A stretch of 64,000 bases of DNA from an uncultured Rikenellaceae bacterium (GTDB lineage Bacteria > Bacteroidota > Bacteroidia > Bacteroidales > VadinHA17): NCBI GenBank assembly GCA_963818525.1, contig CAWFSO010000005.1, positions 870,272-934,271 of the forward strand, in the 5' to 3' direction. The notes beneath the pieces are model-generated. The model did not search any database, had not been told where the DNA came from, and saw only the letters and a list, made by a program, of their open reading frames with translations. Positions 1 through 64,000 of the stretch are shown here, piece by piece; positions within the stretch are counted from its first letter, which is position 1, and each line of letters begins with the position of its first letter. A program made the translations under genes and the position numbers.

Positions 1-1879
1 CCTCGATATAAGCGGTAACAGTAAATTCCAGCAAGGAAGAAGCCGCAGTGGCCTTCAGGTTATCGGTTGCTACGGCTTTCAGATTGTACGTTCCTGCCGG
101 CAGATCCTTGAGAGTAAATGAATAAGGGGCTGATGTTCTTTCTTCAAGCTTTGCAGTCCCGTTAAATAGTTCCACTTTGGTGATTGAACCGTCCGGGTCA
201 GAAGCATTTATGTCAATGTTAATAGTCGCCGGAGATGTGAATGAACTTCCTTTTGTGGGTGACGCAATACTAATGACTGGCAATTGATTTACAGGTGTGG
301 CTGATTTAATAACTGTAATGGATACAGCAGCAGAGACGGTTTTTGAATTTCCGTTATCAGTCGCTACTGCTGTTAATGAATAGGTCCCTGCGGGGACCTC
401 TTTCCATGTAAAGGAATAAGGAGCTGAAACTTTTTCTCCCAGTTTGACGGTGCCCTGGAAAAACTCCACTTTAATTATCGACCCATCCGGATCAGATGCC
501 GCAGCATCGATGGTAATTGTGGCAGGTGAAGTAAAGGAAGTGCTTTTCGCCGGAGAAGAAATACTGACAACCGGAGGTTGGTTAGCAACAACAGGAGCAG
601 GTGGTATTGTTTCAAAGGCACCGATATCCGGAGCTTGTCCGTTGAAAGGCAAGCCAACATTTATCCCGGCATCAATAAGTGCTGAGTTCTGAGCAGGTCT
701 CAGAAAAGGAAGATCCGGCAAGTCTCCATTATCTTTTCTACTGCCCGAAACACCTGTAGTATCAAGGCTTTGGAAATAAGCATCGGATACATTGCCCATA
801 TTCCATGAATTGTTGGTATTCACATTACAAGGGAAAACATAATCTGCCGGGTTCTTGAATGCCAGATTATTCTTCAGGATGTTTTCCACATCTGGTTGCT
901 GGAAACAAAATCCCTGGCTATTAGTTTTAATTCCATTTCTGAATGCTGTGTTATTATATAATGCACTCTTAAAAGTGCCATATCCGGAGATCGAACTGGA
1001 ATGAAAACCAATCGTATAGTTATCGAATGCCAGACAATTAACTACGGTCCTGAGGATTGAGCTTGTGGATGGAAGACGTTTGATGCCGAGTTTAAAACCT
1101 TCACCATTTCCCCCGTGTTCCCAGGTGTCTGGTTTAAAGCCATTCCGGAATGACCAGCACGATTCAAGGATGACAGAACCATCATACAACCGAAAATCCC
1201 AGCCATCATCACTGTTCCCCCATGCTCTGCAACCCCTGAAAGTATTATTAGTCGATGATGGACTACCAGATTGAAAACCATCTGCCCAGCCAAATGGGAT
1301 TGACGAGTAGGGATCAGCATTATGATGGCTGTCACAGTTAAGAAACAGGTTGTTGCTGCAATTATCACCTATTGTAACACCCCAGCCTCCAATATGGTCA
1401 CTTTCAATTTGTTCAAAGACACAATTACTAACACTATTCCATAGCATTATACCATATTGGGCGATATTGCCAGCGATGGGCTGTTTGATGTTAGTAATCC
1501 TAATACCCTTGATATGCAGGTATTTTACGTTTTCTATCCAGATACCGGCTCTTTGTGTTGTATATGTCGCATCACTATAATTAAGAATGGGCCTTTCATT
1601 TGGGAAATTACAGATGACAATAAGATCAGATGGCGATCCGTTCTTATTTCTTAAGAAAGTTGTGGCAGGCATTATTGAGTTGTTGTAAGTACCTCCTCTC
1701 AAGAAAATAGTATCTCCGGCTCCAATAGCAGACCACGCCTTATTTAAAGTCTTAAATGGTAATTCTTTGCTTCCCCGGTTGCTATCATTTCCTGTGGTTG
1801 AAATATAATAGGTAGAAGCATAGGAAATGGTAGTAAGTGACAGGCATAGAATAGTGAGTAAACGCTTAAATGAAATCAC
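1..1879 (-). CDS. Secreted right-handed beta-helix protein (PL9/PelL pectate-lyase-like) with two bacterial Ig-like domains; 3' end runs off the window
   Basis: Not in the ORF track because it has no stop in the window. My translation from GTG at 1879 gives signal peptide MISFKRLLTILCLSLTTISYA, then STYYISTTGNDSNRGSKELPFKT, GDTIFLRGGTY, PL9-like CRAWGNSDDGWDF and GNGEGFKLG. Ig repeats follow (ASDPDGSIIKVEFFQG...TYSLTAVATDN). The frame at the window start matches the frame of the start codon. Confidence 0.8.
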   Translation of the reverse strand, partial: MISFKRLLTILCLSLTTISYASTYYISTTGNDSNRGSKELPFKTLNKAWSAIGAGDTIFLRGGTYNNSIMPATTFLRNKNGSPSDLIVICNFPNERPILNYSDATYTTQRAGIWIENVKYLHIKGIRITNIKQPIAGNIAQYGIMLWNSVSNCVFEQIESDHIGGWGVTIGDNCSNNLFLNCDSHHNADPYSSIPFGWADGFQSGSPSSTNNTFRGCRAWGNSDDGWDFRLYDGSVILESCWSFRNGFKPDTWEHGGNGEGFKLGIKRLPSTSSILRTVVNCLAFDNYTIGFHSSSISGYGTFKSALYNNTAFRNGIKTNSQGFCFQQPDVENILKNNLAFKNPADYVFPCNVNTNNSWNMGNVSDAYFQSLDTTGVSGSRKDNGDLPDLPFLRPAQNSALIDAGINVGLPFNGQAPDIGAFETIPPAPVVANQPPVVSISSPAKSTSFTSPATITIDAAASDPDGSIIKVEFFQGTVKLGEKVSAPYSFTWKEVPAGTYSLTAVATDNGNSKTVSAAVSITVIKSATPVNQLPVISIASPTKGSSFTSPATINIDINASDPDGSITKVELFNGTAKLEERTSAPYSFTLKDLPAGTYNLKAVATDNLKATAASSLLEFTVTAYIE

Positions 1880-1896
1880 AAGCAGTGAGTTTAAAA

Positions 1897-1942
1897 TTTG
1901 ACTAACACATGAAATTTAACGACGAATATATAATATTGTTAC
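1897..1942 (-). promoter_or_regulatory. Putative ECF-sigma-type promoter (GTAAC-N13-CGTC) plus conserved leader GTGTTAGTCAAA, copy 1
   Basis: Minus strand reads GTAACAAT-N8-TTCGTCGT-N10-GTGTTAGTCAAA. The same blocks and spacing occur at 34818-34863. Confidence 0.55.
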
Positions 1943-2055
1943 ACGAACGGTCATTTTTTTCTGCCGCAAAATAATTATTCGGACCCAATTGAAGAAGAAA
2001 AAAGGAAGTATTAATTAACAAGTTATTAGCTGCACATGAGAGAGTGTGTAAATAG

Positions 2056-2937
2056 ATGTTTTTGAAAATTTATGATAAAATGACTGAGCAAAAGCAAGAT
2101 TTTGAATTATTAATTGAGCCACATGGCAAGCTGTTTTATTTCAATTTTAAGGAGATATGGCAATATAGAGACTTGCTTGAAATGTATATCAAAAGGGATA
2201 TAGTAACCTTTTACAAGCAGACTATCCTCGGACCTATATGGTTTTTTATTCAGCCAATTTTCACAACAATTGTATTTATGTTTGTATTTGGTGGTCTAGC
2301 AAAAATACCAACCGACGGTATCCCGCAGCCATTATTTTATCTATCTGGTATAACGCTATGGAACTATTTCTCCGAATCTCTTACGAAGACCTCCGATACT
2401 TTTTTAACTAACCAGGCTATTTTTGGCAAAGTATATTTCCCTCGTTTGATTGCCCCATTATCCGTAACTATAACAGGACTGATTAAAATGTTTATACAAT
2501 TTGGGGTTTTTATTATAGTGTATATTTATTTTGTTGTGAAAGGAACTGAGGTCAGTCCCAATATATACGCCTTGTTATTTCCGGTGCTTGTTTTCATACT
2601 TGCCTGTTTGACTCTTGGTTTTGGTATAATAATCTCTTCACTTACAACAAAATACAGGGATCTTAAATTTCTAATTGCATTTGCCATTCAGTTATGGATG
2701 TATGCCACTCCGGTTATTTATCCGTTATCAGTTATGTCTGGAAGCCCAAAGTATATGTGGCTTATACAAGCCAATCCAATAACTTCGGTAATGGAGACAT
2801 TTAAGTTTGGTTTTCTGGGTCAAGGTACCTTCTCCTGGCTGTCTCTTGGTTACAGCTTTCTCTTTTCAATTATTGTTTTATTAGCCGGGATAGTTATCTT
2901 CAACAGGGTTGAGAGGAGTTTCATGGATGTAATTTAA
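2056..2937 (+). CDS. wzm: Polysaccharide ABC transporter permease (alternative start 2080)
   Basis: ABC-2 motifs RDIVTFYKQTILGPIW, KVYFPRL, YRDLK and WMYATPVIYP; directly upstream of wzt. Confidence 0.92.
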   Translation: MFLKIYDKMTEQKQDFELLIEPHGKLFYFNFKEIWQYRDLLEMYIKRDIVTFYKQTILGPIWFFIQPIFTTIVFMFVFGGLAKIPTDGIPQPLFYLSGITLWNYFSESLTKTSDTFLTNQAIFGKVYFPRLIAPLSVTITGLIKMFIQFGVFIIVYIYFVVKGTEVSPNIYALLFPVLVFILACLTLGFGIIISSLTTKYRDLKFLIAFAIQLWMYATPVIYPLSVMSGSPKYMWLIQANPITSVMETFKFGFLGQGTFSWLSLGYSFLFSIIVLLAGIVIFNRVERSFMDVI

Positions 2938-2949
2938 GTCTGTAAATCG

Positions 2950-4215
2950 ATGAGGGATATAGCAATTAAGTTCGATAATATTTCAAAGCAATATCGGTTG
3001 GGCAGTATAGGTACCGGTACGCTTAGTCATGATTTAAAACGGTGGTGGACAATTAACATACTTAAGAAAGAGGATCCGTATTTAAAAATAGGGCAGGTAA
3101 ATGATCACGATGATAAAAACTCAGATGGCATAATTTGGGCGTTGCGCAATATTGATCTTGAAGTGAAACAGGGTGAAGTGCTGGGAATCATTGGGAAAAA
3201 CGGTGCCGGCAAATCAACACTTCTGAAAATATTATCACGGGTGACAACCCCAACAACTGGCCGGATCATGGCGCATGGACGGATAGCTTCACTGCTTGAG
3301 GTAGGTACAGGATTTCATCCTGAAATGACGGGACGAGAGAACATATTCATGAATGGATCGATAATGGGTATGACAAAAGCTGAGATCAGGTCCAGGTTTG
3401 ATGAAATTGTTGATTTTGCAGGTGTTGCGAAATATATTGAAACTCCGGTTAAGCGCTACAGCAGTGGAATGACCGTTCGTTTGGGTTTTGCTATTGCAGC
3501 TCATTTGGAACCTGAGATTTTGGTTGTAGATGAAGTATTGGCTGTCGGAGATGCAGAATTCCAGAAGAAGGCAATTGGTAAAATGCAGGACGTAAGCCAG
3601 TCCAAAGGCAGAACTGTGCTATTTGTAAGTCATAATATGAATGCAGTGAGATCATTATGTTCGAGCTGCATAGTCTTGAAGAACGGACAGGTCATATTTA
3701 ATGGCGGTACAGAAGAGGCAATAAATCAGTATATTAATGTCGATCCTATGAAAACAGACGACATTATTAATTTTATCTCGTACAAAAGCCCTGAACTTAA
3801 AATTGATTCAATTTCTGTTAACGGATCACAATCAAATTACCTGCACCTTGAATCGGATAATACACTTTTAGACATCTGCATAGAAGGATATCTGGAGTCT
3901 GAGAAGGTACTTACTGTTGAACTTGAGATGTTTGATGTAAACAATAATCGAGTTGCATTTTACGGCCCCGGGATGGTTAATGGTATATTGCCAAAATTTC
4001 AAACCGGAGCCTTTAACCTGAATGAAAAAATTGTCATTCCTAAGAACCTGGCTGGAGGCCTATACTATCTGGATATCAATATTACACACCCCTACATTGC
4101 CTATTATCTTAAGGTTACGAGATGCCTCCAGATTGAATATATTGGCTACCAATTTGCTTCTGGTCAGAACGACTATAAATTAAGAGGTTACTACATCCTC
4201 GATTCTGCAAAATGA
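2950..4215 (+). CDS. wzt: Polysaccharide ABC transporter ATPase with C-terminal extension (Wzt-C-like)
   Basis: Walker A GKNGAGKST, signature YSSGM, Walker B ILVVDEVLAVGD, H-loop VSH, then an extra C-terminal domain of about 160 aa. Confidence 0.93.
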   Translation: MRDIAIKFDNISKQYRLGSIGTGTLSHDLKRWWTINILKKEDPYLKIGQVNDHDDKNSDGIIWALRNIDLEVKQGEVLGIIGKNGAGKSTLLKILSRVTTPTTGRIMAHGRIASLLEVGTGFHPEMTGRENIFMNGSIMGMTKAEIRSRFDEIVDFAGVAKYIETPVKRYSSGMTVRLGFAIAAHLEPEILVVDEVLAVGDAEFQKKAIGKMQDVSQSKGRTVLFVSHNMNAVRSLCSSCIVLKNGQVIFNGGTEEAINQYINVDPMKTDDIINFISYKSPELKIDSISVNGSQSNYLHLESDNTLLDICIEGYLESEKVLTVELEMFDVNNNRVAFYGPGMVNGILPKFQTGAFNLNEKIVIPKNLAGGLYYLDINITHPYIAYYLKVTRCLQIEYIGYQFASGQNDYKLRGYYILDSAK

Positions 4216-5492
4216 TGAAAATATCTGAGAGCAAAGGAAATGCATTAAAAAGAGTGCCCTCAGAACAAAGGGAGAAAATGTCCGGAGCACTAATATACTC
4301 ACCCGGATTTGACGGACACCGACAAATCTGGATTTATGTCCTTTCACAAATTCTTAATGAACTGGGATATAAAGTCTACATTGCCGGAAACACGGAACAA
4401 AAGGTCTCAAATTCCTTTTACATCAACGAATTAAGCAAATGGGCCAATGTTAAAATAATTAATACAGGCAATTTTGCTGAGGGTGGGTTAAAAATTTCGC
4501 ATGCACAGTTGCGTGCATTACAGGATGAGTTATCTGTTGACATAACCATTTTACCTGAGGCTGATCATCATCTGGAATTGCTTACTTCCCAAATTCCACG
4601 GAAGAAAAAGTCGCTTCGGGGAAAGGTGTATGGGATTTTTTTAAGACCGTTTTATTACTATCAACCCAGGGGTACCAGGGACAAACTCAGATTTATAAAA
4701 CATTTTCGCTCACGGTGGAAAAAGGATGACAGATTCTTTCATGAATGGTTATTGGATCGTTTCTCATTGATGGACCGAGCGTTGTATCTAGATGAAAAAT
4801 ACGTTATTAATCATCCGAGGAGATATTGGATACCAGATATGTTTCAGCAATATGCTGATATGATAATACAGAAGGAGGAACCTGACCAAAGGCTTTGGAT
4901 TGAAAAACTGGAAAACTTCAAGCTGAAAAATAAGGGACGGTTTATGTTTTTATACTTTGGGACCGCACAATTCAGGAGGGGTTACGATGTTGTTATGGAT
5001 ATGGCTCTCAGATATGATGGTTGTTTTATTCATTGCGGACTTCAAAGCAATAAGGAGAAGTATTTGCACAATGTCGATGAAATGAGAAGTATCCTTACTG
5101 AAAGGGGTGCCTTATTCGAAACTAACCAGTATATCGAAGATCCTTTATGCGTAGAGACATTTTTCAGATCTGCAACACATCTCATTCTCCCGTATCGGAA
5201 TTTCTTTGGTTCCAGTGGAGTGATGCTCCAGGCATTAAGCTATGGTATTCCTGTTCTGGCACCAGACAAGGGAATTATTGGCCACAGGATAGAAAAGTAT
5301 GGACTGGGAACTACTTATAGTGACAGTAATCCTGAAGGACTTCATTCCCAGTTTGTTAAATTCACAACCACCAAGCCGGACCAATATCAACAAAGTATCT
5401 GCAACTATATGACCTTTCAGACTGCAGCAAATCTGAAAAAGACCCTTTTAGAAATTCTAACAGATAGTGATGTAACAACCAGGATACCTTAA
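4212..5492 (+). CDS. GT-B fold glycosyltransferase (GT4-like)
   Basis: LYFGTAQFRRGYD and ILPYRNFFGSSGVMLQALSYGIPVLAPD resemble the GT4 C-terminal nucleotide-binding segment. Confidence 0.7.
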   Translation: MMKISESKGNALKRVPSEQREKMSGALIYSPGFDGHRQIWIYVLSQILNELGYKVYIAGNTEQKVSNSFYINELSKWANVKIINTGNFAEGGLKISHAQLRALQDELSVDITILPEADHHLELLTSQIPRKKKSLRGKVYGIFLRPFYYYQPRGTRDKLRFIKHFRSRWKKDDRFFHEWLLDRFSLMDRALYLDEKYVINHPRRYWIPDMFQQYADMIIQKEEPDQRLWIEKLENFKLKNKGRFMFLYFGTAQFRRGYDVVMDMALRYDGCFIHCGLQSNKEKYLHNVDEMRSILTERGALFETNQYIEDPLCVETFFRSATHLILPYRNFFGSSGVMLQALSYGIPVLAPDKGIIGHRIEKYGLGTTYSDSNPEGLHSQFVKFTTTKPDQYQQSICNYMTFQTAANLKKTLLEILTDSDVTTRIP

Positions 5493-5502
5493 AACTGATG
5501 AG

Positions 5503-6861
5503 ATGATCGAGCTTTTCAAACAAGCGTTTCCATATCTGCTCTTATTGTTCTTCCTGGTCCGGGGGTTTAGAAACCCCATTTATTTTCTGGGGATTTCTTT
5601 TCTTATGTACATGAGTGAATCAATTTTTTTTGAGACTGTTAAAATCTTTCAGGTACCAGGTCGTATACTGCCTGCACTCAAGCTGATATGGATGGTAATT
5701 TTTTGGATATTGCCCTTTTTGTTTTATTTGTATGTTGGAAAGCAAATCAAAAGGAGGGCACAGACAATAGGCACTCTGGATTATCTTGTCATTTTCCTGA
5801 TGATAGTTACAACTATAGGGTTCATTACTGCCCTGATCGATTATCCTGTAGTAAAAGGTGTTGTCATGGAATTCTTCATCCTGCTATCTCTTTTCATTGG
5901 ATATTTTATCATAAGGGATTGGAGCTTTTCATGCAGCCTTGAAGTTTTGAAAGGATTTCTATTCAGCATCATAGTGATCAACACAATTAGTGCACTGTTT
6001 TATATTCTTCATCAGGGAGCCAGTTTGGCAATCTATGATATCGAAGAATATATAGAGGAAGTATTTGGGGGAGAGATGATTACACGAAGCTTCTGGTTTA
6101 TGCCCCAGTTTCTCTTTTTTTCGTTGGCATTTTTGTTAGTCTTCAGATCTGAACGTCCTGTCTTTTACACCTTAATGCTTGTAATAAACCTTGGAGCCAT
6201 TTTTATCACTTATTCAAGGTCCACATTGCTCGTTGCGCTTTTCCTTATCATAATCTACTTTGTCATCCTTGGAATAAGGGAAAACAAAATGGATACCGTG
6301 TTGAAGAACATTTTCATTTACAGTATTATTGCAATAATGAGCATTTTCGTGATCGTAAAAATTTTCCCAACTAATGCCAAATACTTCGAGGACCGATTTG
6401 CAGAATTGACTGAAGACCGTTCCCCGTTTCAGATAAACAGTCTTCAATACCGGTTTGAGAGAACCATTGGAGTAATTGAAGATATTAATATAAATAGAAT
6501 CGTTTTCGGCATGGGGCCTGTAACAGAGGAACAGGAACCAGAGGTACCTTTAGTGAAATCGATCACTTCTGACCTGGTTTGGACAGGAGTGGGATACCGC
6601 TGGGGTCTGATCGGGTTTTTGCTTTTCATTTTGTTGTACATCTATTCGTTTATCAAATCATTTAAAGTATTCATGAATAATACCGGGCTTATGTCCAATC
6701 TTGCCTTCATGCTGATGATCGTCATTATATCACAGGTACTTGAAGGAATTACATCATGGACCTTCCTTTCAGGGCATGGGTATGTTACTGGCTTGTGGTA
6801 TTTTGCCCTGGTTGCTGTCTTAGATGACAAAGCCACTCAAATGTCAAAACAATCAAAATAA
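5503..6861 (+). CDS. Multi-pass membrane protein, O-antigen ligase/Wzy polymerase-like
   Basis: About 11-12 hydrophobic segments, TYSRS motif, periplasmic loop SLQYRF..VFGMG; lies in a polysaccharide operon. Confidence 0.7.
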   Translation: MIELFKQAFPYLLLLFFLVRGFRNPIYFLGISFLMYMSESIFFETVKIFQVPGRILPALKLIWMVIFWILPFLFYLYVGKQIKRRAQTIGTLDYLVIFLMIVTTIGFITALIDYPVVKGVVMEFFILLSLFIGYFIIRDWSFSCSLEVLKGFLFSIIVINTISALFYILHQGASLAIYDIEEYIEEVFGGEMITRSFWFMPQFLFFSLAFLLVFRSERPVFYTLMLVINLGAIFITYSRSTLLVALFLIIIYFVILGIRENKMDTVLKNIFIYSIIAIMSIFVIVKIFPTNAKYFEDRFAELTEDRSPFQINSLQYRFERTIGVIEDININRIVFGMGPVTEEQEPEVPLVKSITSDLVWTGVGYRWGLIGFLLFILLYIYSFIKSFKVFMNNTGLMSNLAFMLMIVIISQVLEGITSWTFLSGHGYVTGLWYFALVAVLDDKATQMSKQSK

Positions 6862-6870
6862 GGCCGGTTA

Positions 6871-7938
6871 ATGGAATTTCCCAGAATAACTTTCGGTATA
6901 ATAGTGCTCAATGGTGAGCCTTTTACTCGCTATTGCCTGCGTTCACTGTATAGATATGCTTATGAAATTATAGTAGTTGAGGGGGGGCATGAAGATGCCA
7001 AATCCGTTTGTACTCCAGACGGCCACTCTGTTGATGGGACTTTGGAAACGCTCTACAATTTTAAAAAGGAGGAGGATCCCGAAAACAAGCTGCAGATCAT
7101 CACAAAAACAGGATTCTGGCCTAAGACTGACGAACTGGGAAGGCACAGGACTCCACAATCCAGAGCATATGCTGAAAGGGCTACAGGGGATTATCTCTGG
7201 CAGATCGATATAGATGAGTTCTACAAGAATGAAGACATGGATGCAATCTTTAAGATGCTGAAGCAGGATCCATCAATCAGTGGCATTACCTTTCCGTTCA
7301 TAAATTTTTGGGGAGACATTCATTATAGAATCGAAGGATGGAAATTTCTAAGAGGAGGATCATATTGCCACCGTGTTTTTAAATGGGGTCCCGGATATTC
7401 ATATCTGACACATGAACCACCAACAATCCTTAATGAAAAAGGGACTGATCTGAGAATGTTGAATTGGATCAATGGAAAAAGAATGATGAGGAAAGGTATC
7501 TTTATGTATCACTATTCTCATCTTTTCCCCTGGCAGGTCCGACAAAAGGTCCAGGTTTATAAGGACGAAAAACCGGATAACTGCTCTGAAATCATTGAAT
7601 GGGCAAATAACAACTACTTTCAAATTTCCAATCCTTTCAATATTGAAAGACATTACTGGATGCCAAGTTGGCTGGAATACTTCAGGGGTAGTCATCCGAT
7701 TGAAGTGGAAAAGATGATTAAGGATGTCAGATCCGGAGTCTTAAATACCGAAATGAGAGATAACTCTGATGCAGAACGGATACTTTCAGACCAAACCTAC
7801 AGAATCAAGGCAAGATGGATGAAGGTTCTCAATATCTGGGACCTTTACACAAAAAAAATATTGTTTCAGGCTAGCCGAGTAAAAAACATCCCCGGTAAGC
7901 TAGCTCGGATAGCAGGCCGGAATTTGAAATCTGAATGA
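6871..7938 (+). CDS. Glycosyltransferase family 2
   Basis: ITFGIIVLNGE, EIIVVEGG, SVDGT and ATGDYLWQIDIDE (DxD). Confidence 0.8.
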   Translation: MEFPRITFGIIVLNGEPFTRYCLRSLYRYAYEIIVVEGGHEDAKSVCTPDGHSVDGTLETLYNFKKEEDPENKLQIITKTGFWPKTDELGRHRTPQSRAYAERATGDYLWQIDIDEFYKNEDMDAIFKMLKQDPSISGITFPFINFWGDIHYRIEGWKFLRGGSYCHRVFKWGPGYSYLTHEPPTILNEKGTDLRMLNWINGKRMMRKGIFMYHYSHLFPWQVRQKVQVYKDEKPDNCSEIIEWANNNYFQISNPFNIERHYWMPSWLEYFRGSHPIEVEKMIKDVRSGVLNTEMRDNSDAERILSDQTYRIKARWMKVLNIWDLYTKKILFQASRVKNIPGKLARIAGRNLKSE

Positions 7939-7942
7939 TACA

Positions 7943-8785
7943 ATGAATACTACTCTGAAACAAAAACTTCCCCCTGACAGGAGTTATGAACAGATTTTAA
8001 ATCATTATCTGGTTGAAAAGTCCATCGCGGAAAAGCTTAAAGCCTCAGATCGCGATGGGCGAAAAATGGTCTTCTCTGGCATGTATGACGAATTGTTCGC
8101 TAAAGTACCTGATCATCCCAGACTGACAAGAAGGAAGTCCGATGAGATGTCGAAGAGGGAGAACAGATTGAAATTCAGACTTATTAACAGATTCCTTAAA
8201 GATAATTCAACGTTTGTAGAGTTTGCTCCGGGAGATTGCAGGTTTGCTGTTGAAGTTGCAAAGAAGGTCAGGAATGTCTTCGGAGTTGATATTTCCGATC
8301 AGCGGGATCCATCAACGATTAATCCTGAAAACTTCAGATTGATAGTATACGATGGCTATAATCTCCCTGAAATAAAACAGAATACTATAGACATCGTCTT
8401 TAGCTACCAGTTGATTGAACATCTGCATCCTGAAGATACACAATATCATTTTGAACTTGTTCGGAATATATTGAAGCCCGGAGGGAAATATGTTTTTCAG
8501 ACTCCTCATGCCACATCAGGCCCTTATGATATTTCAATGTTCTTTTCCGATGAACCTGAAGGCTTTCACTTAAAGGAGTGGACCTATACGGAAGTTAAAG
8601 CGCTTGTTAAGAATTTGGGCTTCTCTTCCTTTCAGACAAGGTTTTCTTCGTTGGGGATTGATCTGAGATTACCCTGTTTCTACTTTTACATACTTGAGAG
8701 AATTCTCACCAATCTCCCTAAACGAAGGGTTAGGAAAATTTCTAAGCGTTTAATTCCTATGTTATATGCTGTGGCTATCAAATAA
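7943..8785 (+). CDS. Class I SAM-dependent methyltransferase
   Basis: VEFAPGDC (motif I variant), GVDIS, DIVFSYQLIEHL, ILKPGG. Confidence 0.85.
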   Translation: MNTTLKQKLPPDRSYEQILNHYLVEKSIAEKLKASDRDGRKMVFSGMYDELFAKVPDHPRLTRRKSDEMSKRENRLKFRLINRFLKDNSTFVEFAPGDCRFAVEVAKKVRNVFGVDISDQRDPSTINPENFRLIVYDGYNLPEIKQNTIDIVFSYQLIEHLHPEDTQYHFELVRNILKPGGKYVFQTPHATSGPYDISMFFSDEPEGFHLKEWTYTEVKALVKNLGFSSFQTRFSSLGIDLRLPCFYFYILERILTNLPKRRVRKISKRLIPMLYAVAIK

Positions 8786-8804
8786 ATGACTTGTCTGATC
8801 CCGA

Positions 8805-9956
8805 TTGATAACCAGATTATCTCTTGCAAAAGGAAAAAATTTGACTTCACTGAATCAAAATAAAATCAGGATTTGCTTTATCCTTTCACATCTGCCTCAG
8901 GGAGGAGCTGAGAGACAGACTATTAACCTGATCCGTTTCCTTGATCCTGCAAGGTTTGATATCACCCTGCTCCTTTATGCAAACCGGGAGGTATTTTACC
9001 GTGAGGTCTTTGATCTGCCTGTGACTATCATTTCAAAATCAGAGGTAAAAAAGGGTAAAATAATCAAGAACCTCGCCGGTGCTCTGTTTCTCAGAAGAAC
9101 CCTAAAAGAGAATGAGTACGATATTCTTCATACACTCTTGCATCACAATGGATTCTGGGTAAGGCTTCTTGCTCCGGGGGAATATGCTAACCGGATAGTC
9201 TACTCAATCAGAAACAGCCTCGGAGTATCAACTTTCATGGAGCGCTTGATTGAAAAGATCTTCTGTGGAAAGGGGGTTGTGGTCACTAATAGCAAGGGTG
9301 TTATGGAGCAATACTTAAAGCTCGTTGGGGAGAAACACAGGGCAAAAGTAAGAACCATTTATAATGGGATAGACATTGAACGATTTACGTCCCTCTCCAT
9401 ACCAAAATCCCGGGATAAAATAATTATCGGAAATGTGGGACGACAAACAGCTCTGAAAAATCAAATTCAGATTTTACGCGCTGCAAAAGTTATATGCATG
9501 GAGTACCCGGCACACTTCATAATAGTTGGAGACAGCGATCAGGACAGTCATACTTTCAATCGTAAGTACATTGCAGATAACGGGCTGGGAGACTGCGTGA
9601 CTATTCAGGGGTCTCAGTATGATATTGAAAACTACTATAAGAAATTCAACATCTTCATCTTATCTTCTGTGTCTGAAAGTTGCCCGAACGCACTCTTTGA
9701 AGCAATGCTGTCAGGATGTTTATGCATTGTCTCTGAAGGAGCGAATAGTGATCAGTTTATTAAAGACGGGCAGAACGGATTTGTATATGATGGATCGGAT
9801 GGGATGCTCATCGAAAAAGTTCGGATGGCCATAGGCTTTTTAAAGACAGGAGAAGCAAAAGCTATTCAGGAGAATGGCCGGGATTATGTTATCAAAAACT
9901 TCTCAATGATAAACATGTTAAAGGAATACGTGAAACTTTATGATTCTCTGGCATGA
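8805..9956 (+). CDS. Glycosyltransferase family 4
   Basis: GGAERQ, IYNGID, VGR...KN, ESCPNALFEAM. Confidence 0.88.
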   Translation: MITRLSLAKGKNLTSLNQNKIRICFILSHLPQGGAERQTINLIRFLDPARFDITLLLYANREVFYREVFDLPVTIISKSEVKKGKIIKNLAGALFLRRTLKENEYDILHTLLHHNGFWVRLLAPGEYANRIVYSIRNSLGVSTFMERLIEKIFCGKGVVVTNSKGVMEQYLKLVGEKHRAKVRTIYNGIDIERFTSLSIPKSRDKIIIGNVGRQTALKNQIQILRAAKVICMEYPAHFIIVGDSDQDSHTFNRKYIADNGLGDCVTIQGSQYDIENYYKKFNIFILSSVSESCPNALFEAMLSGCLCIVSEGANSDQFIKDGQNGFVYDGSDGMLIEKVRMAIGFLKTGEAKAIQENGRDYVIKNFSMINMLKEYVKLYDSLA

Positions 9957-10114
9957 GAAAATCGATTGTGATGACGTTAATTACTCAGTTTTGCAGTAAG
10001 AGCTACACAACTAAGTATTGTCAACTTGCTGGTTCCAGTGATCCGGAAATCGCAACAGCTCCAGCCACATGCCTGGAGTACGTATTGCATTGTTAAAATG
10101 GACAGTATATTTTA

Positions 10115-11293
10115 ATGGCAGATAGGACTATCATAATTATAGGTGATTCCTTTACTTTCCCTGATGGTAATGCAGCAACAAACAGGGTATATACTTACGC
10201 CAGAGGATTTATTGAGAATGATTATGGAGCAGATGTAATTTGTTTCAGAAATGATTACCTCGAGACTTCCTCTGGCCAGGCAGAGGAGATCAACTACTAT
10301 TACCCATTCAATCAGTCGCGCAGAAGTTGCAGTTTTATCATCCGGAGATGGCATAACCTGCTTAAATACACAAATACAGTATCCCTTGTCCTTAGAATAA
10401 GGAAGGAGCGAGAAATATGTGCAATTATTGCATATACCATAAGACTATCTACATTTAGCTTCGCCTGGTTTCTTTCAAAAGTGTGCGGAGCCAGACTATT
10501 GCTGGAACGCAGTGAGCACCCTTTGAAAGAATATACGAGCAAAATAGCAAAGCAGATCGGCAAGGTTAAAGTGTTCGTCGAAACCAGACTCAGTGATGGA
10601 ATACTTGTCATTTCTGAATACCTGAGGAAATTTTATGCAAATGCAGGATCAAGCGATGGCAAGCTCCTTGTTGTACCCAGCACAGTAGACTATAAACGGT
10701 TCCGGATAGAAACTGAATCACCTCTTGATTTTCCTTACATTTGCTATTGCGGAAGTCTGACCTTATCTAAGGATGGAGTGCATATACTGATTGACAGTTT
10801 TGCAAGGATTGCTAATAATTATCCTGAAATGTCCCTTGTTTTAATTGGTAAAGCTGACACCAGTGAAGATGAAGAGTACTTTAGAAATAAGGTATCCGAA
10901 TTGGGAATTGAGAAGAGGGTCGTATTTACTGGTCTTTTATCACGAAACCTGGTGCCGGCATACTTACGCCATGCAGTAATTCTGACACTGGCACGTCCGG
11001 CAAGCATGGTGGCAGACGCAGGATTTCCTTCAAAGCTGACAGAATACCTTTCAACCGGTAAACCGGTTGTGGTCACAAGGGTGGGAGAAATTGACCGCTA
11101 TCTGACAGATAATCTGAATGTCTTTCTGTCAGAACCAGACAGCATTGACGACTTTGTAAGCAAACTGGAATTCGTACTTTCCAATTATGACATTGCACTT
11201 GCAGTCGGTAATAAAGGTCGTGAGCTTGCGACCACAATATTTAACTATAATTATCAGGCTAAAAGGATCTTATCTTTTGTCGAAGGACTCTAG
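10115..11293 (+). CDS. Glycosyltransferase family 4
   Basis: YCGSL..KDGV, GFPSKLTEYLSTGKPVVVTRVG. Confidence 0.88.
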   Translation: MADRTIIIIGDSFTFPDGNAATNRVYTYARGFIENDYGADVICFRNDYLETSSGQAEEINYYYPFNQSRRSCSFIIRRWHNLLKYTNTVSLVLRIRKEREICAIIAYTIRLSTFSFAWFLSKVCGARLLLERSEHPLKEYTSKIAKQIGKVKVFVETRLSDGILVISEYLRKFYANAGSSDGKLLVVPSTVDYKRFRIETESPLDFPYICYCGSLTLSKDGVHILIDSFARIANNYPEMSLVLIGKADTSEDEEYFRNKVSELGIEKRVVFTGLLSRNLVPAYLRHAVILTLARPASMVADAGFPSKLTEYLSTGKPVVVTRVGEIDRYLTDNLNVFLSEPDSIDDFVSKLEFVLSNYDIALAVGNKGRELATTIFNYNYQAKRILSFVEGL

Positions 11294-11305
11294 ATACTGG
11301 AGTTT

Positions 11306-12355
11306 ATGAAAACTGTATTTACCTATAAGCTCGATAACCTTGAAACTGAGAAGATCGTAGAGTTCTGTAATGCTGCAGAATATTGTGCAATTGAGCAGCG
11401 TTTAGGGTTTCCTGAAATATTGTATAATACCAAGATCAATTATTTCTTCTTAATGGATGAAACTGGAGCAATCAGGAGTTTTAGTCAGATAAACGAAAAT
11501 TTCAGGTTTGCTCATGTCTGGTTTGGACCAGTCTGTGATGAGGTTGATTTAACGATAGAATCAGTGAAGATAATGGCCGACTATTACAGAAGTCGTGGTT
11601 TCTGGTACATTGGGATTCAGCCATACAGAAAAACTGGGTTTGAATCAGATTATATTGAATACAAGTTGAACAGTCATCTTAATATTGATTACCTGTTCAA
11701 CACTGAAAATACCAAATCTTCACTGGAGATCGACCTGACCAGAAGCATGGAAGAAATTTTCAGCGCATTTAGCAAAGGCCACAGAAGTGCAGTAAAGAAA
11801 GCACAGGCTCTGGGGATAACAGTTTCAGAAAGAGCATCCGTAACGGAATGGACATCCTTTATGGAGATTTACCTTAAGATGTGTGCTGCGAGAAAAATCA
11901 GTAATCATAGTGCACGGGAGATGGGACGGATTTGCGGTTATCTTGAGCAAAGTAACACCGGCAAACTTCTTCTGGTAAAAGATGCAGACCTGAATATATT
12001 AGGAGGATCAGTGTTCGCCTACCAGGGAATTTCGGTGAGATATCTGTTGAGTGCTTCTGATCCTGAGAGGAGAGATATACCAGTGTCACACCTTGCGATT
12101 TATAAGGCTATGGAAGAGGCCAAATCTGCAAGTTTCAGATATTTCGATCTTTGGGGATACAGTCACTTTACACAGGCGGATGATCAGGTTTATTTGGTTA
12201 ACAGATTCAAGAAAGGTTTTGGGGGTTACTTTACCTTTTTTATGAAGAAAATGAATATTAGCCTGAAGCCTGGAGGCTTCCGGATTTACAATACGTATAA
12301 CAGAATCAAGAAGAGATTCAACTCACTAAAAAATATTCTGTACCGGAAAAATTAA
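11306..12355 (+). CDS. FemAB/FemX-like double-GNAT aminoacyl/acyl transferase
   Basis: IDLT..EEIFSAFSKGHRSAVKKA, YFDLWG and RFKKGFGG are typical of the FemABX/Acetyltransf_6 family. Confidence 0.8.
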   Translation: MKTVFTYKLDNLETEKIVEFCNAAEYCAIEQRLGFPEILYNTKINYFFLMDETGAIRSFSQINENFRFAHVWFGPVCDEVDLTIESVKIMADYYRSRGFWYIGIQPYRKTGFESDYIEYKLNSHLNIDYLFNTENTKSSLEIDLTRSMEEIFSAFSKGHRSAVKKAQALGITVSERASVTEWTSFMEIYLKMCAARKISNHSAREMGRICGYLEQSNTGKLLLVKDADLNILGGSVFAYQGISVRYLLSASDPERRDIPVSHLAIYKAMEEAKSASFRYFDLWGYSHFTQADDQVYLVNRFKKGFGGYFTFFMKKMNISLKPGGFRIYNTYNRIKKRFNSLKNILYRKN

Positions 12356-12407
12356 CCTGATTGTCCAGCGTTTAGACATGTGTACTTAATTATTTTTCTA
12401 AGGCCAA

Positions 12408-14536
12408 ATGAGAAATTCGAGAACAATCTACATTACATTCATAATAGGAGGTTTATGTGTTTGCCTTGTGGCTGTTGTAGCCTTATTTATGATTACGGGG
12501 TATTATAAAGCACAGGTGCCGATATCATATTTACCTGAGATAGAAACCAAAACCCAGGGAAAACCGGAAATAACACGAGAACGTGTTGAAATCAAGAATA
12601 ACTGGTATAATCTGGTCATTGATTCTTTGGGTAAGCTTGAAATTACCTCTGTGGATAATGAACCGATTCTAACAAGCCTCACATTTTATGCAAATTATAA
12701 AGGCTATGATGAGATTGTTGGCCTGGATGAGTTAATGGTTAGAAAGATTTCAGACAGTACAGTAATCTTATCCGGGAAAATAAATGAATTAGCTGATCTG
12801 AACATGACGCTTTACATCAGCGCAGATGATCCGGAATTGCTATTTAGGGTCAATATAAAATATCACGATAGCGTAGTTGTAATGAGGGAAGCTTTGATTG
12901 CCGATTATAGACATTCCTGTAACAGAAGTTTATCTTAAGAACAGAGATACTGAAACCAGGCCGGAATACCGGGAATATTGGCTTGAAAAGCAGGGAGTAA
13001 GGCTAGGAACTGGCAGCCGATCATCATTGATTTATAATCAAGGAGATATCTCTTCTCTGCAACTGAAGACGAAAACATCAGAGGTGGTTATTAACCTTGA
13101 CTATGCACTTGATCATCCTTTCATGGAAATTCCATTTCAGGAAGATGGAGGCGGAAGATGGCTCGATAAGTCAGCAGCAGTCTATAGTCCGGGGGATGAG
13201 AGAACAGATGAGTTTGCAATTCTCTTCGGGTATCTGCCCCTTCAAACCCCCCGCCTCATGCTTGTCCCTGAGGGATACCTCGCGGCTTATGTCTTTACCG
13301 AGCATGCTGATGGCGGAAATCTAAGAACTCACAGGGCGGCCTATTTCGGGGAGGAAAATATCACAGACATCTCCATGGCCCGCGGAGGGTTCGCCGGACA
13401 TGATATTCCGGTAACAAAAAGTGTCTTTTTTGAACACTTCGATGCGGCCTTGTCGGCTGATAATTGATCCGGAAGAAGAATTCAGAAAGAGACTATCTTG
13501 GTTTCCTTGACCAGCTTTATGCAACAGGCTTATTCGACTTGTGTCTTCATACTCCCGAAAATTCAAATTCGAATCGCAGTTACTTGGAGACTGCAATATC
13601 TGCCATGAAGCAAAGATTTGAGGCCGAATCCTGGATTGACCACGGAATGTTCCCCGGAAACAATAACAGGGAGACCATGGTTGCTGATGGACTGAATCCT
13701 CATTCGGAGTTCTATACAGCTGATCTGTGGGAACGGTATGGAACACGTTTTTTTTGGAGCCCGGCAGTAGAAGCAATAAGGTTTTCAAAACCCGGGACCA
13801 TCAATGAAGGATGAATTCATGGATCTCAGGTTTTCGATCTATCCGCCGAGTTGTGGAGGCGGTATAGATACCGGAACAGTTATCTCGGGGAGACTGCGGT
13901 GACATCCTTTATTAAGCTGGCTGAAGGGCATTTCCCAATGTTTGAACTTAATTCGCTTCAACCTTTGAAGGGCAGTGCACTTCCCACCCCTTTGTACTGG
14001 CAGAATGAAACAATTTCCAAGTCAATTTATTCGTGGACCACTGAATATGTATATCACGGACTGTCAAATATCAATACCGAAAATCAATTGGAAATCGAAA
14101 AACGAGCACTGGATATTCTTGTCAAAGACTGGGGTGTCTTTTTCAATCACGGTTATTATGTCAGAAACGGAGTTGACGACAATATTATTCGAACAGCGAT
14201 GGAACTCTTGTTATCAATCCATATTTCGACCAGGTTCTGGAATATATGGATAATTTAAGAGACAAGGGTGACCTCTTCTTAACCACAGTGAAGGATTTAT
14301 TGAGCTACTGGCTGCTACTGGAAAATTTAAGATTCGACTACCAGCCTGATGGAACAATAGAAATTATTAACGAAAATATTGAACAAATCAAAGGCTTATC
14401 ATTAGTCGTCAGAGCTGATGGACAGAAAATTCTGCTTGATGGGACTGAGCCAAAATCAAAATATTGTAAAAATGATATAATCTTCTGGTTTGATATGCCG
14501 TCAAATTCCCGCAAGACATTAAGATTTGTTTATTAA
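12408..14536 (+). CDS. Membrane-anchored protein of about 700 aa with a polysaccharide-deacetylase-like C-terminal barrel; frameshifted into 5 ORF pieces
   Basis: Contiguous pieces 12408-12938, 12898-13467, 13464-13814, 13851-14258 and 14246-14536. N-terminal TM helix; possible metal-ligand motifs FTEHAD, LCLHTPE, WIDHG. Confidence 0.5.
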
Positions 14537-14555
14537 TAACAGGAACAAGAATTTG

Positions 14556-15536
14556 ATGTATTTCATAATCACAATAGATACGGAAGGAGACAACCAGTGG
14601 GACCATGGACAGGGACCTTACGGTTGAGAACATCAAGTATGTTCCGCGCTTTCAGGAACTTTGTGAAAATATGATATTCAACCCACTTATCTGTGTAACC
14701 TCCGAGGTCTGTCAGGATGGCTTTGCAAAAGATCTATTTGGAGGATATGTTAAAGCTGATGTGGCCGAAATAGGTGCACATTTGCATTCATGGACCACTC
14801 CTCCATTCCTGGAAATAGACGGATTCAGGAGAAACGATGACAATCACGCGTTTGCTTCAGAGCTGCCGGCTGACCTGCTGAATCAGAAAATTCGAACTCT
14901 CACGGATCAGATTACCACCTCCTTCGGAAAGCGTCCCACTTCTTTCCGTTCAGGCCGCTATGGGTTTAATTCCGACAGTGGCGAATGCGCTTATTGAAAA
15001 CTCATATCTTGTTGACTCCTCCGTGACTCCATTTGTTAGCTGGTCAACGCATAAGGGTATACCCGACGGTAAAGGAGGCCCTGATTTCCTTGATTATACT
15101 CCATATCCATTTAATTATGAGTTTCCGGGTGGATCAATCAAAGGAAATCCCAATAACAATACTCCGACCAGATTTCCTCTAAATACTAACTGGAGAATTG
15201 GCCCGCTACTATTTCCGGAACGTTAATAGCAGCCTTGTGCTTAGGACCTTCAGAAAATTTCGGTTCAGCAGTCAACCGGTTTGGGCAAGACCAGTCCCGG
15301 GAATGACTCTTGCTAGTTTCAGGGAACTTTTATACGAAATAAGAAGGAATGAAATACCTTTTATCACAATGATGTTCCATTCCAGCGAATTAATGCCTGG
15401 CTGCTCAAAATACCGCCCTGACAAGGAGTCTATTGAAGAGTTGTACAAATTACTTGAGGATTTTTTTAAATTGTTAACAGAGAATAAAACAGAGTCAATC
15501 ACTTTAACTGCGGCCGCTCAACTTTACGAAAAATGA
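14556..15536 (+). CDS. WalW-like polysaccharide deacetylase family protein (frameshifted)
   Basis: From ATG 14556: MYFIITIDTEGDNQW; later EIGAHLHSWTTPP, PTSFRSGRYG, VDSSVTP, MMFHSSELMPGCS. Confidence 0.78.
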
Positions 15537-16665
15537 AAATTTGTTTCTGGGGTAAGATAGCCGACGCTTTAAACGGAAAAACGGGAGGAGGCGGAGAACT
15601 TCAAATAGCGGCAATTGCTAAAACCTTGTCCGGATTGGGGCATGAGATTGTGGTGGTGGACCTGGATGTCAATGAGGAATATTTTACAGATGAGGGCATA
15701 AGGGTCTGCCCGGTCAAGGGTTATAATAAAGGAATCAGGATTCTTCGGACATGGACTCACAGGTTTCCGGGCCTTTACTCGACTTTTAAAAAAATTAATG
15801 CCGATATTTACTATTGTCGTATTCGTGACAGCAGGCATATAATAATGTATTTAGCCGCCCGTAAAGTCAAGGCAAAATTCATACTTGCACTGGCTTCTGA
15901 TCTTGACATTCTTGGTATCAGGGATAGATGGCGTCATTTTTATTCTTCCAATATAAAGGATTTGTGGGGCGTATTCAACGGTATAACAAGTGAGCTGGAT
16001 TACCCTTTTCTTCTTCGAAATGCAGACCTGGTAATGGTCCAGCATGAAGGTCAGAAAGCAATACTGAGGAGACAGGGAATTGACTCTGTTGTCTTTCATA
16101 ATTTCATTAAGACGGACTAGATCGATTCCCTGGAAAGAAATCCCGACACGGATTTTGTTTATGTAGGATCCCTGGACAAAAGAAAAGGATTTGCTGAGTT
16201 TTTTGAACTGGTAAAGAGAACTCCGCTCTATTCATATAAAGTGATCGGCAGAATTCGTGATAAAACAGGAAACATATTGTACGAAAAGCTGAAATCATGC
16301 AGTAATGTCAAACTTCTGGGGCAGCTTGTCCATAAGTCTACTCTGAGAGAAATTTCCAACTCCAGAGCCCTGGTTTCCACCTCACCAATGGAAGGTTTTC
16401 CAAACGTTTTTATCGAAGCATGGGCTTGTGGTATACCGGTTTTTTCATTGCATGTCGATCCTGGTAATACAATAGAAAAAGAAGGACTTGGTTTTGCGGC
16501 AAATGGAAATATGGATAAACTTATTGAAAAGATGGGTAAACTTGAAGATACATGATGAGTTTTGCGGTTAAGTCGAAAAAATATATTAAAATCAACCATG
16601 AACTTAACTCCCAAAGAATAGCCGCCTTGAACTCGATCTTTACTTATGTAAAGGAAGGGCAATAA
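15533..16665 (+). CDS. Glycosyltransferase family 4 (frameshifted)
   Basis: GGGELQ; FVYVGSLDKRKGF in a shifted frame; EGFPNVFIEAWACGIPV; tail ends KEGQ-TAA at 16665. Confidence 0.8.
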
Positions 16666-16728
16666 ATATTGAATTGGACGTTTTTCATATAGCAAAACCT
16701 TTTATCCGGAATATCCTTATCCATTGAC

Positions 16729-19017
16729 ATGAGAATCCTTCACGTAACGAATAATTTCCCGACTCTGAATTACCCTATATTCGGGATATTTATTAAAGAG
16801 CAGGTTGAATCACTCCGAAGCATTGGGATAAGCAATGATGTCTTTTTTATAAACAGCCGTGAAGATGGCAAGATCGCTTATTTGAAAGCTCTTTTCAAAC
16901 TACGCGGGTATTTAAAAGAAAATAAATTTGACATTATACATTGCCATCATTGTTTTAGCGCCGTAATAATCTTATTGACCGGAAGATGGCGCGAAACACC
17001 TCGCCTGTTGTCATACCAGAGTGACCCGCAGAACGAGGGAGGAACTATTCTTTTTAAGATTCTGTACAGGTTCTTTAACAGGATCATTCTAAAGAACAAG
17101 CCTAGGGAAATCAACCTTCCTAAGACAGTCCACCTGCCTAATGGAGTCAATACTTCTTTCTTCTTCCCCATGGACAAAGAGGAGTGCAAGAATAAACTCG
17201 GCCTTGACCCTGCAAAGAGGTATATTCTTTTCATGGATTCCTATAACAGAAGGTTTTGTAAGCGGATTGACCGGTATTCTGAAACACTTTCGATCTTAAG
17301 AGAGAAATATAATCACCTCGATCTGGAGCCATTGGTTTTAACCAATACCGGACGAAGCCTGATTCCCTCATATATTAATGCCTCAGATCTTCACCTCCTT
17401 ACTTCTGATTTTGAAGGATCCCCAAACTCGGTAAAGGAGTGCATTGCATGCAATGTGCCTGTAGTGTCAACACCTGTCGGGAATGTTAAAGAGATGCTTA
17501 GCGGGATTGATGGAGCTTATGTGGCGAAAACCTTCGCTCCTGAGGAATTGGCAGAACTGGCAGACAGGGCCCTGTCTTTCCCTAACTTTTACTCCATGAA
17601 CCATATCAGGGAGAAAGGATTGGATATTGAGAATGTTGCGGATAAATTATTACAGGTTTACAATGCGATGCTTCCTTCAGAGAAGCGTTTTGTCAATAAG
17701 GAGAAAGAAGCACATGAAGAATATACAACAACGAATGAGGTTACATTAAAAGGGGAAAGCACCTTTAAACCCCTGAGGGTTTTAATGATAAATAACTGCC
17801 ATTACAGGAGGGGTGGGGCTGATGTCGTTTATCTGAATACCGGTGAACTTTTGGAAGCCCATGGACATGTTGTAGCTTACTTTTCCACAAAGTCTAAATA
17901 CAATTACGATACGCCCTATTCTGATTATTTTGTCAAGGATGTTGATGCGCTAAATATGAGTTTTGTCGAACAGCTTGCATACATGCCCAGAAAACTCTAT
18001 TCCAGGGAGGCAGCGATAAAACTGACGAAACTCATAGAGTCCTTCAAGCCGGATGTGGTGCATTTGCATCTTTATAAAGGAGGACTTACAGTCTCAATAC
18101 TTCCTGTTTTAAAAAGACATAAGATTCCCTCTGTTATTACTCTGCATGATTATAGCCTGCTCTGCCCACGAAATACATTCATTGACGGGGACGGAAGGAT
18201 TTGCGAGATATGCCTTACAAAAGCCAGGATAAACTGCGTCTATAAGCGATGTAACAGGAAAAACTTCTACTACAGTACGATAAATTACATTGAATTTGTT
18301 CTCAATAATGATATCTTCAAGCCGCAAGAATATTTTCATAAAATCATCTGTGTCAGCACATTCAATTATCATAAACATAATTCACATCCCTTGTTTGCAG
18401 ATAGGTTTCTTCACCTGTACAACTTCTATCCGGGTCTGAGTAACAGTCACCCAAATAGCAAAAAAGGCGATTATTTTCTCTTCTATGGAAGGCTCGTTGC
18501 TGAAAAAGGAGTAAAGACACTGATTGACACCTGGAAAAGACTTCCCGGTGATTATAAGCTGAAAATTATTGGAGGAGGGATCATGTCTGACACCATAGTT
18601 GAGGAGATTAAAGGAAACAATCTGATAAATATTGACTTTGTTGGTTTTAAAAAAGGAGATGAGCTCTTTTCGTACATAAGAAATGCCTCATTTGTTCTTG
18701 TTCCATCAGAATGGTATGAGAATAATCCATTGACTGTTGTTGAAGCCTATTCTTCCGGGAAACCGGTTATAGGCAGTGATATCGGAGGAATTCCTGAGCT
18801 TATTATGGAAGGAGAGACCGGGTTTCTGTTCAGGATGGGCGATTCGTGGGATTTTGAAGCGAAAATAAGGGCTGCGGCAGGGATGAGTGATGAACAATAT
18901 CGGCAAATGTCAATATCAGCATACAATTTTGCTACTGAGATTTTTTCGGAAAAGAAGCACTATGAAGACCTTTTAAATATCTACACGGAATTGATTGATA
19001 CAGATAAGTCGCATTAA
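16729..19017 (+). CDS. Tandem two-domain GT4-GT4 glycosyltransferase
   Basis: Two complete GT-B units, with EGSPNSVKECIACNVPVV and ENNPLTVVEAYSSGKPVIGSDIGGIPE, joined by a polar linker. Confidence 0.85.
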   Translation: MRILHVTNNFPTLNYPIFGIFIKEQVESLRSIGISNDVFFINSREDGKIAYLKALFKLRGYLKENKFDIIHCHHCFSAVIILLTGRWRETPRLLSYQSDPQNEGGTILFKILYRFFNRIILKNKPREINLPKTVHLPNGVNTSFFFPMDKEECKNKLGLDPAKRYILFMDSYNRRFCKRIDRYSETLSILREKYNHLDLEPLVLTNTGRSLIPSYINASDLHLLTSDFEGSPNSVKECIACNVPVVSTPVGNVKEMLSGIDGAYVAKTFAPEELAELADRALSFPNFYSMNHIREKGLDIENVADKLLQVYNAMLPSEKRFVNKEKEAHEEYTTTNEVTLKGESTFKPLRVLMINNCHYRRGGADVVYLNTGELLEAHGHVVAYFSTKSKYNYDTPYSDYFVKDVDALNMSFVEQLAYMPRKLYSREAAIKLTKLIESFKPDVVHLHLYKGGLTVSILPVLKRHKIPSVITLHDYSLLCPRNTFIDGDGRICEICLTKARINCVYKRCNRKNFYYSTINYIEFVLNNDIFKPQEYFHKIICVSTFNYHKHNSHPLFADRFLHLYNFYPGLSNSHPNSKKGDYFLFYGRLVAEKGVKTLIDTWKRLPGDYKLKIIGGGIMSDTIVEEIKGNNLINIDFVGFKKGDELFSYIRNASFVLVPSEWYENNPLTVVEAYSSGKPVIGSDIGGIPELIMEGETGFLFRMGDSWDFEAKIRAAAGMSDEQYRQMSISAYNFATEIFSEKKHYEDLLNIYTELIDTDKSH

Positions 19018-19102
19018 GCTGTAGACAAAATCCGGCAATTTTTAGCGGTCATTGAGAATTGAAAACAAAAACACTTTTAAAAATGATAAAAAGATAGTTG
19101 AC

Positions 19103-20005
19103 ATGAAAAAGAGGATTTATATAGCCGGATGCGGTGGTATGCTGGGTGAAGCCTTTTATACACAATTCAGGGATGATTATATTCTGAAATGCACAGATAA
19201 AGATATTAATGAGAATTGGATTAGTTTTCTTGATTTCAGGGATTTTGAAGCATATCGGAATGATGTGGTCAACTTTAAGCCTGACTATCTGTTTCACCTG
19301 GGGGCATATACTGACCTTGAGTTTTGTGAATTAAATGCAGACGAAACCTACAATACTAATACCCTCGCAGTTGAAAATGCAGTATATATTGCCAATGAAC
19401 TGGATGTACCGCTCCTTTATATAAGCACGGCCGGAATCTTCGACGGGGCCAAGGAGTTCTATGACGATTGGGATCAACCCAATCCTTTGGGTGTATATGC
19501 CCGGGCGAAGTATATGGGGGAACTGTTTGTTGTCGGAAATGTAAGAAGGCACCTAGTTTGCAGGGCTGGTTGGATGATGGGCTCAGGACCAAAGAAGGAT
19601 AAAAAGTTCATTCAGAAACTCATGAAACAAATTAAGGATGGGAAACGGGAATTGTTTATTGTTGATGACAAGGACGGTACCCCAACCTATACACATGATT
19701 TTGCCAGGAATGTTAAGGCTCTGCTTAAAAGGGAATATTGGGGTCTTTATAATATGGTCTGCGGAGGTCAGACCAGCCGTTTGGAGGTGGCCAGGGAGCT
19801 CCTTAGGATAATAAACCTCAGCGAGACGATTAAACTGACACCGGTCGGATCCGATTATTTTAAGGATACATATTTTGCCGAAAGGCCCCCGTGTGAACGC
19901 CTGATCAATCGGAAGCTTAATATTCGAAACATGAATATGATGAGGGATTGGAAAGTTGCTTTAAAGGATTACATCGATAATTATTATGCCGGGTATCTCG
20001 ACTGA
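19103..20005 (+). CDS. RmlD-like NAD(P)-dependent NDP-4-keto-sugar reductase
   Basis: GCGGMLG, HLGAYTD, YIST, YARAK (YxxxK), GTPTY. Confidence 0.8.
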   Translation: MKKRIYIAGCGGMLGEAFYTQFRDDYILKCTDKDINENWISFLDFRDFEAYRNDVVNFKPDYLFHLGAYTDLEFCELNADETYNTNTLAVENAVYIANELDVPLLYISTAGIFDGAKEFYDDWDQPNPLGVYARAKYMGELFVVGNVRRHLVCRAGWMMGSGPKKDKKFIQKLMKQIKDGKRELFIVDDKDGTPTYTHDFARNVKALLKREYWGLYNMVCGGQTSRLEVARELLRIINLSETIKLTPVGSDYFKDTYFAERPPCERLINRKLNIRNMNMMRDWKVALKDYIDNYYAGYLD

Positions 20006-20013
20006 ATAGTGCG

Positions 20014-21147
20014 ATGAGAATAGCCGCATTTGGTTTCAGATCAATTCCTCCCAGAGAGGGATGCGCTGGCGCTGACAAGTTTGCCTCAGAATTGCTGCCA
20101 AGGCTTGCCAGGCTCGGGCATGATGTTATAGCTTATAATCGGCTTTATCCGGGTCAGGATTCTTTGGGAGAAGAATACCTGGGTGTAAGGGTAATAAACT
20201 TCAAAACCGTTTCCGCGAAAGGGTTCGATACCCTGCTTCATTCTTTCAAATGTACCCTTGATATTGTCTTAAGAAACAGAGCAGACATTGTTCATATTCA
20301 GAATGGGGGCAATAGTATATGGGCATTTCTCCTGAGAATTTTTGGGAAGAAAGTAGCTATCAGCCAGGATGGGATAGACTGGAACAGAGACAAATGGCCA
20401 TGGTATGGCAGGCTCTATCTGCGCCTCTCATCATTTATAACTGCTCATGTGCCCAATGCGGTTATTTTTGACAATGTATTTGCCAGGGAGCATTTCGAGA
20501 AACGTTTCAGGAAGAAATACGACTTTATTCCATTCGGGAGCGATGTTCCTGATATTGAGCCAAATGAAGCTATCATCCGGCAGTGGGGGCTTACCGAAAA
20601 GGAGTACTTTCTATTTGTCGGGAGGTTTATCCCGGATAAAGGTCTGCACTATCTCATCCCGGCATTTGAAATGGTTAAGACAGACAAGAAGCTAGTGCTG
20701 GTAGGCGGATCTCCCAACCCGTCGGATTATGAAAAAAAACTGCTTGCCACAAATGATGAAAGAATAGTATTTGCGGGTTATGTGTACGGCGATGATTCAT
20801 TGAGATTAATGAAAAATGCATATTGCTATATTCAACCCTCTGACGTTGAGGGGTTGTCTCCCGTAATCCTTAATATTATGGGTCTGGGAACCCCTTTGAT
20901 CTGCAGTGATATTAAAGAGAACCTTTATGCGGTAAAAGATGATGCCATCCTTTTCAGGAAAGGAGATGTGCAGTCCCTTAAAGAGTCAATTGAGAGGTCC
21001 CTGGAGTCACCCGCTGTAATTGCCCAAAACGCCGAAAGAGCAAGGATAAGGGTCTTGTCAACTTTTACCTGGGACAAGGTAACCAGTCAGCATGAGGAAA
21101 TTTTTCATAAGTTACTTGCCGGTAGGAAATCAAAGGATCCTAAATAG
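20014..21147 (+). CDS. Glycosyltransferase family 4 (DUF1972-like N terminus)
   Basis: GFRSIPP, DGIDWNRDKW, FVGRFIPDKG, EGLSPVIL..CSDI.EN. Confidence 0.85.
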   Translation: MRIAAFGFRSIPPREGCAGADKFASELLPRLARLGHDVIAYNRLYPGQDSLGEEYLGVRVINFKTVSAKGFDTLLHSFKCTLDIVLRNRADIVHIQNGGNSIWAFLLRIFGKKVAISQDGIDWNRDKWPWYGRLYLRLSSFITAHVPNAVIFDNVFAREHFEKRFRKKYDFIPFGSDVPDIEPNEAIIRQWGLTEKEYFLFVGRFIPDKGLHYLIPAFEMVKTDKKLVLVGGSPNPSDYEKKLLATNDERIVFAGYVYGDDSLRLMKNAYCYIQPSDVEGLSPVILNIMGLGTPLICSDIKENLYAVKDDAILFRKGDVQSLKESIERSLESPAVIAQNAERARIRVLSTFTWDKVTSQHEEIFHKLLAGRKSKDPK

Positions 21148-21158
21148 CCATTTCTGCC

Positions 21159-21575
21159 ATGAGACTCGATCATATTTGCTTTGCAGTTAAGAATATTAAT
21201 GAAGGAATTTTATATTGGGAGGACGTTTTTGGCTACCGTCAGATGACTGACGTAATAAGCAATACTTTGCAAAAAGTTAAGGTTGTTTTTCTCTCGAAAG
21301 AAGATAGCCTGTTGATTAAACTTATAGAGCCGCACCCTGATAACCCCTCTCTTATCAACTTTGTTAACAGGGGAGGAGGCTTTCACCACCTTTGCTTCAG
21401 AGTTGAAAACATGGAGGCGCAATTGAAGGATTTGAAGGGAAAAGGTCTTCTGACGCTTGTCCCGCCCCAGCCTGGAGAAGCATTCAACAATCATGACATT
21501 GCTTTTCTGCTCGCCAGATACGGACTCAATTTAGAGTTGATTGATACTGATGAGAAGGCGGGACTTCTTGAATGA
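21159..21575 (+). CDS. VOC-family protein, methylmalonyl-CoA-epimerase-like
   Basis: DHICFAVKNI, LIEP, GGFHHLCFRV, LELI. Confidence 0.8.
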   Translation: MRLDHICFAVKNINEGILYWEDVFGYRQMTDVISNTLQKVKVVFLSKEDSLLIKLIEPHPDNPSLINFVNRGGGFHHLCFRVENMEAQLKDLKGKGLLTLVPPQPGEAFNNHDIAFLLARYGLNLELIDTDEKAGLLE

Positions 21576-21658
21576 CCGCAGGGAAGATCAGAAAGACAAT
21601 ATTCCAGGCAGAGAAACTTTCAATTTTCAATAATTTTTAAAAAAGCCCGATAGTCATT

Positions 21659-22735
21659 ATGCAAAATAAAAATGAGATCACGGAAATAATCTATTATGAC
21701 TGTGGTGAGGTAACAGCTATTAGTTTTTATCTTAATGGGTTTTTGTCTAACCAAAAAAAATATAACTATAAGTTTATTATTAAAAGAGATAGACCTTATT
21801 TTTTAAAGCAATCCTCCCTGACAGGAGAATGGGATAAGTTTGTTTTTCGGCTTGGTTTTTTTGAATTTAAAAATGGAAGCAATAGCTATTTCTTCTGCAT
21901 AGATCGCAGTGATCATTCATCCAACTATATGAATGAGGGGTACATTATTCCTATACTTGAAATTGTAAAATACTATTTAAAAACAAACTATAATTCGACT
22001 GCAATCGACAACGATCCTGGCATAAAAAAGTTTAAAGAGAAGATTATTCCAATTGGTCCAAGTTTTCCTTTGTACATTGATAACATGATCAGATTTATGC
22101 CACGAATTATTCCTGGTAAAAATAATAATTGGACGTTCAAAGAATCCAAGGAACGTCTTAATCTAATGTTCAGGAATCCAAGGTTAAGCTATTTAAAACA
22201 GCTTCGTAAAACAGAAACTGACCTCAATATATTTTTCGTCATGCCTTATTATCCAACTCAAAAAGCATTAAATGAATTTCGCTTTGAAGTGATGAAGGCA
22301 CTACAAAATCTGGTAAAGACAGATATGATTATCGGCTTTGCTCCTACGCAGAAATTGCCGGAGAATCATCAATACTTTGAACAGCGAGTATATGAAATGC
22401 GTGATTATTTTCGTCATTTGGCCAGATCAAAAGTCGCAATTTACGTAAGGGGGCCTCATGATGGCATTTCATCGAAGCTGGGGCAACTTCTGGCTATGGG
22501 AAAACCAATAATCGGTCAAACCATTCATAACAATAAGGAATTATATTATCAAAACCCGTTCTTCAATGAACAATTTGCTTATGATGAACCTGGAGAAATT
22601 GCCAAACAAGTGCACGAGTTATTGCAGCACCCTGAAAAGGCAGCATCATATGCAAAAGCCAATGCACATACCTTTGATACAAAATTTTCACCTGAAATAA
22701 CAGTATCAAAGATTATTGACGCATTAATGAACTAA
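21659..22735 (+). CDS. Hypothetical protein with a glycosyltransferase-like C terminus
   Basis: YFRHLARSKVAI..G..SSKLGQLLAMGKPII resembles the GT1_2/CgeB C-terminal domain; AT-rich. Confidence 0.5.
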   Translation: MQNKNEITEIIYYDCGEVTAISFYLNGFLSNQKKYNYKFIIKRDRPYFLKQSSLTGEWDKFVFRLGFFEFKNGSNSYFFCIDRSDHSSNYMNEGYIIPILEIVKYYLKTNYNSTAIDNDPGIKKFKEKIIPIGPSFPLYIDNMIRFMPRIIPGKNNNWTFKESKERLNLMFRNPRLSYLKQLRKTETDLNIFFVMPYYPTQKALNEFRFEVMKALQNLVKTDMIIGFAPTQKLPENHQYFEQRVYEMRDYFRHLARSKVAIYVRGPHDGISSKLGQLLAMGKPIIGQTIHNNKELYYQNPFFNEQFAYDEPGEIAKQVHELLQHPEKAASYAKANAHTFDTKFSPEITVSKIIDALMN

Positions 22736-22809
22736 TATTTAAAGAATAGGTTGGGAATCTTATAGTATTATTAATTGTTTTTGAAATATTTTAATCAAGG
22801 AGGACACAT

Positions 22810-24093
22810 ATGTTTGGCTTATTAGATCAACTTAAGAAAGTAAAATCTCCAATTAAGATTGGGATCGTAGGTATCGGTTCCATAGGTCGAGGAATGGTGC
22901 TTCAATCTTCGCTTACCCCTGGTATTGAGTGCGCTGCGATTGCAGATATTAATCTGGATAGAGCGATTGAAGTTGCAAAACAGTTTAATTATAACTATAA
23001 GGTAGTTAGCAGTCTTTCTGAAATGAATGAAGCAATTCAGAAGGGGCATCTTGCAGTATGCGAAGACGGAAATTTAATTGCTTGCTGTGAACAAATTAAT
23101 GTCTTTAATGAAGCTACCAGTTCAATAATCGGAGGTGCTCTCTTTGGAGACAAGGCTTTGGACCATAATCAACATCTGATAATGATGAATTATGAAGCAG
23201 ATTTGATGTATGGGAGTTATTTGATGCACAAAGCCCGGAGAAATAACCTGATTTATACAGTTTGTGATGGCGATCAGCCGGCGGTAATTAAACGTATAAT
23301 AGATGAAGTTGAATTCATGGGGTTTAAAACTGTGATGGCTGGAAATATGAAAGGATTTCTGGATAGGCATGTAACCCCTTACTCGATGAAGGGAGAGGCT
23401 GAGAAACGTGATCTGGATCCGAAAATGTGCTCATCTTATTCTGACGGTACAAAATTATGTATCGAAATGGCTGTAATGGCAAATGGAATAGGAGGTTATG
23501 CCGCAATTCCGGGAATGTTCGGGCCGAAAATGTCCCATATTAATGAGATATTTGACCATTTTGATTTTCAAAAAATCTGGAATGGGGAAAATCCAATTGT
23601 TGATTATGTGCTTGATGCTAAACCAAAAGGCGGTGTCTTTGTAATAGGATATACTGATCATCCTTATCAAAAAAGCACTCTGAACTGGTTACCCCCGGAT
23701 ATGGGCCCCGGTCCGTTTTATCTGTTTTATCGTCCCTATCACTTGTGTCATTTCGAATTTGCCGCCACCGTTGCCGAAGTAGTCCTTAACAAAAGAGCCG
23801 TTCTAAAACCCGACTTCGGTTTTAAAACAAATGTATATGCTTATGCAAAGAAGGATCTGAAAATGGGTGAAACCCTGGACGGTCTGGGAGGTTATGCCAG
23901 TTATGGATTAATAGAAAACTGCTCAGATAATAAGTTAAAAGCCGGTTTACCAAGTTGCCTTGCGGAGGACGTTATTTTGAAACGGGATATCCCGAAAGAC
24001 AGTAAAATTTATCTTGAAGATATTGAATACGATGAAAAAAGTGACGGATTTGCTCTCTTTTCAAAATCGTTGCAAGCACAATCAGGTATTTGA
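22810..24093 (+). CDS. NAD(P)-dependent oxidoreductase with C-terminal SAF domain (COG4091-like, 'homoserine dehydrogenase-like')
   Basis: GIVGIGSIG, DGDQP, DGTKLCIEM, YRPYHL, AKKDLKMGETLDGLGG. Confidence 0.85.
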   Translation: MFGLLDQLKKVKSPIKIGIVGIGSIGRGMVLQSSLTPGIECAAIADINLDRAIEVAKQFNYNYKVVSSLSEMNEAIQKGHLAVCEDGNLIACCEQINVFNEATSSIIGGALFGDKALDHNQHLIMMNYEADLMYGSYLMHKARRNNLIYTVCDGDQPAVIKRIIDEVEFMGFKTVMAGNMKGFLDRHVTPYSMKGEAEKRDLDPKMCSSYSDGTKLCIEMAVMANGIGGYAAIPGMFGPKMSHINEIFDHFDFQKIWNGENPIVDYVLDAKPKGGVFVIGYTDHPYQKSTLNWLPPDMGPGPFYLFYRPYHLCHFEFAATVAEVVLNKRAVLKPDFGFKTNVYAYAKKDLKMGETLDGLGGYASYGLIENCSDNKLKAGLPSCLAEDVILKRDIPKDSKIYLEDIEYDEKSDGFALFSKSLQAQSGI

Positions 24094-24279
24094 ATCTTCA
24101 TTAACCGTCACATGATAGCTGAACAGTCCATCCACTCATTACAGAATATCAGAGAACTCCAGAAAAGTATTATTAATTATAAACCGTGATGATATAGTCC
24201 ATGGTTGTACCTCTGTCAACATGTAGTAGACCTGATGCTTACTTCGAATCTTTATCGTACCAGTAATTTATTAGATGTG

Positions 24280-24828
24280 ATGAATGAAATTATTGCCGCT
24301 GACCTCTACAGACATTTTGGCCTCAAAGGCAAGCTGGGTTTAATAAAGGGCTTGTCCTATCCTGGATTTAAGTACACTTTTCTATTCAGGAAGGTTTCTA
24401 TGCATGGAAAAAACTCAGTGAGAGGGATGTTTTACAGAATTTTAATGAGAAGGTATCGATTTAAATATGGCTTCGAAATAAATCAGGAGGCTCAGATTGA
24501 TAAGGGTTTTTATCTGACGAGTCATATAGGTTCTGTAATTATCGGGCAGGCTAAGATAGGGAAGAACTGTAATGTTGGGCACTTGGTTACAATTGGTCGC
24601 GGAATTACCGGAGAGCGTAAAGGATTTGCTACAATAGGAAACAATGTTTGGATTGGAACGGGTGCTGTAATAGTTGGTAACATCAATGTAGGAAATGACG
24701 TACTGATAGCTCCTAACACATATGTGAATTTCAATGTGCCTGATAATTCAGTAGTCTACGGGAATCCGGGGAAAGTTATTAAAGCAAAACATCCCACAGC
24801 TGATCACATTAATTATCCTGTAGATTAG
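24280..24828 (+). CDS. Serine-acetyltransferase-like hexapeptide O-acyltransferase
   Basis: LbH repeats IGKNCNVGHLVTIG, IGNNVWIGTGAVIVG, GNPGK. Confidence 0.82.
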   Translation: MNEIIAADLYRHFGLKGKLGLIKGLSYPGFKYTFLFRKVSMHGKNSVRGMFYRILMRRYRFKYGFEINQEAQIDKGFYLTSHIGSVIIGQAKIGKNCNVGHLVTIGRGITGERKGFATIGNNVWIGTGAVIVGNINVGNDVLIAPNTYVNFNVPDNSVVYGNPGKVIKAKHPTADHINYPVD

Positions 24829-25037
24829 CCCCGGCTATTGAACTGAGATCATTAGATGTGAATGTCAAATAATTATAACATCATGATATTTTATAGCATA
24901 CATAAAAAAAAATAAGCCTTGATTTATGAAAATGTCTTTAAATCATTTGATTAAAATCCTGAATATACCCGACGTAAACAAAGCATAGTAGAACATGAAT
25001 TTCTAAGAATCAAGTACTTACAAAGAAATCTCTGAAT

Positions 25038-25259
25038 ATGAAAGAAAAAATGATCAATGCTCTTGCCGAAGCCCTGGAAATCGAAGCCGCAAAAATTAAA
25101 GAAGAAGACAATTTTCGAGATTATGAGGCGTATAGTTCACTTACTGAGCTGTCGGTTTTGGCTATGCTGGACAGTGACTTCGGAATAGAAATTGAGATGA
25201 AAGAGTTTAATAAATATAAAACCGTAAAAGATCTAATTGATCTTGTAATGTCGAAATAA
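25038..25259 (+). CDS. Acyl carrier protein
   Basis: 73 aa, acidic; FRDYEAYSSL (phosphopantetheine Ser), FGIEI, TVKDL; directly upstream of a KAS III gene. Confidence 0.85.
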   Translation: MKEKMINALAEALEIEAAKIKEEDNFRDYEAYSSLTELSVLAMLDSDFGIEIEMKEFNKYKTVKDLIDLVMSK

Positions 25260-25264
25260 GGCTT

Positions 25265-26323
25265 ATGGGATTGCTTAAATTTGACAACATAGGCATTTCG
25301 GGGCTTGCCGCTGCCGTTCCGAAGAATGTTATAAATAATAGTGACCCAAATCTCTATTTCAGTGCAGAGGAGGCAAGAGAGGTGATTGAAAAAATAGGAG
25401 TTAAGGAGCGCCGATTTGCGGATCAGAATACGTGTTCTTCTGACTTATGCTATGCCGCAGCCGGGAAGCTAATTTCAGAGATGAAAATAGACCGGGAAGA
25501 CATTGATTTGCTTATTTTCATTTCGCAAACTCCTGATTACAGAATGCCTGCCACCTCAGTTTTGCTGCAGGAGAGGTTAAAATTGCCAACCTCAACAATT
25601 GCATTTGACATTAATCTTGGATGCTCGGCATTCCTTTATGGACTGGTCATTGCTTATTCTATGATAAGTAGTGGTGCAGTTGGAAAAGCGCTTATTCTGG
25701 ATGGTGAGACCCGCTCAAAAGTTTATTCACTAAAGGATCGGAAGACCGGGTTTCTTTTTGGGGATGGTGGCGTGGCTGCTCTTGTGGAGAAAAGGGACAT
25801 TTTCCAGAAAAGCTGGTTCTCACTGAACTCAGACGGTTCAAGAGAATCCCTTATAAAAATACATGCAGGAGGTTATCGTAAAATGAGCTCATGCGAAACA
25901 GTGACCGAAAGGGTTGTCGATGATTATGGCAACATTCGTTCAGAAGAACAGGGATATATGAATGGGGCCGATGTTTTCAACTTTGTAATACGAGAGGTAC
26001 CCAGAGATTTCAATAGGATGCTCGAATTTTCAGGTGTAGGTCTTAATACTATTGACTATTTTGTCTTTCATCAGGCCAACAGCTATATTAACGGATTCCT
26101 GGCAAAGAAACTTAAGTTGCCACTTGACAAGCTGCCATCTACAATTGAGAAGTACGGAAACACATCTTCGGTCTCCATACCCCTTACCATTGCATCTGAA
26201 CTTAGAGGCAAACTCTCAGGTCATAAGCGGTTATTGCTGAGCGGGTTCGGTGTAGGCTTAACATGGGGCACAGCACTTATTGACGTAGAAGATTGCTTCA
26301 TAACGGAGATGGTGGAGGTGTGA
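25265..26323 (+). CDS. 3-oxoacyl-ACP synthase III (FabH-like)
   Basis: Catalytic triad intact: DINLGCS, FHQAN, GNTSSVSIP; also GFGVGLTWG. Confidence 0.9.
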   Translation: MGLLKFDNIGISGLAAAVPKNVINNSDPNLYFSAEEAREVIEKIGVKERRFADQNTCSSDLCYAAAGKLISEMKIDREDIDLLIFISQTPDYRMPATSVLLQERLKLPTSTIAFDINLGCSAFLYGLVIAYSMISSGAVGKALILDGETRSKVYSLKDRKTGFLFGDGGVAALVEKRDIFQKSWFSLNSDGSRESLIKIHAGGYRKMSSCETVTERVVDDYGNIRSEEQGYMNGADVFNFVIREVPRDFNRMLEFSGVGLNTIDYFVFHQANSYINGFLAKKLKLPLDKLPSTIEKYGNTSSVSIPLTIASELRGKLSGHKRLLLSGFGVGLTWGTALIDVEDCFITEMVEV

Positions 26324-26496
26324 AATCAAAAACCGATAAGCATTTTTCATATTTTTTCTCATGGTTAGTGATAGCAGATGAATTAGTTTTCTGACAGATC
26401 AGAATTGCCGTTATGAAATCGTTTTCCTTATACATCTAATAAATGATCTGGTGTAACATTATCGGGGTTGCTCATATAAACTAAAATTCTCGACTT

Positions 26497-27270
26497 ATGG
26501 ATCCACAATACAACCCTTTCTCTCTTAAAGACAAATTAATTGTAGTAACAGGCGCCTCTTCTGGCATAGGCAGACAATGCGCTGTTGTCTGTAGTCATGC
26601 AGGTGCAAGGGTGGCTCTGTTAGGTCGGGATCCCGACAGATTGGATGAAACCTTCCGAATGATGAAAGATCCCGGGAGACATGTTACATATACGGTGGAT
26701 TTAGTTGACTTTAATAAAGTTGAAGAAATTGTTGCGGAACTGGTTAGCAAAATGGGTCAGATTGATGGATTGATAAATTGTGCCGGAATCTCCACTACCC
26801 TTCCATTTGCTTCAAGCTCACCTGAAAGGATGGAGCTTTTTCTTAAGACTAATGTCATTGGACCCATGAACCTTACCAGACTGGTAGTTAAACCGTCACA
26901 TTTTTCAAAAGCCGGTGGAAGTATAATTTTTATAAGCTCCGTGATGGGAGTTGTCGGAGAAAGTGGCAAGGTTTTGTACTCAATGACAAAAGGAGCGCTT
27001 ATAACTTCAGTGAAATCCATGGCTATAGAGCTATCAGCCAGAAACATCCGCGTAAACACAATATCTCCGGGTGTTGTGGAATCGCCCATGTCACAACGAG
27101 CTGTCTACAGTAAAGATCAGGAATCTATCAGCAGGATAGAAGGATTACATCTGCTCGGCCTGGGTAAAACTGAAGACATCGCCAATGCTTGTGTCTTTAT
27201 GCTTTCTGAGTCAGGAAGATGGATTACCGGAACAAATCTTATTGTTGATGGCGGATATCTGGCAAAGTAA
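26497..27270 (+). CDS. SDR oxidoreductase, FabG-like ketoacyl reductase
   Basis: TGASSGIG, NCAG, YSMTK, VNTISPG, ITGTNLIVDGG. Confidence 0.88.
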   Translation: MDPQYNPFSLKDKLIVVTGASSGIGRQCAVVCSHAGARVALLGRDPDRLDETFRMMKDPGRHVTYTVDLVDFNKVEEIVAELVSKMGQIDGLINCAGISTTLPFASSSPERMELFLKTNVIGPMNLTRLVVKPSHFSKAGGSIIFISSVMGVVGESGKVLYSMTKGALITSVKSMAIELSARNIRVNTISPGVVESPMSQRAVYSKDQESISRIEGLHLLGLGKTEDIANACVFMLSESGRWITGTNLIVDGGYLAK

Positions 27271-27399
27271 CAGTTTTGGTCTCGACAAAAACCAGGGATT
27301 GACGGGGTAGCGAAAAGCATGCATTGATAAGAGTCAACTAATTATTCGGGGTTCGTCCATTTTGTTAAACCAATTTGTCTTTGGGAAATGCAATAGAGT

Positions 27400-28248
27400 A
27401 TGAGTTCAAAATCAGGAGTCTCAAAACCTTATTTTACTGTTTTTACACCTGTATTCAACGGTGAGAAACATTTGAATCGTGTTTTTAAAAGCATTGTCAA
27501 TATAACCTTTAGAGATTTTGAATGGATTATAATCAATGACGGATCAACAGACAGTTCAGCCATCCTTATCCATAAATTTATTGAAGATCATCCCGGCATC
27601 GACACAATATATATTGAACAGCCCAATTCAGGCAAACATATATCCTGGAACAGAGCTGTTGAAATGGCAAGAGGAACTCTTTTTGTGCCTGCTGATGCTG
27701 ACGATTCTTTTTTACCCGAAACGCTTACCTTCTTCTACGAAAAATGGAATAAAATACCGGTTGAAGGAAGAGAAGGATTGAGCGGAATAAATGTGCTGTG
27801 CCTTGATAATGATTCTGATAAAATCGTAGGGACTTCTTTCCCTGCAGATGGGCTGATTACAAATAATGTGGAATTGGAGTTCGGCTATAAAATTAAAGGT
27901 GAAAAATGGGGTTGTATCAGAACAGATATTCTAAAAAGCCGGCCATTTCCAATAATCAAAGGGTCACATTTCCCTGAAAGCTATCTGTGGTATCAGTTCA
28001 GCAGGAAATATAAGGTAATCTGCTTTAATAAGCCGTTAAGAAGGTATTATACGACTGATACAGGAATCATGCAGACCACTAAGAGGAATAAAAGCAGCAA
28101 AGCCCAGCATAAGGTAAACCTTAAGTATTACCTGTGGCTCAACACTCATTTCGGAGGTTATATCTTGCGTCATTCCCCTAAAAGCTTCATCGATAACATC
28201 AAAGTAATTCTGGGTTCTGCGAGACGGGTGGTTTTTCCGGGCCGATAG
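27400..28248 (+). CDS. Glycosyltransferase family 2
   Basis: FTPVFN, EWIIINDGSTD, NSGKH, DADD. Confidence 0.9.
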   Translation: MSSKSGVSKPYFTVFTPVFNGEKHLNRVFKSIVNITFRDFEWIIINDGSTDSSAILIHKFIEDHPGIDTIYIEQPNSGKHISWNRAVEMARGTLFVPADADDSFLPETLTFFYEKWNKIPVEGREGLSGINVLCLDNDSDKIVGTSFPADGLITNNVELEFGYKIKGEKWGCIRTDILKSRPFPIIKGSHFPESYLWYQFSRKYKVICFNKPLRRYYTTDTGIMQTTKRNKSSKAQHKVNLKYYLWLNTHFGGYILRHSPKSFIDNIKVILGSARRVVFPGR

Positions 28249-28251
28249 TCA

Positions 28252-28785
28252 TTATGCTATGCCAAAATGCTTTTTGATAGTGTCTGTTTTCTCTTTTCTT
28301 TTAAGCCCCTTTGTCTGCAGAAGATCCGGGTTTTGCTTGTAAAGAAACTTTTGAACCTTAATATCCATAATAACCTTTGCCGGGTTTCCTACTATTACAG
28401 AGTTTTCAGGAAACTTTCCACGCAATACGCTGCCTGATCCTATAATACAGTTGTCTCCAATTGTAGTATTGGGAAGGATTGTGCAGTTATTCCCGATAAA
28501 AACATTGTTGCCGATCTTCACCTTTCCGAAGAGATCGGCATTTTTTATTTCATCGCGAAAACACCAGACCCCGCCATCGTGTGTCACAATCTCCGTATCG
28601 TCTGCTATGGCAACATGATCGCCGATCTCAATAAGGTATGGTTCCGTGGAAAAGTTCATTGTTCCTATCAGGCAATCCCTGCCAATCTTCATGCCTTTTC
28701 TCCGCAGGTATCTGATCCTTGCACCGTTACTGGCCTTTTCCAGCAACTTAATTTGAATTCTGTCTATAATCTGCCTCAGAGTCAT
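28252..28785 (-). CDS. Hexapeptide-repeat acyltransferase
   Basis: EPYLIEIGDHV, THDG, IGNNVFIG, GNPAKVI. Confidence 0.85.
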   Translation of the reverse strand: MTLRQIIDRIQIKLLEKASNGARIRYLRRKGMKIGRDCLIGTMNFSTEPYLIEIGDHVAIADDTEIVTHDGGVWCFRDEIKNADLFGKVKIGNNVFIGNNCTILPNTTIGDNCIIGSGSVLRGKFPENSVIVGNPAKVIMDIKVQKFLYKQNPDLLQTKGLKRKEKTDTIKKHFGIA

Positions 28786-28811
28786 CTATTATATTTATAT
28801 TGCAGAGACTG

Positions 28812-29603
28812 TCAATCGACCTTTGCTTCTATCACATCAACGATAAACTGTCCGAAGAGCGGGGCAAGCCTTGCAGAAAATTCGACTCCCGGATGTGAGT
28901 TGTCAGGACTATGAGCATTTGAATCCGTAAGATACAGTCCTCCTTCTGTTTCGTAATTATAGAAATCCCAGATGAAGATATTGTCTCCCTTAACGTCCCA
29001 TTCGTTTACCATCCAATTATAGAAATCCCTGGTTCTTACTGCCTCATCTTCGTTTGACTTCATTTTTGTGTTTGCAGCAGGTGTCCAGACAATGAATTTA
29101 TTATCAGGGAATTCATGCATCTTCACTTTCAGGGCATCGTACTGCAGCTTGTAGTTTTCGATACTCTTCACATCTGAGTTTATGTCCGGGGCTCCTGTGT
29201 CAGCAACTATCCTGCTAACAGGGAAACAGTGTTTGAAGACAATGACATCATACTGTTTAGTCAGAGTTTCAAGTGTTGGCTCTTCCATAAATGGCTCAGT
29301 ACCCGCATTTTTTACCCATATGTTGTAATAATCATAGGGGTAGTTATTCCAGCCGTATGGTGAGCTCTTAGGGAAATTAATGGCGCTTATCTCATAGCTG
29401 GTTTTGTTCTTTCTGTTATATGCACTGAAGAACTTCTGTACATCGCCCTTACCGGTTAGTTTATAAACGTATCTGTTGGTACTGCCTTTCCAGATGGCTT
29501 CACCAGTGCTGTGATGCAGAAATACTATTTTCTTCATGTTGTTGTTATTTGAACCACAACCTGTTATTAACAGGATTAACAATATATATAGCAGGTGTTT
29601 CAT
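28812..29603 (-). CDS. Lipoprotein of unknown function (possibly SGNH-like fold)
   Basis: Lipobox LLITGC after ATG 29603; FLHHSTG, FKHCFP and C-terminal DNSHP. Confidence 0.55.
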   Translation of the reverse strand: MKHLLYILLILLITGCGSNNNNMKKIVFLHHSTGEAIWKGSTNRYVYKLTGKGDVQKFFSAYNRKNKTSYEISAINFPKSSPYGWNNYPYDYYNIWVKNAGTEPFMEEPTLETLTKQYDVIVFKHCFPVSRIVADTGAPDINSDVKSIENYKLQYDALKVKMHEFPDNKFIVWTPAANTKMKSNEDEAVRTRDFYNWMVNEWDVKGDNIFIWDFYNYETEGGLYLTDSNAHSPDNSHPGVEFSARLAPLFGQFIVDVIEAKVD

Positions 29604-29615
29604 ATTGATTTTCCC

Positions 29616-29623
29616 CAAAGATA
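29616..29623 (-). promoter_or_regulatory. Bacteroidota housekeeping-sigma -7 box (TAnnTTTG)
   Basis: TATCTTTG on the minus strand, just upstream of the ATG at 29603. Confidence 0.5.
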
Positions 29624-29654
29624 ATAAACAAATCTGACTGACTCAGGGTTCGGA

Positions 29655-29693
29655 ACAAAACGAAGGAGGCTACCTGATTACGATAGCCTCCTT
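29655..29693 (-). terminator. Intrinsic terminator after the FISUMP gene
   Basis: Perfect 10-bp inverted repeat AAGGAGGCTA / TAGCCTCCTT (29663-29693), followed on the minus strand by CGTTTTGTT. Confidence 0.75.
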
Positions 29694-29716
29694 GCATTTA
29701 GAGTAAAAGGTATTTA

Positions 29717-30997
29717 CTAGTCCTTAACACACCTGATTGCTTTGCCTGCATTTTTGTCAGTTGATGCTTTGTAAACAGCATTATTATTTCCGTCAAGTCT
29801 GCGGTACCATCCTCTGGCTGGATCGTGTTCGGTAGCTGTCCACCAGTAACCAAGGCTATTCTGACCATTGAACTGGCCATCGTTATAGAACCTATATCCT
29901 CCAGGAAGAGCAGAGAAACCGCTCGTGTTCGTTCCGTTTTCTCCTGCATTCCAGCCGGTAGTGTTCTTCATCTTTGATCCATGGTCTGTACCGCGCCAGC
30001 CCCAGATGTCTACATCTGCCTGCGCAAGGCCCAGACTTACCTCCAATACATTGTAATCAGCATCTGATGCTACATGCCATCCGGTGGGACAAATGTTGGT
30101 GCTGTTCGCTGCAAACCAGTTATAGAGTGCACCGTAAACAGGCTTGTTGAAATCAGGATCGTTGCTATACCAGCAGTAACCCGGACCTGCAAGTGCTATC
30201 CATTCAGCAGGAACGCTAGCCAGTGTTATATCAGTATTGTCATTGAACTTTGTTACCTTCAGGTTTTCAGCCATCCAGACCTTATTCCCGATAAGTACAG
30301 TCTTATATAAATTACCCTCGACATCAGTTACAGGAGTAATGAAAGAATATTCGGTTCCGTAGGTGGTCCCTGAACTGTTGGTGGCGTAAGCACGGTAATA
30401 GTAAGTCACCCCGTTTGTCAACCCGGTTATGTTGCTCGCAAAAGTACCGGTGGTTGTACCATCCGTCGTCTTGTTATTGGCAATTGTAGGACCGGTGGCT
30501 GTATGCCAGCAAACACCCCTGGCAAGGATCGTACCCCCGCCGGCATCGGTAATATTACCACCTGCGACAGCCGTAGTTGATGTAAGATTGGTTGCGAGGG
30601 TGGTGGTAACGGCTGCTCCTGTTACCGCGTTGGTAGTGAACGTAAGTTCATTGCCATATGCGGTTCCTACACTGTTGGTTGCATAGGCACGCACAAAATA
30701 AGGTGTCCCTGCCGTTAGGCCGACCAGGTTGCTTGTATATGCTGCTGATCCGTTCCCGTCATTCGTAATAGATGAGGCAATTGTCGGACCTGTGGTGGTA
30801 CTCCAGCATACACCCTTTTGAAGAATCTCTTCCCCACCGTCTGAAGTAATAGAGCCACCTGATACTGCCGTGGTAAGGGTTACTTCCGATACAGCTACTG
30901 TTGTAACTTCGGGTACGGTAGCCTTTTTACACCCCTGAACCAATACCATCAGGGAAATGAGACTAATCAAAACCAAAAGACTTGCATTCTTTTTCAT
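29717..30997 (-). CDS. Lipoprotein with two FN3-like repeats and a FISUMP (Fib_succ_major) domain
   Basis: Lipobox VQGC; repeats GVCWS...YFVRAYATNSVGTAYG; WMAENL, YGALYNW, CPTGWHV, GFSALPGG, YWWT, IRCVKD. Confidence 0.88.
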   Translation of the reverse strand: MKKNASLLVLISLISLMVLVQGCKKATVPEVTTVAVSEVTLTTAVSGGSITSDGGEEILQKGVCWSTTTGPTIASSITNDGNGSAAYTSNLVGLTAGTPYFVRAYATNSVGTAYGNELTFTTNAVTGAAVTTTLATNLTSTTAVAGGNITDAGGGTILARGVCWHTATGPTIANNKTTDGTTTGTFASNITGLTNGVTYYYRAYATNSSGTTYGTEYSFITPVTDVEGNLYKTVLIGNKVWMAENLKVTKFNDNTDITLASVPAEWIALAGPGYCWYSNDPDFNKPVYGALYNWFAANSTNICPTGWHVASDADYNVLEVSLGLAQADVDIWGWRGTDHGSKMKNTTGWNAGENGTNTSGFSALPGGYRFYNDGQFNGQNSLGYWWTATEHDPARGWYRRLDGNNNAVYKASTDKNAGKAIRCVKD

Positions 30998-31095
30998 GAT
31001 ATACTTATATAATTATTAAGTTAATTTATATTCATAACGCAGGTATGACGCATCAATTGTTTTATACGGCGGAATATCTTAAAAGTTTCACGACG

Positions 31096-32385
31096 CTAGT
31101 TCTTCAAGCATCGGATGTACTTGCCGCCCTTCTTGGAGGTTGAAGCTCTGTAGACACCGGTGGCGGAGCTGTCGAGCCTTCGGTACCAGCCACGATCGGC
31201 ATCGTGTTCAGTAGCAGTCCACCAGTAAGTTATGGTGGTAAGAAGATTAAATTCTCCGGTTGCTCCGAACCGATATCCGCCAGGGAGCGCAGAGAAACCG
31301 CTGGAATTGGTTCCGTTGCCGCCTTCATCCCATCCAGTGGTACTTCTTTCATCTTTGTACCCTGATCAGTTCCGCGCCAGCCCCATACTTCCAGTTGATC
31401 AGCTGCCATGCCGAGGGTCTGTTCCAGAGTCATAAATTCATCATCTGACGGTACATGCCAGCCGCTGGGACATAGCTTCCCTGTATTAACAGCATACCAG
31501 TTATAAAGCGCACCATAGGTAGGTTTGTTTGCGATGTCATTGTTATACCAGCAATAAGCTAGGCTTGAGATTCCAATCCATTCTGCATCATCAGTCACAT
31601 TGGGTATAGAAGTGTTGTCGTTGAGTTTTGTTGTCCTCAGGTTTTCTGCCATCCAGACCTGGGTTGCCGATTTTTACAGTGTTGTATAGGTTTCCCTCTG
31701 TGTCAGATACCCTGGTAAGGAAGGTTTTCGGTTCACCGTAAACAGTCCATTCACTGTTTTTCGCGTAAGCCCTGACATAATAGGTGGTACCGGAGGAGAG
31801 ATTGGTCATTGTGCTCGAGAAACTTGCATCTCCTGCACCTTCCGATTTAAAGAAATCGGTGAGATCGGGTTCAGGTGTTGTGCTCCAGCAGACACCTCTG
31901 TCTGTTATTGCTGCCCCGCCGTCATAGGTTATACTCCCGCTGCATACAGCAGTACTGGATGTAATATTGGAAATTTGCCCGGTGGATACAGCCGGTGGCG
32001 CGGTACTCGTAACAAAAACTATTTCGTTCCCATAGGCGATGCCGACACTGTTTTCGGCGTATGCCCTGGCATGGTACTGCTTGTTGGGTTCGAGTCCTTC
32101 GATTGTACCGGTAAACTTTCCCGGGCCGGTCCCTGAGGGCGCAAAATCGTCTTCTATTGTGGGGTCAGTGGCGATTCCCCAGCAGAATCCACGTGCTGTA
32201 ACTTCAGCGCCTCCATCGTCAGTGATCTCACCGCTTATCTTCGCGGAATTTATTGTAATATCTGTAACAGGTTCAGTTTTCAGAACCGGCAAGGTTGGGT
32301 CTTTAATACAGCTGTTTAAGAACAGTGCACCGGTCAGGAATGACGCAAAAAGCACTATTCCCGGAATTCTTCTTTTATCTGACAT
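31096..32385 (-). CDS. Paralogous FISUMP lipoprotein (frameshifted)
   Basis: Lipobox LNSC and the same architecture across ORF pieces 31591-32385 and 31230-31652; tail YWWTATEHDADRGWYRRL...IRCLKN-TAG ends at 31096. Confidence 0.85.
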
Positions 32386-32494
32386 CAGATTTAAGGTTCA
32401 TTTATAAAACTTCTATGTCTAAACGCAAATACCGTGCTAATAATTATTCAGCGCATTGAAAGCATTTAATTACAGTAATGACAGTTTCGCAGGA

Positions 32495-32502
32495 CAAAAT
32501 TA
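32495..32502 (-). promoter_or_regulatory. Bacteroidota -7 box
   Basis: TAATTTTG on the minus strand, about 110 nt upstream of the FISUMP start. Confidence 0.4.
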
Positions 32503-32623
32503 GAATAGATTTCCGGGAAGGGGGAAAGATTTTGACTAATCCTGCAAAATGTAGGTTGAACAAAGGGAATTAAGTTTCAGTAGAAAAATTGTTGCCGGGG
32601 AAAGGTCTTCCCGTGGGATCCTG

Positions 32624-34784
32624 TCAGTTTTTGATGAACTGTTTCGATGTAAGGATTCCGTGGCGATTGGTGATTATGATGATATAGTTGCCTGAAAACG
32701 AGGTTGAAATGTCAATCTGTTTCGATGTCTCCCCACTGGCAATGGCCTCATTGTATACTGTTCTTCCGGAGAGACTTACGATTTTGACTGCAGCAATATC
32801 CTCGTACTCCGCGAGGGCATTTGTATCGATGGTAAAATGTCCATCGTTGGGATTTGGATAAAGGTTAATCAGGTCAGCATATTGTCTTTTCTGGATCACT
32901 GATATACTTACAGGAGCTGAAGTTGCTGTTGCATAAAGATTATCTGAGACTACTGCAGTGATTTCGTGTGTGCCTGCCGTATCGCATTTAAATGAAACAG
33001 AGTAGGGAGGAGTGAGGCTCTCGCCTATTTTCTCATGGGCGATATAGTATTCTACCTTTAAAACAGAGCCGTCAGAATCAGATGCATTGGCTGTAAGGGT
33101 AATAATAGCCGGCGCCTCGAAGGAGCCATTATTCATGGGAGTTGCGATAGCCACTGAAGGTATCTGGTTAATGGCAGGGGCTGCTTTTTCCACAACAACG
33201 GTTACGGCGCCTGAGACGGTCCGGGAATTTGAATTGTCAGTTGCTGCAGCCGTCAGGGAATATGTCCCTTCCTGCACTTCCTTCCATGTGAATGACCAGG
33301 GTGCAGCGGTTCTCTCTCCAAGCTTTACTGATCCGTTATAGAATTCCACCTTGCTGACAGTTCCGTCAGGATCAGAAGCGACAGCATCAATGGTTACGGT
33401 AGCGGGTGATATGAATGCCGTGCTCTTGGTTGGGGAGGAGATGCTTACGGCCGGGGGTTGATTCACGGGTGCACTGCGATTATTCGTAACTGTCTGGGCC
33501 GTAAGGGACGCAGCCTGTCCGCCTTCAGTTGTCTGCAATGGATTGGTGGAAGGTTTTGTGTATGCAACGGTTATTGCATCACCAAAGGCCACAGAGCTTG
33601 CAAGGGTAAGCAGGACTTTTGTGCCGGAGATTGCTACTGTACTGACGTTACGGGTTACATTATTAACCTTTACAGTAAAGGCAGAAGCAGCAGGAACGAT
33701 GTTGGCAAGGGTCAGGTTATAGGTCATTTCGAGCCTTGCCGGGGCAGACTCGTTAATTGCAGAGCCCGTGTAGACCGGAACGGGCGCAGGAGCAGGTGTT
33801 GTTACAACTTCCTTATAGATTATGGCTCCCACCTGCCATTTACCGTTCTGTTGGGCTGTCTCAGGATCTGTCGTGCCCCATCTGGCATTAACCGAGAGCC
33901 CTTTCGCCCATTCTGAACCCAGATCGGTTCCATAATCCAGCCTTGCGGCGGGGACGAAGTTGATAAAATCCTTGAAATTTGGATTGATAACTTTGGAGTG
34001 AGTGTCATATCCCAGGGCCTGCCACTGCGCAAATGTTTTAACTGATCCGCAATAGTAAAAGAGCGGACTACCTGTCTCGCAATAGAAAATATTGTAGTCT
34101 GATTCCAGCCCGATTGCACTTTCAGCATCGTCAATCTGTATGCAATATGTCTGGTACTTGGTGTAGAAAATGTTATTGTAGATTTTTGTGCCGTGCGATA
34201 CAGAGTGGGGGGTAACATCAATATGAGTATAAATGTAGATTAGCCCTCGCCACGTTTCTGAGGTAGTGCGGTCGGTATACAGAGTGTTGTTATAGACGTT
34301 GACGTTGCTCATACCCTTGATGTTTATTCCGACAGCGCCGCTTTTCACAATGTTGTATGCCACTCCTCCTGCCGTGTTGACCATGTTATTGGCAGATTTG
34401 CGAATGATGCCCATGGGAACATGATCGAGGTAGTTATATTTGATAAGAGCGTTGATATTCTGACCTGTGAATAATCCATGGGTTATGGACTTCATGTCGG
34501 TACCGTTCCAGGTAAATTTGTTCCCGGTTATTATTTCACCGTCAAGATTATTGTTTGTTCTGGCAACATCTTCATCACCGGCTTGCAGCATATACCCGGA
34601 GGTATTGACCGATGTTATTGAGTTATTCCTGAAAGTGAAAAGGGTTGGTACTGAACGCGCTATGTTTACTCCCATCCAGGTTGCATCTGAATTTGTATAG
34701 GTCTTGCCTTCGATGGTGAGTACTGTCTGAGCGCAGACAGAGTTTGCGAACGCCAGAATTAAGACACAAAAGAGTATATCTCAT
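32624..34784 (-). CDS. T9SS-secreted protein: beta-helix + SwmB-like repeat + two Ig-like domains + type A C-terminal sorting domain; frameshift in the signal peptide
   Basis: From ATG 34784, MRYTLLCL joins (with a frame change) ILAFANSVCAQTVLTIEG. Beta-helix-like NVNVYNNTLY and KIYNNIF; SwmB-like LEMTYNLTL..SAFTVKVN; Ig ASDPDGTVSKVEFY; CTD LYPNPNDGHFTI..GNYII..KQFIKN. Confidence 0.85.
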
Positions 34785-34817
34785 AAGCCCGTTTCCATTG
34801 ACGAATATGTTATTTTC

Positions 34818-34863
34818 TTTGACTAACACCTCTTTTTATACGACGAACGGTCAAAATTGTTGC
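34818..34863 (-). promoter_or_regulatory. Putative ECF-sigma-type promoter (GCAAC-N13-CGTC) plus leader GTGTTAGTCAAA, copy 2
   Basis: GCAACAAT-N8-TTCGTCGT-N10-GTGTTAGTCAAA; matches 1897-1942 with identical spacing. Confidence 0.55.
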
Positions 34864-34876
34864 ATAAAAGAGGGGG

Positions 34877-34884
34877 CAAATATA
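34877..34884 (-). promoter_or_regulatory. Bacteroidota -7 box
   Basis: TATATTTG on the minus strand upstream of the T9SS gene. Confidence 0.45.
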
Positions 34885-35381
34885 TTGAAAAAACTTCCTT
34901 GATTCAGACCTTACAATAAGTTGATGCAACTATTTGTCAAATTTCACGGACCTCTTCGTCAAAAGAATTATGGTTTTGATCAAACGCCGTTCCATATAGG
35001 TAAGATGATCAACAAGTATGATGAGTCATTGAGAATAAGGGATAAACAGCGGCGGAAGGAACATATTTTCTGCCATCCGGACATACTCCGGCTTGCATAC
35101 TCCCGTTTCTTTTGTGTATTTTCACATTTGAAAAGTTTTGTGCATTGCCTTGTCCGACCAGGCATCTTTAAGTAAATAATTGGCTGAGAGTTAAAGCTGC
35201 AACAAGGTTGCAAATCGCTCAATCATAGACTTTTACAAAAGAATGCGACTGGGACTGACGGGGCGGAAGCACGCCCGGACGTCAAGCGAGGGGTCTTTAA
35301 ATAAATAGCTAAAGTAGAGATTAAACTACTTGTACTAAAGTAAAGCAGATGGCTGCAGTTTACCCGGCATGGATACTTAAT

Positions 35382-37020
35382 ATGAGGAAGAAAGTCCTCG
35401 AATTCTTCAACAGGCATTCTTTGCCCCGTTGGATGGTGTTCGCAGTGGATTCCGGCACCGTATTCATGGCTTTTTTAATAGCCTATCTGCTGCGGTTTAA
35501 CTTTATTTTGCCCGGAGACAAAGAGCACATTTTTATCTACCAGGCTTTGATTGCCACGGCTGTTTATACCGGATTCAGCCTGGTATTCCGGTCTTATTCC
35601 GGTCTTCTCCGCCACACAACGCTTACCGATGTCACACTGGTATTTGTGGTAACCACCTGCTCTTCTATTAGTTTGGTTTTTCTTTCCTTTCTCGGTCAAT
35701 GGCTTCACTGGGCTGACATTCTGGCTATTCCGCAATCGATCCTCCTGATACATTATGTGGCCGTTTCCTTAATCCTGTTTTTTGGAAGGATCTTAATCAA
35801 ACTGATATTTTTATTTGCGACCGGCAGTTCGCTCAATAAAAAAAGAGTAATGATTTATGGCGCAGGTGAGCTCGGTTTCGTTGTAAAAAGAGTTGTTCTG
35901 AGTGATCCGCGTTATGGCTTCCATGTTTCAGGATTCATTGATGACGACAAAACCCTTCAGGGTAAAAAGATAAATGGTATAAGCGTTTACGGTCCTTCGG
36001 CTCTTTCCGCAGAATTTATTGAAAGGAACAAGATTGAAAGTCTGATTATTGCTATTAAGGCCTTGAGTGTTGATAGAAAGAGCAGCATAATTCGTTCCTC
36101 AGTTAATCTCGGACTTGAGGTCCTTGATACTCCGGAGGTTGATAAGTGGATGAGCGGGCAGCTCAGGATGCCGCAGTTTAAGAGAGTTGACCTGGAGGAT
36201 CTCCTGGGACGGGACCCCATTAAATTGAATATCAATCTTATCAAGAAGGGTCTGGCAAACAAGACTATCATGATTACAGGTGCTGCCGGTTCAATAGGGT
36301 CTGAGATTGCACGACAACTGACCAGCTTCCAGTGCGATAAGGTGATCCTGGTTGATCAGGCTGAGACACCTTTATTTTATGTGCAGAATGAACTCAGGGA
36401 AAAGTTCCTCGATGTAAGGTTCCAGATAGTGCCGGCGGATGTGACCCATGCTGCCAGGATGGATCAGGTCTTCAGGGAATTCCGGCCCGATATCGTGTTT
36501 CATGCAGCTGCTTATAAACATGTCTCCCTGATGGAGGAGAATCCTCATGAAGCTATAAGGGTTAATGTAGGAGGGACCAAAACAGTCACTGACCTTGCGA
36601 TCAAATACGAGGTGGAGAAATTCGTAATGATATCCACGGACAAGTCTGTTAATCCATCAAGTGTGATGGGCGCCTCAAAACGATTATGCGAAAAGGTTGT
36701 ACAGTCGAGGGCTCAGGCCGGAGGGCACAAGACCCAGTTCATTGTCACGCGTTTTGGGAATGTCATGGGTTCCAACGGTTCAGTGATACCTATTTTTGCA
36801 CGGCAGATCGAGAACGGAGGCCCGGTAACGGTGACCCATCCTGAGGTGTACAGGTACTTCATGACGATCCCGGAGGCATGCCAGCTGGTGCTGGAAGCAG
36901 GATTTATGGGAGTTGGAGGCGAGATCTTCGTCTTCGACATGGGACAGCAGGTCAAGATAGCTGACCTGGCAAAGGCAATGATAAAGCTGTCGGGATTCAT
37001 TCCCGACAAGGACATTCATT
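35382..37020 (+). CDS. Membrane-bound nucleotide-sugar 4,6-dehydratase (CapD/PglF/WbpM family), C terminus truncated at the junction
   Basis: 4 TM segments, IYGAG, TGAAGSIG, FHAAAYKHV, ISTDK, VRFGNV-like, RYFMTIPEA, FDMG. It stops at IPDKDI before the expected GLRPGEKL motif. Confidence 0.9.
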
Positions 37021-37030
37021 CAACCAGCAA
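37010..37030. other. Junction between Bacteroidota-like and Betaproteobacteria-like DNA
   Basis: Abrupt change in composition and gene repertoire; the dehydratase gene is broken here; no att site, IS or integrase is visible. Confidence 0.85.
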
Positions 37031-37297
37031 GCTCGCTGACGATTGCTCGCCTGCATTGCCGCCGGACTGCTGAGGTCGGATCGATACGCGTGCAAACAAT
37101 TCGAGTTGCGTGCGAGTGATCCGGTGTTCTTCAGTGAATTCAATCGATGGGCCGTCACGAGATGGACTGTTGATGACAATCCGGATGTTACGGTTGATGT
37201 GGATCGCTTGCAACGATAGGAACAATCATCTTGACTTCCGATTGTGCGAATCACAACAACAAATCGATGAACGGCACATCGAATTCACTTCAACAGA

Positions 37298-40297
<3,000 letters not shown>

Positions 40298-40596
40298 TTG
40301 TCTATCCTCTTGTAGCTGGTCGAAAAAACGTCCCGCAGATCGGGGCGCCGTCGTCAGGCGACTCGAATCGGCTGGCTCGTCGCGCACGTGACCCAGTTCG
40401 GGAACTGAGTGGAAAAACGACTGCTGGCTTGGCGGTCCCGGCGTCCGCCCGGCGTCTCCCAGGATCTGGAATCACCGCCGCGCGAGGATCATCGACGGGC
40501 GGGACTCCGGTTGTTTCGAGGGCTGAAGGTGGGGCAATCCGCACCGTATTTAGAGAAGTTGTTGTCACGGAATTTTTTACACAAAGGATCGCAGGC

Positions 40597-40643
40597 ACAC
40601 TAGATATAGTGTCTGCTGATCGATCTGTGACTAATTCTAGTGA
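40597..40643. promoter_or_regulatory. Tandem NrdR boxes
   Basis: ACACTAGATATAGTGT (40597-40612) fits acaCwAtATaTwGtgt. A weaker copy, TGACTAATTCTAGTGA, starts 31 bp later. Both lie upstream of nrdA. Confidence 0.85.
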
Positions 40644-40755
40644 CGTCTGTCGTCAAATCAACCGCATCAGCGTGGTAGGCGACGCGGTTAACGAGATGTT
40701 TCGGAAGCACCGGCACGCGCCGGTGCATCAGGCTCAACGCACTTTAGTGGTGCGA

Positions 40756-41349
40756 TCAGCAGCCATGGGCCTTGCAGGCCGAGTCGTGCTGAAACCTTGT
40801 GCAGGCGTGACCAGTCGAAGCAGGGACCCGGATCGACCTTGCGACCCGGCGCGACGTCGCAATGGCCCGCGACCTAGCGCGATCGGATAGCGTTGCGCAC
40901 AGCAGGGTCAGTACGCGCGCGAGCCGTCGGTATTGCGCCTCGCGTGAACGCGACGCCTGCCGTCGCCCTCGAGTTCGATGCCGATCGAGAAGTCGTTGCA
41001 GCGTTCGCCGGCCGAGGAACGTCGACGACGCCGGCATGCCAGGCGCGCTGATCGCAGATCGACGAACTGCACCAGTCTCGCCATGGCGCCGGATCAGGAA
41101 ATGGCGACGACACCGCGCAGGCCCGCAACGACGCGAAGGCCGGATGGCTGTCGCAATCGAGCGTGTTGGTGAACAGTCGTTCGATCGCGTCGCCGCAGAA
41201 ATCGGCCGGGCGGCAGGCTGATGTGGTGGATGACCAGCAGGTCGACCGTGCTGCCGCGGGGCGCGCGTCGTGATTGGGCGAGGGCAACCATCGCGCGCCG
41301 GGCAGCCAGCCCGCCGGTCGGGCCAGCGGCGGCAAGCGTGCTCAGTCAC
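40756..41349 (-). CDS. ampD: 1,6-anhydro-N-acetylmuramyl-L-alanine amidase (frameshifted)
   Basis: PSPNHDARP, LLVIHHISLPP, HFLIRR, RAWHAG and DFSIGIELEG recovered across frames. Confidence 0.88.
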   Translation of the reverse strand: MTEHACRRWPDRRAGCPARDGCPRPITTRAPRQHGRPAGHPPHQPAARPISAATRSNDCSPTRSIATAIRPSRRCGPARCRRHFLIRRHGETGAVRRSAISAPGMPASSTFLGRRTLQRLLDRHRTRGRRQASRSREAQYRRLARVLTLLCATLSDRARSRAIATSRRVARSIRVPASTGHACTRFQHDSACKAHGC

Positions 41350-41360
41350 GCCCGGGCCCG

Positions 41361-42899
41361 TCAGTTGATGTCGAGACGCTGCATCCGGTAGCGCAGCGCG
41401 CGGAAGGTGATGCCCAGCAGCTTCGCCGCGGCGGTGCGGTTGTAGCGGGTCTTCTCGAGCGCGCGCTCGATCGCCTCGCGCTCGACCTGGTCGAGATAGT
41501 CGGGCAGCGATTCCGGAATGCCGTCGTCGGCAGACTGAACGCACGGTGCGATTGAACTGCGGGTCGACCGGCGCGAGCCCGACCGGTTCCTCGGTCACGG
41601 CAGGTGTGCGTCCCACCAGCACCGGCGGATGCTCGACGGCGGATTCTGCCGCTCGTCGCGTTCGTATTGCGCGGCATCCGCGCCTCGGGCGCAGGCCGAG
41701 GTCTTCGACGTTGATCACCTCGCCGTTGGAGAACGCCAGGGCGCGTTCGAGGATGTTCTCGAGTTCGCGCACATTGCCCGGGAAACGCGTAGCTCTGCAG
41801 GTAGCGCGACGCGTGACCGAGGCCAGTCGCGGCGGCGTGCGCGAGCCCCGCGCGCGCCGCCAGCCGCGCGAGGATCGCATCGGCCAGCACCGGGATGTCG
41901 TCGCGCCGCTCGCGCAGCGGCGGCAGCTGCAGCTCGATGACGTTGAGCCGGTAGAAGAGGTCCTGGCGGAAGCGGCCGCGCCGCACGCACTGCGCCAGGT
42001 CCTGGTGCGTCGCGCTGATGATGCGCACGTCGACCGGCTCTTCGATCGTCGCGCCGACCTTGCGGGCACGCTTTTCCTGGATCGCGCGCAGCAGCTTGAC
42101 CTGCATCGCCAGCGGCAGGTCGGCGACCTCGTCGAGGAACAGCGTGCCGCCGTTGGCGGCCTGGAAGAAGCCGTCGCGCTCCTGGTCGGCACCGGTGAAG
42201 GCCCCCTTGCGGTGACCGAAGAACTCGGACTCCATCAGGTTCTCGGGAATGGCGCCGCAGTTGACCGCGACGAACGGGCCTGGCCGCGCGCGGCCCGATT
42301 CGTGGACCAGGCGCGCCGCGAGCTCCTTGCCGGAGCCGGATTCGCCGGTGATCGCCACCGGCGCCATGCTGCGCGCCAGCCGCAGGATCTGCGCGCGCAC
42401 GTCACGCATCGCCTCGGATTCGCCGAGCAGCGGCGCGCACGCGGCTCGACCGGCGCCGCGGCCTGGCCGGCACGCTGCGGCATCGCCGCGGCAGATTGCA
42501 CCGCCGAGCGCACCAGGTTGCGCAGCGCGTCGAGCGCGACGCGGCTTGGCCAGGTAGTCGAAGGCGCCCGCCTTCAGCGCGGCCACCGCATTCTCGGCGC
42601 TGCCGTAGGCGGTGATCACGGCCACCGGCGTGTTGGGATAGTCGGCGGCGATCAGTGTCGACCAGTTCGAGACCGTCGCCGTCGGGCAGCCGCATGTCGG
42701 TCAGGCAGAGCGCGTAGGCGTTGCGGCCCAGGCAGCGCACGGGCGTCGGCGAGATCGGCCGCGCAGTCGACGTCCAGCCCCATGCCCACCAGCGTGAGTT
42801 CGAGCAGTTCGCGGAGATCGGCCTCGTCGTCGACGACGAGGACCCGCGGAATGGTCCCGGCCCGGGACGCGTCCGACCCGACGGTTCACCCTGGCTCAT
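41361..42899 (-). CDS. pilR: Sigma-54-dependent response regulator (frameshifted)
   Basis: [52 protein letters not shown]-terminal LRYRMQRL. Confidence 0.85.
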
Positions 42900-44600
42900 G
42901 AGTTGAGTACCTGCTTCATTGCGCCCTTGGCTGCGTCGGAACGACGCGGATCGATCATGAATGCGCCGCTGTAGCGATCGCTGTTTCGAATACTCTGATA
43001 ACGGATACCGGCCCCATTGAGTGCGCTGAGCTCGCGCGCCAGATACAGCCCCAGCCCGGTACCCCGGGACTCGGTGGTGAAGAACGGCTCGAAGGCGTGG
43101 CCACGGCGTGCCGGGCCCAGCCCCGGACCATCGTCGGCGACGCTGAATTCTAGGCGACCGTCTGTCCAGCTACGCCACGCGATCCGCACCGCCCGGGCTC
43201 GTCGGAGGCATACCGCAGCGCATTGCTCAGCAGGTTCACCAGCACCTGGCGCAGCTGGTTCGAGTCGAAGCAGGATCGGCGCGTCGGTCTCGAGCGACAT
43301 GGCGATACGGTGGCGCTGCGCTCCCGACTGGACCACGAACTCGGGCAGGAACCGACTCAGGAACCGCGCCACGTCGATCGGCTCGTGCGCCGGGACGCCG
43401 CGCGCGCGATATCGACAGCACGTCTTCGACGACCCGGTCGATGCGCACCGTAGTTGGCCTCGACGATCGCCGCGACAGACGCTGCAAGCGGATCCGATCG
43501 AGCTGCTCGGCCAGCAGGCCGTTGGCATGACGGATCGCGGCCAGCGGATTGCGGATCTCGTGCGCGATCGATGCCGACAGGCGGCCCATCGACGCGAGCT
43601 TGAGCTGTTGCGCCCGCTCTTCGAGTTCGCGGAGGTTCTCGACCAGGATCACGAGTCCGCGCCACGCCGTCCGGCGCAGCAGACCGCACCCGGACCCGGG
43701 CCGCCTCGTGGGCCGACCCGGCGTGATCGGGACTCCAACTCGGCCTCGTCGGGTCGCCAACGTGTCGACACTGCCGCCAGTGCTGGTAGCGGTCGACACA
43801 GCACGGTCCAGCGCCGTACTGCGCAACGCTGCGAGCCGGCTGTGCCGCCCGGACCGTCGGTCCAGGCCCGGGTCGCCGAGCCCGAGCGATCTGCGCGAGC
43901 CGCCCGGTTCATCGTCCGCACGCGGCCATCGGGCGTCGACCACGACGCACCCCCTGCGGGCGCTCGGCGATCACCAGCTGCGTGACCGCGAGCTGGTTGC
44001 AGGTCCTCGCCGCGCGCCATGACGAGTGCCTCCTGTGCGGCCAGTCGGGTGGCCAGCCAGTTGACCGCCAGGCGGTCAGGAAACAGGCCGCGCCGATCAC
44101 GCCGGCCTGGGCGAACTGCGCCGTGTCGAGGCCGCGGCCGTCTGTCAGGCCCGAGCCGGACTCCGCCAGCAGCAGCAACGTGGCCATCGCAGCGAAGAAC
44201 GCTGCATATGCGCGTGAGGACAGGACGGCCGCGCCGGCCACTGACGCGATCATCAGCACGCCGAGGCCGCTCCGCACGCCGCCCGCGGCGTGCACGAGGA
44301 GCGACCAGCGCGACCAGGTCGGTGATCACATGGACGCAGCAACTGCCATGGAGACGCGGTCGCGAACAGTGCGAATGAACGAGCAGGTAGACGACGGCGA
44401 TCAGCACGTAGGCGAGCGCCGACCCGCCGGAAGAGCTCGGCTCGTCGACGCACGTCGCCAGCAGCGCTGCGCGCCGATGGCCGACACGGCGAGCGACGAG
44501 CATCAGCAGCGCGAGCACCAGGCGGGTCGCCGCGAGACGAGCCCAGCGACGTCCAGAAGGATTCGGGGTCGACGTCGAGCGGCCCGTCGCGGGCGATCGC
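42896..44600 (-). CDS. pilS: Sensor histidine kinase (frameshifted; start approximate)
   Basis: [41 protein letters not shown] and N-terminal TM helices; its stop overlaps the pilR ATG. Confidence 0.8.
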
Positions 44601-44629
44601 ACCAGGCGGAACAGCAGAAGGTCGGCCGT

Positions 44630-44862
44630 CCGAGCTCGACGATGCTCTCGAGGCAGTAGATGCGACCGCCGTGCGCGAACCGCTCGGAGCTCGGTACGTA
44701 GACGCCGCAGTCGCCGCGCAACGCGATGATCAGCTCGCGCTGCGCCTCGGTGCGGCCGCGGCCGGCCGCCTCGGTCTCCTGCGCTTGCGCCGTGAGTGAC
44801 GGCGTGCGACTCGCGCCAGACGATGGCGAACACGGGCGATCCAGACCACGAGCATTGCCCAT
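44630..44862 (-). CDS. PP0621-family small protein (frameshifted)
   Basis: Hydrophobic N terminus, CGVYVPSSE..GGRIYC..EH; sits between ypjD and pilS. Confidence 0.6.
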
Positions 44863-44910
44863 CAGGTCAGGAACCGCTCTGAGCGCCATCGGGATCGCGA
44901 CGCGGTCGGC

Positions 44911-45818
44911 TCAGACGCGCCGCAGGACCACTTCGAGCACGAAGCGGCTGCCCACGTAGGCGAGCAGCAGCACGACGAAGCCGCCAGCGTGGTCAGGCGC
45001 AGCGCGATGCGCCCGCGCCATCCCCAGCGCCAGCGACCGAGCAGCAGCGCACCGAACAGCCGACCAGGCGAATCAGCGCGAACACGGTCTTGTGGTCGAG
45101 CCGAAGCGGACGACCGAAGATGTCCTCGGAGAACAGACATGCCGCTAGTGCCGTCAGCGTGAGCAGCACGAAGCCGATCCGATGAGCCGGAACAGCACGC
45201 GCTCGAGCACCATCAGCGGCGGCAGCGCGTCGATCCAGCGCGCGAGCGGCCTCGCGTCGCCGGAGCGGCCGGTGCAGTCGCGCTCGGCGCCGACGCATCA
45301 GCAGCGCATGCAGCGCGCCAGCATCAGCACGCCGTAGGCGAGCGTGCCCGATCGAACAGGTGCGGCACGAACAGCGAGCCTGGCTCGCTCGACCTCGAGG
45401 ACGCTGTCCCGGAAAGAGCCACGGCAACGGAGCAGTGACCGCAGCGACCGGCAGCACCATCATGCGCAGGGCCTCGCGTGGGCCCGTCGGCCCCTCGAAC
45501 AGCAGCAGCAGCGACGCCGACCCAGATGGTGGCGGACAGGACGTGCGCGAAGCCGAAGCGGAAGCCGCGCCGTCGGACGCAATGGCCAGGTAGAGCGCCG
45601 AAAAATGCAGCGATGACCGCGACCAGCGGCGAGCAGGGCAGCAGCGGCCCCAGGCCGGGCGCTGACGCTCCAGCGCGTGGCAGCGCCGGCGGCGAGCCGC
45701 CCGGCGTAGGGCGTCCGTCGAGCGGCCATCACGGGCGGCCAGCGCAGCCTAGCCCCCACGCCGGCCAGGTAGAGCAGTGCGGGCGCAAGTGCGAGAGCGA
45801 AATCAGTAGAATCGTCAC
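44911..45818 (-). CDS. ypjD: Cytochrome c assembly family inner-membrane protein (YpjD/CcsA-like; frameshifted)
   Basis: [38 protein letters not shown]; divergent from ffh. Confidence 0.8.
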
Positions 45819-45841
45819 GCTTGCCAGTTTACTCCAAGCCC

Positions 45842-47218
45842 ATGCTCGAGAATCTCTCACCAGCGGCTTTCGCCGCGTCGTCAAGACCATGCGAGGCGAG
45901 GCCCGCCTGACCGAGGCCAACACGCAGGAGATGCTGCGCGAGATCCGCATCGCGCTGCTCGAGGCCGACGTGGCCCTGCCGGTGGTGCGCGACTTCGTCG
46001 CGCAAGGTCCGCGAAAAGCGCGCTGGGCCAGGAGGTGCTGCACAGCCTGACGCCGGGCCAGGCGCTGGTCGGCGTCGTGCACCGCGAGCTGACCGAGCTG
46101 ATGGGCGGCCAGGCCGCCGAGCTGAACTTCGCGACCACAGCCGCCGGCCGTGATCCTGATGGCAGGCCTGCAGGGCGCCGGCAAGACCACCACCGTGGGC
46201 AAGCTGGCGCAAGTGGCTGCGCGAGAACCGAAGAAGAAGGTGCTGACGGTGTCGCTGCGACGTCTACCGGCCGGCCGCCATCGAGCAGCTGCGCACGGTC
46301 GACCGCGCAGGCCGGCGCCGACTTCTTCGCGTCGACGCCGCGAGCAGAAGCCCGCCGACATCGCGCAGGGCGCGCTGCGTCTGGGCCACGACGCACTACC
46401 ACGACGTGCTGCTCGTCGACACCGCCGGCCGGCTGGCCATCGACGACGCAGATGATGGAGCGAGATCGCGGCGCTGCACGCGCAGCTCACGCCGATCGAG
46501 ACCCTGTTCGTCGTCGACGCGATGCAGGGCCAGGACGCGGTCAACACCGCCCGCGCCTTCAACGAGACGCTGCCGCTGACCGGCGTGGTGCTGACCAAGC
46601 TCGACGGCGACTCGCGCGGCGGCGCGGCGCTGTCGGTCAAGGCCGATCACCGGCAAGCCGATCAAGTTCGTCGGCGTCGGCGAGAAGCTCGACCGGCCTC
46701 GAGAGCTTCCACCCCGAGCGGATGGCCAACCGCATCCTCGGCATGGGCGACATCGTGTCGCTGGTCGAGGAGGCGCAGCAAGGCCGTCGACCAGCAGGCG
46801 GCCGAAGGACCTGGCCGACAAGCTCAAGTCCGGCAACCGCTTCGACCTGAACGACTTCCTGCAGCAGCTCGGCCAGATGAAGAAGATGGGCGGGCTGTCG
46901 TCGCTGGTGGACAAGCTGCCCGGCGCAGTTCCAGGCGGCCGCCGGGCAGGCCGACATGGACAAGGCGGAGAAGCGAGCATGCGGCGCATGCAGGGCATCA
47001 TCCACTCGATGACGCCCGGCGGAGCGCGCCAAGCCCGAGCTGATCAAGGCGAGCCGCAAGCGGCGCATCGCCACCGGCGCCGGCGTGCAGGTCCAGGACG
47101 TCAACCGGCTGCTGTCGCAGTTCGACCAGATGCAGTCGATGATGAAGAAGATGCAGAAGGGCGGGCTCGCGAAGATGATGCGCGGCATGAAGGGCATGAT
47201 GCCGGGCGGATGCGATAG
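45842..47218 (+). CDS. ffh: Signal recognition particle protein (multiple frameshifts)
   Basis: [48 protein letters not shown] and a Met-rich M domain. Confidence 0.95.
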
Positions 47219-47293
47219 GCCCGGCGCTCGAATGGGTCCGCACCCGACCAACCGGACCCGTCGTCTCGGCTCACTCCTCGACCCGACAGGAGC

Positions 47294-48804
47294 ATGGACG
47301 GCACGCCGCGCGCGGACGAGTCCGGCGCTCCGGCATCCCGACGGAGCCGCGCCGGCACGCCGTCGCCGGCGGGCTAATCGGCTGATCAGCGCAGCCTGGC
47401 CGCGGATCCGACGGGCGGCTGGTGACGCGACCGCCGACACCATGCGCGCCGTTCCTCCTCGACTGGCGCAAACGCTGGCACGGCAATGCGCTGGCCGTTG
47501 CGTAGCCCGCGACTCGGTCGACGACGTCCGGCGGATCGTGCGCTGGTGCGTCGAGCACCGCGTCGACGCGATCGTGCCGCAGGGGGGCAACACGGCCTGT
47601 CGGCGGATCGACGCCGGCACGAGCCGGCCGCGGGTGGTGCTGTCGCTCGCGCGGCTGAACCGGGTCCGCGCGTCGACATCGTCAACGACACGATCACCGT
47701 CGAGGCCGGCTGCATGCTCGCCGAGGTGCAGCACGCCGCGCGCGACGCGGGCCGGCTGTTCCCGTTGTCGCTGGCCGCCGAAGGCAGTTGCACGATCGGC
47801 GGCAATCTGTCGACCAATGCCGGCGGCATGCCGGTGCTGCGCTACGGCAACGCGCGCGAACTCTGCCTCGGCCTCGAGGTGGTGACCGGCGACGGCGAAG
47901 TCTGGAGCGGGCCTGCGCGGCCTGCGCAAGGACAACACCGGCTATGACCTGCGCGACCTGTTCGTCGGCGCCGAGGGCACGCTCGGCATGATCACCGCGG
48001 CGACGCTGAAGCTGTATCCGCAGCCGGCTGCGCAACTGACCGCACTCGCGGCGGTGGCGTCGCCGCGCGCCGCGCTCGAGCTGCTGGGGCTCGCCCGCGC
48101 CACCTCGGCGCCGGCGCTGACCGCGTTCGAGATGATGTCCGACCTGTGCCTGGACGCTGGTCGCACGCCTCTTCCCGCGAGTATCCGAAGCCCTTCGCCG
48201 ACCCGCACCCTACTACGTGCTGCTCGAGTGGTCCGATGCCGAGAGCGAGGCGCACGCGACCGAACGTTTCGAAGCGCTGCTGGAGGCGGCGATGCGCACA
48301 GGCATCGTGTCGGACGCGATCATTGCCGACTCGATCGCACGCAGCACATCGTTATGGGCGTTGCGCGAGAACATCTCCGACGCCCAGGCCGCCGCCGGCA
48401 AGAACATCAAGCACGACATCTCGGTACCGATCTCAGCCATCGCCGACTTCGTGGAGCAGACCAACGAACAGCTGATGCCAGCGGTTCCAGGGCGTGCGGA
48501 TGGTCGTGTTCGGCCATCTCGGCGACGGGAATCTGCATTACAACGTCTCGCCTTCCGTCGATCACGAAGGCGCCGAATTCGAAGCCGCGTTCTCGCCCTC
48601 CAACCCGAGATCAATCGGCTCACGCATGATGCCGTCGTGAAATTCGGCGGCTCCATTTCCGCCGAGCACGGCCTGGGCGTCCTGCGCCGCGACGAATCGG
48701 CGCGCTACAAGTCTGCACTGGAAATGCGCATGATGTACGCGGTCAAGGATGCCCTCGATCCGCATGGCTGCATGAACCCCGGCAAGGTGCTGCCGCCACG
48801 GTGA
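47294..48804 (+). CDS. FAD-binding oxidoreductase (D-2-hydroxyglutarate/D-lactate dehydrogenase-like; frameshifted)
   Basis: VPQGGNT, SCTIGGNLSTNAGG, LRKDNTGYDL, KHDISVP, GSISAEHG, MNPGKVL. Confidence 0.88.
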
Positions 48805-48823
48805 GTCTGCGGCGCTGCGGCGA

Positions 48824-50403
48824 TCACGCCGTCGAAATCAGATAGGGCATGAAGTAGGTCGCCAGGCTCAGGACCAGGAAGAAACCTGCCATGTCGGTGA
48901 GTGTGGTGAGCAGCGGGCCGCTCGCCACGGCGGGATCCTGATCGAAGCGCTTGAGCAGTAGCGGGATCACGCCACCGAGTGACACGGCGATGACGGTATT
49001 GACGGCGAGTGCCGTACCGATCACGACACCCAGCATCGGAATGCCCTTCCAGACCCAGGCGACGAAACACACCAGGCTGCCGAGCACCGCACCATTGATG
49101 ACCCCCAGGGACACCTCCCGGCTCCACACTCGGACGACATCGATCGGCTTGACGACGCCGAGCGCCAGTTCACGCAGCGATACCGCCACTGCCTGGTTGC
49201 CCGAGCAGCCGCTCATGTCGGACACCATGGGCAGGAAGGTGGCGATCGCGATCACTGCCGTCAAGGTCGCCTCGAAGGAAGAGATCACGCTGGCCGCAAT
49301 GATGTTCAGTCCGATGTTCACGGTCAGCCAGACCAGCCGGCGACGCGATCGCAGCAGCAACGGCATCGAGCGCAATTCGTCGCCGACGACACCATGGATC
49401 TTGTAGCTCTCGAGTTCCGAGCGTTCGATCACGGCGGAATCGATCGCATGGCGTGGACGATGCCCAGCATCGAGCCCTCTTCATCGCAGACCGGAATGCT
49501 CAGGAAGTCGTACTTGTCGAACAGATCGCGAAGTTCGGCGAGTTCCATGTCGACCGGTGCGGTCATGGCCGGACTCATCACCTGATGCAGCGGCGTATAC
49601 CGGCTCGCCGAAAGCAACCTGGAGAGCGCAGCGTAGCCGACGACACGGCCCGCGTCATCGAGCATGTAGGGGCTCTGGCCCAGGAATTCGTCGCCCTCGG
49701 CAAGTCGGGCCAGCACCTTGCCGACCGTGTCGTTCTGCGAGAACGTCAGCGACTCGGCGACCATCAGTCCACCGGCGCAATCCGGATCGTAGGCGGCGAG
49801 GCGCCGCACCTCCGCGGCCGCTTCCGGCTGCATCTCGGCGAGAATCGCTTCGGCGCGGTGCACCTCGCCGATCAGGTCGGCCTGCGTGTCGGACTCGAGC
49901 TGGCCGATGATGTCCGCGGCGCGGTCGGTGCTCAGGTTGTCGACGAAGCTCGCGGCCAGTCCGGTCGGCAGTTCGTCGATCAGGTCGGCCGCCACCTGCA
50001 GCGGGGCTTCGCTCAGGATCTGCGTGCGCTCGTCTTCATCGAGCCGCAGCAACGCGCGAGTACCTTCGCTCGGCGGCATTTCATCGAGCAGCAGCGCAAC
50101 GGCATCGACTTCGTCGTTGGCGAGCAGCTGACTCATCCGCTCCCAGGGTCGATCGTCGTTCCGCTCATCGAGCTCGGCAATACGGTCAACGACCTCGGCG
50201 ATACGCTCATCGACCTCATTGGTACGGTCATCGCCCTCGTCGATGCGCTCGCCACCGCGATCACCGGTGACGTGGTTATCGTTCGACGCGTTTGGCGACG
50301 GGGCGCTGTCGGGCGCGGCGCTGCGACGTTCGCCCGCATCGGCCCGCACGTGACGAACGGACGCCTCCGCGTCGGGCAAGATGCCTGGAGGGGTCTCTTT
50401 CAT
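48824..50403 (-). CDS. mgtE: Magnesium transporter MgtE (one frameshift near 49440)
   Basis: MgtE_N helices, CAGGLM, CBS pair, [21 protein letters not shown]. Confidence 0.9.
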
Positions 50404-50558
50404 GTCGAAGGTCGGGGTGCGAAGAGGAGGATGCGTTCGGCAGCGACCCGCCTGCGTCATCGACGCATGCTCACCGCCACGCGGACAACATAGCCAAAAA
50501 GCATTGCACGGACAATGTTTATTTGGCTTAATCGCCGGACGTTCCGGCTTTTGGCCAC

Positions 50559-51062
50559 ATGGTGAATCCGTCCAACGACGACGAAACTCCGCCCGGCGAG
50601 CCTGCCGGGCACGCAACCGTTGCCCACGCCATCGTCGGCTGGCGCGAATGGGTCCGTCTGCCGCGACTCGGCGTGGGCCGCATCAAGGCGAAGATCGATA
50701 CCGGCGCACGTACCTCCGCCTTGCACGCCACCCATATCGAATCGCTCGATCGCGACGGGCATCCGTGGGTGCGCTTCCGGGTCTACGACGACCATCGCAA
50801 CCCCCTGCACTATGTCGTCGTCACGGCACGGTTGCGCGACGTGCGCAGTGTGCGCAATTCGGCCGGGGTACAGGACCAACGCCCGGTGATCCGGACCGAG
50901 ATCCGGCTGGGCACGCTGGAGTTTCGTGCCGAACTCACGCTGGTCGAACGCACCGACATGGTTTTTCCGATGTTGCTCGGTCGCTCGGCCCTGCGGACGG
51001 CCGGCGTGCAGATCGACCCGGCACGCTCGTTCGTGATGCGACGTCGAAGTCGACCTGCCTGA
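50559..51062 (+). CDS. RimK-associated 'ATP-dependent Zn protease' (retropepsin-like, RimB-like)
   Basis: [36 protein letters not shown]. Confidence 0.88.
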
Positions 51063-51077
51063 ACGGCCCGACGCACC

Positions 51078-51983
<906 letters not shown>

Positions 51984-51987
<4 letters not shown>

Positions 51988-53034
51988 ACCCGATGCGAGC
52001 CCCGTTCGAACTCGCCGGTGAACAGATCCCGGCCGGCACGCGCCGCATCATCACGATCCCGGTCAGCGTGATGTCCGACCACACGCCGGTCGGACTGAAT
52101 GTGCAGGTGCTCCACGGTCGCGACGACGGTCCGACGCTGTTCGTCAGTGCCGCCATCCATGGCGACGAGATCATCGGTGTCGAGATCGTCCGTCGGCTGC
52201 TCGCCTCCGCGAAACTCAATCGCCTGCGTGGCACCCTGCTGGCCATTCCGATCGTCAACACCTACGGCTTCATCAATCACTCGCGCTATCTGCCCGACCG
52301 GCGCGATCTCAACCGGTCGTTTCCCGGCAGCGGCACCGGTTCGCTGGCAAGCCGACTCGCGCACATCTTCCTCAACCAGATCGTGCGCAATGCCGACGTG
52401 GGGATCGACCTGCATTCGGCCGCGATTCATCGCACCAATCTGCCACAGATACGCATCGCGCCCGACAGTCCCCGACTGCTCGCACTGGCCGAAGCGTTCG
52501 GTGCACCGGTTGTGCTGGTCAGCCCGTTGCGCCAGGGGTCGCTGCGCGACGCCGCGCGCCGGCACGATGTCGACATGCTCCTGTTCGAAGCGGGTGAAGG
52601 ACTGCGCTTCGACGAAGCCGCGATCCGCAGTGGACTCGGCGGCACGCTGCGCGTGATGGCCCATCTGGGCATGATCCCCGCAAGCGGTATTGCCGCACCA
52701 CCGGCGCGGCCCATCCATTCGCAGGCCAGCTACTGGGTGCGCGCTTCGGCCGGGGGATTGCTGCGCAGCCACCGGACCATCGGCGAGATGGTCACGCCCG
52801 AGACCTTGCTCGGCGTGATCGCCGACCCGTTCGGCGCGATCGCGGGACCGGTCAAGGCCACCTGGCCGGGATTGATCATCGGTCGGGCCAATCTGCCGCT
52901 GGTCAATGAAGGCGACGGATTGTTCCATATCGCGCGCCTGGCCGAGTCGGGCAGCCGGCCGCGCCCCGCAATGCCCGAACCCGACCTCTCGAACCGGCGT
53001 CGATCCGCTGTTCGACGAAGACGACATCATCTGA
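51984..53034 (+). CDS. Succinylglutamate desuccinylase/aspartoacylase (AstE/AspA, M14-like) family protein
   Basis: [31 protein letters not shown] overlap with rimK; likely end [13 protein letters not shown] at 53034 after a frameshift. Confidence 0.88.
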
Positions 53035-53072
53035 TCGCCGAGCCACGATTCAACCCTTCGACAGAAGCCGCC

Positions 53073-53900
53073 ATGAGCCAACGCATTCTGCTGATCAATC
53101 CGAATACATCGACGTGGGTGACCGACGCGCTGGTCGCGCAGATCGATCTTGTGCTCGGCGAGACGTCGGACATCGAGTTGACCGCCGCGACCGCAACGCT
53201 GGGCGCGAGCTACATTGCCTGCGAGGTGTCGTATGCGCTCGCGGCCCATGCGCTGCTCGACAGTTTCGCCGCACATTACGACCGGCATGACGCGGTCATC
53301 GTCGGCTGCTTCGGCGACCCCGGAACGGCCGCCCTCGCGCAGATCTCGCCGGTGCCCGTGATCGGCATGGCCGAGGCCGCGATGCACGAAGCGAGTGCCG
53401 CGGGCCCGTTCGCCATCGTCACGGGCGGCGCCGCCTGGCAGCCGATACTGCAGCGACTCGCCGCAGCGGCCGGCTTCGGCGAGCTGCTGGTGCACATCGA
53501 GACCGTGGCCAGAAGTGCGGGGGAACTGGTGCGCGACCGCCCTGCGGCACTCGCGTTGCTGGCCGCGGCATATTGCGAAGGCGAAGTCGCGCGGCAGCGA
53601 AGCTGTCATTCTTGGCGGCGCGGCATTCGCAGGCTATGGCGACGAGCTGGCGCGGATCACCCACCTCCCCGTGATAGACAGCGTTTCGGCTCTGGCGCGC
53701 GCCGTGGGAAGTCGTCTGCGGCAGCCGGTAGCCGGTGCGAACCACGATTCGTCGCCGCAGGCCGCAGGTGGTCCGGCCGTCTATTCGGGCCTTTCCGAAC
53801 CACTCGCCAGACTGCTCAACGCAGCGCGGTCGAGCGCGATCCGGCACAATGAAAGCCCAGCGTCGCCAGGCGGCGAGCACCTTGTCCGGGTAGGTCGCGC
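53073..53900 (+). CDS. Asp/Glu/hydantoin racemase-family protein (frameshifted; end approximate)
   Basis: ILLINPNTS, VGCFGDPG, PVIGMAEAA, ILGGAAFAG, PVIDSV. Confidence 0.8.
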
Positions 53901-54465
53901 TGCCCAGTGATCCGTTGTATCGACCCAGCGCGCGAAACAGGTTGCCCGACTCGAGGTCCAGGTAATGGCGAAGAATCGTGCAGCCATAGCGAGGTGGTGC
54001 GCATCGCGAACAACGACGACACCTCACCGTCGCCGATCAACTCGGACCAGAACGGCATCACCTGCATGTAGCCCCGTGCGCCGGCAGTCGACACCGCATA
54101 ACGGCGGAAGTTGCTCTCGACCTGGATGAGGGCCAGCACCAGTTCGGGCTCGAGGCCTGCGCGCTGCGCCTCGTAACGCGCGGTGAGCAGGAACTCGATA
54201 CGCTCCTCATGGGTCGGTTTCCATCGTCTCGGCAGGCGTTCGGCCATCTGCGCGAGCCATTCGACGCGATGCAGCAGTGAGTCGAACACCGGCTCCGGCG
54301 CATGTCGATCCGACACGGCAGCGCGCAGGGCGGTGCGCACCGCATCGGCAAGCGGTTCATATTGCTGCTGGCCCGCCAGGACGTGATGCGGCCCGGCGGC
54401 AACCAGCGCGAGCAACAATGCCGGACCGAAACGGACGGATCACAGGATCGGCGCGAGCAATTCAT
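53850..54465 (-). CDS. Lytic transglycosylase (SLT domain; frameshifted; end approximate)
   Basis: LIQVESNF, AVSTAGARGYMQVMPFW, ALGRYNGS. Confidence 0.88.
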
Positions 54466-54566
54466 GGCAACGAGCGGGCAGAGCCCTGTAGGGGGTGGGC
54501 CTGTGGCAGGCCCGAACTCCTCAGATTAACGGGCAGCCACACGCGCGACGTGTGAAAGTCGCCTTG

Positions 54567-56415
54567 TCATGACGAGCGGCCGGCCTCCGCCGATCGGTGG
54601 GCGCGGTCCGCCAATACCCTGGCAACGATATCCGCCACCGGAACCTGGACCGTCACCAGACCGCGGCGTGCGACCAGTTCCACCTGCTGCTCCGCGAGCC
54701 CGCGATCGCCGACATTCACGCGCAGCGGTACACCGATCAGTTCCCATTCGGCAAACATGACACCGGGTCGTTCCCCCCGATCGTCGAGGATCACGTCGAC
54801 GCCGGCCGCGAGCAACGCCTGATAGATCTGCGTGGCCGACTCGCGCACCGGTGCCGACTTCGCATATCCCAGCGCGCAGATCACCACTTCGAACGGTGCG
54901 ATACCCAATGGCCAGATGATGCCCCGCTCGTCGTGGTTCTGCTCGATCGCCGCGCCGAGCAGCCGCGTCACGCCGATGCCGTAACAGCCCATTTCGAAGG
55001 GCTTGGGCTTGCCGTCCTCGTCGATGAACGTCGCGTTCATCGCCTGTGAATACTTGGTGCCCAGATAGAACACGTGGCCCACCTCGATGCCGCGCTGAAT
55101 CGCCAGTTCGCCCTTGCCGCAGGGCGAAGGGTCTCCCGCCACGACGTTGCGAATGTCGGCGACGAGCACCGGCGCCCCAGGCGTCGCTGCGTCGATCGCC
55201 ACCGGCTCGGGCAGGTCGCGCCCGAAATTGACGCCGGTCAGGTGATAGTCGACCTCGTTGGCGCCGCAGATGAAATCGCTCATCTGTGCAACCGTGCGGT
55301 CGACGACCACTCGCACCGGCTTCGCGGTGCGGATCGGGCCCAGATAACCGGGCGGGCAACCGAAGGTCTCGATGATCTCGGCCTCGGTCGCGAATCGAAA
55401 ACCCGCGAGGCCAGGGAGCTTGCCCGCCTTGATCTCGTTCAGGCCGTGATCGCCGCGCACCAGCAGCAGCCAGATCGTGGTGGCGGGTATCGTCGTCGCG
55501 CCGGGGCTGTCGTTGCCCGCGCCGGTTCCGTGGCTCCCATGCTCACCGGCCGGCGCGTCGACCGCCAGCACCAGCGACTTGACCGTCTTCGCCAGCGGTA
55601 CGTCGAGCAACGTGGCCACGTCTTCGCATCTCGCGGCGCCAGGGGTCGGGGTGCGTGTCAGCGCCTGCGTGGCAGCGCCGCGCGCGTTCGACCGGCGCAA
55701 TCGCCTCGGCGAGTTCGACATTGGCCGCATAGTCGGAACCAGGGCAATAGGCGATCGCATCTTCGCCGGTATCGGCGATGACCTGGAACTCGTGGCTCGC
55801 ATCGCCGCCGATCGCACCGGTGTCGGCTGCGACCGGCCGGAATGTCAGGCCGATGCGCTCGAATATGCGGATATACGCGTCGTACATCACCTGGTAACTG
55901 GCGAGCGCCGCCGCCTTGTCGCGATCGAACGAGTAGGCGTCCTTCATCGTGAATTCGCGTCCACGCATCACGCCGAAACGCGGCCGACGTTCATCGCGGA
56001 ACTTGGTCTGGATGTGATAGAAGTTCTTCGGCAGCGACTTGTAGCTGCGCAACTCCTGCCGCGCGATGTCGGTGACGACCTCCTCGGACGTCGGCTGGAT
56101 CACGAAGTCGCGCTGGTGGCGATCGCGGATCCGCAACAGTTCGGGCCCGTATGCCGAGAAGCGCCCCGACTCCTCCCACAGTTCTGCAGGCTGCACCACC
56201 GGCATCAACAGTTCGATCGCGCCGGCGCGGTTCATCTCTTCGCGGATGATCGCCTCGATGCGGCGGATCACGCGCAGGCCGAGCGGCATGTATGAATAGA
56301 TGCCGCCGGCAAGTCGCTTGATCATGCCGGCGCGCGACATCAGTTGATGACTGATCACCTCGGCATCGGCGGGTGCCTCTTTCTGTGTCGACAAATGGAA
56401 CTGACTGGCCTTCAT
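54567..56415 (-). CDS. proS: Prolyl-tRNA synthetase (one frameshift near 55690)
   Basis: [47 protein letters not shown] and the anticodon-binding domain. Confidence 0.96.
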
Positions 56416-56624
56416 GGGAATCCGGGGATGGGAAGAGGGGAAAGAGGAATGTGCAAGAAAACGGAAGAAACCATGCCGGCAGCATCTCAGGTGGCGCCCG
56501 CATGGCGTGGCGGCGGTGTCGAGGAACATGGCGGCCCGTGCACGGCGCGCCGCAGCGCCTGCATCGCGCCGTGCGATATTGCCCGATATAATGGTTGCAA
56601 GTTTAGATTAAATGGGGTCTTGCC

Positions 56625-57248
56625 ATGCTCGACCGAGACGGCTATCGCCCCAATGTCGGAATCATTCTGGCCAACCAGAGAAACGAGGTTTTCTGGGGCA
56701 AGCGGATTCGTGAGCATGCCTGGCAGTTCCCGCAGAAGGAGGCATCAAACGCGGGGAAACGCCCAGAGCAGGCCATGTACCGTGAACTCCACGAGGAAGT
56801 CGGACTACGTGATCCACATGTCGAGATCGTGGCACGCACCCAGAGCTGGCTCCGCTACGAGGTGCCGGATCGGTGGGTACGGCGCGAATGGCGTGGACAA
56901 TACCGCGGGCAGAAGCAGATCTGGTATCTGCTGCGCCTGACCGGACGCGACTCCGACATCGACCTGCGCGCCTCCGGCCATCCGGAATTCGATGCCTGGC
57001 GTTGGAACAGCTATTGGGTACCACTTGACGCAGTCATTGAATTCAAGCGCGACGTCTACAAGCGTGCGCTCAACGAACTCGCGGGTCATCTGTTCCCGGG
57101 GGGCGGTGTGACTGAGGCGGGTGCGTCGGGCGCTGGTGCGTCGGACGCTCGTGCGGCGGCGGGTGGCGCGTCAAGCGATGGCGCGGCGGCGGTTGGCGCA
57201 TCGGACACCGGCGCGGCCGTTACTCCGCAGACGAACCCCGAGCCCTGA
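56625..57248 (+). CDS. rppH: RNA pyrophosphohydrolase
   Basis: [18 protein letters not shown], Nudix [23 protein letters not shown]. Confidence 0.94.
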
Positions 57249-57252
57249 TCGC

Positions 57253-57900
57253 ATGGCTGCGCTTGCGTATCGTGCGGCCGGCTGGCTGCCGGCGGCCGGG
57301 TCCGCGTTGCTGATCGGGTTGGCAATGCTGATCGGCTTCGCGTTCCATGGGTGGACCGCAAGAGCCGGCATGCTCGACGGACCACCCGAACCCGAACCTC
57401 TCGCGGCACCGGCGCCCGGAGGAGCGGCATCGACGCCCCGCTCCGCACCCGCAACCAAACCCGAGGCGGTGCTTCCCCAACCGATGCCGGTGCTGCGTCG
57501 GTTTGACGATCTCGAACCGTTCTCCACCGATGGCGACTCGTCGAATCGCTTCGCATTCGATCCCGATTCGATCCGCGTGAAGAGTCCCTTCGTGATGCTG
57601 ACGATCGCGGTGCGCAGTCCCGCCGGGGCGACGACGATCGGCTACCACGCGATCGACTGCGCAACCGCCCAACAACGGCTGCTCGCGTTGGCCGACACGT
57701 CTGGCCAGTGGCAGGTTGCTGACAGCCGCTCACCGTGGCGGTTGATCATGAACGGGGATACCCGCAATCGGCAGTACCACGCGATTTTCGCGGGTGTCTG
57801 CCGGGTCGGCAAGAAACCTGCCGACAGCGTCGGCGAGATGGTGCGAACCATCCGAGAGGGTCGCCGGTACAGCGGCAGTGATCGTCGCCGTCGATCGAGT
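57253..57900 (+). CDS. CNP1-like family protein (end approximate)
   Basis: FAFDPDSI, VRSPAGA...YHAIDCAT; typical position after rppH. Confidence 0.6.
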
Positions 57901-57930
57901 CATCAACCATCCTGCGAGTGGAGGCGGTCG

Positions 57931-58875
57931 ATGAGCCAGCGTCCCGCCATTCTGTTGATGTGCCCGTTGTTCGAAGGCACGCGAACGGGTGCTCGACCTA
58001 CGCTACCAGTGCCACCGACTCTGGCAGGCCGCCGATCGTGCGGCACTGATTGCCGGCCTCGCCGATCGTGTCGAGGCGGTGGCCAGCATGTCGGGCGAAC
58101 GAGTCGATCGCGCCACTCGTCGAAGGGTTGCCGCGCCTGAAGCTCGTGTCGAATTTCGGCGTCGGTCTCGACACCATCGATCTTGCGGCCTGCAACGAAC
58201 ATGGCGTCACGTGTGCAACACGCCCGACGTGCTGAACGAGGAAGTGGCCGATCTCGCGCTCGGCCTGTTGCTCGCGACGATCCGGCAGATTCCGCAGGGC
58301 GATCGTTTCGTTCGCGAGGGCCGTTGGCGCGACGGTCCCATGGCGCTGACCCAGACCTTGCAGAACCGTCGCGTCGGGATTGTCGGCCTCGGGCGGATCG
58401 GACGTGCGATTGCACGACGCTGCGAGTCGTTCAACACGACCCTCGGCTATTACGGTCCTCGCGCGAAAGCCGACGTGCCGTATCGATACTTCGATCAGGT
58501 GGTCGCACTGGCCGACTGGGCCGATGTGTTGATTGCCGCCTGTCCCGGTGGTGCGGCGACGCGGCACATCGTGTCGCGTGAAGTGCTCACCGCGCTTGGG
58601 CCGGAAGGCGTGTTCGTCAACATCGCGCGGGGATCGGTCGTCGATCAGGCCGCGCTGATCGGAACTGCTCAGGCGGGCGTGTCGGCTCGGCGGGCCTCGA
58701 TGTGTTCGACAACGAACCGAATGTACCGCAGGCTCTGATCGATCTGCCGCATATCGTGCTGCAACCGCATCAAGGCAGCGCGTCGGTAGCGACACGCACG
58801 CGGATGGGCCAGCTCGTGATCGACAATCTGGCTGCGTACTATTCCGGCACGCCCTTTCTTACGCCGGTCGGTTGA
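57931..58875 (+). CDS. D-2-hydroxyacid dehydrogenase (glyoxylate/hydroxypyruvate reductase-like; frameshifted)
   Basis: NFGVGLD, NTPDVL, GIVGLGRIG, VNIARGSVVD, PHQGSAS. Confidence 0.88.
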
Positions 58876-58942
58876 TCGGCCCCTGGACGATCGAATCGCC
58901 TACGCGCCGTTGAATCGACAACAGTGATCGGACTGGCCCGGG

Positions 58943-59048
58943 CAGTCGTAGCGAACATGGTCAGTCGTAGCGAGCATGGTCAGTCGGGCCGAACGAAGTG
59001 GTCGAACCAAACATGATCAGTCGGACAGAAAATCATTAGTCGGACCGA
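58943..59048. repeat. Degenerate 19-bp tandem repeat, about 5.5 copies
   Basis: CAGTCGTAGCGAACATGGT, CAGTCGTAGCGAGCATGGT, CAGTCGGGCCGAACGAAGT, GGTCGAACCAAACATGAT, CAGTCGGACAGAAAATCAT, TAGTCGGACCGA. Confidence 0.75.
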
Positions 59049-59085
59049 CCCCGCGCATCGAACGCGTTATTGTCCGGCCCAACTT

Positions 59086-59846
59086 TCAGTAGACGGCGCG
59101 ACCGCCGGAGAGATCGAAGACCGCGCCGGTCGAGAACGAGCATTCCTCCGAGCACGAGCCAGGCGATCATCGCCGCGACCTCGTCGACGCGGCCGAAGCG
59201 GCCCAGCGGGATCTTCGACAGCATGAAGTCGATGTGCTGCTGGCGTCATCTGGTCGAAGATCGGCGTCGCGACGGCGGCCGGCGTCACGCAGTTGACGCC
59301 GGATGCTCGGTACGCCGCCAGTCTCCTTGCCGAGCGACTTGGTCAGCCCGATGACGCCGGCCTTGGAGGCGCTATAGGCGCGACGCATTCGGGATTGCCC
59401 TCCTTGCCGGCGATCGAGGCGATGTTGACGATGCGGCCGTAGTCGGTCTGCGAGCATCATCGGGCACCGACGGCCCGGTTGCAGAGGAACACGCCGTTGA
59501 CGTTGATCTCGAGCACCTGCCGCCATTCGGCCGGTCGTATTCGCAGGTGGGCTGATTGGGCCCGGTGATGCCGGCGCTGCAGACGAGGATGTCGATGCGA
59601 CCGAAGCGGCGCGACGGTATCGGCGGTGGCGCGCGCGACGCACCGAGGCCGCGTCGGTGACGTCGACCTCGACCGCCGGTGCCCCCCGGACGACCGCCGC
59701 CAAGCCTCGCGCGCGGCCTGCGCCTTCGGTCCCAAACGGCGACCCGGGCGCCGCTGGCGGCGAATCGCTGCGCGACGCCGAGTCCGATACCGGAGGCACC
59801 GCCGGTGACGATCGCGCTGCGGCCCGCGCAGGTCGATCTGGTTCAT
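59086..59846 (-). CDS. SDR oxidoreductase (frameshifted)
   Basis: AIVTGGASGIG, YSASKAGVIGLTKSLGKE, KIPLGRFG, FDLSGGRAVY. Confidence 0.85.
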
Positions 59847-59942
59847 GGCCGCTCCGTTGAGCGTCCCGATGCGCCGGTGCGTAGGGTTCGATGCGAGTAC
59901 AATACCGCGAGATGTTGCCGGCCCTGTCAGGGGGAGTTTCGC

Positions 59943-60916
59943 ATGAAAGTCCTGTTCACCGACCACGACATGATCGACATCTCGCTCGAGCGCAGCTCCT
60001 CGCCGAAGCCGGCATCGAGCTGGTCGAGGCCCAGTGCAGGAACGAGGAGAAGTGATCCGGATGGCCGATGTCGACGCGCTGCTGATCCGTTCGCCCCGGT
60101 CGACGAGCGGGTCTTCGTGCGCGCCCAAGGTCGGCATGGTCGCGGATCGGCGCCGGTTACGACACGATCACGTCGACGACGCGACCCGCCATGGCGTATG
60201 GGTCGCGAATTCGCCGGACTACGGGGTCGGCGAGGTCGCGACCCACGCGCTCGCACTGATGCTGGCGGTGCTGCGCAACGTGGTGCGCTACGACCGCGAC
60301 ATCCACGACGGCAGGTGGCACTACACGACACCGGGGGTGATCCCGCGGGCGTCGAACCTGACCATCGGCATCCTGGGCCTCGGGCCGCATCGGCAAGCGC
60401 TTCGCACACCTGTCGCGCAACATCTTCAAGCGGGTGATCGGGTGCGACCCCCATCTGATCGACGGCGATTTCCCAGCCTACGTCGAGCGCGTGAACCTCG
60501 ATGAGCTGTTCCGGCAGGCCGACGCGGTCTCGATCCACTGCCTGCTCAACGAGGAGACCCGCGGCATGGTCGACGCCCGGCTGCTGCGGCTGATGAAGCA
60601 GGGCGCCTATCTCGTCAACACCGCGCGCGGCGCGATCGTCGACATCGACGCGCTGACCGCGGTGATGCGCGAGCATCGCCTGGGCGGCGTCGGTCTAGAT
60701 GTGCTGCCGATCGAGCCGGTGCCGGACGACCTGCCGCTGCTGGAAGACCGCCGCGTGCTGTTCACGCCGCACGCCGCGTTCTACTCCGCCGAGTCCGAGA
60801 TCGAGCTGCGCCGCAAGGCCGCGACGAATATCGTCACCTGGATGCGCACCGGCCGGCCCGACTATCCGGTCGTGCCGGGCACCCGACCTCCGCCCGGTCT
60901 CAGTCGTTCGAATTGA
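59943..60916 (+). CDS. CtBP-like D-2-hydroxyacid dehydrogenase (frameshifted)
   Basis: NSPDYGVGEVATHA, GILGLG, VNTARG, TPHAAFYS. Confidence 0.85.
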
Positions 60917-60992
60917 CCGATCCGGGCACCGGCGTTCATGATGCCGGAGTGCGTACCCGTCGTGACAATGAAAAATAATATGGAGCCTTCCA

Positions 60993-62256
60993 ATGAGCAT
61001 CAACCGAAGACGCTTCCTTGGCAGCGCGGCGGCCGCCTCGCTCTGCGTGGCAGCCCCTGCCGTATTGGGCGCGGCGCGACCCCGCGTCGTCATCGTCGGC
61101 GGTGGCCCGGAGGCGCGACGGCAGCGCGGTATCTCGCCAAGGACAGCAAGGGCGCGATCGATGTGGTGCTCGTCGAACCGACGCGGGAGTACTACACCTG
61201 CGTCTTTTCGAACCTGTACCTTGGAGGCCTGCGCGACTTGGAAAGTCTCGGTCACCGCTATACGCGTCTTGCGACCGACTACGGCGTCGACGTCGTGCAC
61301 GATTGGGCGATCGGCGTGGACACCGCCAGCAGAACGGTCGCCTCGCCGGCGGCGAGTCACTGCGTTACGACAAGCTCATTCTGTCGCCCGGCATCGATTT
61401 CATACCCGATACGATTCCCGGCTGGGATCTCGCGGCCCAGCAGCGCATGCCCCATGCCTTCAAAGGGGGCACGCAGGCGGCGCTGCTCAGGAAACAGATC
61501 GAGAGCATGCGCGCCGGGGGCCTGTTCGTGATGATCGCTCCGCCAGACCCTTCCCGATGTCCGCCCGCGCCGTACGAACGGGTCAGCATGGTCGCCCACC
61601 TCCTCAAACAGAAGAACCCGACGGCCAAGATCATGGTGCTCGACACCAAGAGCGCGTTCGTGAAGCAGGCCCTGTTCCAGGATGGTTGGTCGCGCCATTA
61701 CCCGGGCATGATCGAGTGGGTTCCCAAGGAAATGACCGGCGCCATCAAGGGCGTGAACGCCGACACGATGGAGATCATGCTCGACGGCGAAACGCTGCGG
61801 GCCGACGTCGTCAACGTGATTCCCGCGCAGAAGGCCGGGCGTATCGCCGAGCTCGCGGGCCTGACCGACGCGAAGGGCTGGGCGCCCGTCATTCCCCATT
61901 CGATGCAGAGCCGAATGAACGAACACGTCTACGTGCTCGGCGATGCGGCTCAACAGGGCGAAATGCCCAAGACCGCCTTCGCGGCCAACTCGCAGGCCAC
62001 GGTCTGCGCCAACGCCGTGCGCGGCGTGCTGACCGGCAGCAAGGTGGTCCCGGCGCAATACTTCGCGACCTGCTGGTCGCTGATTGCAGTGAATGACGGC
62101 ATCAAGGTCGGTGGGTTCTATGAACCCACTGATGAAAAGATCGTCGCAGTCGACCATTTCGTCTCCAGGTCGGAAGAGGATCCGGCGTTTCGCAAGGCCA
62201 CCTACGAAGAGAGCCTGGACTGGTACGACGGTATGACCCTGGACGTGTTCGGCTGA
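60993..62256 (+). CDS. Tat-exported flavocytochrome c sulfide dehydrogenase flavoprotein (FccB/SoxF-like; frameshifted)
   Basis: Tat signal SINRRRFL, VVIVGGG, YYTCVFSN, RCPPAPYER, MPKTAFAANSQA, TCWSLIA. Confidence 0.85.
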
Positions 62257-62303
62257 CTGGTCCGTGTCCGGCTGACTGGTCCGTGTCCGGCTGACTGGTC
62301 CGT
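62250..62303. repeat. Perfect 19-bp tandem repeat, about 2.8 copies
   Basis: Unit CGGCTGACTGGTCCGTGTC; the first copy contains the fccB stop codon. Confidence 0.9.
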
Positions 62304-62357
62304 TTTCGAATGACCGCTGCGGGTTCGGCCGACCTGCACGTCTTCGGCTGACCAGCC

Positions 62358-63713
62358 TCAGCGAGGTCGGGGTGGCGGCGCGGCGAACGGCAGCGACACC
62401 TCGAAACAGCTGCCGCCGCCCTCATGCGCCAGGCAGACGGCATCGCCGCCGTGGTGGCGCGCAATCTGGCGAACGAGCGCCAAGCCCAGGCCGACGCCAC
62501 CGCTCTTCTCGCTCGCGCCGCGCGCCCGATAGAACGGCTCGAAGATGCGTTCGCGTTCGTCCTGCGGGACACCCGGGCCGCGATCACAGACCGACAGACG
62601 CACGAGACCCGAGGCCGCTTCACGGCTGAGACCGACCCGAACCGAGTCGCGGTCCCCGCCGTGCCGAAGCGCATTTTCGAGCAGATTGCGTATCATCCGG
62701 CGCAACAGTCGCGTGTCGCCGGTGATGTCCAGCGAACCGGTATCCGGTTCGAGATCAACACGGGCGCACTCTTCCGCCAGCAGGCCGCCCAGGTCACAGG
62801 CATCCCATCGTGACCTCGCGTCACGCAGCGCCGCGCCATCGGTGTCGGTGGCCTGCAGGCGCGACGCCATCAGCACTTCATCGACCAGTTCGTCGAGCTC
62901 ACCCACGTTGCGCAACAACTCGGCCTGGGTCCGATCGCGATCGGCTGCGCTGCGGTCGGTGCGCATGAGCAGTTCGACGGCGACTCGGATACGCGCCAGC
63001 GGCGAGCGCAATTCGTGCGAGGCGTTGGCGAGCAGGCTGCGCTGCGCGAGCATCAGCGCGGCGACACGATCCGCAGTCTGGTTGAAGTGGCGGGCCAGAC
63101 CACCCAGTTCGTCGCGGCCGCGAACGTGCGCACGGGCGTTCAGATCGCCCGCACCGAACGCATCGACCGACTTCTGCAGCGACTCGAAGCGGCGTGTCAG
63201 CCGGCGCGCCGGAAACCACGCCGCGACCGCCACCGCCACGCCGATGAGCACGAGCATGCCCAGCACGCCGAACGGGCTGCCCGGCCCGCCCCCGAAATGA
63301 CCCGGCCGTGCATTCAGGATACCGAGGAACCGGCCGCCTTCGAGCGGCAGCAGTTCCATACCCTCGCGCCAATACAGTCGCCAGACGCGCCGCGCGCTCG
63401 CCCGCATCGTGTCCTCGGGCGCAAGTACCGGAAAGCCGTCGCCCGTCTGCGCGATGATCGACCCGTTTGCATCGTACAAGGCGAGATCGGCAGCCAGCCG
63501 ATCTCGCCATCGGTTCAGCGCTCGTTCGAGTTCACTGCGCGACGCATCGGGCGGCAGTATCTCGCTCACCAGACCCGTGACAACCGTTCCGAAGCGGATG
63601 CCATTGTCGGCTTCGTGGTTGGACAAGATCTTCCAGCTGATGCCGGTCAATACCCCGAACAGCACCAGACTCGCCAGCACCATCAGGTAGATCTTGACGA
63701 AGAGCCGGTGCAT
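62358..63713 (-). CDS. HAMP-domain sensor histidine kinase
   Basis: Two TM helices, HAMP, ASHELRSPL, NLLENA, DRGPG, GVGLGL. Confidence 0.92.
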   Translation of the reverse strand: MHRLFVKIYLMVLASLVLFGVLTGISWKILSNHEADNGIRFGTVVTGLVSEILPPDASRSELERALNRWRDRLAADLALYDANGSIIAQTGDGFPVLAPEDTMRASARRVWRLYWREGMELLPLEGGRFLGILNARPGHFGGGPGSPFGVLGMLVLIGVAVAVAAWFPARRLTRRFESLQKSVDAFGAGDLNARAHVRGRDELGGLARHFNQTADRVAALMLAQRSLLANASHELRSPLARIRVAVELLMRTDRSAADRDRTQAELLRNVGELDELVDEVLMASRLQATDTDGAALRDARSRWDACDLGGLLAEECARVDLEPDTGSLDITGDTRLLRRMIRNLLENALRHGGDRDSVRVGLSREAASGLVRLSVCDRGPGVPQDERERIFEPFYRARGASEKSGGVGLGLALVRQIARHHGGDAVCLAHEGGGSCFEVSLPFAAPPPRPR

Positions 63714-63723
63714 GCGCGTCCGA

Positions 63724-64000
63724 TCAGTCCTGCGCGCGCGCGAACACGTAGCCCGCACCGCGCACGGTGATCAGGCGACGCGGGCGCGGCGGATCGTCCT
63801 CGATCGCCGCCCGGATCTTGCGCCACATGCACATCGATGGCGCGATCCTGCGCTTCGCCGCCTTCGGCCCCCATCAGCGAGAACAGCTGTTCGCGCGACA
63901 GCACACGGCCGGCTCGTTCGGCCAGCACCAGCAGCAGGTCGAACTGGCGCGCGGTCAGCACGCGCGCTCGCCGGCCACGCGCACCTGGCGCGCGCCGCGA
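63724..64000 (-). CDS. OmpR-family response regulator, C-terminal winged helix (partial, frameshifted)
   Basis: LTARQFDLL, GRVLSREQL, DRAIDVHV, ITVRGAGYVFARAQD. Confidence 0.88.

Follow-up and report, generated by a model that had tools for sequence, protein, structure and literature searches.

The window (the whole stretch of 64,000 nt that was analysed) is the segment 870272–934271 of contig C5 (937,087 bp) in the source genome assembly, G000, a species-representative genome of 3.84 Mb in 10 contigs with ~50% GC, rated as 97.3% complete and 2.06% contaminated. The window lies inside this single contig, and there are no Ns in any of the 10 contigs; from the contig size and the indel pattern we infer that the assembly is long-read based. 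The Bacteroidales label of the host agrees with a T9SS sorting domain encoded in the window and with the way in which two close homologues of its CapD protein are named (a third close homologue carries the label Spirochaetota).

Genes on the two sides of the junction

Two groups of genes meet within the window (Table 1). A preliminary description of this DNA placed T9SS and FISUMP genes to the left of a junction in capD and an nrdA-ampD-pilRS-ffh-proS-rppH series to its right, and both groups are found where it placed them, the former with matches to PF18962 and PF09603; the names pilR and pilS for the regulator and the histidine kinase we take from the position and order of the genes. Gene-level taxonomy switches at the junction, with the T9SS domain and orthologues from the genus on the left and a betaproteobacterial nrdA on the right. 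The Fib_succ_major and T9SS genes that flank capD on the host side adjoin capD in relatives of the genus too.

Table 1. Features around the junction (positions in the window)
Feature	Position	Strand	Remarks
Fib_succ_major (FISUMP) protein gene, host	29717-30997	-	PF09603
T9SS-sorted Ig-domain protein gene, host	32624-34675	-	T9SS C-terminal sorting domain, PF18962
Host capD/PglF-type nucleoside-diphosphate sugar dehydratase	35349..37018	+	residues 1-556 and two bases of codon 557
Spurious 18-aa tail, capD frame reading through into foreign DNA	37017..37073	+	in 0/119 listed homologues
Chimeric junction	37018..37019	.	last host base 37018, first base without host match 37019
Spacer 3' of foreign nrdA, 279 bp	37019..37297	.	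49.8% GC; no family or homologue found
Class Ia nrdA (PRK07207 type), betaproteobacterial	37298..40301	-	20-21 frameshifts
ampD, sigma-54 response regulator, sensor kinase, membrane-protein gene	40782..45672	-	9-13 frameshifts each
Second ffh copy	45830..47210	+	86% identical to a Burkholderiales protein; 20 frameshifts
Rest of foreign block: glcD-like, mgtE, rimB/rimK, succinylglutamate desuccinylase-like, lytic transglycosylase, 2-hydroxyacid dehydrogenases, sulfide:quinone reductase-like, histidine kinase	47486..64000	.	
proS, foreign	54628-56419	-	
rppH, foreign	56625-57248	+	

On the host side of the window, the genes at 12408–16662 and 31099–32385 are split into short ORFs: alignments reveal one frameshift at 15536–16662 and two at 31099–32262, and several short ORFs lie at 12408–15536. 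These broken ORFs likely represent residual sequencing errors. Elsewhere in the assembly, the small contigs C6 and C7 are near-copies (91–98% identical) of a stretch at C1:27497-35714, probably redundant haplotype or error-rich duplicates of it. We also observed a ~240-bp repeat that starts with GCTAAC and ends with GTTAGC (presumably attC-like ends), with 63 same-strand copies at G000:C1:1163643-1229407 and C2:1170069-1170884 (L166); the gaps between copies measure 277–6222 bp, and in 61 out of 62 gaps the longest ORF is on one strand. The 3' end of C2 overlaps this array, and a tyrosine recombinase gene ~3 kb from that end scores below the integron-integrase cut-off. In its layout, the array resembles a large integron-like set of cassettes, here in a Bacteroidales genome.

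Truncation of the host dehydratase gene

The capD ORF (35349–37073, plus strand) encodes 574 a.a. and ends with KLSGFIPDKDI followed by 18 unrelated residues, and the break is inside codon 557. The protein is 80% identical to an orthologue in the genus that has a 647-aa open frame, and its match to relatives reaches residue 556. That the gene is cut mid-domain, as the preliminary description had stated, is seen from the Pfam match of the ORF, which covers only model positions 1–256 of 293 in PF02719 (Polysacc_synt_2); about 90–100 C-terminal residues are lost, including the GLRPGEKL motif with which, according to the same description, CapD/PglF proteins continue. This motif indeed follows the break in the relatives: all 14 aligned loci have a G-R-GEK motif there (GLRPGEKL, in one case GLRQGEKL), and, among the best 120 of 7,953 protein matches, GLRPGEK is present in all 119 listed homologues and the 18-aa tail in none of them. 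One homologue (P0025), which shares 98.3% identity with the host protein over 346 residues, extends 99 residues beyond the break. A search of the G000 genome with the 89-aa C-terminus of a relative's CapD (tblastn) gave no match at E≤1 for the missing 3' end of the gene.

The host protein thus resembles the CapD/PglF-type 4,6-dehydratases (PF02719 with CoA_binding_3 or PglD_N) in its membrane N-terminus and Rossmann domains, and full-length relatives share 80–98% identity with its residues 1–556; they have, however, the last 90–100 residues with GLRPGEKL, and the host ORF has neither these nor a complete PF02719 domain. The truncated protein forms a one-member cluster on one contig and is recorded on the 937,087-bp contig in NCBI/ENA. 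Rather than a short variant, the 574-aa product is likely an artefact.

The position of the break is supported by related genomes. In a comparison of 19.8 kb of window DNA with 65 genomes of the genus, 12 genomes gave 13 DNA matches whose last base is exactly 37018 (C5:907289), and no match continues beyond it. Contigs of two read runs from two studies (X5 and X3) also diverge from the window right behind 37018: they are ~95% identical to the end of capD (9 differences in 176 nt and 3 in 63 nt), and their loose ends behind this position translate to (Q)IVYTGLRPG, i.e. the continuation of capD. These contigs come from related strains in other samples and do not prove which allele the source population has. 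No loose end is listed at the junction for the contigs of runs X4 and X6. The contigs of all four runs (X5, X3, X4 and X6) have a depth of zero over 37030–37330, although a contig gap is no proof; and no piece bridging the junction is among those listed for the six runs available as contigs (X1–X6), which we do not count as evidence.

The composition of the DNA changes in steps: GC content is 41.2% for 1–37018, 46.6% for capD, 49.8% for the 279-bp spacer and 67.0% for the remainder. The jump from AT-rich to GC-rich DNA in the preliminary description is therefore real but does not fall on the junction base; as the spacer is at 49.8% and the 67.0% begins only past it, the composition step appears ~280 bp past the true break. 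The tetranucleotide profiles of the halves, which had been proposed for comparison, also differ: the distance is 4.0–4.8 for the tail (the foreign block from 37019 to the contig end), whereas the core averages 0.95 and does not exceed 3.18. The spacer itself is likely donor intergenic DNA. Three candidate frames in it lack Pfam matches and any nrdB-like similarity, and a search for the donor's own locus with a 20-base pattern from the spacer matched one metagenome contig, by chance, since blastn finds no homology between that contig and the window; the donor's own continuation past the junction was not found by this search.

The foreign block and its frameshifts

The foreign block is 29,799 bp long and reaches the contig end, with 2.8 kb of it beyond the window, and its gene content is housekeeping. 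A segment of nrdA retrieved 80 loci, titled as betaproteobacteria (77 loci), proteobacterium (two) and Gammaproteobacteria (one), in agreement with the betaproteobacterial origin first suggested for the right half. Compared with a Burkholderiales contig (G077:C2), the tail gives 12 blastn blocks of 70–84% identity, conserved in order and strand, from nrdA to the contig end; judged from its sequence, the tail is a colinear block of Burkholderiales core chromosome. When the first 20 kb of the 29.8-kb tail were compared with the genus, 57 out of 60 genomes matched, with pieces of at most ~480 nt at 65–86% identity among the matches listed; nearly all of the listed matches (four candidates per genome) are in ffh or the sigma-54 regulators, and none of the 60 genomes has more than short conserved fragments of this DNA.

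Some of the foreign genes duplicate functions of the host. An intact ffh of the host lies on C2, which makes the copy in the tail redundant, and C8 has an intact 904-aa frame for a ribonucleotide reductase large subunit. On C1, a class II synthetase frame of 492 aa is a candidate for the host proS, an identification that we infer from its length; the proS in the tail would then apparently be a second copy. The preliminary description had pointed to the absence of nrdB behind nrdA. No nrdB was found, neither within the 279 bp between the nrdA stop and the junction nor in the G000 genome, but as an argument this is weak: of the 45 relatives in which both genes were detected, 20 have a gap of at least 279 bp between them. 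Among the 80 loci, 19 have no full nrdA, and 16 of the 61 with a full nrdA have no nrdB call; in G077:C2, a gene scored as nrdB follows nrdA by ~200 bp.

Frameshifts, counted by frameshift-aware protein-to-DNA alignment, separate the two sides. There are 85 frameshifts in 11,958 nt for nine genes of the tail (20 each for nrdA and ffh), with no in-frame stops; a wider run, in which some alignments overlap, gave 126 frameshifts in 18,719 nt, with all 13 alignments affected, 78 of the shifts being single-base insertions, and one in-frame stop. By contrast, the host genes left of the junction have five frameshifts in 18,854 nt (none in capD), and the control, G077 against other Burkholderiales, has three in 23,410 nt. 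This amounts to ~7 frameshifts/kb for the tail, 0.27 for the host side and 0.13 for the control, a 25-fold jump across the junction. We consider that essential genes with indels but no stops are better explained by a consensus built from thin coverage and left unpolished than by decay following a transfer. Within the tail, the stretch 53843–57120 has four frameshifts in ~3 kb, far below its flanks, as if slightly more donor reads covered it.

A second join and the origin of the contig

The other end of C5 has a join as well. The first 87,184 bp (C5:1-87184, loci L096–L100; the head) have 62% GC and are a tetranucleotide outlier, with genes including glnE, mutL, chorismate synthase, a DDE_5 transposase and a CHAT/TPR protein; mutL is redundant here, as the host carries another copy on C1. 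Matches from nine out of 40 genomes of the genus start at C5:87184-87185 (the junction, at L100:7184), and none lies before it. This join cuts a host peptidase gene after AAAGMVEYF (we take the peptidase, from its motif, to be of a papain-like family), and the remainder of that gene was not found in G000. The host genes near this join have 2.8 frameshifts/kb, so that a high error density signals thin coverage rather than foreign DNA in itself. At C5:88084-90544 (L100:8084-10544), for example, the host genes for UDP-glucose dehydrogenase and UDP-GlcNAc 2-epimerase have three frameshifts each, which suggests low coverage at the host end by the second join.

A single donor for head and tail was considered: against five betaproteobacterial genomes the head matches in patches, mostly at 64–77%, whereas the tail is colinear at 70–84%, and at the sequence level the head donor does not look like the tail donor. 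Nor was an adapter or other element common to the two junctions found (only chance words of 8–12 nt), and a scan for further internal foreign blocks gave just one marginal 2-kb window in the remaining genome. Two independent joins that cut genes, at both ends of C5, point to the assembly as their source and not to the organism.

Genuine transfer of the DNA, in all its forms together, is very unlikely. In one form, illegitimate recombination would recently have inserted 30 kb or more of betaproteobacterial chromosome into capD, and the insert would then have decayed. In its favour, the deposited contig reads through without a gap or an N, capD lies in a variable polysaccharide locus (20 out of 64 genus genomes match at E≤1e-60), and no contradicting source reads were seen, the source reads themselves not being found among the 23 listed runs (none holds half of the window's words; the best share is 0.19). 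But ~7 frameshifts/kb with in-frame stops almost absent is unlike pseudogene decay, the core genes are redundant, no mobility gene was found in searches for tyrosine recombinases and resolvases, host DNA never resumes and the 3' end of capD is missing from G000, the 60 genus genomes share nothing longer than short conserved fragments with the first 20 kb of the tail, and a second such event would be required at the other end of C5, all of which makes this form extremely improbable. Equally improbable is a recombinase-free capture of chromosome-scale DNA across phyla, which would have brought tens of kb of betaproteobacterial DNA into capD and then, from another donor, done so again at the other end of the contig.

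Genomic islands and integrative elements show an abrupt change of composition and taxonomy and a host gene disrupted at the border. Both are also seen at the junction, and the contig ends within the foreign block, its far end unseen, so that a mobile element (ICE, prophage or plasmid) with betaproteobacterial DNA as earlier cargo could have inserted into capD and have its mobility genes past the contig end. No integrase, resolvase or tRNA was found at the site, however, as the preliminary description had remarked for integrases and tRNAs: the G000 genome has three matches to the tyrosine recombinase family PF00589, none of them on C5, and none to the resolvase family PF00239, and there is no tRNA in the window. 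At this border of the block, whose other border would lie past the end of C5, no repeat in the genome spans the junction. The cargo is housekeeping only, and its order follows that of a Burkholderiales chromosome all the way from nrdA to the contig end; the host chromosome does not resume, and the 3' part of capD, expected to remain after an insertion, was not found in the genome; and sequence errors are concentrated in the foreign part, their density jumping at the junction. We regard such an element as barely credible. The same is to be said of a join introduced after the assembly step but before deposition, whether in scaffolding or by fusing two contigs end to end with no Ns between them. 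The join is abrupt and has no repeat or overlap, which speaks for that origin, but there is no N in any of the ten contigs and no positive sign of a join before deposition. Concatenated contigs, offered as one explanation in the preliminary description, are excluded for the window itself: it lies in one contig, C5, and the truncated protein is recorded on the contig at its full length in NCBI/ENA.

The contig is almost certainly a long-read assembly or read chimera that joins Bacteroidales and Burkholderiales DNA, an artefact in the form described, and the junction is not a real biological feature. Behind this verdict stand the break point, the intact alleles elsewhere, the class and synteny of the donor, the error step and the second join, all of them shown here. 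A chimera rather than horizontal transfer, the reading favoured from the start, is supported by the intact capD in near-identical strains, the 25-fold jump in frameshifts, the redundant core genes and the second foreign end. A chimeric long read, or a few of them, from two molecules that were ligated or were sequenced as a single one, would bridge the host locus, thinly covered at the join, to a rare member of the community; alternatively, the start may be an assembler path that rests on very few reads. The assembler would then extend into the few reads of the rare organism, giving an unpolished consensus. In the contig, capD is broken at 37018 and joined, with no shared repeat found, to a 29.8-kb piece of Burkholderiales DNA full of frameshifts. 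Binning would have kept the foreign end because 87% of C5 is host DNA.

Chimeras across phyla and domains are reported from long-read metagenome assemblies (bioRxiv 10.1101/2025.04.22.649783), and the markers named for them are GC shift, coverage, gene taxonomy and inventories of single-copy genes. The contig resembles those multi-phylum chimeras in having different phyla on one contig (three organisms are possible). Its GC content shifts, the taxonomy of its genes switches, and it has unexpected single-copy core genes that are redundant with those of the host (ffh, likely proS, and mutL in the head). In that study, break points were obtained from clipping and coverage of the source reads (PacBio HiFi); here, in contrast, clipping is seen by way of contigs from related strains, and frameshift density is an indirect proxy for coverage.

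About 117 kb of foreign DNA (87 kb and 30 kb), 3% of the genome, is hidden inside one contig of G000. The truncated CapD and at least one protein of the tail are already public as singletons and could pass for cross-phylum transfers or novel variants. The importance of the finding is one of data hygiene, not of biology: the foreign end of the contig ought to be cut off and not interpreted biologically, and the content of 37019–64000 in the window and of C5:1-87184 should not be credited to the Bacteroidales host.
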